Positions 1 through 64,000 of a stretch of DNA of 64,000 nucleotides are shown one piece after another (positions within the stretch are counted from its first letter, which is position 1; every line of letters begins with the position of its first letter). The notes beneath the pieces are model-generated. The model was not told the origin of the DNA, did not search any database, and saw only the letters and a program-made list of their open reading frames with translations. A program made the position numbers and the translations under genes. Source of the stretch: Gammaproteobacteria bacterium AqS3 (GTDB lineage Bacteria; Pseudomonadota; Gammaproteobacteria; MEIF01; AqS3); assembly GCA_001750645.1 (NCBI GenBank), contig MEIF01000004.1:1455-65454 (forward strand). The letters are read 5' to 3'.

Positions 1-3000
1 TTGCAGCCCTGGCCGGACAGTCCCCCACGGCCTCGGCCCAGTCCCTGCCGGCGGTGAATTCATGCTTCCGTATCAATCAAAGCGTAGATAACGGCGTGAG
101 TACGACGGGCTTTACAAATGATTGCACCCGATCTGTAAAGGTCTCAGGCTACAGGGGCGCCGCTGGTGAAAGTTTCGGCCCCATAACGGTCGATGCCGGC
201 GGCACCTATCCCGGAACCAATTTGAGCAATGTGCATGCGTGTTTTGAGTACTACTACGCTGACGACACTTTTAGCCCTTACGAGACCTGTCCCAGAGGTG
301 TGAGCAATTACCCGACTCGCGATAAGTCTTTTGGGGAGTTCTTTTCCGCAGTTACAAGGAGGTCGAAGACCCTCCTTCCATATGTGAGTGAATATCATGA
401 GGATTCCAGGGCCACAATTCCTGTCCGCCTGTGGACCTTCCCTGACGACAACGTCACAGTCACGGTGCAGTATTACGTGCCCGATGATCAAAGGAACCGG
501 TTAAGACTCGATAACGATCCGAACACTCCGGGAGATCAGAACCCAGCTCTCACTTTCACTGCGGCAAATTGGGACCGATATCAGGATGTGCATCTCGTCT
601 TCATTCCAGACGATGATGCAGTCCAGGACAATACGAAAATCGGCTACACCATTACAGGCGGCGGTTTCACTGCATCTGGCGGTCAGATTTCTAACTTGAC
701 AGTGCGTGAAAGAAACACGGTGTCTCTGGTGACCAGCCCGACCACCCTGGATGTGGCGCAGGGCGGCACAGGCGCCTTCACGGTGAAGCTGGGCGTCAAA
801 CCGAAGGCGAGTGTGACGGTGACCATTGCCCAGCCGGCGTCGAGCACCGGCGTGTCGGTTGACACCACGCCGGGCAGCAGCGGCAACAGCAACACCCTGA
901 GGTTCACGCCCGAAAGCTGGAATGCCGAGCAGGCGGTGAGAGTCTTGGCCACCGGCAGCGCCCCCGTGCAGAGCGGCGCCGCCACCCTCAGCCTGAGCGG
1001 TCGTCTGACCCCGGTGCGCTCCAGCACGGTATCCGACGTCACCGGCAGCGTCGCTGTGAATGTCGGGAATGCCAATAACCAGCTGCTGCTCAGTACGACG
1101 CAGCTGCTGATAACCGAGGCGCAAAGCAGAACCTTTGATGTCAGGCTGGCCTCCCAGCCGAGCAGCGATGTGACTGTGGCGATCCGCGTGCAGCCGTCAA
1201 GCGCAGGAGTGACGGTCGACACCGATTCAGACACGGCGGGCAGCCAGACCGAGCTGGTCTTCACCGGCAGCAACTGGAATGACAATCAGACGGTGACTGT
1301 CTCTGCAGCCCATGACGATGACCGAAGCGACCATCTCGCGACCATTACGTTCACGACCTCGGGCAGCGGGGCGCCGTCGGCGAGCGGCGCCCAGGTCAGC
1401 GTCATTGTCGAGGACGATGACGACTCCATAGGCTCCGAACTCCCCGCCAATTGCGTTTCCGGCAATTACATAACGGGGCAGCCCGTCATCTTGACGAACC
1501 ACTGCCGGGATCAGGTGAAGGTGACGGGTTATTACTGGACCGGCAACACCGTTACCACGCTGCCGAGCAGCAAGAGGCGCATCAACTCCGGCGCCTCGGT
1601 CGAGTACGACTACGACACCATCTCACTGTGTGTTGATTACAACGACGCAAACGTTCAGCGCCAGACCGGCTATTCACCCTGTCCCACTCTGAGCAATGCC
1701 AACTACTCCCGACCGTCAAGAGCCTGGAGGGTGCGTTTTCCATCGACGATAACCAACCATGGCAGGGTGCCGGCCGCTCTGAAATTGTCCGTGTCCAGCT
1801 TCACGCTGGTCGAGGGGGAGTCAGGCCAGTTCAATATCGCTCTGGCGCTCCCGCCCGCCTCCGGCTCCGCCAACAACGTGACGGTCACCATTCCCCAGCC
1901 GCTGAACAGCACCGTGAGGTTTGACACCGATCCGTCCCGGAGCGGCGATCAGAACACCCTGACCTTCACCAGCGACAACTGGAGCCTGCCGCAGAGGGTC
2001 TACGTCCGATCCAGCGAGGACGACGATGCCGCGGAGATTTCCGAGACGATCACGCTGAGCGCCAGCGGCGGGGGGTCGGGCAACACCAGCTACGCCAATG
2101 TCACCGGCAGCCTGGCCCTCCGGGTGACCGAGACCGACACGGCGAGCCTGGATATCAGCTCGACCAGCCTGACCGTGGGGCAGGGCAACACGGACGGCTT
2201 CTCGGTGAGGCTGGGCGCAAAGCCGGTCTCGAATGTGACGCTGACCATTCCCCAGCCGGCGGCGAGCACCGGTGTCACTATCGACACCGAGCCGGGCATG
2301 ATCGACGATCAGAACACCCTGACCTTCACCCCCAGAAACTGGAATCTCGCGCGGGCGGTGAGGGTCTCGGCCTCCGACACTGCACCCGTGCAGAACAGCG
2401 CCGCCACCCTCAGCCTGACCGCCTCGGGTTCCGCTGAATACTCCAGCATGACCGGCAGCGTCAGCATCAGTGTCGGGAATATGTTCAGCCAGCTGATGGT
2501 CACACCGGCGGGGCTGGCGCTGATCGAGGGCGAAAAGCGCGCCTTCACGGTCAGTCTGGCCTCCCGGCCGCTCGGCGATGTGCGCGTGAGCATGAGTTTG
2601 TCCCCGTCGGACACTGATGTGATGATCGACGCCGATCCGGTTGAGAACGATGCCCAGGTCGAGCTGACCCTGAACGACAGCAACTGGAATACCGGTCAGA
2701 TGGTGACCGTCCTTGCGGGGCATGACAGTGACCAAGACGACGATGCCGCGACCATTTCGTTCTCGGCTGTCGGCAGGAATGCACCCTCGGGGATGGGCAC
2801 CGAGGTCAGCGTCATCGTGACGGACGATGACTTCGACCCAATGCCCCGGCTGCCCGCTGACTGCGTAACCATTGCAGCCGGCAATCTCCGCAACACCTGC
2901 CCGGAGGAGATGGCGATTGAGGGCTATTCTGCCAGCAGCAATAATCAAACACAGCGGATTACGGGTGCCAATGCCTCCATTCCCGGCGGCGGCAGCCGCA

Positions 3001-6000
3001 GCATTGCGACCCAGGGCGTGCACGCCTGCATTCAATACAGGGACGCAGCCCTGCAGAGCGCCACCGGCTACGGATCCTGCCCCGATGCCGGCAACAGCGG
3101 CAACTATTCGCTCAGCGCCCCGGATGCCGCCCCGATCATTTACTTCCCGTCGACCAGGCCGACAAATCTGGGCGGACCTATCCGAGCCGGCGCCGGCCTG
3201 AAGCTGTCCCTGACCAGCATCACGCTGGTGGAGGGCGAGTCAAACGAGTTCAATGTCAGCCTGACCTCCCCGCCGGCCAGCGGCTCGGCCAACAATGTGA
3301 CGGTGACCATTCCCCAGCCGTCGGATGGCAGCGTGAAGTTTGACACCAACACGTCTCAGAGCGGCGATCAGAACACCCTGACCTTCACCAGCGACAACTG
3401 GAGCCGGCCGCAGAGTGTCAGGGTCACCACCCGCGCTGACGGCGATGCCCTGCCGGTCTCTGAGACCATCACGCTGACCGCCAGCGGCGGCGGATCGGGC
3501 AACTCAAGCTATGCCGGCGTCACCCGGAACCTGACGCTCCGGGTGACTGAAACGCACCGTGCCGGGCTGATCGTCAACCCGGAAGACCTGCAGGCGCCAA
3601 AAAATTCCAACAGCACCTTCACGGTGCGGCTGACAGCGCTGCCAAGTGCCAATGTGACGGTGAATGTGTCCGAGCCCACCGGCTTCGTCATCGACACCGA
3701 CGGGACTTCGGGAGGCGCCAGACCGAAACAGCTGACCTTCACGACCGACAACTGGAGCGACCCGCAGACGGTGCTCCTCTTTCCCACCCTTTCTGCACCG
3801 CTGGGCAACAACGTCGCCACCGTCAACCTCTCCGCCTCGGGCGCCGGCGAGTACGCCGGAGTCACCGGCAGCATGACGGTTGATGTCGGGGAGGCGCCTT
3901 CCGCGGTGAGTGTCGGCCCCCAAAATATGCTGACCGTCACCGAGGGGCAGAAGGGAAGTTTCTATGTCGTATTGACCCGGCAGCCGACCGGCGATGTGCG
4001 GGTGAGGCTCAGGAGGACGAGCGGCAACTCCAAGGTATTCGCCGACGCCGATCCGCTCCAGCAGGGCACGCAGGGCACGCTGATCTTCACGAGGGACAAC
4101 TGGGCCATCAGGCAGACGGTGTCGGTATTCGTCGACCACGACGACGACGCCAACCCCCCCGACCCCGCGACTGCGGAACTGACGCTGACCCCCTCGGGCG
4201 GCGGGGTCGACACCCAGGCGCCTATTGTGGTCGTGACCGTCAGGGAGGATGACTTCGAGGCAACCCCCTCTGCGTCCACCTGTTTCACTGTTCCGGGAAG
4301 CAGTACTGGCAATTTCGAGAACAGCTGCGCTCACGCCGTCAAGTTTGTGGGAAGTTACATAATTCCGTCGACAGGTAACGTGTCGCAATTTAGTTTGACA
4401 TGGGCTCCCGGCAGTACAGGTGCCATTTACCCCAATGCAAATGCGTGCATTCAGTACAGGGACGACAGCATCCAGCGTGACACCGGCTTTGGACTGTGCC
4501 CCGCCCGCACCAATCAGAACTACACGCCGACCGATCCTCCGACGTACTACTTCCCATCGACCCGGCCCACGAACCTTGGCGGCCCCATCAGAGCGACTGC
4601 CGGATTCAGGGATCTGCCCTCGACGTTCACGGTGGATGAGGGCGAGACCGGCCAGCTCAATGTCCGGCTGACCACCCCGCCCGGCGACGACGTGACGGTG
4701 ACCCTGGCCCAGCCGGCGGCCAGCACCGGCGTGAATGTCTACACCGGCAAGGCGGCGGGGGGTCAGAACACCCTGACCTTCACCGATGACAACTGGGGCA
4801 CGACCCAGACTTTCTTCATCGAAACCGAGGATGACGACACGGCCGATCAGCAGGCCAACGTGACCCTCAGCTTTTCGGCCTCCGGCGGGGGCGGCACGAA
4901 CGGGATCAGCTACGCCGGCGTCAGCGACACCGTGACGCTGGTCGTGCGCGAGAAGAACGCCGCCGATTTTGTGCTCAGCACCGGAGACACCGGCCTTGAT
5001 CTGATCAAGGGCGGCAGCAATACCTTCACCGTGCGGCTGGCGTCGAAGCCGACTGCGAATCTCACGGCGACCCTGGTGCAGCCGCCGGCGAGCACCGGCG
5101 TGACGCTCGACACCGACCCGGACACGGACGACGACCAGAACACCCTGGCCTTCACGACCGGCAATTGGAATGCCGCACAGACGGTGACCGTCAGCGCCGC
5201 CGGCAATGCCCCCGTCAACAACAACGTGAACATTGCACTCAGCGCCGCCGGCGCCGCTGAATACGCTTCCGCCACCGGCAGCGTCATCGTCGCTGTGCGG
5301 GAGCCGGATGTCACGCTGGTGCTCAGCAAGACCTCGGTGGACGTGGCCGAGGGCGGCCAGGGCAGCTTCACCGTCAGGCTGAGCGAGCGCCCGGCGGGCA
5401 GTGTCACGCTGACGGCGACCCAGCCGAGCAACACCGATGTCACCGTCGATGTCGACGACGAGGTCAAGGGTGATCAGACCACGCTGACCTTCACGAGGGA
5501 CAACTGGGACACCGCGCGGACGGTGACCGTCGCCGCCGCCCACGACGCCGATGAGTTCTCCGACAGCGCCACCGTCGCCCTGGCGATCACGGGCGACAGC
5601 GTCCAGGTCGGCGTGTCCGTGACGGACGACGACTTCTCCTCGGTGGGGGAGAGCCTGTCGGAGCTGGGATGCCTTAGCCACGAGATCAAGCGGGAGAGCG
5701 GTGGCAGGCTAGACATGAAGTTGGACAACAACTGCACCCGCACTGTGTATTACAAGGGCTATGTGACCGGCCACTCAAGGATCCCCAACCGCTCGTTAAA
5801 TGCAAGTCTCAAGCCGGGTGCGTCTGTACAATTTGCAGCAGTTTATGGAAGGGTTTGCGCCCAGTTTTCCGACGAGGAGCAGCGCAACTCCGGCTATGGC
5901 ACCTGCCCGTATGGCCAATATTCCAACTACAACGAACCCTCATTCCCCACGCCTCCCGTATTCGCTCTCCCGGCCAAGCTGAGCGCCGGCTTCAGGGATC

Positions 6001-9000
6001 TCCCCTCAAGCATCACGGTGGCCGAGGGGTCGACCGGCCAGTTCAGCGTCAGGCTGACCACCTCGCCCAGGCAGAATGCGGGCGATGCCAATGTGATGGT
6101 GACCATTGCCCAGCCGGCGGCGAGCACCGGCCTGAGGGTCGACACCGACCCCAGCACGCCGGGCGACCAGAACACCCTGACCTTCAGCGGCGACAACTGG
6201 AGCACGACCCAGAGCGTGTATGTCAGGTCCACCGATGACGACGATGCCGTCATGCAGCCCGACGTGAGGCTCGACCTGAGCGCCAGCGGCGGGGGGTCGG
6301 GCGACTACAGCTACGCCGGCGCCACCGGCAGCGTCGACGTTAGCGTGCAGGAGAGCGACAGAGCCCTCTTTGTCCTCTCTGCGGAACGTGTGACCGTATC
6401 CCAGGGCCAGATCGCAACCTTCAGTGTGAGGCTGAGCTCACAGCCGTCCGAGACTGTCACGGCAACCCTGGCCCAGCCGTCCGCAGCCGCCGGCGTGATG
6501 ATCGACACCGCCCCGAGCATGAGCGGCCTGGACAACACCCTGACCTTCACCAGAAACAACTGGAACGCCGTGCAGAATGTGACCGTTCTGGCCGAAGCCG
6601 ACGCCATTGCCGGCAGCAACGTCGCGGTCGTCGCCCTCAGCACCTCGGGCGCCGACGAATACGCCGACACCACAGCCAGCCTCTCGGTCAGCGTTGAGGA
6701 ATCATCTCTCGCCGTGCAGATCTCCCCGCGGAGGCTGACCGTTCAGGAGGGCGGGACGGCAACCTTCACGATCCGCACCAGCGCGCCGCCGTCCCAGCAG
6801 GCGAGCAGCACCGTGGCCTGGAGCACTCCCGCCGGCGCCGATGTGACGGTGCTCGCCGCAGGCGGCGATGAGGAGGTGACCATCAACCAGACCAACTGGA
6901 GCACGGAGCAGGTCGTGACGGTCTCTGCGCCGCACGACAGCGACGGGCTCGACGAGCGCATCTTCCTCCGCTTCAGCGGCACCAACGAGCTGGCCGGCAT
7001 CAACGGCGCCATCGATATCATCGTCGAGGACGATGAGGACTACAGCATCACCGTCTCGCCTGATGAGTGGGTGATGTCCGAGGGCACCGTGCTTCGGGGC
7101 TCGGGCGGACAGTCGACCACCACGCAGCTCGATGGCGTGCGAATCAGCCTGTCGGAAGCCGGCAACTTCCAGCTTCACCTTGACCCGCATCCCGCCAACC
7201 CCGCATTGCTCAAGGTCGGCGATGACGATGACGGGGTTCTCCTGTCATTCAGCAGCGCCAATGCAACCACACCCCGGAGCCTCAAAGAATTGGCGAGCGC
7301 CGGCGGGGGGGCCAGTTCCGCCGTGATACTGGAGGCGCTTGACGACAGCAACACCGCCGATGAAACCTATACCCTGACCATCAGAGGCAGGGACAGCTTC
7401 GCCGGCGCCGGCAGCTTTTCCGGCATCAGCAGGGAGGTCAAGCTGACCGTGCTCGACGACGACATCGGCGTCGTCGATGTGTCGACGGAGAGCCTCACAT
7501 TGACCGAGGGCGACACGACCGACAGCACCCTGATGGTGCGGCTGAGGAACCAGCCGAGCGCCAATACCAGCGTCCAGGTCGAGCTTGAGGACGACGCCAA
7601 CCAGGGCACGGCGCCCACCCTGGTCTCGGCGTCGGGAACGCTGAGCCTGACCTTCACGACCGACAACTGGAGCAGGCCGCAGAGCGTGGGGATCGCCGTG
7701 GCGGAGGACACCGACCTCCTGGACTACCAGGGCACCATCAAGCTGACCGCGAGCAACTCCTCCAACGACACCTTCAGAGACGGCGAGGTGCGCCTGATCG
7801 TTCAGGACAACGACGACATCGAGCTGGCGGTGTCGGAGGATGAGCTGACCATCGAGGAGGGCGACTTCGCGACCTTTACGATCCAGCTGGAGGACGACCC
7901 CGGCGGCGACAGGACGGTCATGCTGGAATCCAGCAACTCCGATGTCACGTTCAGGCCGGCCTCGCTGAAATTCGACCGGGACGACTGGGACGATCCCCAG
8001 ACCGTGCGCATCAGCGTGGCCCAGGACAGCGACACCGAGGACGAAACCGCCGAAGTCGACATCACCGGCGACAGGCTTGAATCCGCATCGCTGACGGTGA
8101 CGATCAGCGACGATGAGAACTTCCCGCTGACCCTGTCTCGTGCGGCGCTGAATCTCACCGAGGGGACGAGCGAGAACTTTACGGTGAGCTACGACGAGGA
8201 CCCCGGAAGCAGCGGTGTGACGTTTGCCCTGTCGTCCAACGACTCCGCTTCCGCCATCACGATCAGCCCGACCACGCTGACCTTCACCAGCGGCAACTGG
8301 GAGACTCCGCAGACCGTCACGCTCACCGCAGCCGAGGACGCCGACGAGGAGGACGCCAGCGAGCGCATCGACCTCACCCTCAGCGCTGTCGCCTCGGCAT
8401 CGGCGGTGGCCTCGGTGGAGGTGTCCATATTCGACAACGACGGCACCCCGATGACCGCGACCCCCACCACACTGGCCTTGGCCGAGGGTGCAGACGGAAC
8501 CTTCACTGTCCGGCCGCAGTCGGATCCGGGGGGCAGCCTGACCGTCAATGTCACCTCGGACAACGCCGATGTCACGGTCGACACGGATGCCGTCGCGGCC
8601 GGCAGTCAGACCTCGCTGACCTTTGACAGCTCCAACTGGACCACCGCCCGCACTGTGAGCGTCACCGCCGGCCATGACGCCGACCGCAGCAATGACACCG
8701 CCAATGTTGTCGTCAACGCCATCGGCGCTGTGGCCGCCATCGTGGTGGTGAGCGTCACCGATGACGACCCCCTGGGGCTGGAACTGTCCGCCTCGAGCGT
8801 GGACATCGTCGAGGAGGGCACGGAGAGCATCACGGTGCGCCTCGACAAGCAGCCCAGCGACACTGTGGTGATCGGGTTCACCGCCGACAGTGCCGACCTC
8901 ACATTCGAGAGCGGCAACCCGATGACCTTCAACTCCGGCAACTGGAGCGTCATGCAGACCCTGACCTTCAGTGCCGCCCGGGACAGCGACATGACGGACG

Positions 9001-12000
9001 ACTCGATTTCCGTGACGGCCGCCTGCGACACCGGACGCAGCGACGACTGCACCGGCGTCAGCGGTGACAGCTTCACCGTCGAGGTGGACGAGGTCGTCAA
9101 GCCGGTGCTGTCCGATGAGGAGCTGCAGATCAGGGAGGGGCAGAGTGCGACGTTCATGGTCAGGCTTGACCAGCAGCCGGCGGGCAACGTCAATGCAATC
9201 TACAACCTGAGAACCGACAGCAGCGCCATCGACCTCAACCCCGGCTCGCTGGAGTTCACCTCGGCCAACTGGGGAGACGATCAGCCCATCACCATCACCA
9301 CCACCGAGGACGCCACAAAGGACGACGCCGGCACCGAGATCAGGCTGGAAGGCACCGACGGGCGCTCCGCCGGGGCATCGATCAGCCTGCAGCTCTACGA
9401 CGACGACATCGGCCTCACTGCCCCCGCGCGGCTCACGGTCAGTGAGGACGACTCGGAGGTCTTCAACGTGGTCATGGACACCGAGCCGCTCTGGGGCAGG
9501 ACGGTCAACCTGAGATCCGACAGCAGCGCCGTCACGGTGACGAACGCCCAGAGCGCCACCCAGTCAACCACACTCACATTCACGCCCGACGACTGGAACG
9601 TCGCCCAGGGCGTGCAGGTCAGCGCCGCCCGGGACAATAACTCGGCCAACGAAACCGCAACGGTCACGCTCGGCGAGGCGAACGGATACCTGCAGTCGGC
9701 CTCGGTCGGGGTCACCGTGGAGGACAACTACTCCAGGCTCATCATCGTTGAGCCCACCGAGATCGATGCCCCGGAGGGCGAAACCCTTGTCTCATCCAGC
9801 GAATTCCCCCTGACAGTCAGGCTGTCGGACCGGCCCTCGGGCAATGTCAGGGTCAGGCTGGTCGAGGCCGCCGACAACCCCGCAGGACTCACGATCGGTC
9901 CCCGGGGCAATGGGATCACCATGAACTTCAGCCCGAGCGACTGGGAGACTCCGAAGAGCTTCAGCCTGGGCGGCGTCAACACCATCAGGCTGTCGGAGGA
10001 GAACGCCGACAGCCAGGACACGGACTATGACCTGATCGTGCAAAACGAGACCGGATCCGGGCTGGTTGACGACTACGAGGGGGCGGTCTCGGAAACCGTC
10101 ACCCTGACCGTGCTGGACAACGACGCATCAAGGCCGGTGCTGCCCAGTGCTGCGGTCGCTGTCAGCGAGGGCGGCACTGCGGAATTCGGGATCCGGCTCG
10201 ACAGAAGCCCGGGCGCCGCCGGCCTGACGGTGACGCTGACGCAGCCGAGCAACACCGATGTGACGATAGACACCGACCCCGGCACACCGGGCGACCAGCT
10301 CACGCTGAACTTCACGGCCTCCACCTTTGGCACTCCCCAGGCCGTGACCGTCACCGCCGGCCAGGATGACGACGCCCTGGACGACATGGCCGAAATCGGC
10401 ATCAGCCCCTTCGCACTCAGCGCCGGCGCCAGGGACGATTCAATCTCCGTGATCGTCGACGACGACGAGGTCGGCTTTGTCCTGTCGAGCGACGCCCTGA
10501 TGGTGGACGAGGGCGCCTCGACCAACTTCTCTGTCGCACTCAGCCGATCCCCCGGAAGCGACAAGACCGTCACCCTGGGCACGGCACACCCCGACCTCAC
10601 GCTCAGCTCGACCACGCTGGAGTTCACCTCGGGCAACTGGAGCACCGCCCAGAGCGTGACGCTCAACGTCGCCCAGGACCCCGATGCCGCCGACGAAACC
10701 GCCGAGATCAGCTTCTCCGCCCAGGATGTCGTGGGGCGCTCGCTGCCGGTGTCGATTGACGACGACGAAGTCCTGGGCATCATCACCACCGGCGGCCCGC
10801 TGGAGATAGAAGAGGGACAGAACGGAACCTTCACGGTCAGGCTGAGTCAGGATCCGAGCCTGGACACCACGGTGTTGCTGCAATCCGACAACACCGAAGT
10901 CACGATCAGCCCGACAACGCTCGACTTCACCTCGGCCAACTGGCAGACGCCCCGGACCGTGACCGTCACCACCGTCGAGGATGAGGATGCCCTGGAGGAT
11001 AAGGCGCAGATCAGCCTGACGGCCGAGGGCTCAGGGGCGCTGCCGAGTGCACTGTCGGTCACCGTGCTCGACAATGACGGGGTCAACCTGGTCTTCACCG
11101 GGACGCCGGTGACGGTGCAGGAGGGCGGCCTGAAGGAGTTCACGGTCGTCCTGGACGCCAACCCGACAGTCACCACCTTAATGCGCTTCGACGTGAGCGG
11201 CGACGCTGACGTGCGGATTGACCGGAGAAGCTACGCCTTCGGCGCCGCCAACTGGAATCAGCCCATCACCATAACGGTCAGCGCCGCCAATGACAGCGAC
11301 ACGGACAACGACACTGCCGAGATCCTCTTCACCGGCCCGGGGGTCGGAGAGCGGAGGGTGTCCGTGACGGTCGAGGACAAAGATTCCCTGGCCTTCGTCG
11401 TGGAGGCGCCGCAATCGCCGCTGGAGCTGGACGAGGGCGCCTCCAAGGAGTTCGAGGTCAGGCTGAGCGCCCGCCCCCCCGGCGACATCAATGTGGTCCT
11501 GGTCTCCGACAACTCCGACATCACGCTCACCCCCGCCGCGCTCTCCTTCGATGTCAACAACTGGCAGGCCAATCAGTCCGTCAGGGTCATCGCCGGGCAG
11601 GACAACGATGCCGGGCCGGACAGTGCCACCATCAGTCTGACGGCTGACGGTGTGGCCGACGCCTCGCTGAGCGTGGAGGTGGAGGACGACGAGGCCAATA
11701 CGCTCGACCTCGTCGTGTCGAGAGCCAGCGTGCTTGTCGAGGAGGGCGCCACCGCCACCTTCACCGTCGCCCTGAACACCAGCTATGGCGAAAGCGACTT
11801 CGTCGTGACGCTGGCCCAGCCGGAGGCATCGCAGAACAGCGATGTCACGTTCAGCCCGACAGAGCTGACCTTCGCCGGGGACAGCTGGAACACGCCGCAG
11901 ACCGTCACGGTCACTGCCGCCCAGGACGACAATGCGGTGGACGACGAGGCGACCATCGTGCTGACCGCACCGGATCCGGTCCAGTCCGAGAGGGTGATCG

Positions 12001-15000
12001 TGAGCGTCGATGACGACGAGACCCAGGGGGTGGTGGCCAACCCCGAATCGGTGTCGATCAGCGAGGGCGAGCAGGGGACCTTCGGGGTTCGGCTGGTCAT
12101 TGATCCGGGGGTCGATACGAGTGTCAGTCTGATCGTCAGCGACCCGAGCATTGTCACGGCTGACACCGATGCCGACACCCCGGGCAACCAGATCACGCTG
12201 GACTTCACCGCCGGCGATGACGGCAACTGGAACAGGCTGCAGACCGTCACGGTCACCGCCGCCAGTGACGATGACGCCGCAGACGAGTCGGCCATCATCC
12301 GCCTCATCGCCGCCAGTGAGGGTGTTGCACCCTTTGAGGTCGAAATCTCGGTGGACGACACCGACGTGCTTGGATTCAACCTGCCCGAGCAGCCCTCAAA
12401 CAGCCCGCTGCCGCAGATTACCGAGGGCACCCAGCAGACCTTTGACGTCTCGCTGAGCCTCGACCCGGGCGTCACCAAGACGGTCACCGTCGAGCCCAGC
12501 ACGCCCAGCATCACCGTCAGCCCGACGACGCTGACCTTCACCCCGGACAACTGGGATGCCGAACAGACGATCACGATCACCGCACCCGAGGATGCCGACG
12601 CCAGCGGCGACACGGTGAGCATCAACCTGACGGCGCCGGGCGTGGAAAGCGGCGTCTACAGCGTGGAAGTGGTCGACAACGACTCCACCTTTGTCGTGGA
12701 GCCGGGGTCGCCCTCGGTGAACGAGGGCGGCACCTCCTCTTTCACGGTCGCCCTGAGCCTGCAGCCGGCCGGCAATCAGAGGGCGACCCTGCGCTCGGGC
12801 AGCTCCAAATTCGATTTCAGTCCCACCTCCCTGAGGTTCACGACGGACAACTGGAACCAGCCTCAGAGGATCACGGTCAACGGCCTCGAGGATAACGACG
12901 CCGAAAACGATAGCGGCACAATCGAACTGTCGGCGTCGGGTGTGGTCGACAGCGAAGTGATTGTTGAGGTGGTCGACGATGAGGTCGCCTTTGTCCTGGA
13001 GCCGAGCCGAGTGCCGGTGAAGGAGGGCGCCACGGCCAGCTTCCAGGTCAGGCTGAATCGCTTCCCCGGCAGCGATCAGTCCGTCACGCTGACCCCCAGC
13101 AACTCGAAAATCACGGTCAGCCCGGACAGCGCTGAGTTCACGACCAGCAACTGGAACGTCCTCCAAAGATTCACCATCACGTCGATTGCTGATGATGATT
13201 CCCAAGATGAAAACCTGGTTGTCGACCTGAGTGCATCGGGCGTGCTGGGTGCATCCCTGCTGGTGAGTGTCGAAGACAACGATACCGCCGGGATCACAAC
13301 GTCCGAGGACACGCTGCTGCTCAATGAGGGAGAGAGCCAAACCTTCAACGTGGTGCTCACTGCCGAGCCCACCGGGGACGTGACGGTGTCACTGTCAAGC
13401 AGCGACCCGTCCGTGTCGGCATTGCCCCTCAGCCTGGTCTTCGATGCAGGGAACTGGAACAGGCCCCAGACCGTGACGGTCACCGCCGTCGACGATGACG
13501 ACGCCGTAGACCCGGGGCGCGTGACGATCACGCTGAGCGCCGCCGGCGGAGGCTTTGACGGTGAGTCCAGCGAAGTGAGCGTGACGGTGACGGACAACGA
13601 TGAAAGGGGTCTGGACCTGCCCGAGGATGCGGTCAGCGTCCGTGAGGAGGGCGCCCCCGCCACCTTTGCAGCCAAACTGAAGACGCGGCCCAGCGAGGAG
13701 GTCATCCTGACCTTTGTGCAGCCGGAAAACACCGATGTGACCGTCGACACCGACACCGTCGCCGACGGTCTGCAGAACACCCTGACTTTCACGACCGACA
13801 ACTGGAACACCGAGCAGATGGTCACCGTGCTGGCCGGACACGATGACGATGCCGTCAACGACACCGCCACCATTAATGTGACGGCCAGCGGCGGTGACTA
13901 CAGCTTTGATGTCAGCGGCCAGATCAGCGTCGAGGTCACCGATGACGACATCGCCGACATCACCCTGATCGGCACTGGCGGCGTCAACCTGTACGAGGGC
14001 CAGATCGCATACTTCTCGGTGCAGCTGACCACACTGCCCTCCACTGACATCGAGATCCGGATTGCCAGCGATGACGAGTTTGCGGTCAGCACCAGTTCCG
14101 GGGCGGTCGGCAACCCGGAGAGCGTTGATTCATACATCATCGAGTTCACTGACTCCAACTGGAACATCCCGCAGCGGGTGCAGCTTTCGGCCGCCCGGGA
14201 TGCCGACCGCAACGACGAGGAGGTGATCATTACGGTATCGGCTCAGGGCGCTGAGTACTCCGGCGTGTCCAAGAGGTTCAGGGTGACGGTCAAGGACGAC
14301 GACGCCAGCGCCCGCCCGGAGCGGGAGCGCCAGGCGGCCAAGCTGGTGCTGGCCGAGATTGCCAGCGCCATCCACTCCTCGACCAGCGACGCCATCAGCC
14401 TGCGCTTTGACAGCTCGCGGGACGAGCGCAGCGCCACCGTGGCGGGGCACCAGATCGCCCTCGACCGCTCGCTCACCAGCGACCTGGCCGCTGGCTTTGC
14501 CGGTCGTGCCGGGGCCCAGGACACCTCGCTGGGGCGCTTTGCCGATGACCGCTTCGGCGCCGACCGCTTCGGCAGCGACTGGCTCGGCGGCGTCCCGCTG
14601 CAGGACGGCCGCCCGCTGCGCTCCGGCGACACGGGCGGGGGCTCGGGCCCGAACCGCGCCGCCCTGCTCAGCAGCTTCTCCTACGCCATAACCCCGCTCC
14701 CGCTCGGCGGCGGCAACCCGGGCTGGTCGATCTGGGGACGCGCCGACAGCCGCGAGTTCTCCGGGATCGTCGACGGCATCGATTACGACGGCATGCAGAC
14801 CAACGCCTGGATCGGCTTTGACCGCCGCGCCGACAGCGGCATCCTGTTCGGGCTGGCCTTCTCGTCGGCCAACGGCGACGCCGACTACACCCTCGACTCG
14901 TTCAACGCCAGCCTTGAGACCAACATGTCCACCGTGCTGCCCTACATCGAGGTCACCACCGACACCGGGGCGAGCGGGCGCATGATGCTCGGCATCGGCA

Positions 15001-15869
15001 ACGGCGAGGTGACCCTCAACCAGACCGACGGGCTCGAGGGCACCGCAGACCTGACCATGCAGCTGGTGTCCATCGGCGGGCGCTGGCCGGCGGCCAGGCT
15101 GGAGGACAGCACGCTGTCGTGGTCGGGCGACTTTGGCTTCAACATCCTCCAGACGCCCAAGGCCACCGATGCGGAAATCGAGGCCGCCGCGGTCGATGCC
15201 GGCAATGTGCTGCTGGACTCGCTCGACGACCTGAATGTCAGGAACATCCGCGTCAGGGGCGGGCTTGAGCTGGTGCACAACGGCATGGGCGAGACCTGGA
15301 AGGCGGCGCCGCGCATCGGCCTGCTGGTGCGGCACGACGCCGGCGACGGGGTCACCGGCACCGGCGTTGAGCTCGTCGCCGGGCTGCAGATGCGCTCGGC
15401 CGCCGAGCGCTTCAGCATCGACTTCAACGTGCGCGCACTCGGGGCGCACACTTCCGAGGAGCTCACCGACTGGGGCGCCGGCCTGATGCTGCGCATGAGC
15501 TCGCGCAACGACGGCGAGGGGCTTGAGTTTGCCGTCGGGCCGCACTGGGGCGACATCAATGACGACCTGCTCGAACGCGAGGAGGCCTTCAAGCTGGATG
15601 AGTCCGACATCAGACGCCGGCAGCTGAACCGGCAGACCCGGGGCATGAGCGCCAACATCGCCTACGGGCTGCGCACCTTCGGCGGCATGCTGACGCCGTA
15701 CTCCGAGTACCGCTTCACCAGCGGCGAATCCGGTCAGACCAACCAGGTCACCGGGCTGCGCTACATCGGCAGGGAGGCGCTGGAGCTGCGCCTGTTCAGC
15801 GAGCGGCAGATCTCGGCACGGGGCGAGTCCCAGTCGAAGCTGGGGCTTGAGCTGAACAAGCGGTTCTAG
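1..15869 (+). CDS. Giant repetitive surface adhesin (Calx-beta/cadherin-like repeats, C-terminal autotransporter-like beta-barrel); 5' end lies outside the window
   Basis: 5271-aa ORF. The frame is open upstream of the GTG at 54 (AALAGQSPTASA-QSLPAV, resembling a signal-peptide A-x-A cleavage site). Dozens of ~100-115-aa repeats with V.EG...F.V.L...P...V.V, LTFT..NW..PQ.V.V.A..D.D and V.V.D.D. From ~14300 there is a helix followed by amphipathic strands ending in LGLELNKRF. Confidence 0.85.
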   Translation, partial: AALAGQSPTASAQSLPAVNSCFRINQSVDNGVSTTGFTNDCTRSVKVSGYRGAAGESFGPITVDAGGTYPGTNLSNVHACFEYYYADDTFSPYETCPRGVSNYPTRDKSFGEFFSAVTRRSKTLLPYVSEYHEDSRATIPVRLWTFPDDNVTVTVQYYVPDDQRNRLRLDNDPNTPGDQNPALTFTAANWDRYQDVHLVFIPDDDAVQDNTKIGYTITGGGFTASGGQISNLTVRERNTVSLVTSPTTLDVAQGGTGAFTVKLGVKPKASVTVTIAQPASSTGVSVDTTPGSSGNSNTLRFTPESWNAEQAVRVLATGSAPVQSGAATLSLSGRLTPVRSSTVSDVTGSVAVNVGNANNQLLLSTTQLLITEAQSRTFDVRLASQPSSDVTVAIRVQPSSAGVTVDTDSDTAGSQTELVFTGSNWNDNQTVTVSAAHDDDRSDHLATITFTTSGSGAPSASGAQVSVIVEDDDDSIGSELPANCVSGNYITGQPVILTNHCRDQVKVTGYYWTGNTVTTLPSSKRRINSGASVEYDYDTISLCVDYNDANVQRQTGYSPCPTLSNANYSRPSRAWRVRFPSTITNHGRVPAALKLSVSSFTLVEGESGQFNIALALPPASGSANNVTVTIPQPLNSTVRFDTDPSRSGDQNTLTFTSDNWSLPQRVYVRSSEDDDAAEISETITLSASGGGSGNTSYANVTGSLALRVTETDTASLDISSTSLTVGQGNTDGFSVRLGAKPVSNVTLTIPQPAASTGVTIDTEPGMIDDQNTLTFTPRNWNLARAVRVSASDTAPVQNSAATLSLTASGSAEYSSMTGSVSISVGNMFSQLMVTPAGLALIEGEKRAFTVSLASRPLGDVRVSMSLSPSDTDVMIDADPVENDAQVELTLNDSNWNTGQMVTVLAGHDSDQDDDAATISFSAVGRNAPSGMGTEVSVIVTDDDFDPMPRLPADCVTIAAGNLRNTCPEEMAIEGYSASSNNQTQRITGANASIPGGGSRSIATQGVHACIQYRDAALQSATGYGSCPDAGNSGNYSLSAPDAAPIIYFPSTRPTNLGGPIRAGAGLKLSLTSITLVEGESNEFNVSLTSPPASGSANNVTVTIPQPSDGSVKFDTNTSQSGDQNTLTFTSDNWSRPQSVRVTTRADGDALPVSETITLTASGGGSGNSSYAGVTRNLTLRVTETHRAGLIVNPEDLQAPKNSNSTFTVRLTALPSANVTVNVSEPTGFVIDTDGTSGGARPKQLTFTTDNWSDPQTVLLFPTLSAPLGNNVATVNLSASGAGEYAGVTGSMTVDVGEAPSAVSVGPQNMLTVTEGQKGSFYVVLTRQPTGDVRVRLRRTSGNSKVFADADPLQQGTQGTLIFTRDNWAIRQTVSVFVDHDDDANPPDPATAELTLTPSGGGVDTQAPIVVVTVREDDFEATPSASTCFTVPGSSTGNFENSCAHAVKFVGSYIIPSTGNVSQFSLTWAPGSTGAIYPNANACIQYRDDSIQRDTGFGLCPARTNQNYTPTDPPTYYFPSTRPTNLGGPIRATAGFRDLPSTFTVDEGETGQLNVRLTTPPGDDVTVTLAQPAASTGVNVYTGKAAGGQNTLTFTDDNWGTTQTFFIETEDDDTADQQANVTLSFSASGGGGTNGISYAGVSDTVTLVVREKNAADFVLSTGDTGLDLIKGGSNTFTVRLASKPTANLTATLVQPPASTGVTLDTDPDTDDDQNTLAFTTGNWNAAQTVTVSAAGNAPVNNNVNIALSAAGAAEYASATGSVIVAVREPDVTLVLSKTSVDVAEGGQGSFTVRLSERPAGSVTLTATQPSNTDVTVDVDDEVKGDQTTLTFTRDNWDTARTVTVAAAHDADEFSDSATVALAITGDSVQVGVSVTDDDFSSVGESLSELGCLSHEIKRESGGRLDMKLDNNCTRTVYYKGYVTGHSRIPNRSLNASLKPGASVQFAAVYGRVCAQFSDEEQRNSGYGTCPYGQYSNYNEPSFPTPPVFALPAKLSAGFRDLPSSITVAEGSTGQFSVRLTTSPRQNAGDANVMVTIAQPAASTGLRVDTDPSTPGDQNTLTFSGDNWSTTQSVYVRSTDDDDAVMQPDVRLDLSASGGGSGDYSYAGATGSVDVSVQESDRALFVLSAERVTVSQGQIATFSVRLSSQPSETVTATLAQPSAAAGVMIDTAPSMSGLDNTLTFTRNNWNAVQNVTVLAEADAIAGSNVAVVALSTSGADEYADTTASLSVSVEESSLAVQISPRRLTVQEGGTATFTIRTSAPPSQQASSTVAWSTPAGADVTVLAAGGDEEVTINQTNWSTEQVVTVSAPHDSDGLDERIFLRFSGTNELAGINGAIDIIVEDDEDYSITVSPDEWVMSEGTVLRGSGGQSTTTQLDGVRISLSEAGNFQLHLDPHPANPALLKVGDDDDGVLLSFSSANATTPRSLKELASAGGGASSAVILEALDDSNTADETYTLTIRGRDSFAGAGSFSGISREVKLTVLDDDIGVVDVSTESLTLTEGDTTDSTLMVRLRNQPSANTSVQVELEDDANQGTAPTLVSASGTLSLTFTTDNWSRPQSVGIAVAEDTDLLDYQGTIKLTASNSSNDTFRDGEVRLIVQDNDDIELAVSEDELTIEEGDFATFTIQLEDDPGGDRTVMLESSNSDVTFRPASLKFDRDDWDDPQTVRISVAQDSDTEDETAEVDITGDRLESASLTVTISDDENFPLTLSRAALNLTEGTSENFTVSYDEDPGSSGVTFALSSNDSASAITISPTTLTFTSGNWETPQTVTLTAAEDADEEDASERIDLTLSAVASASAVASVEVSIFDNDGTPMTATPTTLALAEGADGTFTVRPQSDPGGSLTVNVTSDNADVTVDTDAVAAGSQTSLTFDSSNWTTARTVSVTAGHDADRSNDTANVVVNAIGAVAAIVVVSVTDDDPLGLELSASSVDIVEEGTESITVRLDKQPSDTVVIGFTADSADLTFESGNPMTFNSGNWSVMQTLTFSAARDSDMTDDSISVTAACDTGRSDDCTGVSGDSFTVEVDEVVKPVLSDEELQIREGQSATFMVRLDQQPAGNVNAIYNLRTDSSAIDLNPGSLEFTSANWGDDQPITITTTEDATKDDAGTEIRLEGTDGRSAGASISLQLYDDDIGLTAPARLTVSEDDSEVFNVVMDTEPLWGRTVNLRSDSSAVTVTNAQSATQSTTLTFTPDDWNVAQGVQVSAARDNNSANETATVTLGEANGYLQSASVGVTVEDNYSRLIIVEPTEIDAPEGETLVSSSEFPLTVRLSDRPSGNVRVRLVEAADNPAGLTIGPRGNGITMNFSPSDWETPKSFSLGGVNTIRLSEENADSQDTDYDLIVQNETGSGLVDDYEGAVSETVTLTVLDNDASRPVLPSAAVAVSEGGTAEFGIRLDRSPGAAGLTVTLTQPSNTDVTIDTDPGTPGDQLTLNFTASTFGTPQAVTVTAGQDDDALDDMAEIGISPFALSAGARDDSISVIVDDDEVGFVLSSDALMVDEGASTNFSVALSRSPGSDKTVTLGTAHPDLTLSSTTLEFTSGNWSTAQSVTLNVAQDPDAADETAEISFSAQDVVGRSLPVSIDDDEVLGIITTGGPLEIEEGQNGTFTVRLSQDPSLDTTVLLQSDNTEVTISPTTLDFTSANWQTPRTVTVTTVEDEDALEDKAQISLTAEGSGALPSALSVTVLDNDGVNLVFTGTPVTVQEGGLKEFTVVLDANPTVTTLMRFDVSGDADVRIDRRSYAFGAANWNQPITITVSAANDSDTDNDTAEILFTGPGVGERRVSVTVEDKDSLAFVVEAPQSPLELDEGASKEFEVRLSARPPGDINVVLVSDNSDITLTPAALSFDVNNWQANQSVRVIAGQDNDAGPDSATISLTADGVADASLSVEVEDDEANTLDLVVSRASVLVEEGATATFTVALNTSYGESDFVVTLAQPEASQNSDVTFSPTELTFAGDSWNTPQTVTVTAAQDDNAVDDEATIVLTAPDPVQSERVIVSVDDDETQGVVANPESVSISEGEQGTFGVRLVIDPGVDTSVSLIVSDPSIVTADTDADTPGNQITLDFTAGDDGNWNRLQTVTVTAASDDDAADESAIIRLIAASEGVAPFEVEISVDDTDVLGFNLPEQPSNSPLPQITEGTQQTFDVSLSLDPGVTKTVTVEPSTPSITVSPTTLTFTPDNWDAEQTITITAPEDADASGDTVSINLTAPGVESGVYSVEVVDNDSTFVVEPGSPSVNEGGTSSFTVALSLQPAGNQRATLRSGSSKFDFSPTSLRFTTDNWNQPQRITVNGLEDNDAENDSGTIELSASGVVDSEVIVEVVDDEVAFVLEPSRVPVKEGATASFQVRLNRFPGSDQSVTLTPSNSKITVSPDSAEFTTSNWNVLQRFTITSIADDDSQDENLVVDLSASGVLGASLLVSVEDNDTAGITTSEDTLLLNEGESQTFNVVLTAEPTGDVTVSLSSSDPSVSALPLSLVFDAGNWNRPQTVTVTAVDDDDAVDPGRVTITLSAAGGGFDGESSEVSVTVTDNDERGLDLPEDAVSVREEGAPATFAAKLKTRPSEEVILTFVQPENTDVTVDTDTVADGLQNTLTFTTDNWNTEQMVTVLAGHDDDAVNDTATINVTASGGDYSFDVSGQISVEVTDDDIADITLIGTGGVNLYEGQIAYFSVQLTTLPSTDIEIRIASDDEFAVSTSSGAVGNPESVDSYIIEFTDSNWNIPQRVQLSAARDADRNDEEVIITVSAQGAEYSGVSKRFRVTVKDDDASARPERERQAAKLVLAEIASAIHSSTSDAISLRFDSSRDERSATVAGHQIALDRSLTSDLAAGFAGRAGAQDTSLGRFADDRFGADRFGSDWLGGVPLQDGRPLRSGDTGGGSGPNRAALLSSFSYAITPLPLGGGNPGWSIWGRADSREFSGIVDGIDYDGMQTNAWIGFDRRADSGILFGLAFSSANGDADYTLDSFNASLETNMSTVLPYIEVTTDTGASGRMMLGIGNGEVTLNQTDGLEGTADLTMQLVSIGGRWPAARLEDSTLSWSGDFGFNILQTPKATDAEIEAAAVDAGNVLLDSLDDLNVRNIRVRGGLELVHNGMGETWKAAPRIGLLVRHDAGDGVTGTGVELVAGLQMRSAAERFSIDFNVRALGAHTSEELTDWGAGLMLRMSSRNDGEGLEFAVGPHWGDINDDLLEREEAFKLDESDIRRRQLNRQTRGMSANIAYGLRTFGGMLTPYSEYRFTSGESGQTNQVTGLRYIGREALELRLFSERQISARGESQSKLGLELNKRF

Positions 15870-15879
15870 CTTCCCGTCC

Positions 15880-15908
15880 CGCTGTCGGGGCCGGCGGCAG
15901 CGCTTTTT
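15880..15908 (+). terminator. Putative intrinsic terminator of the adhesin gene
   Basis: CGCTGTCG-GGGCCGG-CGGCAGCG hairpin followed by CTTTTT, 10 nt after the stop codon. Confidence 0.55.
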
Positions 15909-15947
15909 CGATACCTCGATACCTTGATGCTTTGACACCTCGATGAC
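15908..15947. repeat. Degenerate 8-bp tandem repeat, 5 copies
   Basis: TCGATACC TCGATACC TTGATGCT TTGACACC TCGATGAC. Confidence 0.6.
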
Positions 15948-16182
15948 CGCAGGGCTGCTCCGCTGCGGCGGATTCGGGCGGGCTCGTCGGCTCGGCGATG
16001 TGATGCCGGTGTCGGGGGGCTGCGACCGGCCGAGGGTGCGGGGACAGTCCTGACCCTTGCCCGGGCGGCGCCGAGTGGCGAAACCGATGCGCGGCGCTCC
16101 CGTCCGCCCTCGGGCAAAGGGGTTCGGTTCGGGACTTCGGGGCGTGTATCATCGCCGCCACGGACGAGTTGGGATCGACCGA

Positions 16183-16746
16183 ATGCACCACGCCAAAGAA
16201 GAAGACCCGCCCCCCGCCCAGACCGATGTGCCCGCCGATGATGCCGCCGCGGCGGAAGCCGCAGCCGGGCTGGGTCAGGCCATTGACATGGACCGCAGCT
16301 TCGAGGCGCTGGCCGAGAACAACGCCCTGATGTTTGACCTGGCGCTGCCCGCTGCGGCGCTGATCGGCTGGACGCTCGCGGTCCTGCTCGTCATGGTCTG
16401 CATCCGCGTCGGCCGTGCCCGGCGCGACCCCTCGGTGCTGCCCTACTACGGGGTCTACGACGGCGAAAACCCCGGCAGCAGGACGCTCAAGCGCATTGAG
16501 CGGCAGTTCGCCAACCTGCTGGAGGTGCCGCTGCTGTTCTACGCCCTGATCGCCCTGGCGCTGATTCTGGGGATCGCCGATGGCGTCTTTGTCGTGCTCG
16601 CCTGGGTCTTTGTCGGGCTGCGCATCCTGCACAGCATCTGGCACATCGCCGTCAACTCCGTCCCGATCCGGGGCCTGATCTGGGGTCTTGCGACCATCGT
16701 GCTGATCTGGATGTGGGTGCGGGTGATGGGGCTGATCATTTTCTAG
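16183..16746 (+). CDS. MAPEG family membrane protein
   Basis: RQFANLLEVPLLFY and LAWVFVGLRILHS motifs with about 4 TM helices. Start uncertain (ATG at 16183 or later). Confidence 0.75.
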   Translation: MHHAKEEDPPPAQTDVPADDAAAAEAAAGLGQAIDMDRSFEALAENNALMFDLALPAAALIGWTLAVLLVMVCIRVGRARRDPSVLPYYGVYDGENPGSRTLKRIERQFANLLEVPLLFYALIALALILGIADGVFVVLAWVFVGLRILHSIWHIAVNSVPIRGLIWGLATIVLIWMWVRVMGLIIF

Positions 16747-16747
16747 G

Positions 16748-17302
16748 GTGAGCCTGCGCATCATTTCCGGTCGCTGGAGAGGGCGGCGGCTGACCGTCTC
16801 GGGGCCGCCGGGCCTGCGCCCGACCTCGGATCGCGTGCGCGAAACCCTGTTCAACTGGCTCGCCCCCGACATCGTCGGGGCGCGCTGCCTCGACCTGTTC
16901 TGCGGAACCGGCGCGCTCGGGCTCGAGGCGCTCTCGCGCGGGGCGGCCTACTGCACCAGCGTCGACAGCGACCGGCGCTGCTGCGGCCGCCTGAGGCAGG
17001 TCGGGCAGGAGTGGGGCGCCGAGGGGCTGTGCGTCCACCGGCGCGACGCCATCGCCTGGCTGTGCAGCGCCGCGGAGTCCGACTTTCGCTGCGACATCGC
17101 CTTCCTCGACGCCCCCTTCTTCGAGGCCGATCTGCTGCTGAGCGCGCTCACCCGCCTGCCCCCGGTGCTGAGTCCCGGCGGGCTGGTCTACTGCGAGAGC
17201 GCCGGCGACGACTTCACCCGCCAGCAGGGCTGGAATGTGGTGCGCAGCAGCCGCACCGGTGCGGTGTGCTTCGGCCTGCTGCGGCGGGCGACCCGCTCTT
17301 GA
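16748..17302 (+). CDS. rsmD: 16S rRNA m2G966 methyltransferase
   Basis: LRIISGRWRGRRL, LRPTSDRVRETLFNWL, LDLFCGTGALGLEALSRGA. Confidence 0.92.
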   Translation: MSLRIISGRWRGRRLTVSGPPGLRPTSDRVRETLFNWLAPDIVGARCLDLFCGTGALGLEALSRGAAYCTSVDSDRRCCGRLRQVGQEWGAEGLCVHRRDAIAWLCSAAESDFRCDIAFLDAPFFEADLLLSALTRLPPVLSPGGLVYCESAGDDFTRQQGWNVVRSSRTGAVCFGLLRRATRS

Positions 17303-18045
17303 GCGGGCCGGTTCTCGTCGTGCGCGGGCTCGGCGACGCCGGGGCGAGTGCGCGCGCCCTGGTCGAGCTGGGCGTTCCCGCCGAGGCGCTGCCGGTTTAC
17401 GCCTTTGAGACGATCGCACCGCCGCGGGAGCTCCTGGAGCGGGTGCGGGCGCGCCGTTGGGATCTCGGCATTGCGGTCAGCCCGCGCGGCGTGCGGGCTC
17501 TGAATGCCCTGAAACTCGCCCCCGCAGAGCTTGCCGGCCAGTGGCTCGCAGTCGGTCCGCGCAGCGCCCGGGCGCTCGCCGAGGGCGGGGTTGCCTCGGA
17601 GCGCATCGCCGTCCCGGAGGTCTTCAGCAGCGAGGGGCTGCTCGGGACGCCGCTGCTGCACGGGCTGGGCGGGCACTCGGCGCTGCTGGTCTGCGGGCGA
17701 GGCGGCCGGCGCCTGATTCAGGATCGCCTCGATGCGCGGGGGGCGGACTGGCTGGAACTGAAGGTCTACAGGCGCATCCCGGAGGCGTTCAATCCGGAGC
17801 GATTCGCCCAGGCAGTCGAGCGCGCCGGCGCCCTCATGCTGACCAGCATTTACGGGGTGGCCCGACTGACCATGCAGGCCGAGATGTCCGGCTGCAGGCG
17901 GTCGCTCTGCCGCCTGCCCGCCTTCGCCCTGTCCGAGCGCATCGCCGAGGCCGCCCGCTCCGAGGGCTTTGCCCGCTGCAGCGTCGCCGCCGACAGCAGC
18001 ATCGACTCGCTGCACCGGCTGATCGCCGAGCGCCTGCGCGGCTAG
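17299..18045 (+). CDS. hemD: Uroporphyrinogen-III synthase (divergent)
   Basis: AVSPRGV, AVGPRSARAL, SSEGLL, GRGGRRLI, VYRR and LSERIAEAA motifs. The TTG start overlaps the rsmD stop. Confidence 0.75.
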   Translation: MSGPVLVVRGLGDAGASARALVELGVPAEALPVYAFETIAPPRELLERVRARRWDLGIAVSPRGVRALNALKLAPAELAGQWLAVGPRSARALAEGGVASERIAVPEVFSSEGLLGTPLLHGLGGHSALLVCGRGGRRLIQDRLDARGADWLELKVYRRIPEAFNPERFAQAVERAGALMLTSIYGVARLTMQAEMSGCRRSLCRLPAFALSERIAEAARSEGFARCSVAADSSIDSLHRLIAERLRG

Positions 18046-18695
18046 TCGTGGGCGTCGTGGGCGTCGTGGGTGTCGCACCCGGCGGGCATGTCGTCCCAGG
18101 GCAGCGTCCGGGCGAGCAAGCCGAACCAGCCGTACATCAGCAGCGCCAGCCACCACTCGAACAGGTTTTCGAGCCAGTCGTCGTCCTCGACCAGGGCGAA
18201 CGCCGGCAGGGCGGAAAAGCCGACCGCGAGGATGCCGATGGCGCAGGCGTTCAGCGAGCGGGAGCCGCACCCCCGGCGGTGCAGCAGCCGGGTCGTCCAG
18301 CACTGCGCAATCAGCAGGCCGACGAAGAAGAAGTAGATCCCAAAGCGGCGCATCCAGCGGTACAGCGTCCCGTCAATGCCCAGGGCGATGATGTAGATCA
18401 GCAGAAATCCCCCGGCGATGAGTCCGAGCACGGCCAGGCCGCCCCGCTTGAGCTGCTCGGCCGTGCGCATCCAGAACAGCACGAGGCAGACGATGCAGGC
18501 GACCGACACGACCTTGAACCAGACGATCGCCGGCCAGCTGCGCCCGACCTTGCTGATCGAGGCACAGCCGTCCCAGAACGGCATGCAGGGCTCGATGGCG
18601 CCCGAGGCATTGGCGATGACGAGGGCGCCCCAGATGCCCAGCAGCGAGCCGATCCAAATCGAGTGGGCGAGGGCGGCCAGGGGAATGCTGCGCAT
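18042..18695 (-). CDS. Integral membrane protein of unknown function
   Basis: About 6 hydrophobic segments, a C-x-P-F-W-D-G-C-x-S-I-S motif and a C-terminal (HDA)n tail. Confidence 0.65.
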   Translation of the reverse strand: MRSIPLAALAHSIWIGSLLGIWGALVIANASGAIEPCMPFWDGCASISKVGRSWPAIVWFKVVSVACIVCLVLFWMRTAEQLKRGGLAVLGLIAGGFLLIYIIALGIDGTLYRWMRRFGIYFFFVGLLIAQCWTTRLLHRRGCGSRSLNACAIGILAVGFSALPAFALVEDDDWLENLFEWWLALLMYGWFGLLARTLPWDDMPAGCDTHDAHDAHD

Positions 18696-19213
18696 GCGGG
18701 TCGGGACGGGGCCGGATCGGGGTCGTTAGCATAGCCCGCCGAGATGCTCCGGCCAGGTGCGCCGTCTTGATTCGGACGAGCCGCGTGCCGCCCCCCGGCG
18801 GTGCAGAGGCGTCGCACGACGGGCCGGCTTGGCGGGGGATGTCCCCGCCGGTCGGGGAGGCTGCCCGCACCGCTTGCGTCAGATGGTTCGGGTTGGGCGG
18901 TCAATGCCCGTCATGGGATGGATTTCGGATGGCGTGCGGCGATCTGAATTGCATATTGGCTGGGCTGGAATTGAATATGCACATATACAAAGGGCATCGT
19001 AGAAATATTCGCACCTGCATAGCCAAAGAACACAATGATTTGGCAGTTTTGTTTTCAGTATTTACGAGTGAGCCAACAAAAAATGGGCAGTGATGAGAAG
19101 TCTTTTTTCGAGAAGTTTGGCATGCCCTGTCGTCCAATTTTTTCCGCCATGCCAATGAAATCTCAAAATTCTAATACGTATAATCCCGGCAGAAAAAAGC
19201 GGTTGGTCTCAAA

Positions 19214-19285
19214 GGTGGAGCTTACGGGGATCGAACCCGTGGCCGTGCAGGGTGAGAAGTCTGCGGCATTCCAACTAGAAGCCCG
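19214..19285 (-). pseudogene. Degenerate tRNA-Ala/tmRNA-like element
   Basis: Minus strand has an acceptor stem CGGGCTT/AAGCTCC with G3.U70, a T-arm ACGGG-TTCGATC-CCCGT and a 3' ACC. There is no canonical D stem or 7-nt anticodon loop. Confidence 0.5.
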
Positions 19286-19811
19286 GCTCTTTGCCCCTCT
19301 CGCTCTCAGCATGGGAGCGGGAGGGGATTTTAGTCAGTGTCTAGGTTTCAACTGGTCGTCAGTCAGGTGCTTATCTATTGGTCTGGATGCGGTATTGCCT
19401 GCCTTAAACATAGTGGACTAATGCCGCAAGTTATAGTGTCCTGACCTGCGAACTCATCAACACAGTGTTGCAGATGGTCGCAATTCATTAGGTACTAAGT
19501 GCGAATATAGTCCCGTTTCAGAAGCACCCGGAATGCTCAATGTCGTTTGCATGCCCCATTCCTCGGACATATTCGTTGACGCTATGAATGACTGTCCCGT
19601 GCAATTGACCCATTGTCAAACAATTGGCGCGGGCTGCACTTGACGAGATCCTGCAATGATTCGCTGTTGGCAAAAAAGGGATGTCCCTGTCTCCTGACGA
19701 GCGGGCTTCAATCAGCCGTCGGCACCCTGATCAGGTCCGGCGCTTTGCGCCTCTTGTCGCTTCGGCGGGGGATGAGTCTTGGTCGCGGGGGCGGCAGCAC
19801 CTGAAGCCCGC

Positions 19812-19847
19812 AAAAAAGCCCCCGAAAACGGCGAAGTCTTCGGGGGC
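19812..19847 (-). terminator. Intrinsic terminator of tRNA-fMet
   Basis: Minus strand GCCCCCGAAGAC...GTTTTCGGGGGC followed by TTTTTT, directly after the tRNA CCA. Confidence 0.8.
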
Positions 19848-19852
19848 CGAGT

Positions 19853-19930
<78 letters not shown>

Positions 19931-20174
19931 CTAGGGTTTCCGGCCTGACACCCCGCAGGAGGGGGCGAACAGGGCGTACATCCTATCACAGATGCGCCGT
20001 GATCAGCCCGCAGCGGCGCTCTTCGGGGTCAATCGCCGGGCGGCATGCGACCGGGCAGAGATCGTCCCGCACCGATGAAAAGGGGCGCAGTTGGAGGCCG
20101 GTCGGGCTGTGCCTCCCGGCGCCAAACCAAACCGCAGACAAAACCGGTGCAAATCCGGACGAGCGCCTTTGCCC

Positions 20175-20204
20175 CATTGATTTTCGAAAAAGCGCCCCCA
20201 TAAT
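20175..20204 (+). promoter_or_regulatory. Putative rpoH promoter, readable as sigma32-type or sigma70-type
   Basis: ATTGAT-N14-CCCCATAA resembles the sigma32 consensus; TTGATT-N16-CATAAT resembles sigma70. Confidence 0.45.
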
Positions 20205-20236
20205 TACCCCCGTAGCCACCCTCTTGGGAGACTTCC

Positions 20237-21109
20237 TTGAGCTCACTGGCCCTGACGAATAACGCTTACCTGCCCAGCGCCCCCGGCGACAGTCTGCAGG
20301 CTTATCTGGATCGCATTCACGAGATTGAAATCCTCACGCCCGAGCAGGAGCGGGGGCTGGCCGAGGACTACCGCCAACACAACGACCTTGAAGCCGCCCG
20401 CCGTCTGGTGATGGCGCACCTGCGCTTCGTGGTGATGGTCAGCCGCAACTATCAGGGCTACGGGCTGCCGCTGATCGACCTCATCCAGGAGGGCAACATC
20501 GGGCTGATGAAGGCGGTCAAGCGCTTCGACCCCGACCGGGGGGTGCGGCTGATGACCTTCGCCGTGCACTGGATCCGCGCCGAGATCCACGAGTTCATCC
20601 TGCGCAACTGGCGCATCGTCAAGATCGGCACCACCAAGGCGCAGCGCAAGCTCTTCTTCAACCTGCGCAGCATGAAAAAGCGCCTGGCCCGGCTGACCGG
20701 CGAGGAGGCCCGGGAAATCGCCGAGGACCTCGATGTCCCGGTCGGCGAGGTGCTCAAGATGGATCACCGCATGAGCGCCCACGATGTGTCCATTGACGTC
20801 GAGCCGGACGACGAAAGCGAAAACGCCACTCCGGCCTTCCAGCTGGCCTCCTCGGTGCCCACGCCCGAGGAGGAGCTGATCGCCTCCGAGGGTGACGGCG
20901 GGCGGCTGGAGCAGATGCGCAGCGCCCTGAAGAACCTCGACGAGCGCAGCAGGGACATCCTGATGCGCCGCCGCATGAGCGAGACCAAGACCTCGCTGCA
21001 GGAGCTGGCCGCCGAATACGGCATCTCCGCCGAGCGGGTGCGCCAGATCGAGAGCCGCGCCATTGACCGGCTGCGCAGCGAGCTGGCGCCGGCGGCGCTC
21101 CAGCAGTAG
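20237..21109 (+). CDS. rpoH: RNA polymerase sigma-32 factor
   Basis: DLIQEGNIGLMKAV, AVHWIRAEIHEFILRNWRIVKI, RpoH box TTKAQRKLFFNLR, SAERVRQIE. Confidence 0.95.
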   Translation: MSSLALTNNAYLPSAPGDSLQAYLDRIHEIEILTPEQERGLAEDYRQHNDLEAARRLVMAHLRFVVMVSRNYQGYGLPLIDLIQEGNIGLMKAVKRFDPDRGVRLMTFAVHWIRAEIHEFILRNWRIVKIGTTKAQRKLFFNLRSMKKRLARLTGEEAREIAEDLDVPVGEVLKMDHRMSAHDVSIDVEPDDESENATPAFQLASSVPTPEEELIASEGDGGRLEQMRSALKNLDERSRDILMRRRMSETKTSLQELAAEYGISAERVRQIESRAIDRLRSELAPAALQQ

Positions 21110-21164
21110 CGCCCATCCCGACCCGCAGCGCCGTTCCCACCCTCGATGCCGGGATGCTGAGCCG

Positions 21165-21827
21165 GTGAGCCTGAAGATCTCCAAGACCGCGCAATACGCC
21201 CTGATGATCGCAGCCTTTGTGCTGGGCGTGATGGCGCTGACGGTCTGGCGCATGCAGCAGTTTCAGGTGCTGAACTCCGAGGAATTGCGCGACTACGGAG
21301 TCGTTCTGGTGCCCGAGCACCGCAGCGTGCGCCCGTTTGAGCTGCTCGACCACAGCGGGGAGCCGTTCACGCAGGACTCATTCAGGGGCGCCTGGACGCT
21401 GGTGTTCTTCGGCTTCACCCACTGCCCGGATATATGCCCGCTGGCGCTGGGGTCGCTGGCCGTGAAATGGGACGAGGTCCAGCAGGGCATCGGGGCGGAT
21501 CAGACCCTGCGCGCCGCCATGGTCACCGTAGACCCCGGGCGCGACACGGTCGAGCGCCTCGCCGGCTACGTCCCGGCCTTCAACCCCGACTTCACCGGCA
21601 TCACCGGCGACATCGCGACCATCTACAATCTCTCGGTCGACCTGGCCTCGCCCTTCATGCCGGTCGCCCCCGAGGACGCCGTCGGCCGCTACAACGTCGA
21701 GCACGCCATCCACTACTCCATCGTCAACCCCTGCGGCCACTACGTCGGCTTCCTGCGCAACCCCGTCGATGTCAAGACCCTGCCGCGGGCGATGGCCTCG
21801 CTGGTGCACCAGCCGAGGGGCTGCTAG
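21165..21827 (+). CDS. SCO1/SenC family copper chaperone
   Basis: N-terminal TM, FFGFTHCPDICP, TVDPGRDT, conserved His in YNVEH. Confidence 0.9.
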   Translation: MSLKISKTAQYALMIAAFVLGVMALTVWRMQQFQVLNSEELRDYGVVLVPEHRSVRPFELLDHSGEPFTQDSFRGAWTLVFFGFTHCPDICPLALGSLAVKWDEVQQGIGADQTLRAAMVTVDPGRDTVERLAGYVPAFNPDFTGITGDIATIYNLSVDLASPFMPVAPEDAVGRYNVEHAIHYSIVNPCGHYVGFLRNPVDVKTLPRAMASLVHQPRGC

Positions 21828-21833
21828 AGCGCC

Positions 21834-22325
21834 GTGGCCAGGCAGTCCGCCGGAATGTGGCTGCTCGGCTGGATCCTGATCATCGCCGCCCTGACGTTCT
21901 ACTTCAGCAGCCAGGAGGAGCGCACCGTGGTGCAGTACTCGCCCGAGGGCGACATCGAGGTCGTCATTCCGCGGCGCTTCGGGCACTATGAGATCGACGG
22001 GGAGATCAACGGGGTCGTCGCCAGCATGATGGTCGACACCGGGGCGACGAGCATCTCCATCCCCGAGGCGCTGGCCGATCAGATGAACCTGGAGCGCGGC
22101 AGGGAGATCGTCGCCCTGACAGCCGGCGGCCCCATCGCGGTCTACCAGACGCGCATCGACCGCCTCAGGCTGGGCGAGATCGTGCTCTACGACGTGCGCG
22201 CGACCATCAACCCCGAGCCCGACGTGAACTCCGTGCTGCTGGGCATGTCGGCGCTGGCGGCGCTGGAGTTCGAGCAGAGAGGCAACACCCTCGTGCTGCG
22301 CCAGCGGGGGCGCCCGAAGGGCTGA
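21834..22325 (+). CDS. Clan AA (retropepsin-like, TIGR02281-type) aspartic protease
   Basis: N-terminal TM, GHY..G.ING, MVDTGATSI, LLGMSAL. Confidence 0.88.
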   Translation: MARQSAGMWLLGWILIIAALTFYFSSQEERTVVQYSPEGDIEVVIPRRFGHYEIDGEINGVVASMMVDTGATSISIPEALADQMNLERGREIVALTAGGPIAVYQTRIDRLRLGEIVLYDVRATINPEPDVNSVLLGMSALAALEFEQRGNTLVLRQRGRPKG

Positions 22326-22467
22326 GGCGGCGGCGGTTCGGCTCGGAGCAATCCGCAGAGACAGGGGGTTTTCGGAGGCCGAAAAGCGGGGGAGATTGAA
22401 ATGTGGTAGGCTCGCAAAACTTTCTGCTTTCGCAGAACCAGAGTCAGCTCGAAGGAGGACAGTCCAA

Positions 22468-22701
22468 ATGAGCAACCCCAGAAACCCGGCAGACGACGCC
22501 CCTGACAGGATCAGCAGTGATCCAAGAGGGCGCAATTCACAGTCTGCCGCCGCCGCCGAGGAGACCCCGGAGGAGCGCCAAGCCCGAATCAACGAATCTT
22601 TTGACCGCATGGACAGAAAGTGGCGCGTGATTGGGTTTGTCAACTGGAGCCTTACTCTTATCATGCTGGCTCTTTGGATTAAAGTCTTATTCTTCACCTA
22701 A
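22468..22701 (+). CDS. Small protein with C-terminal membrane anchor
   Basis: GGAGGA RBS before the ATG at 22468; polar N-terminus, short helix, hydrophobic C-terminus ending KVLFFT. Confidence 0.55.
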   Translation: MSNPRNPADDAPDRISSDPRGRNSQSAAAAEETPEERQARINESFDRMDRKWRVIGFVNWSLTLIMLALWIKVLFFT

Positions 22702-22836
22702 TCGGGTCGGCCTGGCATTAATTGATGCCTGCCGCCCGCAAAGACACGGGCCGTGATCCGGATCACAGTGTCAGGGCGGCGGTTCCGCTAGCATCACAAA
22801 ACTTTCAGCAAATCGGCCCGAGGAGGGTCAGCCCAA

Positions 22837-23142
22837 ATGAGCGATGAGCACAACCCCAAAGACGACACGCTTCACCGAGACGGCAGCGATCTGGCAGAGC
22901 ACAGGTCACAGCACACCGAAGACAGGCGTGCCTCGGACGGGAGGATGGATGCCCTGCAGAGGGACATGGCAGACCTGAGGGTCAGCCAGGCAAGGTTGGA
23001 GGCCAAGGCGGAGGAGCTGGAAAAGAATATGGACAGGGTGCACTCCAGATTGGACAGGATGGAGAACATGATCATGATTCCCCTGTGGAGCGCTGTTTTG
23101 AGCGTCATCGGCCTTCTGATCAGGATGACCTTTTTCGGCTGA
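22837..23142 (+). CDS. Small coiled-coil protein with C-terminal membrane anchor
   Basis: GGAGG RBS; heptad pattern MDALQRDMADLRVSQARLEAKAEELEKNMDRVHSRLDRME; TM segment ending RMTFFG. Confidence 0.65.
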   Translation: MSDEHNPKDDTLHRDGSDLAEHRSQHTEDRRASDGRMDALQRDMADLRVSQARLEAKAEELEKNMDRVHSRLDRMENMIMIPLWSAVLSVIGLLIRMTFFG

Positions 23143-23220
23143 TCGGGCCGGCCTGGCAGCCTCTCCCTTCGATAATTCGCACCCGCATCGGCGGCGGGCG
23201 TCGCCCGCCCAGAGGGACTG

Positions 23221-24675
23221 TCAGGACTGCGGGTCGCCGCCGGGCTGATCCAGCCGCTCTCGCATCAGGCGGTTGACGGTCTTGGCATCGGCGGTTCCGC
23301 CGGTGGCCTGCATGACCTGGCCGATCAGATACCCCAGCACTTTGGTGCGCCCCGCCCGGTACTGCTCGACCTGTCCGGGGTTGCCGGCGATGACGGCCTC
23401 GACGGCGTCCTTCAGGGCGTCGCTGTCGGTGAGCGCCCGCAGCCCGAGTCGGTCGATGCGCTCATCGACCGAGCCCGGCTCGCTCCAGAGCGACTCGAAT
23501 ATTTTCTTGGCGGCGCTGGAGCTGATGCCGCCCTGGACCAGGGTGCGCAGCAGCTCGCCCAGGGTCTCGGCCGGCATCGGGCAGCGCTCCAGCTCGAGGC
23601 CGTCCCGGTGCAGCGCCCCGGTCAGCGCCCCGGCCATCCAGTTGCCCGCCAGGGCGGCGTCGCCGCACAGGGTGCGCACGCGGTCAAAGTAGTCCATCGA
23701 ATGCACGTCTGCGGCGACCTGCCGGGCGACCTGGTCGGTCAGGCCGAACTCCTCCTCGTAGCGGCGGATGACCTCGTCCTGCGGCGCCGGCATCCCGCTG
23801 CGCAGCTCCTCGAGCCAGTCGTCATCGACGTATACCGGCAGCAGGTCGGGGTCGGGGAAGTAGCGGTAGTCGCTCTCGGTGTCCTTTTCGCGCATGGGCT
23901 GGACGATGTCCCGGTCGGGGTCGAACAGCAGCGTCTGCGGCGCCACCTCGCCCCCGGATTTGAGTATCCGGAGCTGCCGTGCAGCCTCGATCTCGATGGC
24001 ACGGCCGATGAAGCGGAAGGAGTTGATGTTCTTCAGCTCGGTGCGCGTCCCCAGCGGCGCCTCGGGATCGGGGCGCACCGAGACGTTGGCGTCGCAGCGC
24101 AGCTCGCCGCGCGACAGGTTGCCGCTGCAGATGCCCAGGTAGCGAACGATGCGGTGCAGCGCGCGCGCGTAGGCGACGGCCTCCTCGGGGCTGTGCATGT
24201 CGGGCTCCGAGACGACCTCGATCAGCGGGACGCCGGCGCGGTTCAGATCGACGGCGCTGCGCTCGGCAAAGACGTCGTGCACCAGCCGGCCGGCGTCCTC
24301 CTCCAGGTGGGCGTGGTTGATGCGCACGCTGAGCGTGCCGCCGTCGGGCATCGGCACCTCGACCGTCCCGGCGCCGAACACCGGCTCCTGCAGCTGGCTG
24401 ATCTGGTAGTTCTTGGGCAGGTCGGGGTAGAAGTAGTTCTTGCGCACGAACACGGAGGTGCGGTTGATCTCGGCGCCCAGCGCCAGCCCCAGCTGCACCG
24501 CCATGCCGACGGCCTCCCGGTTGATCACCGGCAGCGTCCCGGGCAGGGCGCTGTCGACCTCGCCGGCCCGGCTGTTGGGGGCGCCGCCAAAGGCGTTGGG
24601 GCTGCCGCAGAACAGCTTGCTGCGGGTGTGCAGCTGGATGTGCAGCTCCAGGCCGATGACGGTCTGCCAGCTCAC
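23221..24675 (-). CDS. gatB: Asp/Glu-tRNA amidotransferase subunit B
   Basis: VIGLELHIQL, RKNYFYPDLPKNYQISQ, HLEEDAG, RCDANVSVR, YRYFPDPDL. The GTG start overlaps the gatA stop. Confidence 0.97.
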   Translation of the reverse strand: MSWQTVIGLELHIQLHTRSKLFCGSPNAFGGAPNSRAGEVDSALPGTLPVINREAVGMAVQLGLALGAEINRTSVFVRKNYFYPDLPKNYQISQLQEPVFGAGTVEVPMPDGGTLSVRINHAHLEEDAGRLVHDVFAERSAVDLNRAGVPLIEVVSEPDMHSPEEAVAYARALHRIVRYLGICSGNLSRGELRCDANVSVRPDPEAPLGTRTELKNINSFRFIGRAIEIEAARQLRILKSGGEVAPQTLLFDPDRDIVQPMREKDTESDYRYFPDPDLLPVYVDDDWLEELRSGMPAPQDEVIRRYEEEFGLTDQVARQVAADVHSMDYFDRVRTLCGDAALAGNWMAGALTGALHRDGLELERCPMPAETLGELLRTLVQGGISSSAAKKIFESLWSEPGSVDERIDRLGLRALTDSDALKDAVEAVIAGNPGQVEQYRAGRTKVLGYLIGQVMQATGGTADAKTVNRLMRERLDQPGGDPQS

Positions 24676-26138
24676 GCCCCGTCTCCGCTGAATCCCGGCG
24701 GGGTGCGCAGGTGCCAGTCGGTGTGCTGCTGGTAGCGGTGGGCGAGGCTGAGGATGCGACCCTCCTCGAGCGCGCGGCCGATCAGCTGCACCCCCACCGG
24801 AAGGCCGTCGACAAACCCGACCGGCATCGACAGCCCGGGCAGCCCGGCGAGGTTGGCGCCGACGGTGTAGAGGTCCTCGAGGTAGAGGTCGGTCGGGTCG
24901 TCGGTGAGCTTTTCGCCGAGGCGGAAGGCCGGGGCGCGCACCGTCGGGGTCAGGATGACATCGCACCGGGTGAAGGCGCTCTGATAGTCCCGCAGCACCA
25001 GCCGGCGGCACTTCTGCGCCTGCAGGTAGTAGGCGTCGTAGAACCCGCGCGCCAGGACGTGCGCCCCGACCATGATGCGCCTGCGCACCTCCTCGCCAAA
25101 GCCCTCGCTGCGCGAGCGCCGGTAGAGATCCTGCAGGTCGGCGGGGTTCTCGCAGCGGTGCCCGTAGTGGACGCCGTCGTAGCGGGCCAGGTTGGCCGAG
25201 GCCTCGGCCGGGGCGATGACGTAGTAGATCGCAATGCCCAGGTCGGCGTTGGGCAGCTGCACCGAAACCGTCTCGGCTCCGAGCGAGCGCAGCTGCTCAA
25301 TGCAGGCTTCCAGCAGCTCGCGGTAGGCCGGGGCGATGGCGTGGCCATCGCCGAAGTCGGGCAGGCCGATGCGCACGCCCTCCAGCGGCGTCCGCAGCTC
25401 GGCGAGATAGTCGGGCACCGGGGCGTTGATGCAGGTGGCGTCGCGGGCATCGTGACCGGCAATGACCTGCAGCAGGGCGGCGGCGTCCTCGGCATTGCGC
25501 GTCAGCACCCCGCCCTGGTCGAGGCTGGAGGCGAACGCCACCATGCCGTAGCGCGACACCCGCCCGTAGGACGGCTTGATGCCCAGCAGGTTGCACAGTG
25601 CGGCGGGCTGGCGGATTGACCCGCCGGTGTCGGTTCCGGTCGCACCGGGCACGATGCCCGCCGCCACTGCGGCCGCCGAACCGCCGGAGGAGCCGCCCGG
25701 GCTGCACCGCAGGTCCCAGGGGTTGTGCACCGCGCCGTAGTAGCTGTTCTCATTGGACGAGCCCATGGCGAACTCGTCCATGTTGAGCTTGCCGATCACC
25801 GGCATGCGCGCGGCCTTGACGCGCTCGACGACGTGGGCGTCGTAGGGCGGGATGAAGTTGTCCAGCATGCGCGAGCCGCAGGTGGTGCGGATCCCCTCGG
25901 TGCAGAACAGGTCCTTGTGGGCCATGGGCACGCCGGCCAGCGGCCCCAGAGCGGCGCCGGCGGCGCGCTCGGCGTCGACGCTGCGGGCCTCGGCCAGGGC
26001 TTCGTCGGGGCACAGCGTCACGAAGGCGTTGAGATCGTCCTGGGCGGCTCTGGCGCGCGTCAGTGCGGCCTCGGTCAGCGCCTCCGAAGTGGTTTCGCCC
26101 TGCCGCAGGGAGCGGGCGAGCTGCATCAGGGTCTGCAC
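24672..26138 (-). CDS. gatA: Asp/Glu-tRNA amidotransferase subunit A
   Basis: KLNMDEFAMGSS, PGGSSGGSAAAVA, GTDTGGSIRQPA amidase signature. Confidence 0.97.
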   Translation of the reverse strand: MQTLMQLARSLRQGETTSEALTEAALTRARAAQDDLNAFVTLCPDEALAEARSVDAERAAGAALGPLAGVPMAHKDLFCTEGIRTTCGSRMLDNFIPPYDAHVVERVKAARMPVIGKLNMDEFAMGSSNENSYYGAVHNPWDLRCSPGGSSGGSAAAVAAGIVPGATGTDTGGSIRQPAALCNLLGIKPSYGRVSRYGMVAFASSLDQGGVLTRNAEDAAALLQVIAGHDARDATCINAPVPDYLAELRTPLEGVRIGLPDFGDGHAIAPAYRELLEACIEQLRSLGAETVSVQLPNADLGIAIYYVIAPAEASANLARYDGVHYGHRCENPADLQDLYRRSRSEGFGEEVRRRIMVGAHVLARGFYDAYYLQAQKCRRLVLRDYQSAFTRCDVILTPTVRAPAFRLGEKLTDDPTDLYLEDLYTVGANLAGLPGLSMPVGFVDGLPVGVQLIGRALEEGRILSLAHRYQQHTDWHLRTPPGFSGDGA

Positions 26139-26431
26139 TAGGGGATGACCTTGGGAACGGTGTAGAAGCCGTCCTCGGTTTCCGGGGCGCCGCCGTCCTG
26201 CATCCAGTCCCGCAGGCTGCGCGCAGGCTCGTCCGGGATGTCGCTGCGCAGCACGGTGTGGATTTCCAGCGGGTGCGCCAGCGGCTCCACACCCTCGGTG
26301 TCGGCCTGGACCACCTGGTCGATCATTTCCATGACCGATCCCAGTTTTTCCTCGATTCCGGTGCGCTCTTCCGGCTTGATGTTGAGGCGCATCAGCTGGG
26401 CCAGGTAGTCCAGATCAAAGGATGCACTCAT
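26138..26431 (-). CDS. gatC: Asp/Glu-tRNA amidotransferase subunit C
   Basis: YLAQLMRL, DTEGVEPLAHP, APETEDGFYTVPKVI; lies upstream of gatA. Confidence 0.9.
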   Translation of the reverse strand: MSASFDLDYLAQLMRLNIKPEERTGIEEKLGSVMEMIDQVVQADTEGVEPLAHPLEIHTVLRSDIPDEPARSLRDWMQDGGAPETEDGFYTVPKVIP

Positions 26432-26448
26432 CGGCCGGTTCGGGTGAG

Positions 26449-26466
26449 TAGAATGCGCCCATTCTA
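26449..26466. promoter_or_regulatory. Palindromic pair of -10-like hexamers between divergent genes
   Basis: TAGAATG-CGCC-CATTCTA places TAGAAT on both strands within the 60-bp gatC/cca-like gap. Confidence 0.5.
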
Positions 26467-26491
26467 TACAGGGTGTATCTGAAAGCCGCAG

Positions 26492-27352
26492 ATGTCCGCC
26501 CGCGCCGCAAAACAACTGATCGATGCCGCTCTGGGGGCTGCGCTCTGCTCCCGTCCGGGCGAAATAGACTACGACGAAACCGCCCAGCTGGTCGATATTC
26601 CCCAGCGGGATGGGGCGGCTGAAGTGGATCGGCAGACGATCCGGGCGGCGCTGATCGAAGCCCTGGATGCCGCACCGCACCGCTTTTTCGCACAGCTGCG
26701 CCGGGACGGTCTGCTGGGGCCGCTATTCCCCGAGATCGACGCAATGTTTGGCGTCCCCCAGCCGGAGCACCACCACCCCGAGATCGACACCGGCGTGCAC
26801 AGCCTGCTGGTGCTGGCCCAGGCCGAGCGGCTCAGCCGGCGCGCCTGCTGGCGTTTTGCGGCGCTGACGCACGATCTCGGCAAGGCGCGCACGCCGGCGT
26901 CCCTGCTGCCGCGTCATCACGGCCACGAGGCGCGCGGCATTGCCCCGCTGCGGGCGCTGGTCAATCGCTATTGCCTGCCGGTGTCCTGGGGGCGGTGTGC
27001 CGAGCTGGCCGTGTTGTGGCACACTCACTGCCACAAAAGTTTAGAACTGCGTCCTGCGACTTTGCTGAAACTGATTGAACGGCTTGGCGCTGAGCGCCAC
27101 CCCATGCGCCTTGAGGGGTTTCTGTCGGCCTGCGAGGCCGATGCCCGAGGTCGCCCGGGTTATGAGAATTGCGACTATCCCCAGGTTGAATATCTGCGCC
27201 GTGCGGCGAGCGCCGTGCGCGAAGTGCGCAGCCGCCACGAACCCTCCAACAGCACGCCCGTCAGGCGCATCCAGCGCTCTGAAATCCTGAGCGTGCTGCA
27301 GCGTCACCGCAGCGACCACGGGGTCGGTTCAATCGTGAGATCGGCGGCTTGA
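26492..27352 (+). CDS. HD-domain protein homologous to the C-terminal half of the multifunctional CCA enzyme (no nucleotidyltransferase head)
   Basis: PEIDAMFGVPQPEHHHPEIDTGVH, HDLGK, HHGHE and ACEADARGR are present. GGxVRD, DxD and RRD motifs are absent. Confidence 0.8.
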   Translation: MSARAAKQLIDAALGAALCSRPGEIDYDETAQLVDIPQRDGAAEVDRQTIRAALIEALDAAPHRFFAQLRRDGLLGPLFPEIDAMFGVPQPEHHHPEIDTGVHSLLVLAQAERLSRRACWRFAALTHDLGKARTPASLLPRHHGHEARGIAPLRALVNRYCLPVSWGRCAELAVLWHTHCHKSLELRPATLLKLIERLGAERHPMRLEGFLSACEADARGRPGYENCDYPQVEYLRRAASAVREVRSRHEPSNSTPVRRIQRSEILSVLQRHRSDHGVGSIVRSAA

Positions 27353-29910
27353 TGCGCCAGTCGCTGCCGATCGCCCTGCTCGGAGTGCTGCTGCTGGGCG
27401 CTGCTGCGGGCAGCGCAGTTCTGGCGCCGGCGCAGGACGATGCCGAGTCCCAGGCCCAGGCCGAGCTGCTCGAACAGCTCGAACAGCAGGAGCGGGAGGA
27501 GCGGGAAGCCGAAGCCCTCGAAAAGCAGCGGCGCGATCAGGAAGACGCCGAGGAGGCGGCCTTTGACGAGGAGGCTGAAAAGGAGCTGCTCAGGCAGAGG
27601 GAGCGCGAACTCCGGGAGGCCGAAAAGGCTGAGAAGCGCAGGGCCCGGGATAGAGAGCGCGCACTCAGGGAGGCCGCCAAGGCCGAGGAGAGATTGGCCA
27701 AGCGCAGGGAGCGAGAGGCCCGGGAAGCCGCCAGGCTTGAACAGGAGCAGGCCAGGCGGGAGGCCAGAGAGGCTGAAGAGGCGGCCAGACTTGAAGAGGA
27801 AATGGCCAGGCTTGAGGAGGAGCGCGCCAAGCAGGAGGCCGAGGAAGCCGAGGAAATGGCCAGGCGCGAGCAGGAAGAGGCCGAAGAGGCCGCCAGGGAA
27901 GCCGCCAAGCTTGAGGAGAGGCGAGCCAAGGAGGCGGCCAAGGAGGCCGAGAGAATGGCCAAGCTGGAAGAGAAGCGCGCCAGGCAGGCCGTCAAGGACG
28001 CTGAGAAAGCCGCCAAACTCGAAGAGAGGCAGGCCAGGGAGGCAGTCAAAGAGGCCGAGAGAATGGCCAAACTCGAGGAGGAGCAGGCCAGACAGGCCGC
28101 CAAGGACGCTGAGAGAGCCGCCAAACTTGAGGAGCAGCAGGCCAAGCAGGCCGCCAAGGATGCCGAGTTGGCCGCCAAGCAGAGGGAGCGCGATGCCGAG
28201 AGAGCCGCCAAGCTCGAGGAGATCAGAGCCAAGCAGCAGGAACTCGAAGAGCGCTACAGGGAGAGGTATGAGGCGGCTGTGGCCAGGGAAAAACAGCGGG
28301 AGGCCGACGAGGCCGCCAAAAACGAGCAAAGAATGATCAAGCTGAAGGAGCGCCAGCAGAGGGACGCCGTCAAAAATGCCGAAAAAATGGCCAAGCAGAA
28401 GGAGAAGGACAGCCGCAAGGCCATCAAGAACGCCGAAAAAATGGCCAAGCAGAGAATCAAGGAAGAGCAGGACAAGGCCAAGCAGATGGCCAAGCAGGAA
28501 GAGCGCGATCAGCGTCTGTCAGAGAAAATCCGGGAGGGGCTGGCCAAGCTCAATGAGCGCACCAGAGACCTCGAGTCGGAGCTGCGGGAGAAGCTGGCCG
28601 AGCTGCGGGAGAAACACGCCGAGACCGCCATGAAGGAAGAGGAGCGCGCGACCGAGCTCAAGGAGAAGGAAGAAGCCCAGGTGATCAAGGATGAGGAGGC
28701 TCTGGCCAAGATCAAGCAGGATGCCGAGGAGGCTGAAGACGACAAGCAGAGGCAGCGGGCCGCCGATAAGGAGCAGAAGCTGCTCGATGAAATCAAGGAG
28801 CGCAAGGAGGAGGCCGAGCGCGACGCCATCGAGCGGGCTGAGGAAATCAAAATGGCGCAGGCGGATGCCGAGCGCACCCTGCGCGAAAAATATGCCGACA
28901 AGGTGGCCAAAGTGCGGCGCAAGGCGTTTGAGCAGTCCTACGAGGGCAATGAGGACGGCATGCGCATCAACAACGCCAGCCTGCGCCAGCGCTTTTCCCA
29001 GTTCTTTAGGATCCTGAATGAGCAGAGCAGTGCCCTGGGCGACTACGAGCACCGTCTGCGCTACATCTCCGAGCCCGAACCCATCCCGCTGGGCATGCGC
29101 GACATCCCGCCCTGGGAGCAGCAGCGGGTCGGCCTGGTCAGCGGCGAGCGCGTCTACTTCATCTCGCCGAAGATGCCGGTTGAAAGCCGCCGCACCGACA
29201 ACCTCATCTACATGCAGCTCCAGGGCGAATCGTCCAATGTCCAGCTGACCCCGGGGGCGCCGTTCGTGTTCTTCATCGCACTGCCCGAGGGTGTCCTGCC
29301 CGAGTCGACCCTGCAGCTGCTGCGGCTGGAGGCCTCCGAGGAGGATCGCTACGCCCAGGTCGAGAGCAGCATGCTCAGCGTCCGCAACGAGCGCAAGATG
29401 GAGATTTCCAGGGGCTGCCGACCCTACGGCTATGACGAGGATGCAGACCCGGAACCCGAAGCCGTCGCTGAGGACGCAGAGATCGCCGAAGGGGAGGGGG
29501 AAGCGGAAAATGCCGAGGGCGCCGAGGGCAGCCAGACGGTCGAGGCGGCCGTTATCGGAGAGGATGCCGGATCCGCACCGGATGAATCGGCGCTCGCCGG
29601 AATCCTGGATCTGGAGGAGTGCACCGAGCTCAGGGCCGCAGAGGAATGCCAGAAACACGGCATGTGCCCGAGGTGGGTTTCCAAGCCCAGCATTCCCGAT
29701 CTGCCCACCGCACCCGACGGGTTTATTATCTGGGAAGTCACGGCCGGGGACACCCTGTTTGACGGCGAATACGCCATCATGCTGCGAATGCCCAGGGGCG
29801 AAACCGAGTCGGAGCGCCTGCGCAGCAACTATCTCTACAGGCGCTTTCCCCGGGTGCGGCACCAGTCCAACCTGTTCTTCTACGATTTTTCGATCAAGCC
29901 GAGCTTCTAG
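27349..29910 (+). CDS. Secreted/periplasmic long coiled-coil (TolA-like composition) protein with unknown C-terminal domain
   Basis: Signal-peptide-like N-terminus, ~500 aa E/K/A/R-rich helix with 18-aa repeats, then a globular Cys-containing C-terminus. Confidence 0.75.
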   Translation: MMRQSLPIALLGVLLLGAAAGSAVLAPAQDDAESQAQAELLEQLEQQEREEREAEALEKQRRDQEDAEEAAFDEEAEKELLRQRERELREAEKAEKRRARDRERALREAAKAEERLAKRREREAREAARLEQEQARREAREAEEAARLEEEMARLEEERAKQEAEEAEEMARREQEEAEEAAREAAKLEERRAKEAAKEAERMAKLEEKRARQAVKDAEKAAKLEERQAREAVKEAERMAKLEEEQARQAAKDAERAAKLEEQQAKQAAKDAELAAKQRERDAERAAKLEEIRAKQQELEERYRERYEAAVAREKQREADEAAKNEQRMIKLKERQQRDAVKNAEKMAKQKEKDSRKAIKNAEKMAKQRIKEEQDKAKQMAKQEERDQRLSEKIREGLAKLNERTRDLESELREKLAELREKHAETAMKEEERATELKEKEEAQVIKDEEALAKIKQDAEEAEDDKQRQRAADKEQKLLDEIKERKEEAERDAIERAEEIKMAQADAERTLREKYADKVAKVRRKAFEQSYEGNEDGMRINNASLRQRFSQFFRILNEQSSALGDYEHRLRYISEPEPIPLGMRDIPPWEQQRVGLVSGERVYFISPKMPVESRRTDNLIYMQLQGESSNVQLTPGAPFVFFIALPEGVLPESTLQLLRLEASEEDRYAQVESSMLSVRNERKMEISRGCRPYGYDEDADPEPEAVAEDAEIAEGEGEAENAEGAEGSQTVEAAVIGEDAGSAPDESALAGILDLEECTELRAAEECQKHGMCPRWVSKPSIPDLPTAPDGFIIWEVTAGDTLFDGEYAIMLRMPRGETESERLRSNYLYRRFPRVRHQSNLFFYDFSIKPSF

Positions 29911-30051
29911 CGCATCGGTGGACCCCGCCCAGTCCGAAACAGGCCGAAAACCCCCGCGATTTGGGGCGGCAAAAACCGCCGGAAAGGCCGTGCTTTTGGG
30001 GGGCTGTGCAATAATCCGCGCCTCGTTCTGCACACCGCAGAGCAGGTTGAT

Positions 30052-31857
30052 ATGAACGAAAACGCACCGCTGGCCGAGGAGGCCGCACGGGAACAGCCGC
30101 AGCTGCCGCAGGTGTCCGGCGGCGATGCGCTGATTCGCGCCCTCAAAGAGGTCGGCGTTGACAGCGTCTGGGGCTATCCCGGCGGGGCGGCGCTGCACAT
30201 CTACGACGCCCTGTTCAAGCAGAATTCGATCGAGCACATTCTGGTGCGGCACGAGCAGGCCGCCGTTCACGCCGCCGACGGCTATGCCCGCGCCACCGGA
30301 CGCTGCGGCGTGGTGCTGGTGACCTCCGGCCCGGGCGCCACCAACACGCTGACCGGCATCGCCACGGCCTACATGGACTCGATCCCGCTGGTGGTGATCT
30401 CGGGTCAGGTGCGCACCCAGCTGATCGGCACGGACTGCTTTCAGGAGACCGACATGGTCGGCTGCTCCCGGCCGGTCGTGAAGCACAGCTTTCTCGTCAA
30501 GAAGGCCGAGGACATCCCCGCCGCCGTGCGCCGCGCCTTCTACATTGCCACCACGGGACGGCCGGGACCGGTCGTCGTCGACATCCCCAAGGACTGCACC
30601 GAGCCCAACCAAACCTTTGAGTACCGCATGCCCGAGGCGCACGAGACCGAGATGCGCTCCTACACCCCGGTCAAGCGCGCCGCCTCCGACCAGATCAGGC
30701 GGGCCGTTGAGCTGCTGCGGCAGGCCGAGCGTCCGGTGGCCTACCTCGGCGGCGGCGTGGTCCAGGGCGAGGCCGCAGAGGTGGCGACCGAGCTGTGCCG
30801 CCGGCTGCACCTGCCGACCACCTGCACGCTGATGGGGCTGGGCGGCTATCCCGGCAGCCTTGAGGACCCCAATTGGCTGGGCATGCTGGGCATGCACGGG
30901 ACCTACGAGGCCAACATGGCCATGCACCACTCCGACGTCATCCTCGGGGTCGGCGTGCGCTTTGACGACCGCATCACCAACTCGCCGGACAAGTTCTGCC
31001 CCGGGGCGCAGATCATTCACATTGACATCGACCCGGCCAGCATCGACAAGATCATCCGCCCGGATCTGGCCATCGTCGGGCCCGCCGACGAGGTGCTGGG
31101 GGACATGCTGAAGGCGCTCGACTCCGGCGGCGAGTCCGAGGAGGATGTCCGGGAGCGCCGGCTGCCGTGGCGCGAGCGCATCAGCGGCTGGCGCAGCGCG
31201 CACGGCCTCAATCACCACTGCGTCCCCGAGGACGAAACCCCCGGGCGCATCAGTCCGCAGCGCGTCATTCAGGCGCTCTACCGCCTCACGGGGGGCAGCG
31301 CCTACATCACCTCGGATGTCGGCCAGCACCAGATGTTTGCCGCGCAGTACTACCCGTTCGCCCGGCCGCGCCGCTGGATCAACTCCGGCGGACTGGGCAC
31401 GATGGGCTTCGGGTTTCCGGCGGCAATGGGGGTCCAGTACGCCTTTCCCGACGCCGAGGTCATCTGCGTCACCGGCGAGGGCAGCATCCAGATGTGCCTG
31501 CAGGAGCTGGCGACCTGCATCCAGTACAACCTGCCGGTGAAGATCGTCAACCTCAACAACGCCGCACTCGGCATGGTCAAGCAGTGGCAGGACATGCAGT
31601 ACGCCGGCCGGCACTCGCACAGCACCTACAGCGACTCGCTGCCGGATTTTGTCAAGCTGGTCGAGGCCTACGGGCACGTCGGTGCGCGCATCGAGGCGCC
31701 CGAGGACCTGGAACCCGAGCTTGAGAAGGCGCTGGGGCAGCGCGACCGGCTGGTGTTTGTCGACATCGCCGTCGACCCCGACGAGCACGTCTACCCGATG
31801 CAGATCGCCCCGGGCGCCGTCAATGACCTGTGGCTCAGCCGCACCGAGCGCAGCTGA
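30052..31857 (+). CDS. ilvI: Acetolactate synthase large subunit
   Basis: GYPGGAAL, VRHEQAAVHAADGYAR, TSGPGATN, GMLGMHG, DVGQHQMF, NSGGLGTMGFG. Confidence 0.95.
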   Translation: MNENAPLAEEAAREQPQLPQVSGGDALIRALKEVGVDSVWGYPGGAALHIYDALFKQNSIEHILVRHEQAAVHAADGYARATGRCGVVLVTSGPGATNTLTGIATAYMDSIPLVVISGQVRTQLIGTDCFQETDMVGCSRPVVKHSFLVKKAEDIPAAVRRAFYIATTGRPGPVVVDIPKDCTEPNQTFEYRMPEAHETEMRSYTPVKRAASDQIRRAVELLRQAERPVAYLGGGVVQGEAAEVATELCRRLHLPTTCTLMGLGGYPGSLEDPNWLGMLGMHGTYEANMAMHHSDVILGVGVRFDDRITNSPDKFCPGAQIIHIDIDPASIDKIIRPDLAIVGPADEVLGDMLKALDSGGESEEDVRERRLPWRERISGWRSAHGLNHHCVPEDETPGRISPQRVIQALYRLTGGSAYITSDVGQHQMFAAQYYPFARPRRWINSGGLGTMGFGFPAAMGVQYAFPDAEVICVTGEGSIQMCLQELATCIQYNLPVKIVNLNNAALGMVKQWQDMQYAGRHSHSTYSDSLPDFVKLVEAYGHVGARIEAPEDLEPELEKALGQRDRLVFVDIAVDPDEHVYPMQIAPGAVNDLWLSRTERS

Positions 31858-32366
31858 TGCGCGAGGGCACCCGCCACGTGCTCGCAATACTGCTGGAGAA
31901 CGAGCCCGGGGCGCTCTCGCGCGTGGTCGGGCTGTTCTCGCAGCGGGGCTACAACATCGACAGCCTGTCCGTGGCGCCGACCCACGATGAGACGCTCTCC
32001 CGCCTGACCGTCAGCACCTGGGGGGACGAGCGCACCGTGGCGCAGATCGTCAAGCACCTCAACCGCCTCATCGATGTCGTCCAGGTCGCGGACCTCAGCG
32101 AGGGCGATCATCTCGAGCGCGAAATCCTGCTGCTCAAGGTGGGCGCCGTCGGCGGCGAGCAGCGCGCCGAGATCGCGCGCACCGTGAGCATCTTCGACGG
32201 CAAGATCGTCGACACACATCCAGAGCAGTACACGCTGCAGATCAGCGGGCGCAGCGACAAGCTCGACGCCTTCATCCAGGCGCTCGGCAGCGTCTCGATT
32301 CTGGAATACGTGCGCTCGGGCATCATCGGCATGTCGCGCAGCGAAGAGGATATTTTGCCCGGCTGA
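31857..32366 (+). CDS. ilvH: Acetolactate synthase small subunit
   Basis: LENEPGALSRVVGLFSQRGYNIDSL ACT domain. The ATG overlaps the ilvI stop. Confidence 0.95.
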   Translation: MREGTRHVLAILLENEPGALSRVVGLFSQRGYNIDSLSVAPTHDETLSRLTVSTWGDERTVAQIVKHLNRLIDVVQVADLSEGDHLEREILLLKVGAVGGEQRAEIARTVSIFDGKIVDTHPEQYTLQISGRSDKLDAFIQALGSVSILEYVRSGIIGMSRSEEDILPG

Positions 32367-32393
32367 CGGTGCCGGGCCCTGACGGAGAACGCT

Positions 32394-33419
32394 ATGACCA
32401 CCATCAACATGCTGTATGACAAGGATGCCGAATTGAGCATCATCCAGGGGATGAAGGTGGCCGTGATCGGCTACGGCTCGCAGGGGCATGCCCACGCCCT
32501 CAACCTCAGGGACACCGGCGTGAGCGTGACGGTCGGCCTGCGCGCGGGCTCCAGCTCGGGCGCCAAGGCCGAAAAAGCCGGGCTGGCGGTGGCGCCGGTC
32601 TCCGAGGCGGTCGACGGCGCCGACCTGGTCATGCTGCTGGTGCCCGACGAGCTGCAGGCCAAGGTCTACTACAGCGAGGTCGAGCCCAATCTCAAGCAGG
32701 GGGCGACGCTGGCCTTTGCGCACGGCTTCAACATTCACTTTCAGTGCATCGAGCCGCGCGCCGACCTGGATGTCGTCATGGTCGCCCCCAAGGGGCCGGG
32801 GCACACCGTGCGCTCGAACTACCAGCAGGGCGGGGGCGTCCCGGCGCTGATTGCGGTGCACAGCGACGCCGGCAGCCGCGCGCGCGACATCGCCCTGTCC
32901 TATGCCTGCGCCATCGGTGCCGGCACCGCCGGCATCATCGAGACCAGCTTTCGGGAGGAGGTCGAGACCGACCTGTTCGGCGAGCAGGCCGTGCTCTGCG
33001 GCGGCCTGGCCGAGCTGATCCTGGCCGGGTTTGAGACCCTGGTCGAGGCTGGCTACAGCCCCGAAATGGCCTACTTTGAATGCCTGCACGAGACCAAGCT
33101 GATCATCGACCTGATCTACGAGGGCGGGCTGGCCAACATGAACTACTCGATCTCCAACACCGCCGAGTACGGCGGCTACCTCACCGGGCCGAAGGTCATC
33201 GATGCGGGCGTGCGCGAGCGCATGCGGGAGGCGCTCGGGCGCATCCAGCGCGGCGAGTTTGCCCGCGAATTCGTGCAGGAGTGCGAGTCGGGCCAGCTGG
33301 TCATGAAGGCCATACGCCGGCGCCAGCGCGAGCACCCGGTCGAGCAGGTCGGCGAGCACCTGCGGGCGATGATGCCGTGGATTGCCCAGCAGCGGCTGGT
33401 GGATCGCGATGTCAACTGA
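32394..33419 (+). CDS. ilvC: Ketol-acid reductoisomerase
   Basis: [45 protein letters not shown]. Confidence 0.97.
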
Positions 33420-34269
33420 ATCCGACCGGTCGGAGCACGAGGCGGCGCCCGAGGCGCCCGAGACCGCTGCGGCGCCGCCGAAGCGGGTCGGCGGCCGGCT
33501 GCGCGGGGGCGTGCATCTGCTGCCCAACATCCTGACCACCGGCACGCTGTTCTCCGGCTTCTACACCATCACCGCCTCGATACAGGGCAACTTTCTGCCC
33601 GCCGCCTTTGCGATCTTCTTCGCCATGGCGTTCGACGCCACCGACGGCCGCGTGGCGCGCTGGACCCACACGCAGAGTGAGTTCGGCCAGGAGTACGACA
33701 GCCTCTCCGACCTGGTCGCCTTCGGCATCGCCCCGGCCGTCATGATGTTCACCTGGGGGCTGTCGCAGCTGGGCGACTGGGGCTGGCTGCTGGCCGCCTT
33801 CTACGTGCTGTCGACCTCGCTGCGGCTGGCGCGCTTCAACCTCGGCGACAGCTCCGAGTGGCCCGGGCACTACTTCCAGGGGCTGCCCAGCCCAGCCGCT
33901 GCGGGCCTGATGGCGACCACGATCTGGGCCATGAACTCGACCGGCTTCGACCTGGGCGAGGCCTTTGCCACCGCGATCACCGGGCTGCTGCTGGCGCTGT
34001 CCTCGGTGGCGATGATGTCGCGCTTTCCCTACCTCAGCTTCAAGGGCTTTGACGTCAAGGACAAGGTTCCGATCAAGGGGCTGCTCTGGACCGCCTTCGG
34101 GATCTCCTGCCTGATCGTCCTGCCCGCCAGCATCCTGATGCTGCTGGCCATCATCTACCTGTTCTCCGGCCCGGTGATGTGGCTGATGGGCATCGGTCGG
34201 GAGCCCAAAGCCGGCGCCGCAGAGGGTTCAGCCGACGGTGACGGCAAAGACGATCAGCTGTTCAACTAG
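33409..34269 (+). CDS. pssA: CDP-diacylglycerol-serine O-phosphatidyltransferase
   Basis: [15 protein letters not shown]....[33 protein letters not shown]. Confidence 0.92.
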
Positions 34270-34281
34270 ACCGGCACCCCC

Positions 34282-35022
34282 GTGACCTGGCTGATCGCGG
34301 CGGCGGGGGTGTTTGCCACCTCGCTGCTCTCGGCGGTGTTCGGCATGGCGGGCGGGGTGGTGCTGCTCTGGCTGCTGATCAGCCTGTTCAGCGTCCCAGT
34401 CGCCATGGTGCTGCACGGCATCATCCAGCTGTGCGCCAACGGCTACCGCTGCTTCCTGCTGCGCGAGCACATCTACGGTGCGGCGCTGCTGCCCTATGCC
34501 GCAGGATCGCTGCTGGCGCTCGGCGCCCTGGTGGCGCTGGCCTTTGTTCCGGACCGCGCACTGGTGCTGATCATCGTCGGGCTGGTCCCCGTCGTCACCG
34601 AGCTGCTGCGCCCGCTGGTGCGGCTGCGCATCGAGCACCGGCCGACCGCGCTCGCCGCCGGTGCGGTCTGCACCGGCATCCAGGTCGTCGGCGTCTCCGG
34701 CCCGCTGCTCGACGCCTTCTACGCCCACAGCAGCCTCGGCCGTCACCAGGTGGTTGCGACCAAGGCGCTGACCCAGTCGCTCGGCCACGCCGTGCGCATC
34801 GGCTACTGGCTGGTGTTCACCGGGCAGATGGCGCTGCAGGAGATCGACGCGCTGCTGCTGGTCGGCCTGATTGTCTGCTCGGTCCTGGGGACTTCGCTCG
34901 GGCGGCGCATGCTCGACCTGCTCGACGACGCCCGCTTCGGCCGCTACACCCGGATTCTGGTGCTGCTGCTCGGCCTCGGCTGCCTCGGCCAGGGACTCTG
35001 GCTGCTGGCGGCGGAAGCGTGA
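34282..35022 (+). CDS. TSUP (TauE/SafE) family transporter
   Basis: SAVFGMAGG and VGVSGPLL motifs, multiple TM helices. Confidence 0.75.
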   Translation: MTWLIAAAGVFATSLLSAVFGMAGGVVLLWLLISLFSVPVAMVLHGIIQLCANGYRCFLLREHIYGAALLPYAAGSLLALGALVALAFVPDRALVLIIVGLVPVVTELLRPLVRLRIEHRPTALAAGAVCTGIQVVGVSGPLLDAFYAHSSLGRHQVVATKALTQSLGHAVRIGYWLVFTGQMALQEIDALLLVGLIVCSVLGTSLGRRMLDLLDDARFGRYTRILVLLLGLGCLGQGLWLLAAEA

Positions 35023-36119
35023 GCGAGGTCTCGCTGAGTCGCGCCTTCGCCCTGCAGGGTTCGGCCTGCAGCCATCTGGGTTCGCCCTTCACCGGGCAGC
35101 TGTGCGCGCTGTTTGCCGAGCGCTGGACGCCCCGCAGCGATGCCGTCGCCGAGCGGCTGTTCGACTGGGACGGCGATGTCACCAGCGCCGGCGACAACCT
35201 GCCGCTGCGCCTGGCCGGAGCCCTGCACCACTGGGCGCTGACCGACCGGGACGCCGGCCTGAAACGCTGCTGGCCGCCGCACACGGCCGATGCCGATGCG
35301 ATCTGGGACAGCGTCTCCAGAGTGCTCAAAGCCGACGCCCAAGACATCCTCGCCTTCTGCCGGAACCCGCCCCAGACCAATGAGGTCGGGCGCTCGGCGG
35401 CGCTGATGCCCGTGCTGCTGACGCTTGCCGCGCGCTTTGCGGGGCTGCCGCTGGCGCTGTTCGAGGTCGGCGCCAGCGCCGGGCTCAACCTCTGCCTCGA
35501 CCGCTGGGGCTACCGCCTCGGCGGGCGGGTCTGCGGCGATGCCGACTCCGCACTGCAGCTGACCCCGCAGTGGCGGGGCGCACCGCTGGGCGCCGGTTTT
35601 GAGGGGGCGCGGCTGCACATCGCCGAGCGCCGGGGCTGCGACATCGCCCCGATCGACGTGCGCTCCGAGGCCGGATGTGCGCGCCTGATGTCCTATATCT
35701 GGCCCGACCAGCGGGAGCGCCTCGAGCGCACCCGCAGCGCCGTCGAAATCGCGCGCTCGCTGGACGTGCGCCTCGACACCTGCGGCGCCGGGGAATGGCT
35801 TGAGCAGCGGCTGACCCCCTCGCCCGGCGAACAGCTGCGCGTGGTCTACTCGACCGTCGCCTGGCAGTATTTCAGCCGGGCCGATCAGCAGCGGGGACGG
35901 GACCGGATCCGCCGCATCGGCGAGGGCGGCGGGGACAGGGCGCCGCTGGCCTGGCTGCGCGTCGAAGCCGACGAAGCCAGCCAGAGGGGGCAGGGTGCGG
36001 CGATCATTCTGGCGCTCTGGTGCGGCGGGGCATCGGACGGCGTCGAGCGCGAGCTGGGGCGCGCCGACTTCCACGGTCGCTGGGTCGAGTGGGGCGGTGC
36101 GTCCCCCGGGGAGCTCTAG
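35019..36119 (+). CDS. DUF2332 family protein
   Basis: LGSPFT, PLRLAGALH, PPQTNEVGRSAAL, EVGASAGLNL, HGRWVEW. Confidence 0.8.
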   Translation: MSEVSLSRAFALQGSACSHLGSPFTGQLCALFAERWTPRSDAVAERLFDWDGDVTSAGDNLPLRLAGALHHWALTDRDAGLKRCWPPHTADADAIWDSVSRVLKADAQDILAFCRNPPQTNEVGRSAALMPVLLTLAARFAGLPLALFEVGASAGLNLCLDRWGYRLGGRVCGDADSALQLTPQWRGAPLGAGFEGARLHIAERRGCDIAPIDVRSEAGCARLMSYIWPDQRERLERTRSAVEIARSLDVRLDTCGAGEWLEQRLTPSPGEQLRVVYSTVAWQYFSRADQQRGRDRIRRIGEGGGDRAPLAWLRVEADEASQRGQGAAIILALWCGGASDGVERELGRADFHGRWVEWGGASPGEL

Positions 36120-36153
36120 CCGGCGGAAGGCTTGCGGTCGGCGGGCGGGGGGA

Positions 36154-36588
36154 CTAGGCTCTTCGGTAGATCTTGGCGGCGGCTTCTCGGATCTCATCGA
36201 CCAGAAAGGTCTTGTCCTCGTGTCCCAGATAGAACTCGCCGTAATTGTTGGTGCGCAGCCAGACCGAGGCAATGCAGGCCAGGCGCGAGGGCGCCGGGCG
36301 CTCCTCGGTGCAGCGCGTCAGATGAAAGTGACCGGCATAGGGGTGCGAGGCCCAGAGCGCCACCATGCGGCGGCCCTTTTCGTCGGTCTTGTCCTCGAGC
36401 GCCAGCACGAAGTGTGCGCCCTTGGAATCGAGGAAGGTGTCCAGGTCGACCCGCCCCTCCTCGACGCCCGTGATGCGACCCTGATAGGGCTTGAGCTCGC
36501 GGTGCAGCATCTCGGAGACATCCTGGAACAGCTCGGCCAGCCTGCCCTCCCGCAGCGATTTCGACTTCGACTGATCGACCGCGCTCAT
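36154..36588 (-). CDS. Hypothetical protein
   Basis: 144-aa ORF co-oriented with the FKBP pair, fills the gap, typical codon usage. Confidence 0.6.
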   Translation of the reverse strand: MSAVDQSKSKSLREGRLAELFQDVSEMLHRELKPYQGRITGVEEGRVDLDTFLDSKGAHFVLALEDKTDEKGRRMVALWASHPYAGHFHLTRCTEERPAPSRLACIASVWLRTNNYGEFYLGHEDKTFLVDEIREAAAKIYRRA

Positions 36589-36636
36589 CCGGCCAGCCCC
36601 CGCACCTTGCAGGACCCCGTTCTCCTGCGGGTCGGC

Positions 36637-37035
36637 CTAGCGGATCTTGATCAGATCGACGTGGAAGATCAGCGTCTCATCCGGCCCGATGCCGCCGGGC
36701 GAGCCCCGCTTGCCGTAGGCCAGATCGGGCGGAATGACCAGCTCAATGGTGCCGCCCTCGCCAATCAGCTGCAGCCCCTCGGTCCAGCCGGCGATCACGC
36801 CGCCCAGCGGAAAGGTCGCGGTGCGGTTGCGGCTCCACGAGCTGTCAAACTCGGTCCCGTCGATCAGCGTCCCGCGGTAGTGCACCTCGACCGTGTCGCT
36901 GGCCGTGGGGCGACGCTCCCCGCCGGGACTCTCGATGCGGTACATCAGGCCGGAGTCGGTGGTTTTCACGTCGGGTTTGGCGGCGTATTCCTCGCGGAAT
37001 TTCTCGCCCTTGTGCTCGTTCATGTGTTTGCTCAT
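36637..37035 (-). CDS. FKBP-type peptidyl-prolyl isomerase (short, cytoplasmic)
   Basis: VEVHYRGTLIDGTEFDSS, VIAGWTEGLQL, IPPDLAYG; GAGGAG RBS. Confidence 0.93.
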   Translation of the reverse strand: MSKHMNEHKGEKFREEYAAKPDVKTTDSGLMYRIESPGGERRPTASDTVEVHYRGTLIDGTEFDSSWSRNRTATFPLGGVIAGWTEGLQLIGEGGTIELVIPPDLAYGKRGSPGGIGPDETLIFHVDLIKIR

Positions 37036-37097
37036 GGGGTGCTCCTCTGGTCGGTGTGCGAATGGCTGGGTGGGGCAGAGCGGAGACCGGGTTCGGC

Positions 37098-37868
37098 TCA
37101 GGCTCTGGAGGGCTCGATGGCGATCAGCTCGACCTCAAAAATCAGGGTGTCGCCCGGGCCGATGATCTCGCCGACGCTGCGATCACCGTAGCCCAGATCG
37201 GGGGGGATGACCAGCTCGATGGTGCCGCCCTCGCCGATCAGCTGCAGCCCCTCGGTCCAGCCGGCGATGACACCGCCGAGCGGGAAGGTCGCGGTCTGGT
37301 TGCGCGAGTGGGAGCTGTCAAACTCGGTGCCGTCGACCAGCGTGCCCCGGTAGTGAACCTCGACGGTGTTGGAGGGCTTGGGGCGCAGCTTCGAGCCGGG
37401 CTTGATGATGCGGTACATCAGGCCGGTGCTGGTGGTCTTGACGCCGTCCCGCTTGGCGTACTCGGTGCGGAAGGCATCGCCCCGCAGGGTGTTGGAGGCC
37501 AGCTTGATGCTGTCCTCCTCGGCTTTCCTGGCCATCATCTCGGCGGCGCGCTCGGCCTGTGCCTCCTCATAGGCCGCCATCAGCTTTTTGGTCTCCTCCT
37601 CGCCGAGCTGCGAGGGGCGGTCATTGATGGCGTCGATGAAGCCCTTCTGAAAGCCTGCGGGGTTGATGCTGAGATCTTGGATGGTCTGTCTGGACTCTTG
37701 GCCGAACTGGTGGCCGATGACGTAGCCGGTGCGCTCCAGCTCCTCCTGGCCAACCTCATTGCTGTTGCTCTCGGCGGGGGGGACACAGCCGGCCAGCAGC
37801 AAAGCCAGGGCCGGAATGGAAAAAATAATGCGAATCAGGGGCGAGGCGCCCGTCAGTGAATATTTCAA
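37098..37868 (-). CDS. Mip/FkpA-like FKBP-type PPIase, probable lipoprotein
   Basis: Lipobox LLAG-C, N-terminal dimerisation helix (GYVIGHQFG), FKBP domain. Confidence 0.9.
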   Translation of the reverse strand: MKYSLTGASPLIRIIFSIPALALLLAGCVPPAESNSNEVGQEELERTGYVIGHQFGQESRQTIQDLSINPAGFQKGFIDAINDRPSQLGEEETKKLMAAYEEAQAERAAEMMARKAEEDSIKLASNTLRGDAFRTEYAKRDGVKTTSTGLMYRIIKPGSKLRPKPSNTVEVHYRGTLVDGTEFDSSHSRNQTATFPLGGVIAGWTEGLQLIGEGGTIELVIPPDLGYGDRSVGEIIGPGDTLIFEVELIAIEPSRA

Positions 37869-38009
37869 GATGCACCTGCTTGTCGGGCGACAAAAGCGGC
37901 GAATGATACATCACGGCCTTTTGTGATCACGTCCGTCTTTGGCTGCAAAAAAGCGCTCCGAGCGCATCTGTATATAATCGCCGCCGCTGTGCACTGCCGG
38001 GAAGATTGA

Positions 38010-39548
38010 ATGGCGGATGACGCCCCCCGGACGCACCACAATCTCCTCCCCTCCGAACTGATCAGCCACGCGATTACGCGCGGCGAGGGTGTGCTCACCG
38101 ATGCCGGCGCGCTCAGCGTCAACACCGGCAAGCGCACCGGTCGCAGTCCGAAGGACCGCTTCATCGTTCACGAGCCCAGCACCTGCGACGACATCGAGTG
38201 GGGTCCGGTCAACCAGCCGGTCAGCTCGGAGATATTCGACGCACTCTGGGACAAGGGTCAGGAGTACATCGGTCAGTGCGATCACTACGTCGCCGACCTG
38301 CACGTCGGCGCCGACGGCGAGGACTACATCCCGCTCAACGTCACCACCGAAACCGCCTGGCACAACCTGTTCGCCCGCAACATCTTCGTGCGCCCGAGCA
38401 ACTACAACCCCAAGACCAAGGGCGAGTGGAAGCTGCTCAACCTGCCCAATTTTCATTGCGACCCCAAGGTCGACGGCACCAACTCCGAGAGCGTGGTCAT
38501 GATCAACTTCGCCCGCCGCAAGGTGTTCATCGCCGGCATCGGCTACGCCGGCGAGATGAAGAAGGCCATGTTCTCGGTGCAGAACTTCCTGCTGCCGGCG
38601 AAGGACGTCCTGCCGATGCACTGCGGCGCCAACGTCGCCAAGAACGGCAGCGTCTGCCTGTTCTTCGGGCTCTCCGGCACCGGCAAGACGACGCTGTCCT
38701 CGGACCCAGCCTCGCAGCTCATCGGCGACGACGAGCACGGCTGGGGCGAGAACCGCGTCTTCAACTTTGAGGGCGGCTGCTACGCCAAGTGCATCGGCCT
38801 CTCGCGCGACCGGGAGCCGCTGATCTGGCAGGCGATCCGCTTCGGCGCCGTGCTCGAAAACGTCGTCCTCGACGACCGTCGCACGCCAGACTACAACGAC
38901 GGCAGCATCACCGAGAACACGCGCTCGTGCTACCCGCTCGAGCACATCGACCAGCGCGTGGTCGCCAACACCTGCGGCGAGCCCGAGTCGATCATCTTCC
39001 TGACCTGCGACGTCAACGGCCTGTTCCCGCCGGTCTCGGTGCTCTCGCCCGAGGCCGCCGCCTACCACTTCATCAGCGGCTACACCGCCCTGGTCGGCTC
39101 GACCGAGGTCGGCTCGGCGGCGCGCATCCGCTCGACCTTCTCGACCTGCTTCGGGGCGCCGTTCTTTCCGCGCCCGGCGCGCGTCTACGCCGACCTGCTG
39201 ATGCACCGCGTGCGCGAGTTCGGCAGCCAGGTCTATCTGGTCAACACCGGCTGGACCGGCGGCGGCTACGAAGTCGGCGAGCGCTTTGAGATTCCGGTGA
39301 CGCGCAGCATCGTCACGGCCATCCAGACCGGCGAGCTCAAGGATGCCGAAACCGAGTACTTCGCCCCGCTGAACCTGCAGATTCCGCTCGCCGTCCGCGG
39401 GGTCAGCTCCGACATCCTCAACCCGCGCGGGACGTGGGAGGACAAGGACGCCTACGACGCCGCAGTCGCCAAACTGGTCACGCAGTTCCGCGAGAACATC
39501 GCACGCTACGAAAACCTCCCCGAGGAAATCCTCAAAGCCGGTCCGTAA
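38010..39548 (+). CDS. pckA: Phosphoenolpyruvate carboxykinase (ATP)
   Basis: [47 protein letters not shown]. Confidence 0.97.
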
Positions 39549-39565
39549 CCGGCGCACACCGCACC

Positions 39566-41113
39566 GTGCTGAGCATTGACGCCGCACGTCTCGACACTCT
39601 CCGACAGCAGGGCCAACTGACACGCCGCGCGCGCCGCGGCATCGAGCGCGAGAGCCTGCGCGTCACCGAGGGCGGCGACATCTCGATGCGGGACCACCCG
39701 AAATCGCTGGGCGAGCCGCTGGTGCACCCGCACATCACGCTCGACTTCGGCGAGGCGCAGATCGAATGGGTCAGCAGCGTCCACAGCAGCATCCCCGACA
39801 TGCTGGAGCAGATGAGGCAGCTGCTGGCCTTTACCCAGAGCCGGCTCGAGCCGGGCCGCGAACGGCTCTGGGGGCTGAGCGTCCCCTGTCCAATCCGCGA
39901 CGAGGACCGCTTTCTGCACGCCTACTCGCAGGACACCCGAGACACCCACCAGGGGCTGCTGGCGCAGCTCTACCGCGTCGGCCTGCGGCACCGCTACGGT
40001 GCGATGATGCAGGCCGTCTGCGGGGTGCACTACAACTTCTCATTCCCCAAAGCGCTCTGGCCGCACCTGGGCGTGGAGCGCAACGAGGGCTATCTGGCCG
40101 CAGTCCGCAATGTCCGCCGCCACCTGTGGTCGCTGATCTACCTCTACGGAGCCTCGCCGCTGGTGCATCCCACTTTTGTCGACAAGCGCAGCCACCGCCT
40201 CGAGCCGGTCGGTGCGGACGCCCTCGGGCTGCCCGGCGCCACCAGCCTGCGCATCGGCGACCTGGGCTACAGCAGCCGGGCGCAGGACGGCATGGGGCTG
40301 GCCTTCAACAGCCTTGAGAGCTACACCGGGGAGGTCGAACGCGGCCTGACGACACCCTGGCCGGCCTTTGTCGAAATCGACCGGCTCGGTCGCGAGGCCG
40401 GACGGCGCCTGCAGATCAGCCCCGCCATCCTGCAGCTGGAAAACGAGCTCTATGCGCAGATCCGCCTCAAGCCCGAAGTCCGCCCCGACGTGCGCGTGCT
40501 CGACGGCCTCAGGCGCCACGGCATCGGCTACCTGGAAATCCGCACGCTCGACCTGAACCCGTTCTCCGAAGTCGGCATCGACAGCGAGCAGGCGCACTTC
40601 ATCGAGGTGCTGCTGTGGGCCGGGGCGCTGGCCGACAGCCCCGAGCTGAGCGGGGATGAGCGCACCCGGCTGACCCTGGAGTTCCGCCAGATCAGCGAGT
40701 GCGGGCGCGACCCCGGATTGGTGCTGCCCAGCACGGGGGCAGCCGTCCCGGAAAGCGGCGAGGCGCTCTGCGACGCCCTGGAGCCGGTCGCCGACCTGCT
40801 CGATGCCGCCTGCGATCAGAGCCCGCACCGGCAGGCGCTGGACGCCGCGCGCCGGCGTTTCTCGGGAAAACTGCCGACCCTGTCCGAACAGGTCATCGAA
40901 GATGCGAAACAGCACGGCGGGCTGGTGGCGCTGGGCAATCACCTGGCGCTGAGGCAGCGCCAACGGCTGCTGGACTGCACCTCGACGTTCAGTGCGGCGC
41001 CGCACGAGGTGCAGGCGGCCGCCTCGCGCGAAACCCTTGAGCAGCTCAGGCGGCAGAGCGCCGGGCAGTCCTTTGAGAGCTATCTGCAAACCCACCTGCT
41101 CAGTCGGGGCTGA
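39566..41113 (+). CDS. gshA: Glutamate-cysteine ligase
   Basis: RGIERESLRV, HPHITLDFGE, YGAMMQAVCGVHYNFS, ATSLR, LQLENELY, YLEIRTLDLNPF. Start approximate. Confidence 0.92.
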   Translation: MLSIDAARLDTLRQQGQLTRRARRGIERESLRVTEGGDISMRDHPKSLGEPLVHPHITLDFGEAQIEWVSSVHSSIPDMLEQMRQLLAFTQSRLEPGRERLWGLSVPCPIRDEDRFLHAYSQDTRDTHQGLLAQLYRVGLRHRYGAMMQAVCGVHYNFSFPKALWPHLGVERNEGYLAAVRNVRRHLWSLIYLYGASPLVHPTFVDKRSHRLEPVGADALGLPGATSLRIGDLGYSSRAQDGMGLAFNSLESYTGEVERGLTTPWPAFVEIDRLGREAGRRLQISPAILQLENELYAQIRLKPEVRPDVRVLDGLRRHGIGYLEIRTLDLNPFSEVGIDSEQAHFIEVLLWAGALADSPELSGDERTRLTLEFRQISECGRDPGLVLPSTGAAVPESGEALCDALEPVADLLDAACDQSPHRQALDAARRRFSGKLPTLSEQVIEDAKQHGGLVALGNHLALRQRQRLLDCTSTFSAAPHEVQAAASRETLEQLRRQSAGQSFESYLQTHLLSRG

Positions 41114-41185
41114 AACCGCCCGACGCTGCGGGTCGGTGCTATATTTGCCGCCCTCGACGCCACTCGAGACACAAAGGAGGGGGCA

Positions 41186-42163
41186 ATGCGCGCATGGCTT
41201 TGCAAGGAATACGGTCCGCCGGAGAAACTGGTTCTGGAGGAAGTGCCCAACCTGGAGCCCGGCCCGGGACAGGTCGTCGTCAACGTCAAGGCCGTCGGCA
41301 TTAACTTCCCCGATGTTCTGATCATTCAGGGCCTGTACCAGTTCAAGCCCGACTTTCCCTTCGCCCCCGGCGGCGAGATCTCAGGCGAAGTCGCCGCGCT
41401 CGGCGAGGGCGTTGACGGCGTGCAGGTCGGCCAGCGGGTCATGGCGCTGGTCGGCAACGGCGGACTGGCCGAGCAGGTCGTGCTGGACGCCGGCGCGCTC
41501 ATGCCGGTTCCCGACGGCGTCTCGGACACCGTCGCCGCCGGCTTTTCAATGACCTATGGCACCACCTACCACGCCCTCGTGCAGCGCGCCGAACTGCGCT
41601 CCGGCGAAAACCTGCTGGTGCTGGGCGCCGCCGGCGGGGTCGGCATCACCGCAGTCGAGCTCGGCAAGCTGCTCGGCGCCCGCGTCATCGCCGCCGCCAG
41701 CAGCGCCGAAAAACTCGAGGTCGCCCGCCGTGCCGGCGCCGACGAAGTCGTCAACTACAGCGAGGAATCGCTCAAGGACCGCGTCAAGGAACTCACCGGC
41801 GGCAACGGCGCGGATGTCATCTACGACCCCGTCGGCGGCGATCTCTTCAGCCAGTGCATGAGCTGCATCAACTGGAAGGGCAGGCTGCTGGTGATCGGCT
41901 TTGCCTCGGGCGACATCCCCAGCCTCGCCATCAACCGCGTGCTGCTCAAGGGCTGCCAGGTCGTCGGCGTGTTCTGGGGCGCCTTCACCGGTCGCGAACC
42001 CGACCGCAACCGTCAGAATTTCGCCGAGCTGTTTGAGCTGCTGAAGGCCGGCAAAATCGACCCGCTGATCTCCGAGACATTCCCCTTTGAGCGCGGCCCC
42101 GAGGCCATCAGCCACCTGGGAGCGCGCAAGGCCGTCGGCAAGGTGGTCGTCGAGGTCGCCTGA
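41186..42163 (+). CDS. NADPH:quinone oxidoreductase (MDR/zeta-crystallin family)
   Basis: GINFPD, VLGAAGGVG, DVIYDPVGG, LLVIGFASG; GGAGG RBS. Confidence 0.9.
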   Translation: MRAWLCKEYGPPEKLVLEEVPNLEPGPGQVVVNVKAVGINFPDVLIIQGLYQFKPDFPFAPGGEISGEVAALGEGVDGVQVGQRVMALVGNGGLAEQVVLDAGALMPVPDGVSDTVAAGFSMTYGTTYHALVQRAELRSGENLLVLGAAGGVGITAVELGKLLGARVIAAASSAEKLEVARRAGADEVVNYSEESLKDRVKELTGGNGADVIYDPVGGDLFSQCMSCINWKGRLLVIGFASGDIPSLAINRVLLKGCQVVGVFWGAFTGREPDRNRQNFAELFELLKAGKIDPLISETFPFERGPEAISHLGARKAVGKVVVEVA

Positions 42164-42164
42164 T

Positions 42165-43985
<1,821 letters not shown>

Positions 43986-44009
43986 GGGTGGTGGGAGGGG
44001 AGAAATAAC

Positions 44010-45227
44010 ATGAGTGCTTGGCTGGCACAGTTGGAGCCCCTGCATTACGTTTCGATATTGTCAATAGGTGCGCTGTTTTATTTCGCATATAAGGGCCTAG
44101 ATGAAGAAGATGGAATGAGGGCGCAGATCGCAGGCATGGCACCGACCCTGCTTACTTCGTTGGGAATATTCTTTACTTTTCTGGGCGTATTGATTTCGCT
44201 GCTTAATTTTGACGTCAAGGACATCAACGACTCTGTTCCTGAATTTCTCAGCGGCCTCAAATTGGCATTTTTGTCGTCCGTCTTGGGACTTGGACTGTCT
44301 TTGGTATTTCGCTGGCTCCAAGCCTCAAAAAATAAAGATCAAGGGCCTGAAGAAGTTACAGGCAGAGACTTATTGAATGAACTTAAAGAGATGAACGCTA
44401 ATACCCTATTAGTGCGGGATGCACTGATAGGAGAGGGCGATGCGAGCCTGTCCACGCAGTTTGGAAAGCTGCGCAATGACTTCAGAGACTTTGCAGAAAA
44501 AATGCAGCAGGATGGCACAGATGCATTGATCAAAGCACTTGAGGAAGTCATCAAAGACTTTAATGCAAAGATATCTGAGCAATTTGGTGAAAACTTTAAG
44601 CAGCTAAATGAAGCGGTGGGCGCTCTTCTTGAGTGGCAAAAGCAGCATAAAGAGCAGGTTGAAATCCTAACCCGGGCTTTTGAAGAAATTCGAACAGGTA
44701 TAGAGAAGATCGAGAATTCCACGTCTCAAATCCCAGAGCACATGGAAAAGCTGGAGGGGGTTTTAGATCAGACAGAAGAACATCTAACAGGACTTTATGA
44801 AGGAATAAGCAGTCTGGCGGAGATGAGAAAAAGTGCTGAAAATGCGGTTCCTGAACTTCGGGAGTCCATAGATACTGTGACTTCAGGAATGAAAGAATCA
44901 ATAGATCAGCAGACTGACAGCATAAATCAACAAATTGAAGCTATGAATCAGACAATGCTAAGTATTCAAGATACAGTTAATAATTTTTTAGAGACTCAGG
45001 CAGAAACTGCTAATGAGGTTCAATCTAGAATCACACAATCGCTTGCAGACAATGTTGAAACCATGCAGAGAACTCTACGGGCCCTTGACGATGAGATGCA
45101 GAAGCAACTGCAAAGTGCTCTTGACAGAATGGGCAATAATTTAACTTCCATCACCGAAAAATTCTTGGAAATATATGAAGAAGCTTCACGAAGAACAATG
45201 GATCCTGACAATTCGCCTGACCGATGA
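44010..45227 (+). CDS. zorA: Zorya protein ZorA (MotA-like TM domain plus helical tail)
   Basis: APTLLTSLGIFFTFLG...LSGLKLAFLSSVLG TM pair, then ALEEVIKDFNAKISEQFGENFKQLN and a long coiled-coil tail. Confidence 0.88.
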   Translation: MSAWLAQLEPLHYVSILSIGALFYFAYKGLDEEDGMRAQIAGMAPTLLTSLGIFFTFLGVLISLLNFDVKDINDSVPEFLSGLKLAFLSSVLGLGLSLVFRWLQASKNKDQGPEEVTGRDLLNELKEMNANTLLVRDALIGEGDASLSTQFGKLRNDFRDFAEKMQQDGTDALIKALEEVIKDFNAKISEQFGENFKQLNEAVGALLEWQKQHKEQVEILTRAFEEIRTGIEKIENSTSQIPEHMEKLEGVLDQTEEHLTGLYEGISSLAEMRKSAENAVPELRESIDTVTSGMKESIDQQTDSINQQIEAMNQTMLSIQDTVNNFLETQAETANEVQSRITQSLADNVETMQRTLRALDDEMQKQLQSALDRMGNNLTSITEKFLEIYEEASRRTMDPDNSPDR

Positions 45228-45928
45228 ACAAAGGTGCATTGATCGGCTCTAAAAAATCTGAGGACGATGAATGGATCTCTGTTTCGGATATGATGGCGGG
45301 CTTGATGATGATCTTTTTATTCATATCCATTTTTTACATTCAGAATATCAGCAATTACTTTGAAAATGTAAGTGAGGAGCGCGATGAAATTTGCTCCGAT
45401 CTGGAGAGAGAATTTCATGAAGATGCGCAAAAGTGGGACATGTCAATTTGTGAGAGCGGTCTGTTAATCACCTTTCAAAATGATTCCAATTTCGAAACAG
45501 ATAGCGCTGAACTCTCGACTCAGTTTAAGAAAATTTTATCCGAATTTTTTCCTCGCCTAATGTCAGTTGTCTTGAAACATAGCGAATCGATTAGTGAGCT
45601 TAGAATTGAAGGACACACTGACAGTTCTATTAGAAGAGGCGACACTCAACTTTCCGGGTATCTTTACAACACAAAATTGTCTCAAGAGCGCTCGCGAAAT
45701 GTCATGAGTTACTCATTAAACTTATCTGAGATTGTGGCAAACCAATCTCTAATGGAATGGACATACTCTCACGTTACAGCGCATGGCATGTCATCCAGTA
45801 ATAGGATTTTTGATGAAGGCGACACAGAAAATTTTGACGCCTCTCGCCGCGTAGAGTTCCGTATCAGAACTTCTGCAGAAGACAGTCTTCTCAATCTTGT
45901 TTCAGAGCTAAGATCCGATGAAAATTAG
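45224..45928 (+). CDS. zorB: Zorya protein ZorB (MotB/OmpA-like)
   Basis: WISVSDMMAGLMMIFLFI TM with the conserved Asp; IEGHTDS, NTKLSQERSRNV, SRRVEFRI. Overlaps the zorA stop. Confidence 0.9.
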   Translation: MNKGALIGSKKSEDDEWISVSDMMAGLMMIFLFISIFYIQNISNYFENVSEERDEICSDLEREFHEDAQKWDMSICESGLLITFQNDSNFETDSAELSTQFKKILSEFFPRLMSVVLKHSESISELRIEGHTDSSIRRGDTQLSGYLYNTKLSQERSRNVMSYSLNLSEIVANQSLMEWTYSHVTAHGMSSSNRIFDEGDTENFDASRRVEFRIRTSAEDSLLNLVSELRSDEN

Positions 45929-46802
45929 AGATCCTTTTGGAGAGTTAGAGCAGCTTCGCAAGCGAATCGGAGGAAGAGAGCACTCTAATTCTTTTAACAT
46001 AGATTCTGGGTTGAAAGGGTTTCAGCAACAGTTAGAAATTTCTGAGAAAAAAGTCAAAAACGTTGCTGATCTTCAACAAGTTGGGCCATATCTTACTTAC
46101 AAGGGAGAGATTCTTGTCATTCTCTATATATTTAACTCCAGTGCAACTTCTCTGAACTTAAAAGATAATTCTCCCAGCTCAGCAGCCACTCCAAAATTTC
46201 ATTTTGCATGGTGTTCAACACTCGACAATATGCAGCGTAAGGACCGCATAGAGCGTTATGTAATTTCAAGATCCAAGTCGAATCGTTTCAGGATAGAGGC
46301 AAGAGAGCTTGGGAAAAGAGGGGCCGGAGAATATGGCCGTCGGCATATTCTTGAAAACATTCGACTTTATCCCTGTCAAAATTGTCTTTCTGAATTGCGG
46401 TATCACGGTTTCGGCAGTCATTTGGATAAGGCTCTGCGATTCAAGCAGGTGGAAGAATTTTCAATAGAGGAATTTCTAAAAGAACATGACGGAAATTTGG
46501 TCAAGATGAAACAGATGCCCAAAAGATATGAGGAAAGTGCGGGTCCGGTGGATTACACCTCGGATTGGAGTGAGATCTCTGATAAATTTCGAGAAGAGAA
46601 TGATTGGAGGTGTTCAAAATGTGGCGTCTGTATGCGTGACATGCCGAAAGGCCTTCATACTCATCACATTAATGGAATAAAGTCCAACAACAATCTGGCT
46701 AATCTTCAAGCTCTCTGTGCTCTTTGCCATAAAGAAGTTCACCCTGGCATGCGTGTTGATCCGGAAGTTGAATGCTTTATTACAAAGAACAGAGCTTATT
46801 AA
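45918..46802 (+). CDS. zorE: Zorya type II HNH nuclease ZorE
   Basis: WRCSKCG...LHTHHING.KSNN...NLQALCALCH HNH motif; translationally coupled to zorB. Confidence 0.8.
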   Translation: MKIRDPFGELEQLRKRIGGREHSNSFNIDSGLKGFQQQLEISEKKVKNVADLQQVGPYLTYKGEILVILYIFNSSATSLNLKDNSPSSAATPKFHFAWCSTLDNMQRKDRIERYVISRSKSNRFRIEARELGKRGAGEYGRRHILENIRLYPCQNCLSELRYHGFGSHLDKALRFKQVEEFSIEEFLKEHDGNLVKMKQMPKRYEESAGPVDYTSDWSEISDKFREENDWRCSKCGVCMRDMPKGLHTHHINGIKSNNNLANLQALCALCHKEVHPGMRVDPEVECFITKNRAY

Positions 46803-47423
46803 CTAGTCAGCCTCATCCGACTGCTCCAGCCGCAACCGGCGCTCTGTGAGCGTCTCGCCTTCAAACAGCCAAAAATCCGGCCCTCGGACTGATTCTTGTT
46901 CCCTGCCGTAGAGTGTTTTGAAAATCTTCAGAGTGGCCTTGTTCAGTGATGTCACTTCACCCTCAAACTCAACCTCACGGTCTCCGGCAATGCGGCAGGT
47001 GATGGATTCGTTTTTGAGAAAGTTTAGCTCTGCACCAACCGGTATATCAATCATCGAAAAACGGATTGCAGGTCTTCGGGCGCGGGCGCGTTTGAGCGTT
47101 GCGGCATCGCTTTCATCCTCAACAATGTCGGAAGTCGGGGTGACATCCCTGCCATATCCTTCAAGGATCATCTTTATGCGCTCGGGGTTAATCGAGAAGA
47201 ACTCTCTTTTGGGGTTGTATCTGTGGTCGCCAAAGCCAAAGTGAAGGCGTTTTTCGATGTCGGCGCTGTCGTCCACCTCGCAGGCGAAATAGCATTCAAA
47301 GGGAGCCGGAACACCTGCGTGAAAGGATAGGGAGCGAATGCGCTCTTCCAAGTTGGTTGTCCGCCCAACCTTGATGAGGTCGGGAATCGCAGGATTCGTG
47401 AGAATGTAGACAATTTCAGCCAT
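46803..47423 (-). CDS. T5orf172 / GIY-YIG family protein
   Basis: IVYILTNPAIPDLIKVGRT, GVPAPF, EKRLH, REFF. Confidence 0.85.
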   Translation of the reverse strand: MAEIVYILTNPAIPDLIKVGRTTNLEERIRSLSFHAGVPAPFECYFACEVDDSADIEKRLHFGFGDHRYNPKREFFSINPERIKMILEGYGRDVTPTSDIVEDESDAATLKRARARRPAIRFSMIDIPVGAELNFLKNESITCRIAGDREVEFEGEVTSLNKATLKIFKTLYGREQESVRGPDFWLFEGETLTERRLRLEQSDEAD

Positions 47424-47606
47424 GTCGCTTCCTTAAATCGAACGCCAACCAGCCTTGATTGATCAGGCGGGGCAGTGCTGCAAAAGGCGGATGAGCTGCG
47501 TAGTTTACGTCAGGCTGTGTAGATTTGTCTGTACTCAGGGCTGCTTTCTACTCACTCCCGAGGCTTTGAGACTATATTGCTCCGCTTGACGGCTTTCACA
47601 CCTCTT

Positions 47607-48419
47607 ATGAACTGGCTGATCAAACGAGTAAAAAGCAAGAGCGCCGTGCTTGGAGTGATATTGGTGATACTGTTCGGTTTGCTGCGCGTGGGTTATATGT
47701 TTAAGGAGGAAATCCTGGGCCCCGAATTGGCTGATAAATGGTTTGGAAGCGGTGAATACGTCGGTGAATACCAGTATGGCGAGCGGCACGGTCAGGGAGT
47801 CCTAAAGTTTGAAAGCGGAACAATATATATCGGCGAGTTTTATAGGGGCAGTATTCAGGGGCAGGGGACGATGACTTTATCCAGCGGAAACGTATATTCT
47901 GGCGAATTCAGGGATGGGGAGATACATGGGCAGGGAACCTTGAAGTTTAAAAGCGGCTCCGAATATGTCGGCGAATTTTATGAAGGCCGCATTAATGGGC
48001 TGGGAGTTTTGGTCTTTTATGACGGGGACGAATATTTTGGTGAATTCAAAGAAGGCGGCTGGCACGGACAGGGAATTTTAACCCTGTCCGGCGGTCAAAA
48101 ATATGAGGGTGAATTCAGAAAGAGCAAATTTCACGGACAGGGAGCTCGGAGCTATCCAAACGGCGACGAATACGTCGGTCAATTCAGTGATGGTAAATAT
48201 CACGGGCAGGGGGTCAAAGCATTTGCCGATGGCGGAAAATATATCGGCGAATTTCGGCACGGCAGCATGAATGGTCAGGGAACCATGACATTGGCCAGCG
48301 GCGTCAAATACGTCGGTGAATTTAGATCCGGCAACTTTCACGGACAAGGCGCCATTACATATTCTGACGGAAGCGTGAAGAAGGGCACCTGGGTGAACGG
48401 CAAGTTTCAAGAGAAGTAG
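47607..48419 (+). CDS. Membrane-anchored MORN-repeat protein 1 (9 repeats)
   Basis: N-terminal basic helix plus TM; 23-aa YxGEFxxGxxHGQG repeats; GTW cap. Confidence 0.88.
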   Translation: MNWLIKRVKSKSAVLGVILVILFGLLRVGYMFKEEILGPELADKWFGSGEYVGEYQYGERHGQGVLKFESGTIYIGEFYRGSIQGQGTMTLSSGNVYSGEFRDGEIHGQGTLKFKSGSEYVGEFYEGRINGLGVLVFYDGDEYFGEFKEGGWHGQGILTLSGGQKYEGEFRKSKFHGQGARSYPNGDEYVGQFSDGKYHGQGVKAFADGGKYIGEFRHGSMNGQGTMTLASGVKYVGEFRSGNFHGQGAITYSDGSVKKGTWVNGKFQEK

Positions 48420-48427
48420 TTTCAACC

Positions 48428-49879
48428 ATGAACTGGATCATCAGGCTAGTCAAAAACAGGATGGCCGCACTTGGGCTGATATTCGCGGTGGCGGTTCTCA
48501 GCCTGCGCGTGGGTTATATGTTTAAGGAGGAAATCTTGCCCCCCGAATTGGTCGATAAATGGTTCTTCGATCATGAATACATAGGCGAATACAGGGATGG
48601 AAAGTGGCATGGGTGGGGGACAATAAGGTTTCAAAGCGGAACGGAATATGTCGGCGAATTTCACGAGGGCCTCTTTCATGGGCAGGGAACCATGAGCTTC
48701 TCCAGCGGAAGCGTATATTCTGGTGAATTTAAGGATGGCGATTGGGATGGACAGGGAACCTTGGCTTTTTTCGATGGCGGCAAATATGTCGGTGGATTTA
48801 AGCATGGGGAATACCACGGGAGGGGAACCCGAACCTATGCAAGCGGCAGCGAATATGTCGGCGAATTTGAAAATGGCGAAGAGCATGGGCAGGGAACCTG
48901 GACCTTCAGCAGCGGATCTCAATATACCGGCGAGTTTAGAGATGGAAATTACAACGGACAGGGGGTATTCATCTATTTCAATGGCAGAAAATACGTCGGT
49001 GAATTTAAGGACGATGAATATCACGGGCAGGGGACCTTGACCCTTCCCGGCGGTGGCAAATACGTTGGTGAATTCAAGAACGATCAATATCATGGACAGG
49101 GAACTTTGCACCGCGCTGACGGCGGCAAATACGTCGGTGAATTTAGTGATGGTCAATTTCACGGGCAGGGAACTTTGGATTACCCTGATGGTGCCACATA
49201 CACCGGCGGATTCAGGAACGGCAGATATCACGGCAAGGGAGTCAAAAAATACAACGACGGCGGAAAATATGAAGGCGAATTTCAGGATGGCAATAGGCAT
49301 GGGCAGGGGACGTTGATCTTTCCCGATGGGAAAGATTTCTTCGGAGAATATGTCGGCGGATTCAAGAACAACAGATATGACGGGCAGGGAACGATTGTTT
49401 TTGCGCATGGCAAATACACGGGCGAATTCAAAGATGGCCACTGGCATGGACAGGGCACTTTGACTGACCCCGATTTTGGCGAATATGTGGGCGGGTTTAG
49501 AAAAGGCAAATACCATGGGCAGGGCACGTTTGATTTTTCAAATCACGATTGGTTTGATCGATACACAGGGCAATTCATCAACGGCTTTTGGCATGGGAGG
49601 GGAACGCTGACCTACAACAGCGGCAGCGAGTACGTCGGCGAATTCAGGTATGGAAAGTTTCACGGCGAGGGCGTTTACACCATCCAGGATGGTGGAAAGT
49701 ACGTCGGCGGATTTCGCCGGGACGAGTACTACGGCCAGGGGACTTTTACCTACGTCGGCGGCGATGAATATGTCGGCGAATTCAGGGCTGGAAAATACCA
49801 CGGCCAGGGCGTCAAGACCTATTCTGATGGAAGAGTGGAGGAGGGCACCTGGATCTACGGCAAGTTTCAGGGGGAGTGA
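48428..49879 (+). CDS. Membrane-anchored MORN-repeat protein 2 (18 repeats)
   Basis: Same architecture as copy 1; 18 repeats counted in the translation. Confidence 0.9.
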   Translation: MNWIIRLVKNRMAALGLIFAVAVLSLRVGYMFKEEILPPELVDKWFFDHEYIGEYRDGKWHGWGTIRFQSGTEYVGEFHEGLFHGQGTMSFSSGSVYSGEFKDGDWDGQGTLAFFDGGKYVGGFKHGEYHGRGTRTYASGSEYVGEFENGEEHGQGTWTFSSGSQYTGEFRDGNYNGQGVFIYFNGRKYVGEFKDDEYHGQGTLTLPGGGKYVGEFKNDQYHGQGTLHRADGGKYVGEFSDGQFHGQGTLDYPDGATYTGGFRNGRYHGKGVKKYNDGGKYEGEFQDGNRHGQGTLIFPDGKDFFGEYVGGFKNNRYDGQGTIVFAHGKYTGEFKDGHWHGQGTLTDPDFGEYVGGFRKGKYHGQGTFDFSNHDWFDRYTGQFINGFWHGRGTLTYNSGSEYVGEFRYGKFHGEGVYTIQDGGKYVGGFRRDEYYGQGTFTYVGGDEYVGEFRAGKYHGQGVKTYSDGRVEEGTWIYGKFQGE

Positions 49880-49887
49880 TTTCAACC

Positions 49888-50916
49888 ATGAACTGGATCG
49901 TCAAACTGGTCAAAAGCAGGATGACCACCTTTGGGTTGATATTCGCTGTGGCGGTTCTCAGCCTGCGTGTCGGCTATGAGTTCAAGGAGGGAATTCGGAG
50001 CCTTGAGTTGGTCGATAAATGGCTCTCAAACCATGAACACGTCGGCGAGTTTAAGCAGGGGGAATACAGCGGGCGGGGCGTGCGAGTCCACTCTGACGGC
50101 TCCGAATATGTCGGCGAATTTAAAGACGGCAAAGAGCATGGGCAGGGAACTTGGACATTCGGCAATGGTGCTCGATATACCGGCGAGTTGAGTGATGGCA
50201 AATACAGCGGACAGGGAACCATAACCTTTGCCGACGGCGGCAAATACGTCGGCGGATTCAAGGACAATCAATACCACGGACGGGGAATTTTCTACTATGG
50301 CGACGGCAGGAAGTATGCCGGCGGATTCAAGGATGGTCGATATCATGGACGGAGCATTTTGCACTACGCCAATGGCGCCTCATACATCGGTGAATTTAAG
50401 GACGGCAGACGTCACGGGCAGGGAGTAGAAACATACAGCGATGGCGGAAAATATGAAGGCGAATTTCAATATGGAAACAGGCATGGTCAGGGGAAACTGA
50501 TCTTTCCAGATGGGGATGATTTCTTCGGAGAATATGTCGGCGGGTTCAGAAACGGTAAATATCATGGACAGGGGAAGGTTGTTTTTGCCGATAGCAAATA
50601 CACGGGCGAATTCCAAGATGGTTACTGGCACGGGCAGGGGACTCTGACCTACAACAGCGGCAGCGAGTATGTCGGTGAATTCAGGTATGGAAAGTTTCAC
50701 GGCGAGGGGGTTTACACCATCCAAGATGGTGGAAAGTACGTCGGCAGATTTCTTCGCGGCAAGTACTACGGTCAGGGAACTTTAACCTACGCCAATGGCG
50801 ATGAATATGTAGGCGAATTCGGGGATGGAACGCTCCACGGCAAAGGCGTCAAGACCTATTCTGATGGAAGAGTGGAGAAGGGCACTTGGGTATTTGGCGA
50901 GTTTCAGGGGGAGTGA
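49888..50916 (+). CDS. Membrane-anchored MORN-repeat protein 3 (12 repeats)
   Basis: Same architecture; 5' junction TTTCAACCATGAACTGGATC is identical to that of copy 2. Confidence 0.9.
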   Translation: MNWIVKLVKSRMTTFGLIFAVAVLSLRVGYEFKEGIRSLELVDKWLSNHEHVGEFKQGEYSGRGVRVHSDGSEYVGEFKDGKEHGQGTWTFGNGARYTGELSDGKYSGQGTITFADGGKYVGGFKDNQYHGRGIFYYGDGRKYAGGFKDGRYHGRSILHYANGASYIGEFKDGRRHGQGVETYSDGGKYEGEFQYGNRHGQGKLIFPDGDDFFGEYVGGFRNGKYHGQGKVVFADSKYTGEFQDGYWHGQGTLTYNSGSEYVGEFRYGKFHGEGVYTIQDGGKYVGRFLRGKYYGQGTLTYANGDEYVGEFGDGTLHGKGVKTYSDGRVEKGTWVFGEFQGE

Positions 50917-50965
50917 TTTTTTAGGGGCAGGGAATAGTGTAATCTGCGGTTCCCAGGTGCTTTGA

Positions 50966-51928
50966 TTATTTCATAGAGTTATATTTTTGCTCCAATAGGA
51001 ACATGACATAATCCAGCTGCTCTGGCTTTTTCAAACTGATTTTGTAGGTATATCCCACGCCATCTTTGTTGTTGAAAGTCCTCGTGCCTTCTTTTGCCAA
51101 GCGTTTGGGATCATCAACGGTGAAATACCTTTTCGACTTTTCGCCACTCTCTTTTATATTTCCTCTGTAAATCACGATGAAGATGTCAGATTTGCGAGGA
51201 TTTATATGGCATATATGGGCCTTGCCGCGTTTCCAAGAGATGTACACCTTGGTGGTTGAAAACGAAGTGTCTGGATATTCTTCCAAACGTTCCTTCAGCA
51301 AGTCCCAGAGCGGCTTCAGGCTCCCTCCAAATTTTTCGGTGTGGTCGTCTTCGGAAGGAACCTTCACCTGATCGGACACTTCTGACATCGCCGAATCGCT
51401 CTGAAAAGGCGACAGTTTTTCCATACTTTCATTGGAGTTTGATAGATGCTGTTCCAATGCAATCAACCCATCTTCAAACTGTCTGATCTCATACAGCTCA
51501 AAGGGAAAGTCCTTGAAATTGACGCTGTTCTTCTGGAACTTATTGAATGATTGGGATATGAATATCACGCGCGATGATTCCCAGTCGATTTCGCTCCGCT
51601 TTAGTTGCCTCCCCATTTTCTCGTTGTACTCGAGGATAAAGTCGGCCTTGTTCTCCAGCATTGCGGAGAGGTAGGAAAACCCTTGGTCGACTACCGATGA
51701 GTTACTGCCTTTCTTGTATTCCACGATCACAAATGACTTGCTCTCCAGGTCATAAGCCAAAGAATCCAAACGAAACTCACCGACGGCAAATCCAGAACTC
51801 ACAAACTCCAACCCAAGCAGCGCATCCATGTTCTGCTCGACAAGCGACTGGATGTTCTTCTTCAGCTTGAAGGAACCCTTCTCAATCGGCGTCAGTATTC
51901 CCTTGGCGTTCTTCTTAAACCACTGCAT
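50966..51928 (-). CDS. NucS/DUF91-like PD-(D/E)xK nuclease with C-terminal DUF5655-like domain
   Basis: FRLDSLAYD...FVIVEYKK...VVDQGFSY motif; GGAGG RBS before MQWFKK. The C-terminal assignment is less sure. Confidence 0.7.
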   Translation of the reverse strand: MQWFKKNAKGILTPIEKGSFKLKKNIQSLVEQNMDALLGLEFVSSGFAVGEFRLDSLAYDLESKSFVIVEYKKGSNSSVVDQGFSYLSAMLENKADFILEYNEKMGRQLKRSEIDWESSRVIFISQSFNKFQKNSVNFKDFPFELYEIRQFEDGLIALEQHLSNSNESMEKLSPFQSDSAMSEVSDQVKVPSEDDHTEKFGGSLKPLWDLLKERLEEYPDTSFSTTKVYISWKRGKAHICHINPRKSDIFIVIYRGNIKESGEKSKRYFTVDDPKRLAKEGTRTFNNKDGVGYTYKISLKKPEQLDYVMFLLEQKYNSMK

Positions 51929-52210
51929 GGATGGCCTCCCCAATACCGTGAAAACGTGTGCTGTGATCGATCTTGCACCCTGAGCAGCACCGCCCCAACC
52001 GCTCGGCTTCCAAGCGGGCGGGCATTGCAAGCGGCGCATTATATTGCCGCTGTTTGACATCTTTTAGCCGCTGTTTGGCCAGTCTGACCCCCGATTCACG
52101 TTCCGTAAACCACTGTTTTTGCGGTGCTTTTTGATGATGTGCTTCAGGGCGACCGTCTCAGCCGGGATGGTTGGGTCAATATTTCCGCCGATCCTCAGCG
52201 GCAAACCCTT

Positions 52211-52888
52211 ATGAAACTTTTGAACTGGATAGTGCGCTTCCTGCAAGACAGGACTGATGCATTTAAATTGGTGCTCGGCATTTTGATTGCAACCGTGGGC
52301 ACGCTTGGTGCGATCCATTTATTAGAGGAGCACCTGATTGAGCGGTGGTACGAGGGCGGTGAATATCGCGGCCAGTACAAAGACGGAGAGAGACACGGGC
52401 ACGGGGTTTTGCAGTTCCCCAAAGGCGCCAGATATTCCGGCAGCTTCCGTGATGGTCGCCCCGATGGCCAGGGGACTTTGATCCTCGAAAGCGGCTCAAA
52501 GTACGTCGGCAAATTCAAAGACGGCGAAATACACGGGAAAGGAACTTATAAGCTCAAGAACGGTGGACAATACATCGGTGAATTTAGAGATGGGGAGCTG
52601 CACGGCAGGGGAACCTTCATCTCCGGCGATGGCACCAAATACATCGGTGAATTCAGAGACAGCGACAAGCACGGGTGGGGAACATTCACCATCCCATCTG
52701 AGGCACAATATGTCGGCGAATTCAAGCGCGGAAGGATCTACGGCCAGGGCAGGCTCACCTTTTCCAGCGGCACCAGATATGTCGGCGGATTCAAGGATGG
52801 CGATTTTCATGGCGAAGGAACGCTCATACTCTTCGATGGAAGGGTGCAGAAGGGCACTTGGGTGGATGGAGAATATCAGGAGGAATAA
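52211..52888 (+). CDS. Membrane-anchored MORN-repeat protein 4 (7 repeats)
   Basis: LLNWIVR N-terminus, TM segment, 7 MORN repeats, KGTWVDGEYQEE cap. Confidence 0.88.
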   Translation: MKLLNWIVRFLQDRTDAFKLVLGILIATVGTLGAIHLLEEHLIERWYEGGEYRGQYKDGERHGHGVLQFPKGARYSGSFRDGRPDGQGTLILESGSKYVGKFKDGEIHGKGTYKLKNGGQYIGEFRDGELHGRGTFISGDGTKYIGEFRDSDKHGWGTFTIPSEAQYVGEFKRGRIYGQGRLTFSSGTRYVGGFKDGDFHGEGTLILFDGRVQKGTWVDGEYQEE

Positions 52889-52894
52889 TTTCAA

Positions 52895-53314
52895 ATGAAC
52901 ACAACGTCGCACAAAATCCTGTTCTTATGGTGTCTTTACGTCGGATTCTTCGGCTTGGTTCTCTCCGCCGCCGCCTTTGAGCTGACAGAGGCGCCGATAC
53001 ATTTGATCCTCTCAATCCTAAACTCCAACCCCTACGAGCTGGACAACAACATGAGATTCGGCCTCGGAATTCAGGGCTCGCTGTCCCTGGCGCTTGCCAT
53101 ATTTTTCTACGCCATTCTGAAGGCCGAGCAGCACTCGCCGCTGCCCAACTCGGTCTGGCGAACGGTGCTGCTGGGGCTGGCCGTTTGGTTCGTTGTGGAC
53201 GGCGTCATCTCCTACGCCACCGGCTACACGCTCAACATTCTCTCCAATGTCGTCATCCTGCTCTGGCTCGCCTGGCCGCTGTGGAAGGAGGGCAAGCTGG
53301 GTGGTTCCGGGTAA
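52895..53314 (+). CDS. Small 4-TM membrane protein
   Basis: Four hydrophobic segments, WFVVDG.IS...G...N motif; starts 6 nt after MORN4. Confidence 0.65.
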   Translation: MNTTSHKILFLWCLYVGFFGLVLSAAAFELTEAPIHLILSILNSNPYELDNNMRFGLGIQGSLSLALAIFFYAILKAEQHSPLPNSVWRTVLLGLAVWFVVDGVISYATGYTLNILSNVVILLWLAWPLWKEGKLGGSG

Positions 53315-53356
53315 TCCTCTGGGGTGGCGAGGCGGGGCAAGTAGATAGGAATAGAT

Positions 53357-56300
53357 CTAAGCAGCTATCAGATTCTCTGAAATTGCCTTCGCTTGTTGCA
53401 ATACTAATATCACAGTCTCTCTTTGTTGATCATCCGGGTAGCTGTATCTTCTCAGCAGTGCCCGGATCATTAGACGCATTTCTGCCATAACATTTTCCCG
53501 AACTGTCCAATCCACTGTATGCTTTTCGCGCAGTTTTTTCGCAATTTCACGCGCCAGCTCTACTAGAACCGCCTCTTCCATTAACTTTTGTGCGGATTGA
53601 TTCTTAGCAATGGCGTCATAGAAGGCTTCTTCATCTGCATCTAAGTTATAGCTATTCCTAAGCTTCAGATCTTCTTGGAACTGCTTTGCTATAGCGATCA
53701 TTTCTTCAATCACCTGGGCTGCTTCAATCACACGGTTGGCGTATCTATTAAGTGTTTTTGAGAGCAGCTCACTGAACTTGTTTTGCATGACCATGTTGGT
53801 TTTGAATCTGCTTCTCACTTCATCTCTTATCAGTCGCCGCAACAATTCAATCGCAAGATTCTTATGCGGCATATTCATGACCTCTCTGAGAAACTCATCT
53901 GAGAGTATGGAAATGTCTGGATTTTTTAGCCCTGCAAGTTTGAATACATCTGCGACGCCTTCCCCCACTATGGCTTGGGAGAGCAGTCGTCTCAAGTGAT
54001 GGTCAATATCGATCTCCTCATCTCCATCATCACTTCGGTCACCTTTGACCAAGGCGGCGCGAACTGCTTGGTGGAATGCTACTTTTCGGGACAATGCTAA
54101 AGCTTCATCCAATGTTCCGCAAAGTGCAAATGCCTTTGTCATTTGCAGGACGGCATCTGCATATCTTCGCTTGCCTTCATCTTGTTCAAGAATGCGGTCA
54201 AGGCATTCTGGGATTAACGCCAGTGCGCGGGTTTCAAATTGCTTCCAGTCCACTGGATGCAGAAGATCTCCTGCGACCTGGAGCTTTTCTTTAAGGATAC
54301 GCAGCGCCTCATTGGAGTCAATGATGGGGCGGCCTTTGCCTCTTGCCGTGCTGTAAGTTGACAATGCTTCTCGGAGTTGAGGAGCGATGCCGATATAGTC
54401 GACTATTAGCCCTCCCAGCTTATTGTGAAAAACGCGGTTGACCCGGGCGATTGCTTGTGCAAGGTTGGCCCCGTGCATTGGTTTGTCGACATACATCGTG
54501 GCCAGGCAGGGGACATCAAAACCAGTCAGCCACATATCTCGCACGATGACGATCTTGAGTTCATCATTCGAGTCTTTGAAGCGCTTTTCGAGATCCTTTT
54601 TTTGACCCTTATTGGAGTGATGTGGCTGTAAATGTGCTTCATCGGAAGCATCCGTAGTCATCACCACTTTGATCGCTCCCCCGGTGTGATCATCGGAGTG
54701 CCAATCCGGCTCCAATTCCACAATCTTTTCATATAGACGCACGCAGATATCACGCGACATTGTGACGATCAAAGCCTTGCCGGGTTGAGTTTTGCTGCGA
54801 TTTTTGTAGTGCTGTATCAGGTCTTCCGCAACTTCTTTTAGGCGTTCATCCGTGCCAACAACTGCTTCAAGAGCTGACCATTGTCTTTTGGCTTTTTCCT
54901 TTTCTCTCGGATTCGCCGATTCGCTGTCAAGGATGTCTTCGACTTCTTGGTCAACAACTGGTAATTCAGATTGAGCCAAGTCGATTTTGGCCAGTCTGGA
55001 TTCGTAGTAAATGGGCACCGTCGCACCATCATCAACTGCCTGTTGGATGTCATAGATGGACACATAGTTGCCGAAAACCGCCTGTGTATCGCGATCATTT
55101 TTCGAAATTGGAGTTCCTGTAAAGGCCAGGAAAGTTGCGTTGGGCAGTCCGTCCCTCAGTGATCTGGCAAGGCCGTATTTGAACTCGCCAGTCTCGCTGT
55201 CGAACTTGGCCTTGAAACCGTATTGGCTGCGATGGGCTTCATCCGCTATAACCACGATATTGTGGCGATCAGTTAGGACGGGGAATGTGTCCTCTTCAGG
55301 TTCCAGGCCAAATTTCTGAATGGTGGTGAAGATGATGCCGCCGGAGGGGCGGTTCATTAGATACTCCCGCAGTTCAGCTCGAGAATGTGCCTGCTTTGGC
55401 GTTTCGCTCAGCAATTCACCGGAATTGGCGAAGACACTGAATAGCTGGCCGTCCAGTTCTTGTCGGTCCGTAACTATCACAACAGTGGGGTTTTTCAGGC
55501 GAGGCTCTGCAATCAGACGGCCTGCCAGACATGCCATCTCAATGCTTTTCCCCGCACCTTGCGTATGCCACACAACACCGCCTTTTTTGTTGCCTTCTTG
55601 GGATGATGCGGACACAACACTCTCAACGGCTGACTGCACGGCATGGAACTGGTGGTAGCCGGCAATTTTTTTGTGGATGGCTCCCTCGTCTTCAAAGATG
55701 CAAAAGTAGCGCAGGTAGTTGAGGAAAATTTCTTTGTCGAACAGCCCTTTAACCAGGGTTTCAAGCTCTCGGTGCTTTCCAAGCGGATCGATCTCCTCGC
55801 CATCAATAGTGCGCCAGCGCATGAAGCGCTGCCTCTCTGCACTTAACGAGCCCAGACGAGCGTGGATGCCGTCAGAGATGACCAGGCAGGTGTTGTAGTT
55901 AAAAAGATCGGGAATGTCATTTTTGTAGGTTTGCAGCTGGTTGTATGCCTTTTTAATACAGGCCTGTTCATCTGCCGCATTTTTGAGCTCAATAACGGAC
56001 AGCGGCAGGCCATTCAGAAATACCAGCACATCGGGACGTCGCGGTTGTTTGTGCCCCTCAAGGGTGAACTGATTGACAACCAGCCAGTCGTTGTTTTCAG
56101 GGTTGTCAAAATCAATGATTTTGAGTTGCTTTCCGAGTTCCTGATTGTCTTCGTGATAGGTCACTTGGAGACCCCTGGTTAGCCACGAATGGATCTGACG
56201 GTTGCACGACATCAAGGCGGGAATATTTGGGTTGAGAATTTGGGACAGTGCAGAATTGATCGCTGTTAGGGGAATTTCGGGATTGAGTTGGGTAAGGGCA

Positions 56301-56458
56301 GAGAGCAAACGATCATGCAGAGTGACGGTTCGGTAGTCGGATCGTTCAGGAGCTTTACCGTCGTGCGCAATGTCAAATCCGCACTGATACTCATAGCCGA
56401 GTTCTTTAAAGAACTCGATGCATTGCTGTTCAACTTGGTCTTCAGTTATCAGTGCCAT
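53357..56458 (-). CDS. hsdR: Type I restriction enzyme R subunit
   Basis: RRPDV...IELK nuclease motif, WHTQGAGKS Walker A, DEAHRSQY, FTGTP, MWLTGFD, QAIARVNR. Confidence 0.96.
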   Translation of the reverse strand: MALITEDQVEQQCIEFFKELGYEYQCGFDIAHDGKAPERSDYRTVTLHDRLLSALTQLNPEIPLTAINSALSQILNPNIPALMSCNRQIHSWLTRGLQVTYHEDNQELGKQLKIIDFDNPENNDWLVVNQFTLEGHKQPRRPDVLVFLNGLPLSVIELKNAADEQACIKKAYNQLQTYKNDIPDLFNYNTCLVISDGIHARLGSLSAERQRFMRWRTIDGEEIDPLGKHRELETLVKGLFDKEIFLNYLRYFCIFEDEGAIHKKIAGYHQFHAVQSAVESVVSASSQEGNKKGGVVWHTQGAGKSIEMACLAGRLIAEPRLKNPTVVIVTDRQELDGQLFSVFANSGELLSETPKQAHSRAELREYLMNRPSGGIIFTTIQKFGLEPEEDTFPVLTDRHNIVVIADEAHRSQYGFKAKFDSETGEFKYGLARSLRDGLPNATFLAFTGTPISKNDRDTQAVFGNYVSIYDIQQAVDDGATVPIYYESRLAKIDLAQSELPVVDQEVEDILDSESANPREKEKAKRQWSALEAVVGTDERLKEVAEDLIQHYKNRSKTQPGKALIVTMSRDICVRLYEKIVELEPDWHSDDHTGGAIKVVMTTDASDEAHLQPHHSNKGQKKDLEKRFKDSNDELKIVIVRDMWLTGFDVPCLATMYVDKPMHGANLAQAIARVNRVFHNKLGGLIVDYIGIAPQLREALSTYSTARGKGRPIIDSNEALRILKEKLQVAGDLLHPVDWKQFETRALALIPECLDRILEQDEGKRRYADAVLQMTKAFALCGTLDEALALSRKVAFHQAVRAALVKGDRSDDGDEEIDIDHHLRRLLSQAIVGEGVADVFKLAGLKNPDISILSDEFLREVMNMPHKNLAIELLRRLIRDEVRSRFKTNMVMQNKFSELLSKTLNRYANRVIEAAQVIEEMIAIAKQFQEDLKLRNSYNLDADEEAFYDAIAKNQSAQKLMEEAVLVELAREIAKKLREKHTVDWTVRENVMAEMRLMIRALLRRYSYPDDQQRETVILVLQQAKAISENLIAA

Positions 56459-57836
56459 TAGATGCCAGCCTCTTCTAAGAGTGTTTCTGCATCCGGAATT
56501 CGGAGTTCGCCTGAGATGAGTTTGGGGAGCAGGGTGTTTCGCAACTTTACGAGTGCAGAGCTCTCTCTATGGCTTATTTCAATTCTTTCGAATAGAGGCT
56601 TTAAGAGGATGTGAAATATTTGAAATAAGTCATCAGGAGGAAGGATACAGCGCGTATTGAGAATGCTTTGGTTGTCAACTTTGGGATAGGCCGTGCCATC
56701 TGCCAGTCGGGACAGCCTGTCTATGTTTGTGTCAGAGCAGACACATAAATAGACAAATATTGCATAAATCTCTTGCTTTGGAGTGAGGACTGCAAAACCA
56801 GTGCTGCCCGTGAGGTACTCTCGCTGTATATACCCGAATGACTTATTGCCCGGGCGTACAGTCCCAACTATCGTGTCGTTTATTGAAAGAATTCTTCGCG
56901 CACTGCTTGGGGCATCTTTCCATTGGTATAAATCAGTCCCTAAAATGTTATTTTGTTTGATATTGCCCAGATTAAGAAAGTTAACTTCATTGGGATGGTT
57001 GTTCTTACGCCAACTGCTTTTGTTCAGTGTGGTTAACTCCTTGATAAAAGATAATTTCCAACCCTTTGGAATCCTGCCGATTTCTGAGTCCACAAACTCA
57101 GCGGGAAAGAGAACATCAATTTCATGCGGAAGCTTTGCAGATAATGCTTTCTTGTTATTTATATCGTCTGGCAGTTTGGAAGGGGGGGGAAGGATGGGTT
57201 TTTAGCTTTCGCATACACAGGATCGAAGTCAACAAACCATGATTTGAATATTGCTTTGGCAATCTCTTCAAGGACTGTGATCTTTTTTTGATTGTGCTCG
57301 ATTTTGTCGTCTAATGTGCCGAGGATATGAGCGATGGCTTTTTGAAGCTTAGAACTAGGAATTATTACTTCTATGGATTTTAGAACGCTCTTACTTATTT
57401 CTAAGAATGTGGAGCCGGAGGCATAAGATTTAATAGTTGGAGTTATATGCTTTAAAAGATAGTAAAAAAATTCCGGCTCATTTCCTTCTTGCAGGATTAA
57501 ATTTTTGAAACCTTGATTTGTGGCAACCTCATTTTTCGCAATGGCAATATAGCCAATAGGAGCTCTAGATGTAAATAAAACCGTATTCGGTGGTAATAGT
57601 TTTGCGGAACTTGAGTCAAGACCCTTCTGAGTAATAGAGCGTTCTCCATAACTGATATATCTTTCGTTATGAGAAGATAGATCTCTGGGAGTGATCCAGG
57701 ATATTTCACCGTTGTAATTTTCAGAATTTTTGGTTGATGGTGTTCCTCCTGAAATTATTGAGGCAATATCTCCTAACCTAACTTTATGCCACGTATCTGA
57801 CAGATGCCGCGTGGATTTGGGTATTGATGTCTTCAT
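56458..57836 (-). pseudogene. hsdS: Type I specificity subunit split by a frameshift at a C8 tract (ORFs 57159..57836 and 56458..57093); possibly phase-variable
   Basis: TRD1 (GGTPST, TSRAPIG, TNQGF, GSTFLEIS) with FKSWFVDFDPV. DSEIGRIPKGW-TRD2-LRNTLLPKLISGE follows in another frame. One extra C in the G8 run at 57182-57189 fuses the two. Confidence 0.85.
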
Positions 57837-58249
57837 TTTTCAGTGCTTATTGTTTTAAAAAATTGTTTTACACCACCAATGAATTCAGGAATTACACTTA
57901 TTATGTTCTCTGTCAATTCTTTATTAAAATGACCGGGCAGGTATTTCCTAAGTTCTCTATATAGCAAACACTGTTCAGAATCAGAATGAAGCATTCTTAA
58001 TTCATCTGCCCTTATAAATAATACCCTTGTGTCGGATACAGTCTCGCCGTATTCTTTTTCGATATAGGTTCGGAGCATCTTTTTAGTCGTTTCATAGCTG
58101 AGCTCAAACATCTTTATTAGCACCATGTCGGTACCAGTAGCATATATGTCACTGCTTGCAGCCGAGCCATCCTGCCATTCTTTCCAGTAACGCTCTGGAT
58201 TGGAATGGGCGCGTTGCATATTAATAAGATCTTTCATTGCTTGATCCAC
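57833..58249 (-). CDS. HI0074-type HEPN (nucleotidyltransferase substrate-binding) protein, divergent
   Basis: LIKMFELSYETTKKMLRTY helix as in the paralogue at 61471; RNxxxH is replaced by RKYLPGH. Confidence 0.65.
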   Translation of the reverse strand: MDQAMKDLINMQRAHSNPERYWKEWQDGSAASSDIYATGTDMVLIKMFELSYETTKKMLRTYIEKEYGETVSDTRVLFIRADELRMLHSDSEQCLLYRELRKYLPGHFNKELTENIISVIPEFIGGVKQFFKTISTEK

Positions 58250-59778
58250 TCAAGGTTTTTGGCTATGTGAGCATCTAGGCTCTTTTCTTTCTCTTGCAGG
58301 TCTTGCAATTCTTGGGTTAGCCGATCAATTTTCAAGTTATAAGGTTCATCATCTTCTTGTTCAGGGGCGGTTCCAACGTACCTTCCCGGAGTCAGCACAT
58401 ATTCGTGTTTTGTTATCTCTTCTAAGGCGGCTGACCTGCAGAAGCCTGGAATATCTTTGTAATTCTCGCCAGTCTTCCATGCCCGAACGGTTTCGCTGAT
58501 CTTGTCTCTATCCTCTTTGCTAAAGACCCGAAGAGTTCGTGTTTGCATGGTTCCAAGATTTCGAGCATCAATGAACAAGGTTTCATTGCATCTGTCCCGA
58601 CCATTTTTGGTTTTGTCATTGGTAAGAAACCAAAGGCATACTGGAATTTGAGTGTTTAGAAACAATTGTCCCGGCAATGCAACCATTGCCTCAACCACAT
58701 CATCACGAATCATTGCTTTGCGTATTTTGTTCTCACCGCTGGTGGCTGAGCTCATGGAGCCATTGGCCAAAAATACTCCAGCCTGACCTCCCGGTCGCAG
58801 TTTCCAAAGGATATGTTGCAGCCAGGCGTAGTTGGCATTGCCGATTGGCGGTCTGCCGAACCGCCAGCGAGGGTCACTCTCATATTTTTCACCGCCCCAA
58901 TCTGAAATGTTGAAAGGGGGATTCGCGAGGATGTAGTCAAACTTGAGGTCGGGGAAATGATCGCGAGCAAAAGTGTCGGCTGGCTCTTTGCCCAAGTCGG
59001 TCGAGAAACCCCGAATTGCCATATTCATCGCGGCCAACCGCCAAGTTGTCGGATTGCTCTCCTGTCCATAAATGGAGATATCGTTTGTACGACCGCCATA
59101 TGCTTTGATGAGTTCTTCGCTCTGGACAAACATCCCGCCCGATCCGCAACAGGGGTCATATACGCGCCCGGATGTGGGCGAAAGAATCGCCACAAGAATT
59201 TTGACCACATCTGAAGGAGTGTAAAACTGTCCGCCGTTTTGACCTTCTGCTGCTGCGAATTCTCCGAGAAAATACTCATAGACCTCACCTAGCAGATCGC
59301 CCTCATTGTAGTCCTTATTGAATCCGATAGTTGAGATAAGGTCAATCAACTCCCCTAAGATCCTGGGATCCAACATCGTGCGTCCAAAGCGTTTGTCCAA
59401 TTTCCCGCGCAAGGGAGGATTCTCTTGTTCAATCGTGGTTAAAGCAGCATCAACCAGGGCGCCGATATTCGGCTGTTTGGCTTTTTGTTTCAGTGTTTCC
59501 CAGCGCGCATCCTGCGGAACCCAGAACACATTATCCTTTGTGTAGTAGTCTCGCTCTTCAAGTTCTTTTTCGCATTCGGAAGGGTCTTTGCTGATGAAAT
59601 AGTTCGATGACGGTTCTGAAACCATATCCCACACCCTGCCTCTCTGCCTTGCAAAGGTATCGGAGATGTATTTGAGAAAGATCAGGCCGAGAACAATGTG
59701 CTTGTACTCGGCGGCATCCATCTGCCCGCGCAGCTTGTCAGCTGCCTTCCAAAGCTTTCGTTTGAAGTCGGAGGTCAT
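58234..59778 (-). CDS. hsdM: Type I DNA methyltransferase (m6A-type motifs intact)
   Basis: LWKAADKLRG, GQFYTP, YDPCCGSGGMF, ILANPPFN, LTPGRYVG. The ATG at 59778 matches the paralogue start and RBS. Confidence 0.95.
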   Translation of the reverse strand: MTSDFKRKLWKAADKLRGQMDAAEYKHIVLGLIFLKYISDTFARQRGRVWDMVSEPSSNYFISKDPSECEKELEERDYYTKDNVFWVPQDARWETLKQKAKQPNIGALVDAALTTIEQENPPLRGKLDKRFGRTMLDPRILGELIDLISTIGFNKDYNEGDLLGEVYEYFLGEFAAAEGQNGGQFYTPSDVVKILVAILSPTSGRVYDPCCGSGGMFVQSEELIKAYGGRTNDISIYGQESNPTTWRLAAMNMAIRGFSTDLGKEPADTFARDHFPDLKFDYILANPPFNISDWGGEKYESDPRWRFGRPPIGNANYAWLQHILWKLRPGGQAGVFLANGSMSSATSGENKIRKAMIRDDVVEAMVALPGQLFLNTQIPVCLWFLTNDKTKNGRDRCNETLFIDARNLGTMQTRTLRVFSKEDRDKISETVRAWKTGENYKDIPGFCRSAALEEITKHEYVLTPGRYVGTAPEQEDDEPYNLKIDRLTQELQDLQEKEKSLDAHIAKNLEWIKQ

Positions 59779-59836
59779 CTGAACGGCTCCCTGAGATGAC
59801 GTCTGCAGACGCAGAAGCCGGCATTTTACAGGAAGC
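59760..59836. repeat. Duplicated hsdM leader/promoter, copy B (copy A at 63424-63500)
   Basis: TCGGAGGTCATCTGAACGGCTCCCTGAGATGAC...ATTTTACAGGAAG vs TCGGAGGTCATCTGGACAGCTCCCTGAAATGAC...ATTTTACAGGAAG. Confidence 0.8.
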
Positions 59837-59908
59837 AGCCTCAGCTCCCTTTGACCCGCAGTCTCAAGCAATATGAGGGTTGTCAATGCTTTCCGGCATT
59901 AAACGACG

Positions 59909-61483
59909 TTATTCGATATCAGCCTTGCCGAGAAATCGTTCGGCATCTGAAACATCCAGCTCGCCCGAGATCAGCTTGGGCTGCACGGTGTCCCGGAGTT
60001 GTTGCAGCACGCGGGATTCCTGCTGAAGAACAATCTGTCGATCCACCAGAGGCTGGAATATCTCCCCCAGTTTCTCAAGGGTCGGCAAATCCGGCACCGC
60101 GCATACGGCCCGCTGCAGTTCTCTTTTATCCACGTGTCTGATTACAGTTGATTTGATTTCAGACAGAAACAGCAGCTCAGGAATAAAGTGCTCGACCCAG
60201 CCCGCCACAAACCACAGCGGAACGCCCCTGCCTTCAACCTTGAAAACAGACCGGCCCAATGCGCCCTTGTCACCTGCCCAGTATTTTGCAAAAACTGAAC
60301 CCGTCCATGAAAACAGAAAATCTCCATCACCAACGATGAGATCAGCGGGAGCATTCGATGTATAAAAATCATCATCCGTGTGCCCCTTGAGCAGCTGTGT
60401 GGTGGTGATTAAGGGGATTCTGTCCTTGTCCTCCAAGTGGAGATGTTTGTGACGGCCAGTTCCCTTGATGAAGGAGCCTATTTCATCTAGCGATTTGCAC
60501 TGCCATCCTTTCGGAATTTTTCCAATTTCCGAGCCTGTCCGCTCGTCGGGCAACAGCTTCTTGAGTTCTGGAGCAAGACCGTATAGCGGGGAATCTGTTT
60601 CAGCATAGACGGGGTTAAAATCAACGAACCAGGATTTGAAAACAACTTTGAAAGTTTCCTTCAAAATTTTCACTTTCTTATGATTATGATTGGTCTTATT
60701 TTCTAGTATATCGAGAGTACTAATAATTATTTTCTGTTTTTCAAGGGAAGGAAACTTTACAGGAATATCTAGGAATGCACTGGGTTCTAGCAAATTTACT
60801 GTTGACCAAACAGCCGTTGATAGCCAATAGCTTAGATACTGATCTAGATAATAGAAGAGAAATTTGGTTTGGACTTTATTTTCTGATTTAGATGTTATGC
60901 AATAGGCTGTTTGGTAAAGATTAAAATCACCTGAAACATACTGAAGAGAAACATCTTTATAATTACTTGAAACGATGATCACGGGACAGTCAAATAAATA
61001 CTTGTTGCTTTTTCTGGTCGTGCCTAATTGAGGATATACATTACTTTTCCCGGCATTTTTTCTGGTGGGACTTTCGGCGGCAACATTCGCTATATCTCCC
61101 AATTTCACCTCGCACCACTCACTTGAAAGGGGACTGAGTAGCAACTTCTTTTGCAAGACATAGTGTGCTTTTTGTATGTTTGGTTTGAAGTGTTCAGGAA
61201 TGTCATTCCACACTAATACATCCACCTCAAAAGGAAGATTGCTTTCTTCAAATGCTTCGCGTAGATTGTTTACCTCGCGTTGTTGAATTTTATCAGTAAA
61301 GACTGCTAGGTCTAGGTCTGAGGTGGGGCGGGACTGGAAAGTTATTCGTGATCCAAAAGCCCAAACTAGGGTGTTGGGCAGGTGAATGTTCAATAATTGT
61401 TTGACGAGCTGATAGTGCCCCGTTGTTAAATCAATATTGTCGAATTCTTTCACCTCCACTGACTTGGCCGCTAGCTTTCCCAC
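59909..61483 (-). CDS. MNT nucleotidyltransferase-HsdS fusion protein
   Basis: N-terminal WAFGSR...SDLDLAV...LPFEVDV (minimal nucleotidyltransferase), then W.EVKLGDI, FKSWFVDFNPV, SEIGKIPKGW and LRDTVQPKLISGEL (HsdS). Confidence 0.85.
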   Translation of the reverse strand: MGKLAAKSVEVKEFDNIDLTTGHYQLVKQLLNIHLPNTLVWAFGSRITFQSRPTSDLDLAVFTDKIQQREVNNLREAFEESNLPFEVDVLVWNDIPEHFKPNIQKAHYVLQKKLLLSPLSSEWCEVKLGDIANVAAESPTRKNAGKSNVYPQLGTTRKSNKYLFDCPVIIVSSNYKDVSLQYVSGDFNLYQTAYCITSKSENKVQTKFLFYYLDQYLSYWLSTAVWSTVNLLEPSAFLDIPVKFPSLEKQKIIISTLDILENKTNHNHKKVKILKETFKVVFKSWFVDFNPVYAETDSPLYGLAPELKKLLPDERTGSEIGKIPKGWQCKSLDEIGSFIKGTGRHKHLHLEDKDRIPLITTTQLLKGHTDDDFYTSNAPADLIVGDGDFLFSWTGSVFAKYWAGDKGALGRSVFKVEGRGVPLWFVAGWVEHFIPELLFLSEIKSTVIRHVDKRELQRAVCAVPDLPTLEKLGEIFQPLVDRQIVLQQESRVLQQLRDTVQPKLISGELDVSDAERFLGKADIE

Positions 61484-61893
61484 TCTATACCGGTTACTGC
61501 TTGATACAGTTCTATCGCATCTGCGATAAATTTGGGAATCAGTTCTAATACGTATAGAAGTTTTTCCAGGCTGTAATCATGTGAGGTTGTGTTACGCGCA
61601 TCAACATAATTGAGCCAGCGATCAAGATTTTTGCTTAGCAGTCCATTGTCACCAGCTGTTCTGAACATAAGTTTGGCTCCGTTGCCCGGGTCGGTTACTC
61701 CTAGATCTTCCGTAAGGTGGCGTCTTAGAGCCTTTAATATTGTTTCATAGCATACTTCAAAGGACTGGATCAAGCCCATCTGGGCAAGTTCTTCAAGGTC
61801 ATTGCTATCAGCGAGATGCTTGCCACCTTTGTAGGCTTCATGATAGCGTTGAAGGTTTTTCAGTGAATTTTCAAAGTCAGAGTAGTCAATCAT
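61471..61893 (-). CDS. HI0074-type HEPN toxin-like protein
   Basis: GLIQSFEVCYE and WLNYVDARNTTSHDY with an intact RX4H motif; directly upstream of the MNT domain. Confidence 0.85.
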   Translation of the reverse strand: MIDYSDFENSLKNLQRYHEAYKGGKHLADSNDLEELAQMGLIQSFEVCYETILKALRRHLTEDLGVTDPGNGAKLMFRTAGDNGLLSKNLDRWLNYVDARNTTSHDYSLEKLLYVLELIPKFIADAIELYQAVTGIEWES

Positions 61894-63442
61894 GGTTCGC
61901 CCTCAGTAGCTTGAAGTTTTTGATTATCTGAATGTCTAAATCTTTTCCCTCATTTTGCAAGGTGCCCCATTCTTTCGATAACCGGGTCATTTTTTCATCG
62001 TATGCCTCTTCTTCTTTTTCTTGAGGGGGTGCCATTCCAACATATCTTCCCGGATGTAATAAATAGTCATTCTTTTCAATATCTTCCAGAGAGGCTGCTT
62101 TGCAGAATCCTTTTATGTTCCGGTGGTCTTCGCTGGTTCTCCATACCTGCACAGTATTTTTGATTTTAGCTATATCATCATCATCAAGGGATCGAAGAAA
62201 AGGGGTTTGCATGGAACCCAGCCTGCGGGCATCAATGAACAAAGTTTCACCGCGGCGATCACGGCCGTTGGCAGTTTTATCTTTGGTGAGGATCCATAAA
62301 CACACTGGGGCGCCAGTATTTAGATAAATTTTATCAGGCAGAGTAATTATTATTTCGACTGCATCACTATTGATCATTGACTTGCGAATTTTTCTTTCAT
62401 TATCAGGACGAATAATTAAGGAACGGTTGCTCAGTACCACACCTGCCTGTCCATTTGGTCGAAGCTTCCAAAAAATATGTTGTAGCCAGGCATAATCAGT
62501 ATTATTCAATGACGGCCGACCGAATTGCCAGCGCGGGTTATCTTCGTATTTCTCACGACCCCTATATAAGAGGCTGGCTAAGGGGTTTGCCATGATGTAG
62601 TCAAATTTTAAATTTGAAAATTGATCGTGTTTTAGAGTGTCCGCAGGCTCTCTTCCTAGATCTGCCTCAACGCCGCGAATGATCAAATTCATTGCTGCCA
62701 GTTTCCAAGTGATCGGATCAATCTCTTGTCCATAGAGAGAAATAGCGTCTGCCTGGCCGCCATGAAAATTCACGAATTCTTGACTTTGCACTAGCATTCC
62801 GCCGGTACCACAGCAGGGGTCATAAATTCGCCCCGAATTTGGGGAGAGAATAGTTACCAGAATGTTCACTAAACTGGGAGGGGTATAAAACCCTCCGCTT
62901 CTCCTCCTGTTGGTGTTGGCAAACTGATCTAAAAGATATTTATAAGCTTCAGCTAATAAGTCAGTTGAGCCAAGCAGGTCGGAAGCTCCAATGGTTGACA
63001 GCAGTTCGATTAATTCATTTAGAACTGTCGATTTTGATGGTACCAGATTGAAGCATTTGTCTAGCTTTCCATGCAAAGAAGGGTTTTCTTTTTCGATGGC
63101 AGTTAGTGCAGTGTTGATCAGAGTGCCGATGTCGGGTTGTTTTGCTTTGGACTTCAAAGTCTCCCAGCGCGCTTCTAGCGGTATCCAGAGCACCTTGTTT
63201 TTGGTGTAGTAGTCGCGCTTTTCAATCTCTTTTTCGTATTCAGAGGGGTTGTTGCTAACGAAATGTTCTGATGATGGCTGTGAGACCATGTGCCAAATTT
63301 TGTCACGCTGTTTTCCGAAGATATCGGAAAGATACTTTATAAAGATCAGTCCAAGTATGATGCGTTTGGCATCGGCTCGATCCATCAGGCCGCGAAGCCT
63401 ATCGGTGACCTCCCAAAGGTACTGTCTGAAATCGGAGGTCAT
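61886..63442 (-). CDS. hsdM: HsdM paralogue with degenerate catalytic motif IV (NPLA)
   Basis: Colinear with 58234..59778. GGFYTP and YDPCCGTGGML are retained, but IMANPLAS replaces ILANPPFN. Confidence 0.88.
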   Translation of the reverse strand: MTSDFRQYLWEVTDRLRGLMDRADAKRIILGLIFIKYLSDIFGKQRDKIWHMVSQPSSEHFVSNNPSEYEKEIEKRDYYTKNKVLWIPLEARWETLKSKAKQPDIGTLINTALTAIEKENPSLHGKLDKCFNLVPSKSTVLNELIELLSTIGASDLLGSTDLLAEAYKYLLDQFANTNRRRSGGFYTPPSLVNILVTILSPNSGRIYDPCCGTGGMLVQSQEFVNFHGGQADAISLYGQEIDPITWKLAAMNLIIRGVEADLGREPADTLKHDQFSNLKFDYIMANPLASLLYRGREKYEDNPRWQFGRPSLNNTDYAWLQHIFWKLRPNGQAGVVLSNRSLIIRPDNERKIRKSMINSDAVEIIITLPDKIYLNTGAPVCLWILTKDKTANGRDRRGETLFIDARRLGSMQTPFLRSLDDDDIAKIKNTVQVWRTSEDHRNIKGFCKAASLEDIEKNDYLLHPGRYVGMAPPQEKEEEAYDEKMTRLSKEWGTLQNEGKDLDIQIIKNFKLLRANHD

Positions 63443-63500
63443 CTGGACAGCTCCCTGAAATGACTTCTGTGGACGCAGAGGTCGGTATTTTACAGGAAGT
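63424..63500. repeat. Duplicated hsdM leader/promoter, copy A
   Basis: Direct repeat of 59760-59836, including the minus-strand TAAAAT and the GGGAG RBS. Confidence 0.8.
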
Positions 63501-63553
63501 CGGTTTCTTTGCCGTGAGCAACTCTATCGCCAAACTTGAAGGTAGATATGGAT

Positions 63554-64000
63554 CTAACGCCTCCTCTCATACGGTGGATTGCCGGAACTGTTAGGGAACG
63601 TTAAGACGGGAGTGAATGGAGGATCTATAGCTTCAACAATACGCGCCAAGTGAGTCCCTGTTATTTTTTCGGAAACTTTTATGGCCTGAACGCCTCCCAG
63701 CATGGCCATTGGATCTTTGTTGCCAAATTTGAGAGGGACAATTTTGAGATGTCTACTTTCCTCCTGTTCCTTTTGCTGCAGCTGGTGCAGGCGTGCCACT
63801 GCATAGCCGCACTCTTGATGACAGTAAACACTGTTTTGAAAGTTATCCGATAAGCAAGGCATGAAAACACGCATGTTATTTAGTTTGTCTTTGATTTTGT
63901 CTGACCAGTCAGCACCGCCATGAATCGTATCGTGTGCCACAAAACATCCATAACCTAATAAGAAAAGATAGTCAGATAACTTGGTGGCGAGCTTTTTGTC
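63554..64000 (-). CDS. TIR-domain protein (5' end outside the window)
   Basis: The frame is open from 64000: DKKLATKLSDYL..LGYGCFVAHDTI.GG.DW...I...L...VFMPCLSDNF.NS.YCHQECGYA, which includes the TIR catalytic Glu. Confidence 0.82.
   Translation of the reverse strand, partial: DKKLATKLSDYLFLLGYGCFVAHDTIHGGADWSDKIKDKLNNMRVFMPCLSDNFQNSVYCHQECGYAVARLHQLQQKEQEESRHLKIVPLKFGNKDPMAMLGGVQAIKVSEKITGTHLARIVEAIDPPFTPVLTFPNSSGNPPYERRR

Follow-up and report, generated by a model that had tools for sequence, protein, structure and literature searches.

In Escherichia coli ECOR55, the 'decoy immunity' system Ronin consists of RonA together with HsdM and HsdS. It is reported to work without methyl transfer, since an F287G mutant in the NPPF motif is still active, and to be triggered by the phage anti-restriction proteins Ocr, ArdA and Aop1 (bioRxiv 10.1101/2023.04.06.535777). 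The type Ic restriction-modification (R-M) system EcoprrI is accompanied by a latent HEPN anticodon nuclease, PrrC, which, it has been proposed, the R-M complex keeps silent until a phage blocks restriction and so sets it free (PMC3710099; PMC3506569). HepT/MntA, represented by SO_3166/SO_3165 of Shewanella, is a type VII toxin-antitoxin system, and an RX4HXY motif in a HEPN protein and a GSX10DXD motif in an MNT protein are the published motifs of toxin and antitoxin (PMC7641770). In NgoAV of Neisseria gonorrhoeae, hsdS is interrupted by a frameshift in a homopolymeric G tract, which lies at the 3' end of hsdS1, the first half, and separates it from hsdS2. HsdS1 is active in its truncated form, and when one G is lost the two halves fuse and a different specificity results (PMC9577141).

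Here these systems are compared with a locus in a 64,000-nucleotide window of the genome of Gammaproteobacteria bacterium AqS3. An initial annotation had proposed that a methylase complex could serve there as a bait that senses anti-restriction proteins (Ocr/Ard/Stp-like) and releases a HEPN toxin, in the manner of PrrC. Such logic for HEPN genes inside R-M operons is indeed published (PMC3710099), and the bait idea has a published precedent in the experiments described for Ronin, from which it would extend to AqS3 by analogy.

Organization of the locus

The genes lie on the minus strand in the order leader, hsdM-A, HEPN-A, MNT::hsdS-A, leader, hsdM-B, HEPN-B, hsdS-B and hsdR, that is, as two tandem hsdM-HEPN-hsdS units (modules A and B) upstream of one hsdR, just as had been claimed. 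The locus lies in an island of 40–50% GC, against 62% for the genome. Its sole restriction subunit gene, hsdR (53357–56458), encodes 1033 aa with matches to HSDR_N, SWI2_SNF2, ResIII, T1R_D3-like and T1RH-like_C, and shares 72–78% identity along its entire length with its counterparts in the nearest related loci (L011–L020). The upstream neighbour (63554–64000, minus strand) encodes a 334-aa protein that extends past the window end and has a C-terminal TIR domain (Pfam TIR_2, E 2.4e-12 for the part in the window and E 1.9e-17, residues 179–298, for the full protein), with weak PADLOC TIR matches; adjacency is its link to the system. Fragments identical or nearly identical to the locus, one of them within hsdM-A, occur in run contigs from two other studies and may come from the same population.

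hsdM-B (58234–59778) encodes a canonical HsdM of 514 aa (N6_Mtase, E 7e-104), which has NPPF as first annotated and a median identity of 73% to its family. A TTG start giving a 550-aa frame was rejected for this gene, the start being ATG at 59778. HsdM-A and HsdM-B are 56% identical with one gap, which is in frame, and HEPN-A and HEPN-B are 24% identical; in their coding DNA the copies share 62.5% identity, and synonymous sites are saturated. Relative to the family, the two HsdM proteins have the derived changes A18G, Q46R, Q81K, R97K, M113L, V198I, E354K and F460Y in common, and a quick tree places both on one side of a branch with an SH-aLRT value of 90. Judged from these comparisons, modules A and B are old paralogues.

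The leader 5' of hsdM-A (63443–63498) contains TAAAAT, an imperfect hairpin and GGGAG, and its duplicate lies 5' of hsdM-B (59779–59834), both on the minus strand. The two are identical at 47 of 56 bases (84%, versus the 62.5% of the coding DNA) from CTTCCTG to the ATG, and the sequences further upstream are unrelated; the duplicated leader thus exists as annotated, although the conserved stretch is 56 nt and not about 75. The 13-nt core of the leader is found nowhere else in the assembly, and no similar leader was found in the 100 nt 5' of hsdM in 30 related loci. A consensus promoter scan gave sites no more numerous than in shuffles, and leader A was not listed among them.

HEPN and MNT of module A

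HEPN-A (61471–61893, minus strand), a gene overlapping the 3' end of hsdM-A, encodes a 140-aa protein of the HI0074/HepT type (PF08780, E 3.4e-21; HepT-like, E 8.6e-5). The RNTTSH motif noted earlier is intact in the translation as RNTTSHDY, which has the form RX4HXY and is aligned in both structure matches, PDB 1jog (E 3.6e-10) and 8xdj, a 'HEPN toxin' (E 4.5e-5). The adjoining gene (59909–61483, minus strand) encodes a 524-aa fusion of MNT with a two-TRD HsdS (Polbeta, E 5.3e-10; NTP_transf_2, E 3.2e-5; Methylase_S, E 4.2e-18), to which the PADLOC Specificity_I model PDLC03138 is aligned from residue 17. The MNT domain (61139–61483, approximately residues 1–115) forms the N-terminus, the fusion being as annotated, and its GSX10DXD is intact. 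HEPN-A is therefore a predicted RNase toxin and, by the motif definition given in PMC7641770, forms a Class I pair with the MNT domain; oligo-AMPylation of the Tyr adjoining the RNase site is the mechanism expected from the analogy. The HsdS part is off-consensus at 18 of 56 conserved columns (median 4 for others), and the first part of its central conserved region reads LDILENKTNHN versus LDDKIELNRRMN in the family. Co-divergence with HsdM-A and a general relaxation of module A would fit these deviations equally.

HsdM-A

hsdM-A (61886–63442, minus strand) encodes an HsdM paralogue (N6_Mtase, E 2.7e-87; HsdM_N, E 1.3e-20) whose uninterrupted 518-aa frame carries NPLA at motif IV, in agreement with the annotation, and no frameshift accounting for NPLA was found in the gene. 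NPPF is kept in 119 of 120 relatives compared, HsdM-A alone being without it; a first pattern found NPPF in 73 of 75 locus-derived hsdM, and one of the two exceptions, L062, proved to have it on re-inspection. In HsdM-A, 8 of the 11 residues of NPPFNISDWGG are altered, motif IV lacks its aromatic residue, and both the loop trailing this motif and the ANGSMSS block are rebuilt. Alterations affect 108 of 331 columns of the family alignment and 64 of 210 near-invariant columns, versus 10 in HsdM-B and a median of 0 in the other sequences. The closest relative is 58% identical, HsdM-A forms a singleton cluster, and its terminal branch in the quick tree is 1.74 long against a median of 0.051. FYTP, DPCCGTGG, YGQE and FDY, which we take to be SAM-site motifs, are retained. 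The altered motif, the rebuilt loop and the changes at near-invariant columns point to a protein that has very probably lost catalysis.

For hsdM-A, pN is 0.26 and pS is 0.78 (saturated). The chance that the frame of hsdM-A would stay open under neutrality is 0.0003–0.0015 if 0.13 substitutions per site are assumed; with 0.225 it is 0 of 4000. Its amino acid replacements have a mean BLOSUM62 score of 0.05, compared with −0.47 (sd 0.16) for random ones, and the observed mean is matched by 1 of 2000 random sets. The open frame, the conservative replacements and a pN much lower than pS speak against neutral decay and support the view that HsdM-A is not simply decaying; selection has probably preserved it as a protein without catalysis. 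The absence of stops could in part reflect polarity on downstream genes.

HEPN-B and the split hsdS-B

HEPN-B (57833–58249, minus strand) encodes a divergent HEPN protein of 138 aa (PF08780, E 1.5e-9) without RNxxSHxY. The canonical RNxxxH is missing as first described, in that RKYLPGHFN is aligned there and the N, T/S and Y positions of the family are absent, but R and H remain, in an Rx5H spacing. A search of 1.84 billion representatives gave only 4 non-self matches, of which the best is 25% identical, and RNxxxHxY is kept in all three of the relatives examined. These comparisons support a degenerate near-orphan. Module B has no MNT, as had been noticed, and tblastn with MNT over the assembly returned the module A copy only.

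Module B had also been credited with canonical-looking TRDs and with the actual R-M work, but it does not look fully intact. A frameshift divides hsdS-B inside a homopolymer tract (57182–57189), which is G8 on the plus strand and C8 in the gene. The N-terminal half (57159–57836, minus strand; 225 aa; Methylase_S, E 2.1e-36) comprises TRD1 and the central conserved region and terminates just past the tract in a three-frame reading, and the C-terminal half (56458–57093, minus strand; 211 aa from GTG; Methylase_S, E 2.2e-5) comprises TRD2 and the distal conserved region, with its reading frame open upstream up to the tract. The halves would join if the tract were one base longer or shorter, and by analogy with NgoAV the tract is a candidate phase-variation switch of hsdS-B. 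A second type I locus, on contig C100, has an hsdS likewise split, with a C9 tract at the equivalent junction, and it contains fragments of hsdM and hsdS as well as an hsdM that is split; given this other untidy locus, duplication and erosion may be common in the AqS3 genome.

Distribution of the architecture

The order hsdM-HEPN-MNT-hsdS-hsdR is found in 4 of 80 related hsdM loci, with MNT fused to HsdS in all four. MNT is present at 17 of 80 metagenome hsdS loci, and 413 longer proteins match the MNT domain; of the 120 listed among them, 116 have PF01420, the HsdS domain, as well. On these counts, hsdM-HEPN-MNT::hsdS-hsdR is a recurrent, widespread natural architecture. The idea that the fusion is a peculiarity of the AqS3 locus was rejected, as it is the standard form in related loci. 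A tandem duplication of the module, for which the annotation had proposed a search, was not found in 80 related hsdM loci, two of which (L036 and L046) have two hsdS genes behind one hsdM. Recurrent loss of motif IV, likewise proposed as a check, is only hinted at: variants occur in 2 of 17 MNT-linked hsdM (NPLF in L016 and NPPL in L135) and in 1 of 110 others (NFPF in L124), with a hand-computed one-sided hypergeometric p of about 0.05 for sequences that are not independent. Since L016 carries just one hsdM, NPLF may still work; its hsdR is adjacent and looks intact.

Possible function of the two modules

The explanation that we prefer, tentatively and at somewhat under an even chance, is that a composite cassette was duplicated in tandem and diverged asymmetrically, so that a non-catalytic HsdM-A guards HEPN-A and module B restricts and modifies. 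The ancestral cassette would have been hsdM-HEPN-MNT::hsdS-hsdR, a type I specificity module with an embedded HepT/MntA-type pair, in which the antitoxin enzyme, an MNT adenylyltransferase, was physically part of the specificity subunit. Tandem duplication presumably took place in a horizontally acquired low-GC island, leaving one hsdR common to both copies. Module B with hsdR would perform ordinary restriction and modification through the canonical HsdM-B, the form of HsdS-B probably being switched by slippage in the G8/C8 tract as in NgoAV; HEPN-B would have lost the motif of its active site and of AMPylation, and module B its MNT. HsdM-A, presumably still folded and maintained by selection minus motif IV and many invariant residues, would most likely have a non-catalytic role, joining MNT::HsdS-A as a structural component of a restriction-like complex. 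We infer that this complex keeps HEPN-A AMPylated and silent until it is disturbed, for example by phage anti-restriction proteins binding HsdM2S1, whereupon the HEPN-A RNase would act and the infection would be aborted, following the logic of PrrC/EcoprrI and Ronin. An intact predicted toxin and its antidote beside a methylase preserved without its catalytic motif suggest that a suicide toxin is guarded in this restriction-like way.

Structure prediction gives weak support to the pairing of HsdM-A with the HsdS-A core, with an ipSAE of 0.50 against 0.01 for the best control, where 58 of 80 solved complexes attained the mark used, as did 2 of 110 mismatched pairs, and where values of 0.60 or below were seen for 7 of the 80 solved complexes and for both mismatched pairs that passed. 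The runs share at least 60% of contacts, and the pLDDT of the partner is at least 79. The prediction may show likeness only, because HsdM-HsdS complexes have already been solved.

Plain loss of redundancy is a serious but doubtful alternative, in which surplus parts (HsdM-A catalysis, the HEPN-B motif, the module B MNT and the hsdS-B frame) erode randomly, HsdM-A and HEPN-B being roleless relics beside a set that works by chance, e.g. HsdM-B, an HsdS and HsdR. Such erosion would leave singletons on very long branches such as HsdM-A and HEPN-B, a frameshift as in hsdS-B, an HsdS as deviant as HsdS-A and fragments as on contig C100, and the absence of the tandem module from all 80 related loci indicates that the arrangement is not a conserved design; yet it hardly accounts for an open frame of 518 codons with one in-frame gap (neutral P about 0.001 or less before indels), for conservative replacements and pN far under a saturated pS in HsdM-A, for a leader so much better preserved than the coding DNA, or for the recurrence of the locus in the runs of two other studies, possibly from the same population.

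It is also unlikely that the locus encodes a composite enzyme in which HsdM-B, as the sole methylase, serves both HsdS proteins and a single HsdR acts with two or three specificities, and HsdM-A is accessory or regulatory rather than a bait, for example by binding SAM without methylating in complexes that contain both HsdM-A and HsdM-B. The conserved regions through which HsdS contacts M are close in HsdS-A and HsdS-B (FKSWFVDFNPVYAE versus FKSWFVDFDPVYAK, with PKLISGEL in both), HsdM-A retains the presumed SAM-site motifs without motif IV, hsdR is single, and L036 and L046 offer examples of paired hsdS genes; the fit of HsdM-B to HsdS-A is made less plausible by the deviant LDILENKTNHN, however, and the persistence of intact HEPN and MNT with a dead methylase would be left unexplained. 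That HsdM-A is active in spite of its unusual motif IV, and that module A is a second, fully working specificity module diverged only to avoid cross-assembly with module B, is very improbable: a frame kept under selection, the presumed SAM-site motifs, the co-divergence of HsdS-A and the NPLF of L016, whose Pro to Leu change may be tolerated there, would suit it, but the aromatic residue is gone, the surrounding residues and the ANGSMSS block are remodelled, NPPF is nearly invariant in the relatives, and its Phe to Gly change is used in the Ronin study as an active-site mutation of HsdM.

Comparison with known systems

Like the NgoAV gene, hsdS-B is broken into two by a frameshift in a G tract. 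The change in tract length is described for NgoAV, whereas the tract of hsdS-B is known from contigs. AqS3 is unrelated to N. gonorrhoeae, and two different hsdS genes of its genome carry such a tract. HEPN-A and its MNT form a pair resembling HepT/MntA in RX4HXY and GSX10DXD and in combining PF08780 with a polymerase-beta-type NTase. MNT of HepT/MntA is described as a free protein of less than 150 aa, usually encoded first in the dyad; in AqS3 it is the N-terminal domain of HsdS, HEPN comes first, the pair is embedded in an R-M operon, and there is another HEPN copy, HEPN-B, that lacks both the motif and an MNT.

As in Ronin, where HsdM and HsdS are thought to hold the toxin inactive, HsdM and HsdS of type I-like character accompany a predicted toxin in AqS3. 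The effector described for Ronin is a 61-aa membrane protein, whereas a predicted HEPN RNase with an enzymatic antitoxin covalently fused to HsdS is found here, and the methylase appears from its sequence to be naturally motif IV-dead. Ronin is described without hsdR, and the AqS3 locus adjoins hsdR and a second, canonical module, which is a counter-point to the guard; a non-methylating HsdM-A/HsdS-A/HsdR complex would be dangerous to the cell unless HsdR is unbound or the sites are otherwise methylated. With PrrC/EcoprrI, the locus has in common a gene for a HEPN RNase within a type I hsd operon. PrrC is described as a fusion of an ABC ATPase with HEPN, regulated by nucleotides and the Stp peptide, whereas HEPN-A is a 140-aa HI0074-type protein that has no ATPase domain and has an MNT antitoxin as its partner.

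Organization of the duplicated locus

All genes of the duplicated restriction-modification (R-M) locus lie on the minus strand. In the 5′ to 3′ order, the first gene encodes a TIR-domain protein (63554 to beyond the end of the window), and it is followed by module A, which consists of hsdM-A (61886–63442, 518 aa), HEPN-A (61471–61893, 140 aa; PF08780, E 3.4e-21) and MNT::hsdS-A (59909–61483, 524 aa), in which a minimal nucleotidyltransferase (MNT; Polbeta/NTP_transf_2 in Pfam) is fused to a Methylase_S protein. Module B comprises hsdM-B (58234–59778, 514 aa from the ATG), HEPN-B (57833–58249, 138 aa; PF08780, E 1.5e-9) and hsdS-B in two pieces (57159–57836 and 56458–57093), each with a Methylase_S match. 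Both HsdM proteins match PF12161 and PF02384 (HsdM_N and N6_Mtase), and HsdM-A also matches MTase_I of PADLOC. [quoted passage not shown]

The GC content of this stretch is 40–50%, against a genome average of 62%. A mis-binned contig was considered and rejected, because the first 45 kb of the contig (C168 of the assembly) have a genome-like GC content of 63–69% and the low-GC island follows contiguously at the contig end. Thus, the locus is an acquired island. The TIR protein directly upstream of the module A leader (63554–64000, continuing in L171:109–1113) has 334 aa, with the TIR domain C-terminal to an unassigned N-terminal part of 178 aa; among the TIR defence proteins of PADLOC, it weakly matches Aga TIR, SpbK and ThsB. 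On the downstream side of hsdR, the low-GC stretch at 49876–52888 encodes a DUF5655-like protein as well as two proteins with MORN repeats, of 346 and 254 aa.

Loss of the catalytic motif IV in HsdM-A

The catalytic motif IV of HsdM, (N/D)PP(F/Y/W), is present as NPPF in HsdM-B and is replaced by NPLA in HsdM-A, as read in the initial annotation; module B, but not module A, therefore bears the signature of a methylase. NPPF is found in 119 of 120 family members, and HsdM-A is the sole protein with NPLA. A compensated frameshift was rejected as the source of NPLA, since neither alternative DNA frame yields a PPF-like reading, and the DNA indicates that NPLA arose by ordinary substitutions. HsdM-A forms a singleton cluster; when 5.8 billion clusters were searched, the closest non-self protein shared 58% identity with it. 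Median identity to the family is 56% for HsdM-A and 73% for HsdM-B, compared with 86% among the family members themselves. Of 331 columns with a conservation of 97% or more, 108 are changed in HsdM-A (HsdM-B, 31; others, median 1), as are 64 of 210 near-invariant columns, in which no more than one of 75 broader relatives departs from the rest (HsdM-B, 10; others, median 0 and maximum 9). The changes are concentrated in the catalytic parts, NPPFNISDWGG to NPLASLLYRGR, ANGSMSS to SNRSLII and VYEYFLG to AYKYLLD. FYTP, DPCCGTGG, YGQE and FDY, which we take to be SAM-site motifs, are retained.

Recurrence of such a loss in other genomes is a hint only. Variant motif IV was found in 2 of 17 hsdM genes linked to MNT or HEPN-MNT and in 1 of 110 unlinked ones (one-sided hypergeometric p ~0.05, calculated by hand), and these sequences are related. 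The unlinked variant (L124:548–1966) has NFPF for NPPF. A gammaproteobacterial metagenome-assembled genome carries an hsdM-HEPN-MNT::hsdS-hsdR locus (L016:10001–16958), the sole HsdM of which has NPLF in an otherwise canonical sequence, with an extra 82-aa ORF between hsdM and HEPN. On a 3.3-kb metagenome contig, hsdM-HEPN-MNT::hsdS (L135:136–3242) encodes an HsdM with NPPL. In this protein, motif I has DG in place of DP, YE and FYTP are replaced by YM and FWTP, and 13 of 163 conserved columns deviate; it is a second, independent HsdM with eroded catalytic motifs beside a HEPN-MNT::HsdS pair. Its MNT::HsdS is half-size (360 aa), and the contig is too short to reveal hsdR or a second module.

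Age of the duplication and the shared leader

The two modules are old paralogues, with an identity of 56% between HsdM-A and HsdM-B, which align with one gap, and of only 24% between HEPN-A and HEPN-B. The two HsdM proteins have eight derived substitutions in common, and a quick tree places them on the same side of a branch with SH-aLRT 90, with end branches of 1.74 for HsdM-A and 0.42 for HsdM-B against a median of 0.051.

A duplicated leader of ~75 bp had been reported in the initial annotation; it is present, but it is limited to the 56 nt before each hsdM ATG, of which 47 positions are identical between the copies, and the DNA upstream of these is unrelated. The leader contains TAAAAT, an imperfect hairpin and GGGAG. 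Its 13-nt core occurs nowhere in the assembly beyond the two copies, and a similar leader was not seen in the 100 nt upstream of hsdM in 30 related loci. In a promoter and terminator scan, sites were no more numerous than in shuffled sequences, and the leader was not among them. The coding DNA of the two hsdM genes is only 62.5% identical with saturated synonymous sites, so that the leader has been kept better than neutral DNA would be, through function or gene conversion.

Selection on HsdM-A

Plain erosion, by which surplus parts of both modules would be lost at random after duplication, is an unlikely account of HsdM-A, even with its long end branch. Pairwise Nei–Gojobori dS is saturated in every pair (pS 0.77–0.93), and pN and pS were compared instead, giving a pN of 0.26 and a saturated pS of 0.78 between HsdM-A and HsdM-B. 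A three-point split assigns a dN of about 0.225 to the A branch and 0.095 to the B branch. The A branch exceeds the B branch by roughly 0.13 substitutions per site, and in neutral simulations of that much change the hsdM-A frame stays open in 0.03–0.15% of 4000 trials; at 0.225 per site it never does, with indels left out of the count. The replacements at conserved columns of HsdM-A have a mean BLOSUM62 score of 0.05, compared with −0.47 (sd 0.16) for random single-base non-synonymous changes, and this mean is reached by 1 of 2000 random sets. These three results, pN below pS, the open frame and the conservative replacements, argue that HsdM-A is not decaying. Avoidance of stop codons in hsdM-A could partly come from polarity on the overlapping downstream genes, which would leave the conservative replacements unexplained.

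No orthologue of module A was found in the collections searched, and the 40 other genomes searched yielded only same-class relatives of the AqS3 genome, with a best identity of 45%. Identical or nearly identical fragments of the locus, including a 345-base piece inside hsdM-A with one difference, are present among contigs of sequencing runs from two other studies, and may come from the same population. This comparison used Logan contigs, and the cover of three of the runs (X2, X3 and X5) is patchy.

The toxin pair

HEPN-A contains R109-NTTS-H114-D-Y116, that is, RX4HXY, and aligns to HI0074 (1jog, E 3.6e-10) and to the 'HEPN toxin' 8xdj with RNxTSHxY in register. The MNT domain at the N-terminus of HsdS-A contains GS-RITFQSRPTS-DLD, that is, GSX10DXD. 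These two motifs define Class I HepT/MntA pairs, in which MNT adds AMP units to a tyrosine of HEPN and thereby blocks its RNase activity (PMC7641770). HEPN-B has RKYLPGHFN at the aligned place and lacks RX4HXY. An exhaustive HMMER search of 1.84 billion representatives gave only four non-self relatives of HEPN-B (best identity 25%), and RNxxxHxY is kept in all three that were retrieved; HEPN-B is therefore a degenerate near-orphan. No MNT homologue was found in module B or, beyond the module A copy, elsewhere in the assembly, which is 95% complete. The toxin genes are thus as initially described: an intact HEPN motif in module A with MNT and HsdS in one polypeptide, and in module B a HEPN protein without the canonical RNxxxH and no MNT.

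HsdS proteins and a putative homopolymer switch

HsdS-A, in which both conserved regions lie on a single chain, departs from the family at 18 of 56 conserved columns; in this alignment, made with a faster MAFFT mode, other HsdS proteins have a median of 4 such departures, with the 90th percentile at 13. Most of those in HsdS-A fall early in the central conserved region, and FKSWFVDF and the distal PKLISGE are kept, which fits either co-divergence with HsdM-A or a general relaxation of module A, the latter as plain erosion would have it. A complex of HsdM-A with the HsdS-A core is predicted with an ipSAE of 0.50 (best control, 0.01), with the runs agreeing in at least 60% of contacts and a partner pLDDT of at least 79. 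Of 80 solved complexes, 58 pass the mark applied, as do 2 of 110 mismatched pairs; an ipSAE of 0.60 or below is seen in only 7 of the 80 solved complexes and also in both mismatches that passed. The prediction gives weak support to the complex. The pass may reflect likeness alone, since HsdM–HsdS complexes have already been solved. A shared-parts enzyme, in which HsdM-B would serve both HsdS proteins, would be in keeping with the conserved stretches kept in HsdS-A; it is doubtful, and the divergent start of the central conserved region of HsdS-A speaks against it.

The region of HsdS-A that includes the second target recognition domain (TRD2; 60015–60642) has a ~90% identical relative in contigs of X2 and X5, from another study. 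Of 101 differences, the 40 listed touch 36 codons, with 14 synonymous changes and 22 non-synonymous ones, a count too incomplete to draw on. These contigs are deeper than the fragments identical to the window; another organism of the habitat concerned therefore has a similar TRD.

The TRDs of module B had been described as canonical-looking; the conserved regions of HsdS-B are canonical by eye, but its gene is split. The first half breaks off behind the central conserved region at a frameshift in a C8 tract (G8 on the plus strand, 57182–57189), and the second half continues in a different frame that has no stop as far as the tract. The count of 22 deviating columns out of 56 for HsdS-B is unreliable, as the two pieces aligned badly. 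Another hsdS of the assembly, on contig C100, is ~35% identical to hsdS-B and is split at a C9 tract at the same junction. It belongs to a second type I locus in another low-GC island (C100, ~23,400–33,500, outside the window), which consists of hsdM, an ORF of fused hsdS-like and hsdM-like fragments, the split hsdS, hsdR, and then an hsdM in two pieces. In NgoAV of Neisseria gonorrhoeae, hsdS1 ends in a poly-G tract and yields a truncated HsdS that is active; when one G is lost, the hsdS halves become fused and the specificity changes (PMC9577141). A homopolymer tract likewise lies at the 3′ end of the first hsdS half in hsdS-B (C8) and in the C100 gene (C9).

Among 80 related loci, a G/C run of at least 7 occurs between hsdM and hsdR in six, and in none of these six, by eye, does it lie between two hsdS halves. 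In the assembly, G/C runs drop ~15-fold in number from length 6 to length 7 (1161 to 81) and hardly from 7 to 8 (81 to 50). There are 75 G/C runs of length 8 or more, several of them on low-GC R-M contigs (C100, C153 and C163), and these runs may mark a group of contingency loci. The hsdS-B tract is seen in assembled contigs, where the sole spanning contig is identical and is perhaps the source of the window, and next to no cover of this region comes from outside run X1; the frameshift could still be a sequencing error. The poly-C tracts in two hsdS genes suggest phase-variable restriction in this uncultured lineage.

Distribution of the architecture

Among the 80 retrieved loci encoding relatives of the hsdM family, on each of which the window proteins were mapped, the commonest gene order is hsdM-hsdS-hsdR. 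The order hsdM-HEPN-MNT-hsdS-hsdR is found in four (L016, L017, L019 and L068), in all of which MNT is the N-terminal domain of HsdS (ORFs of 547, 536, 736 and 555 aa), and HEPN-MNT lies upstream in one more (L087). A second full-length hsdM in tandem is found in none of the 80; one locus (L012) has a weak reverse-strand match, one (L044) an 80-aa fragment, and two (L036 and L046) have two hsdS genes. Of the gene order that the initial annotation proposed to look for, the single module therefore recurs among these loci and the tandem does not.

A search with the MNT part, limited to proteins of 288–917 aa, gave 413 matching proteins, and the HsdS domain PF01420 is present in 116 of 120 among the matches listed. 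The Specificity_I model of PADLOC (PDLC03138) aligns from residue 17 of HsdS-A, so that the fused form is already inside this reference model. MNT is present in 17 of 80 metagenome loci retrieved with an alignment of MNT::HsdS fusions, and hsdM, usually together with HEPN, precedes it where upstream DNA exists. One type I locus (L108:2204–7590) has HEPN, a free MNT, a second HEPN and a second small MNT-like ORF before MNT::HsdS, and another (L150:887–2879) has HEPN, two MNT genes and a separate hsdS. The hsdM-HEPN-MNT::hsdS-hsdR architecture thus already exists in nature, and its tandem duplication does not among the loci searched. A description of the MNT::HsdS fusion was not found in the literature searched, and 'HsdS' and 'specificity subunit' do not occur in the main text of the HEPN survey (PMC3710099).

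A possible division of functions between the modules

The best reading of the locus, which we hold tentatively, is that an M-HEPN-MNT::S cassette was duplicated and that its functions were then split asymmetrically. Module B together with HsdR would restrict and modify DNA with a switchable HsdS, and module A would keep the toxin pair, with the non-catalytic HsdM-A most likely serving as a structural partner of MNT::HsdS-A. An HsdM-A that is still active, with its putative SAM-site motifs in place, is highly improbable in view of NPLA. If functions were split in this way, the locus would be a natural experiment, in which the methylase is dead but selected and the toxin pair live in one copy, and the methylase live and the toxin dead in its neighbour. 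HEPN/MNT is the most abundant predicted toxin-antitoxin family. The MNT::HsdS fusion would couple toxin-antitoxin and type I restriction mechanically, wiring restriction directly to abortive infection.

A bolder and rather unlikely proposal is that module A is a natural decoy within a live type I operon, made of a dead, selected HsdM and an MNT-carrying HsdS, and that the widespread architecture is a general anti-anti-restriction device. The HsdM-A/HsdS-A complex would then serve solely to maintain the AMPylation of a HepT-type RNase; when phage DNA mimics directed at type I enzymes (Ocr or ArdA-like) struck this complex too, re-AMPylation would stop and the RNase would be unleashed. Eroded HsdM catalysis, in this locus, in L135 and perhaps in L016, would mark the transition from a methylase to a pure sensor, and the motif-less HEPN-B, instead of being junk, could act on HEPN-A as a partner or damper without catalysis.

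Comparison with known systems

For HEPN genes in R-M operons, a HEPN RNase silenced by a restriction-type complex and freed by phage attack on that complex has been proposed by analogy with PrrC (PMC3710099; PMC3506569). PrrC and RloC have an N-terminal ABC ATPase fused to HEPN, whereas HEPN-A (140 aa) and HEPN-B (138 aa) match PF08780 only. In HepT/MntA systems, MNT is a small free-standing protein, usually encoded 5′ of HEPN (PMC3710099), whereas here it forms part of HsdS and is encoded 3′ of HEPN. As a concept, the decoy is already known from the E. coli system Ronin, for which an HsdMS decoy independent of methyl transfer has been demonstrated experimentally (bioRxiv 10.1101/2023.04.06.535777). 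The natural loss of motif IV in HsdM-A is the sole observation here that is compatible with such methyl-transfer-independent killing. New here would be HepT/MntA as the effector, an antitoxin tethered covalently to HsdS, an HsdM that is naturally dead yet under selection, and the presence of a working module and hsdR alongside. If true, the decoy principle of Ronin would take in a new effector and a much broader range of bacteria. Ronin consists of hsdM and hsdS without hsdR, tightly linked to ronA, which encodes a 61-aa membrane toxin, whereas in AqS3 hsdR is part of the locus and the toxin candidate is a HEPN protein.
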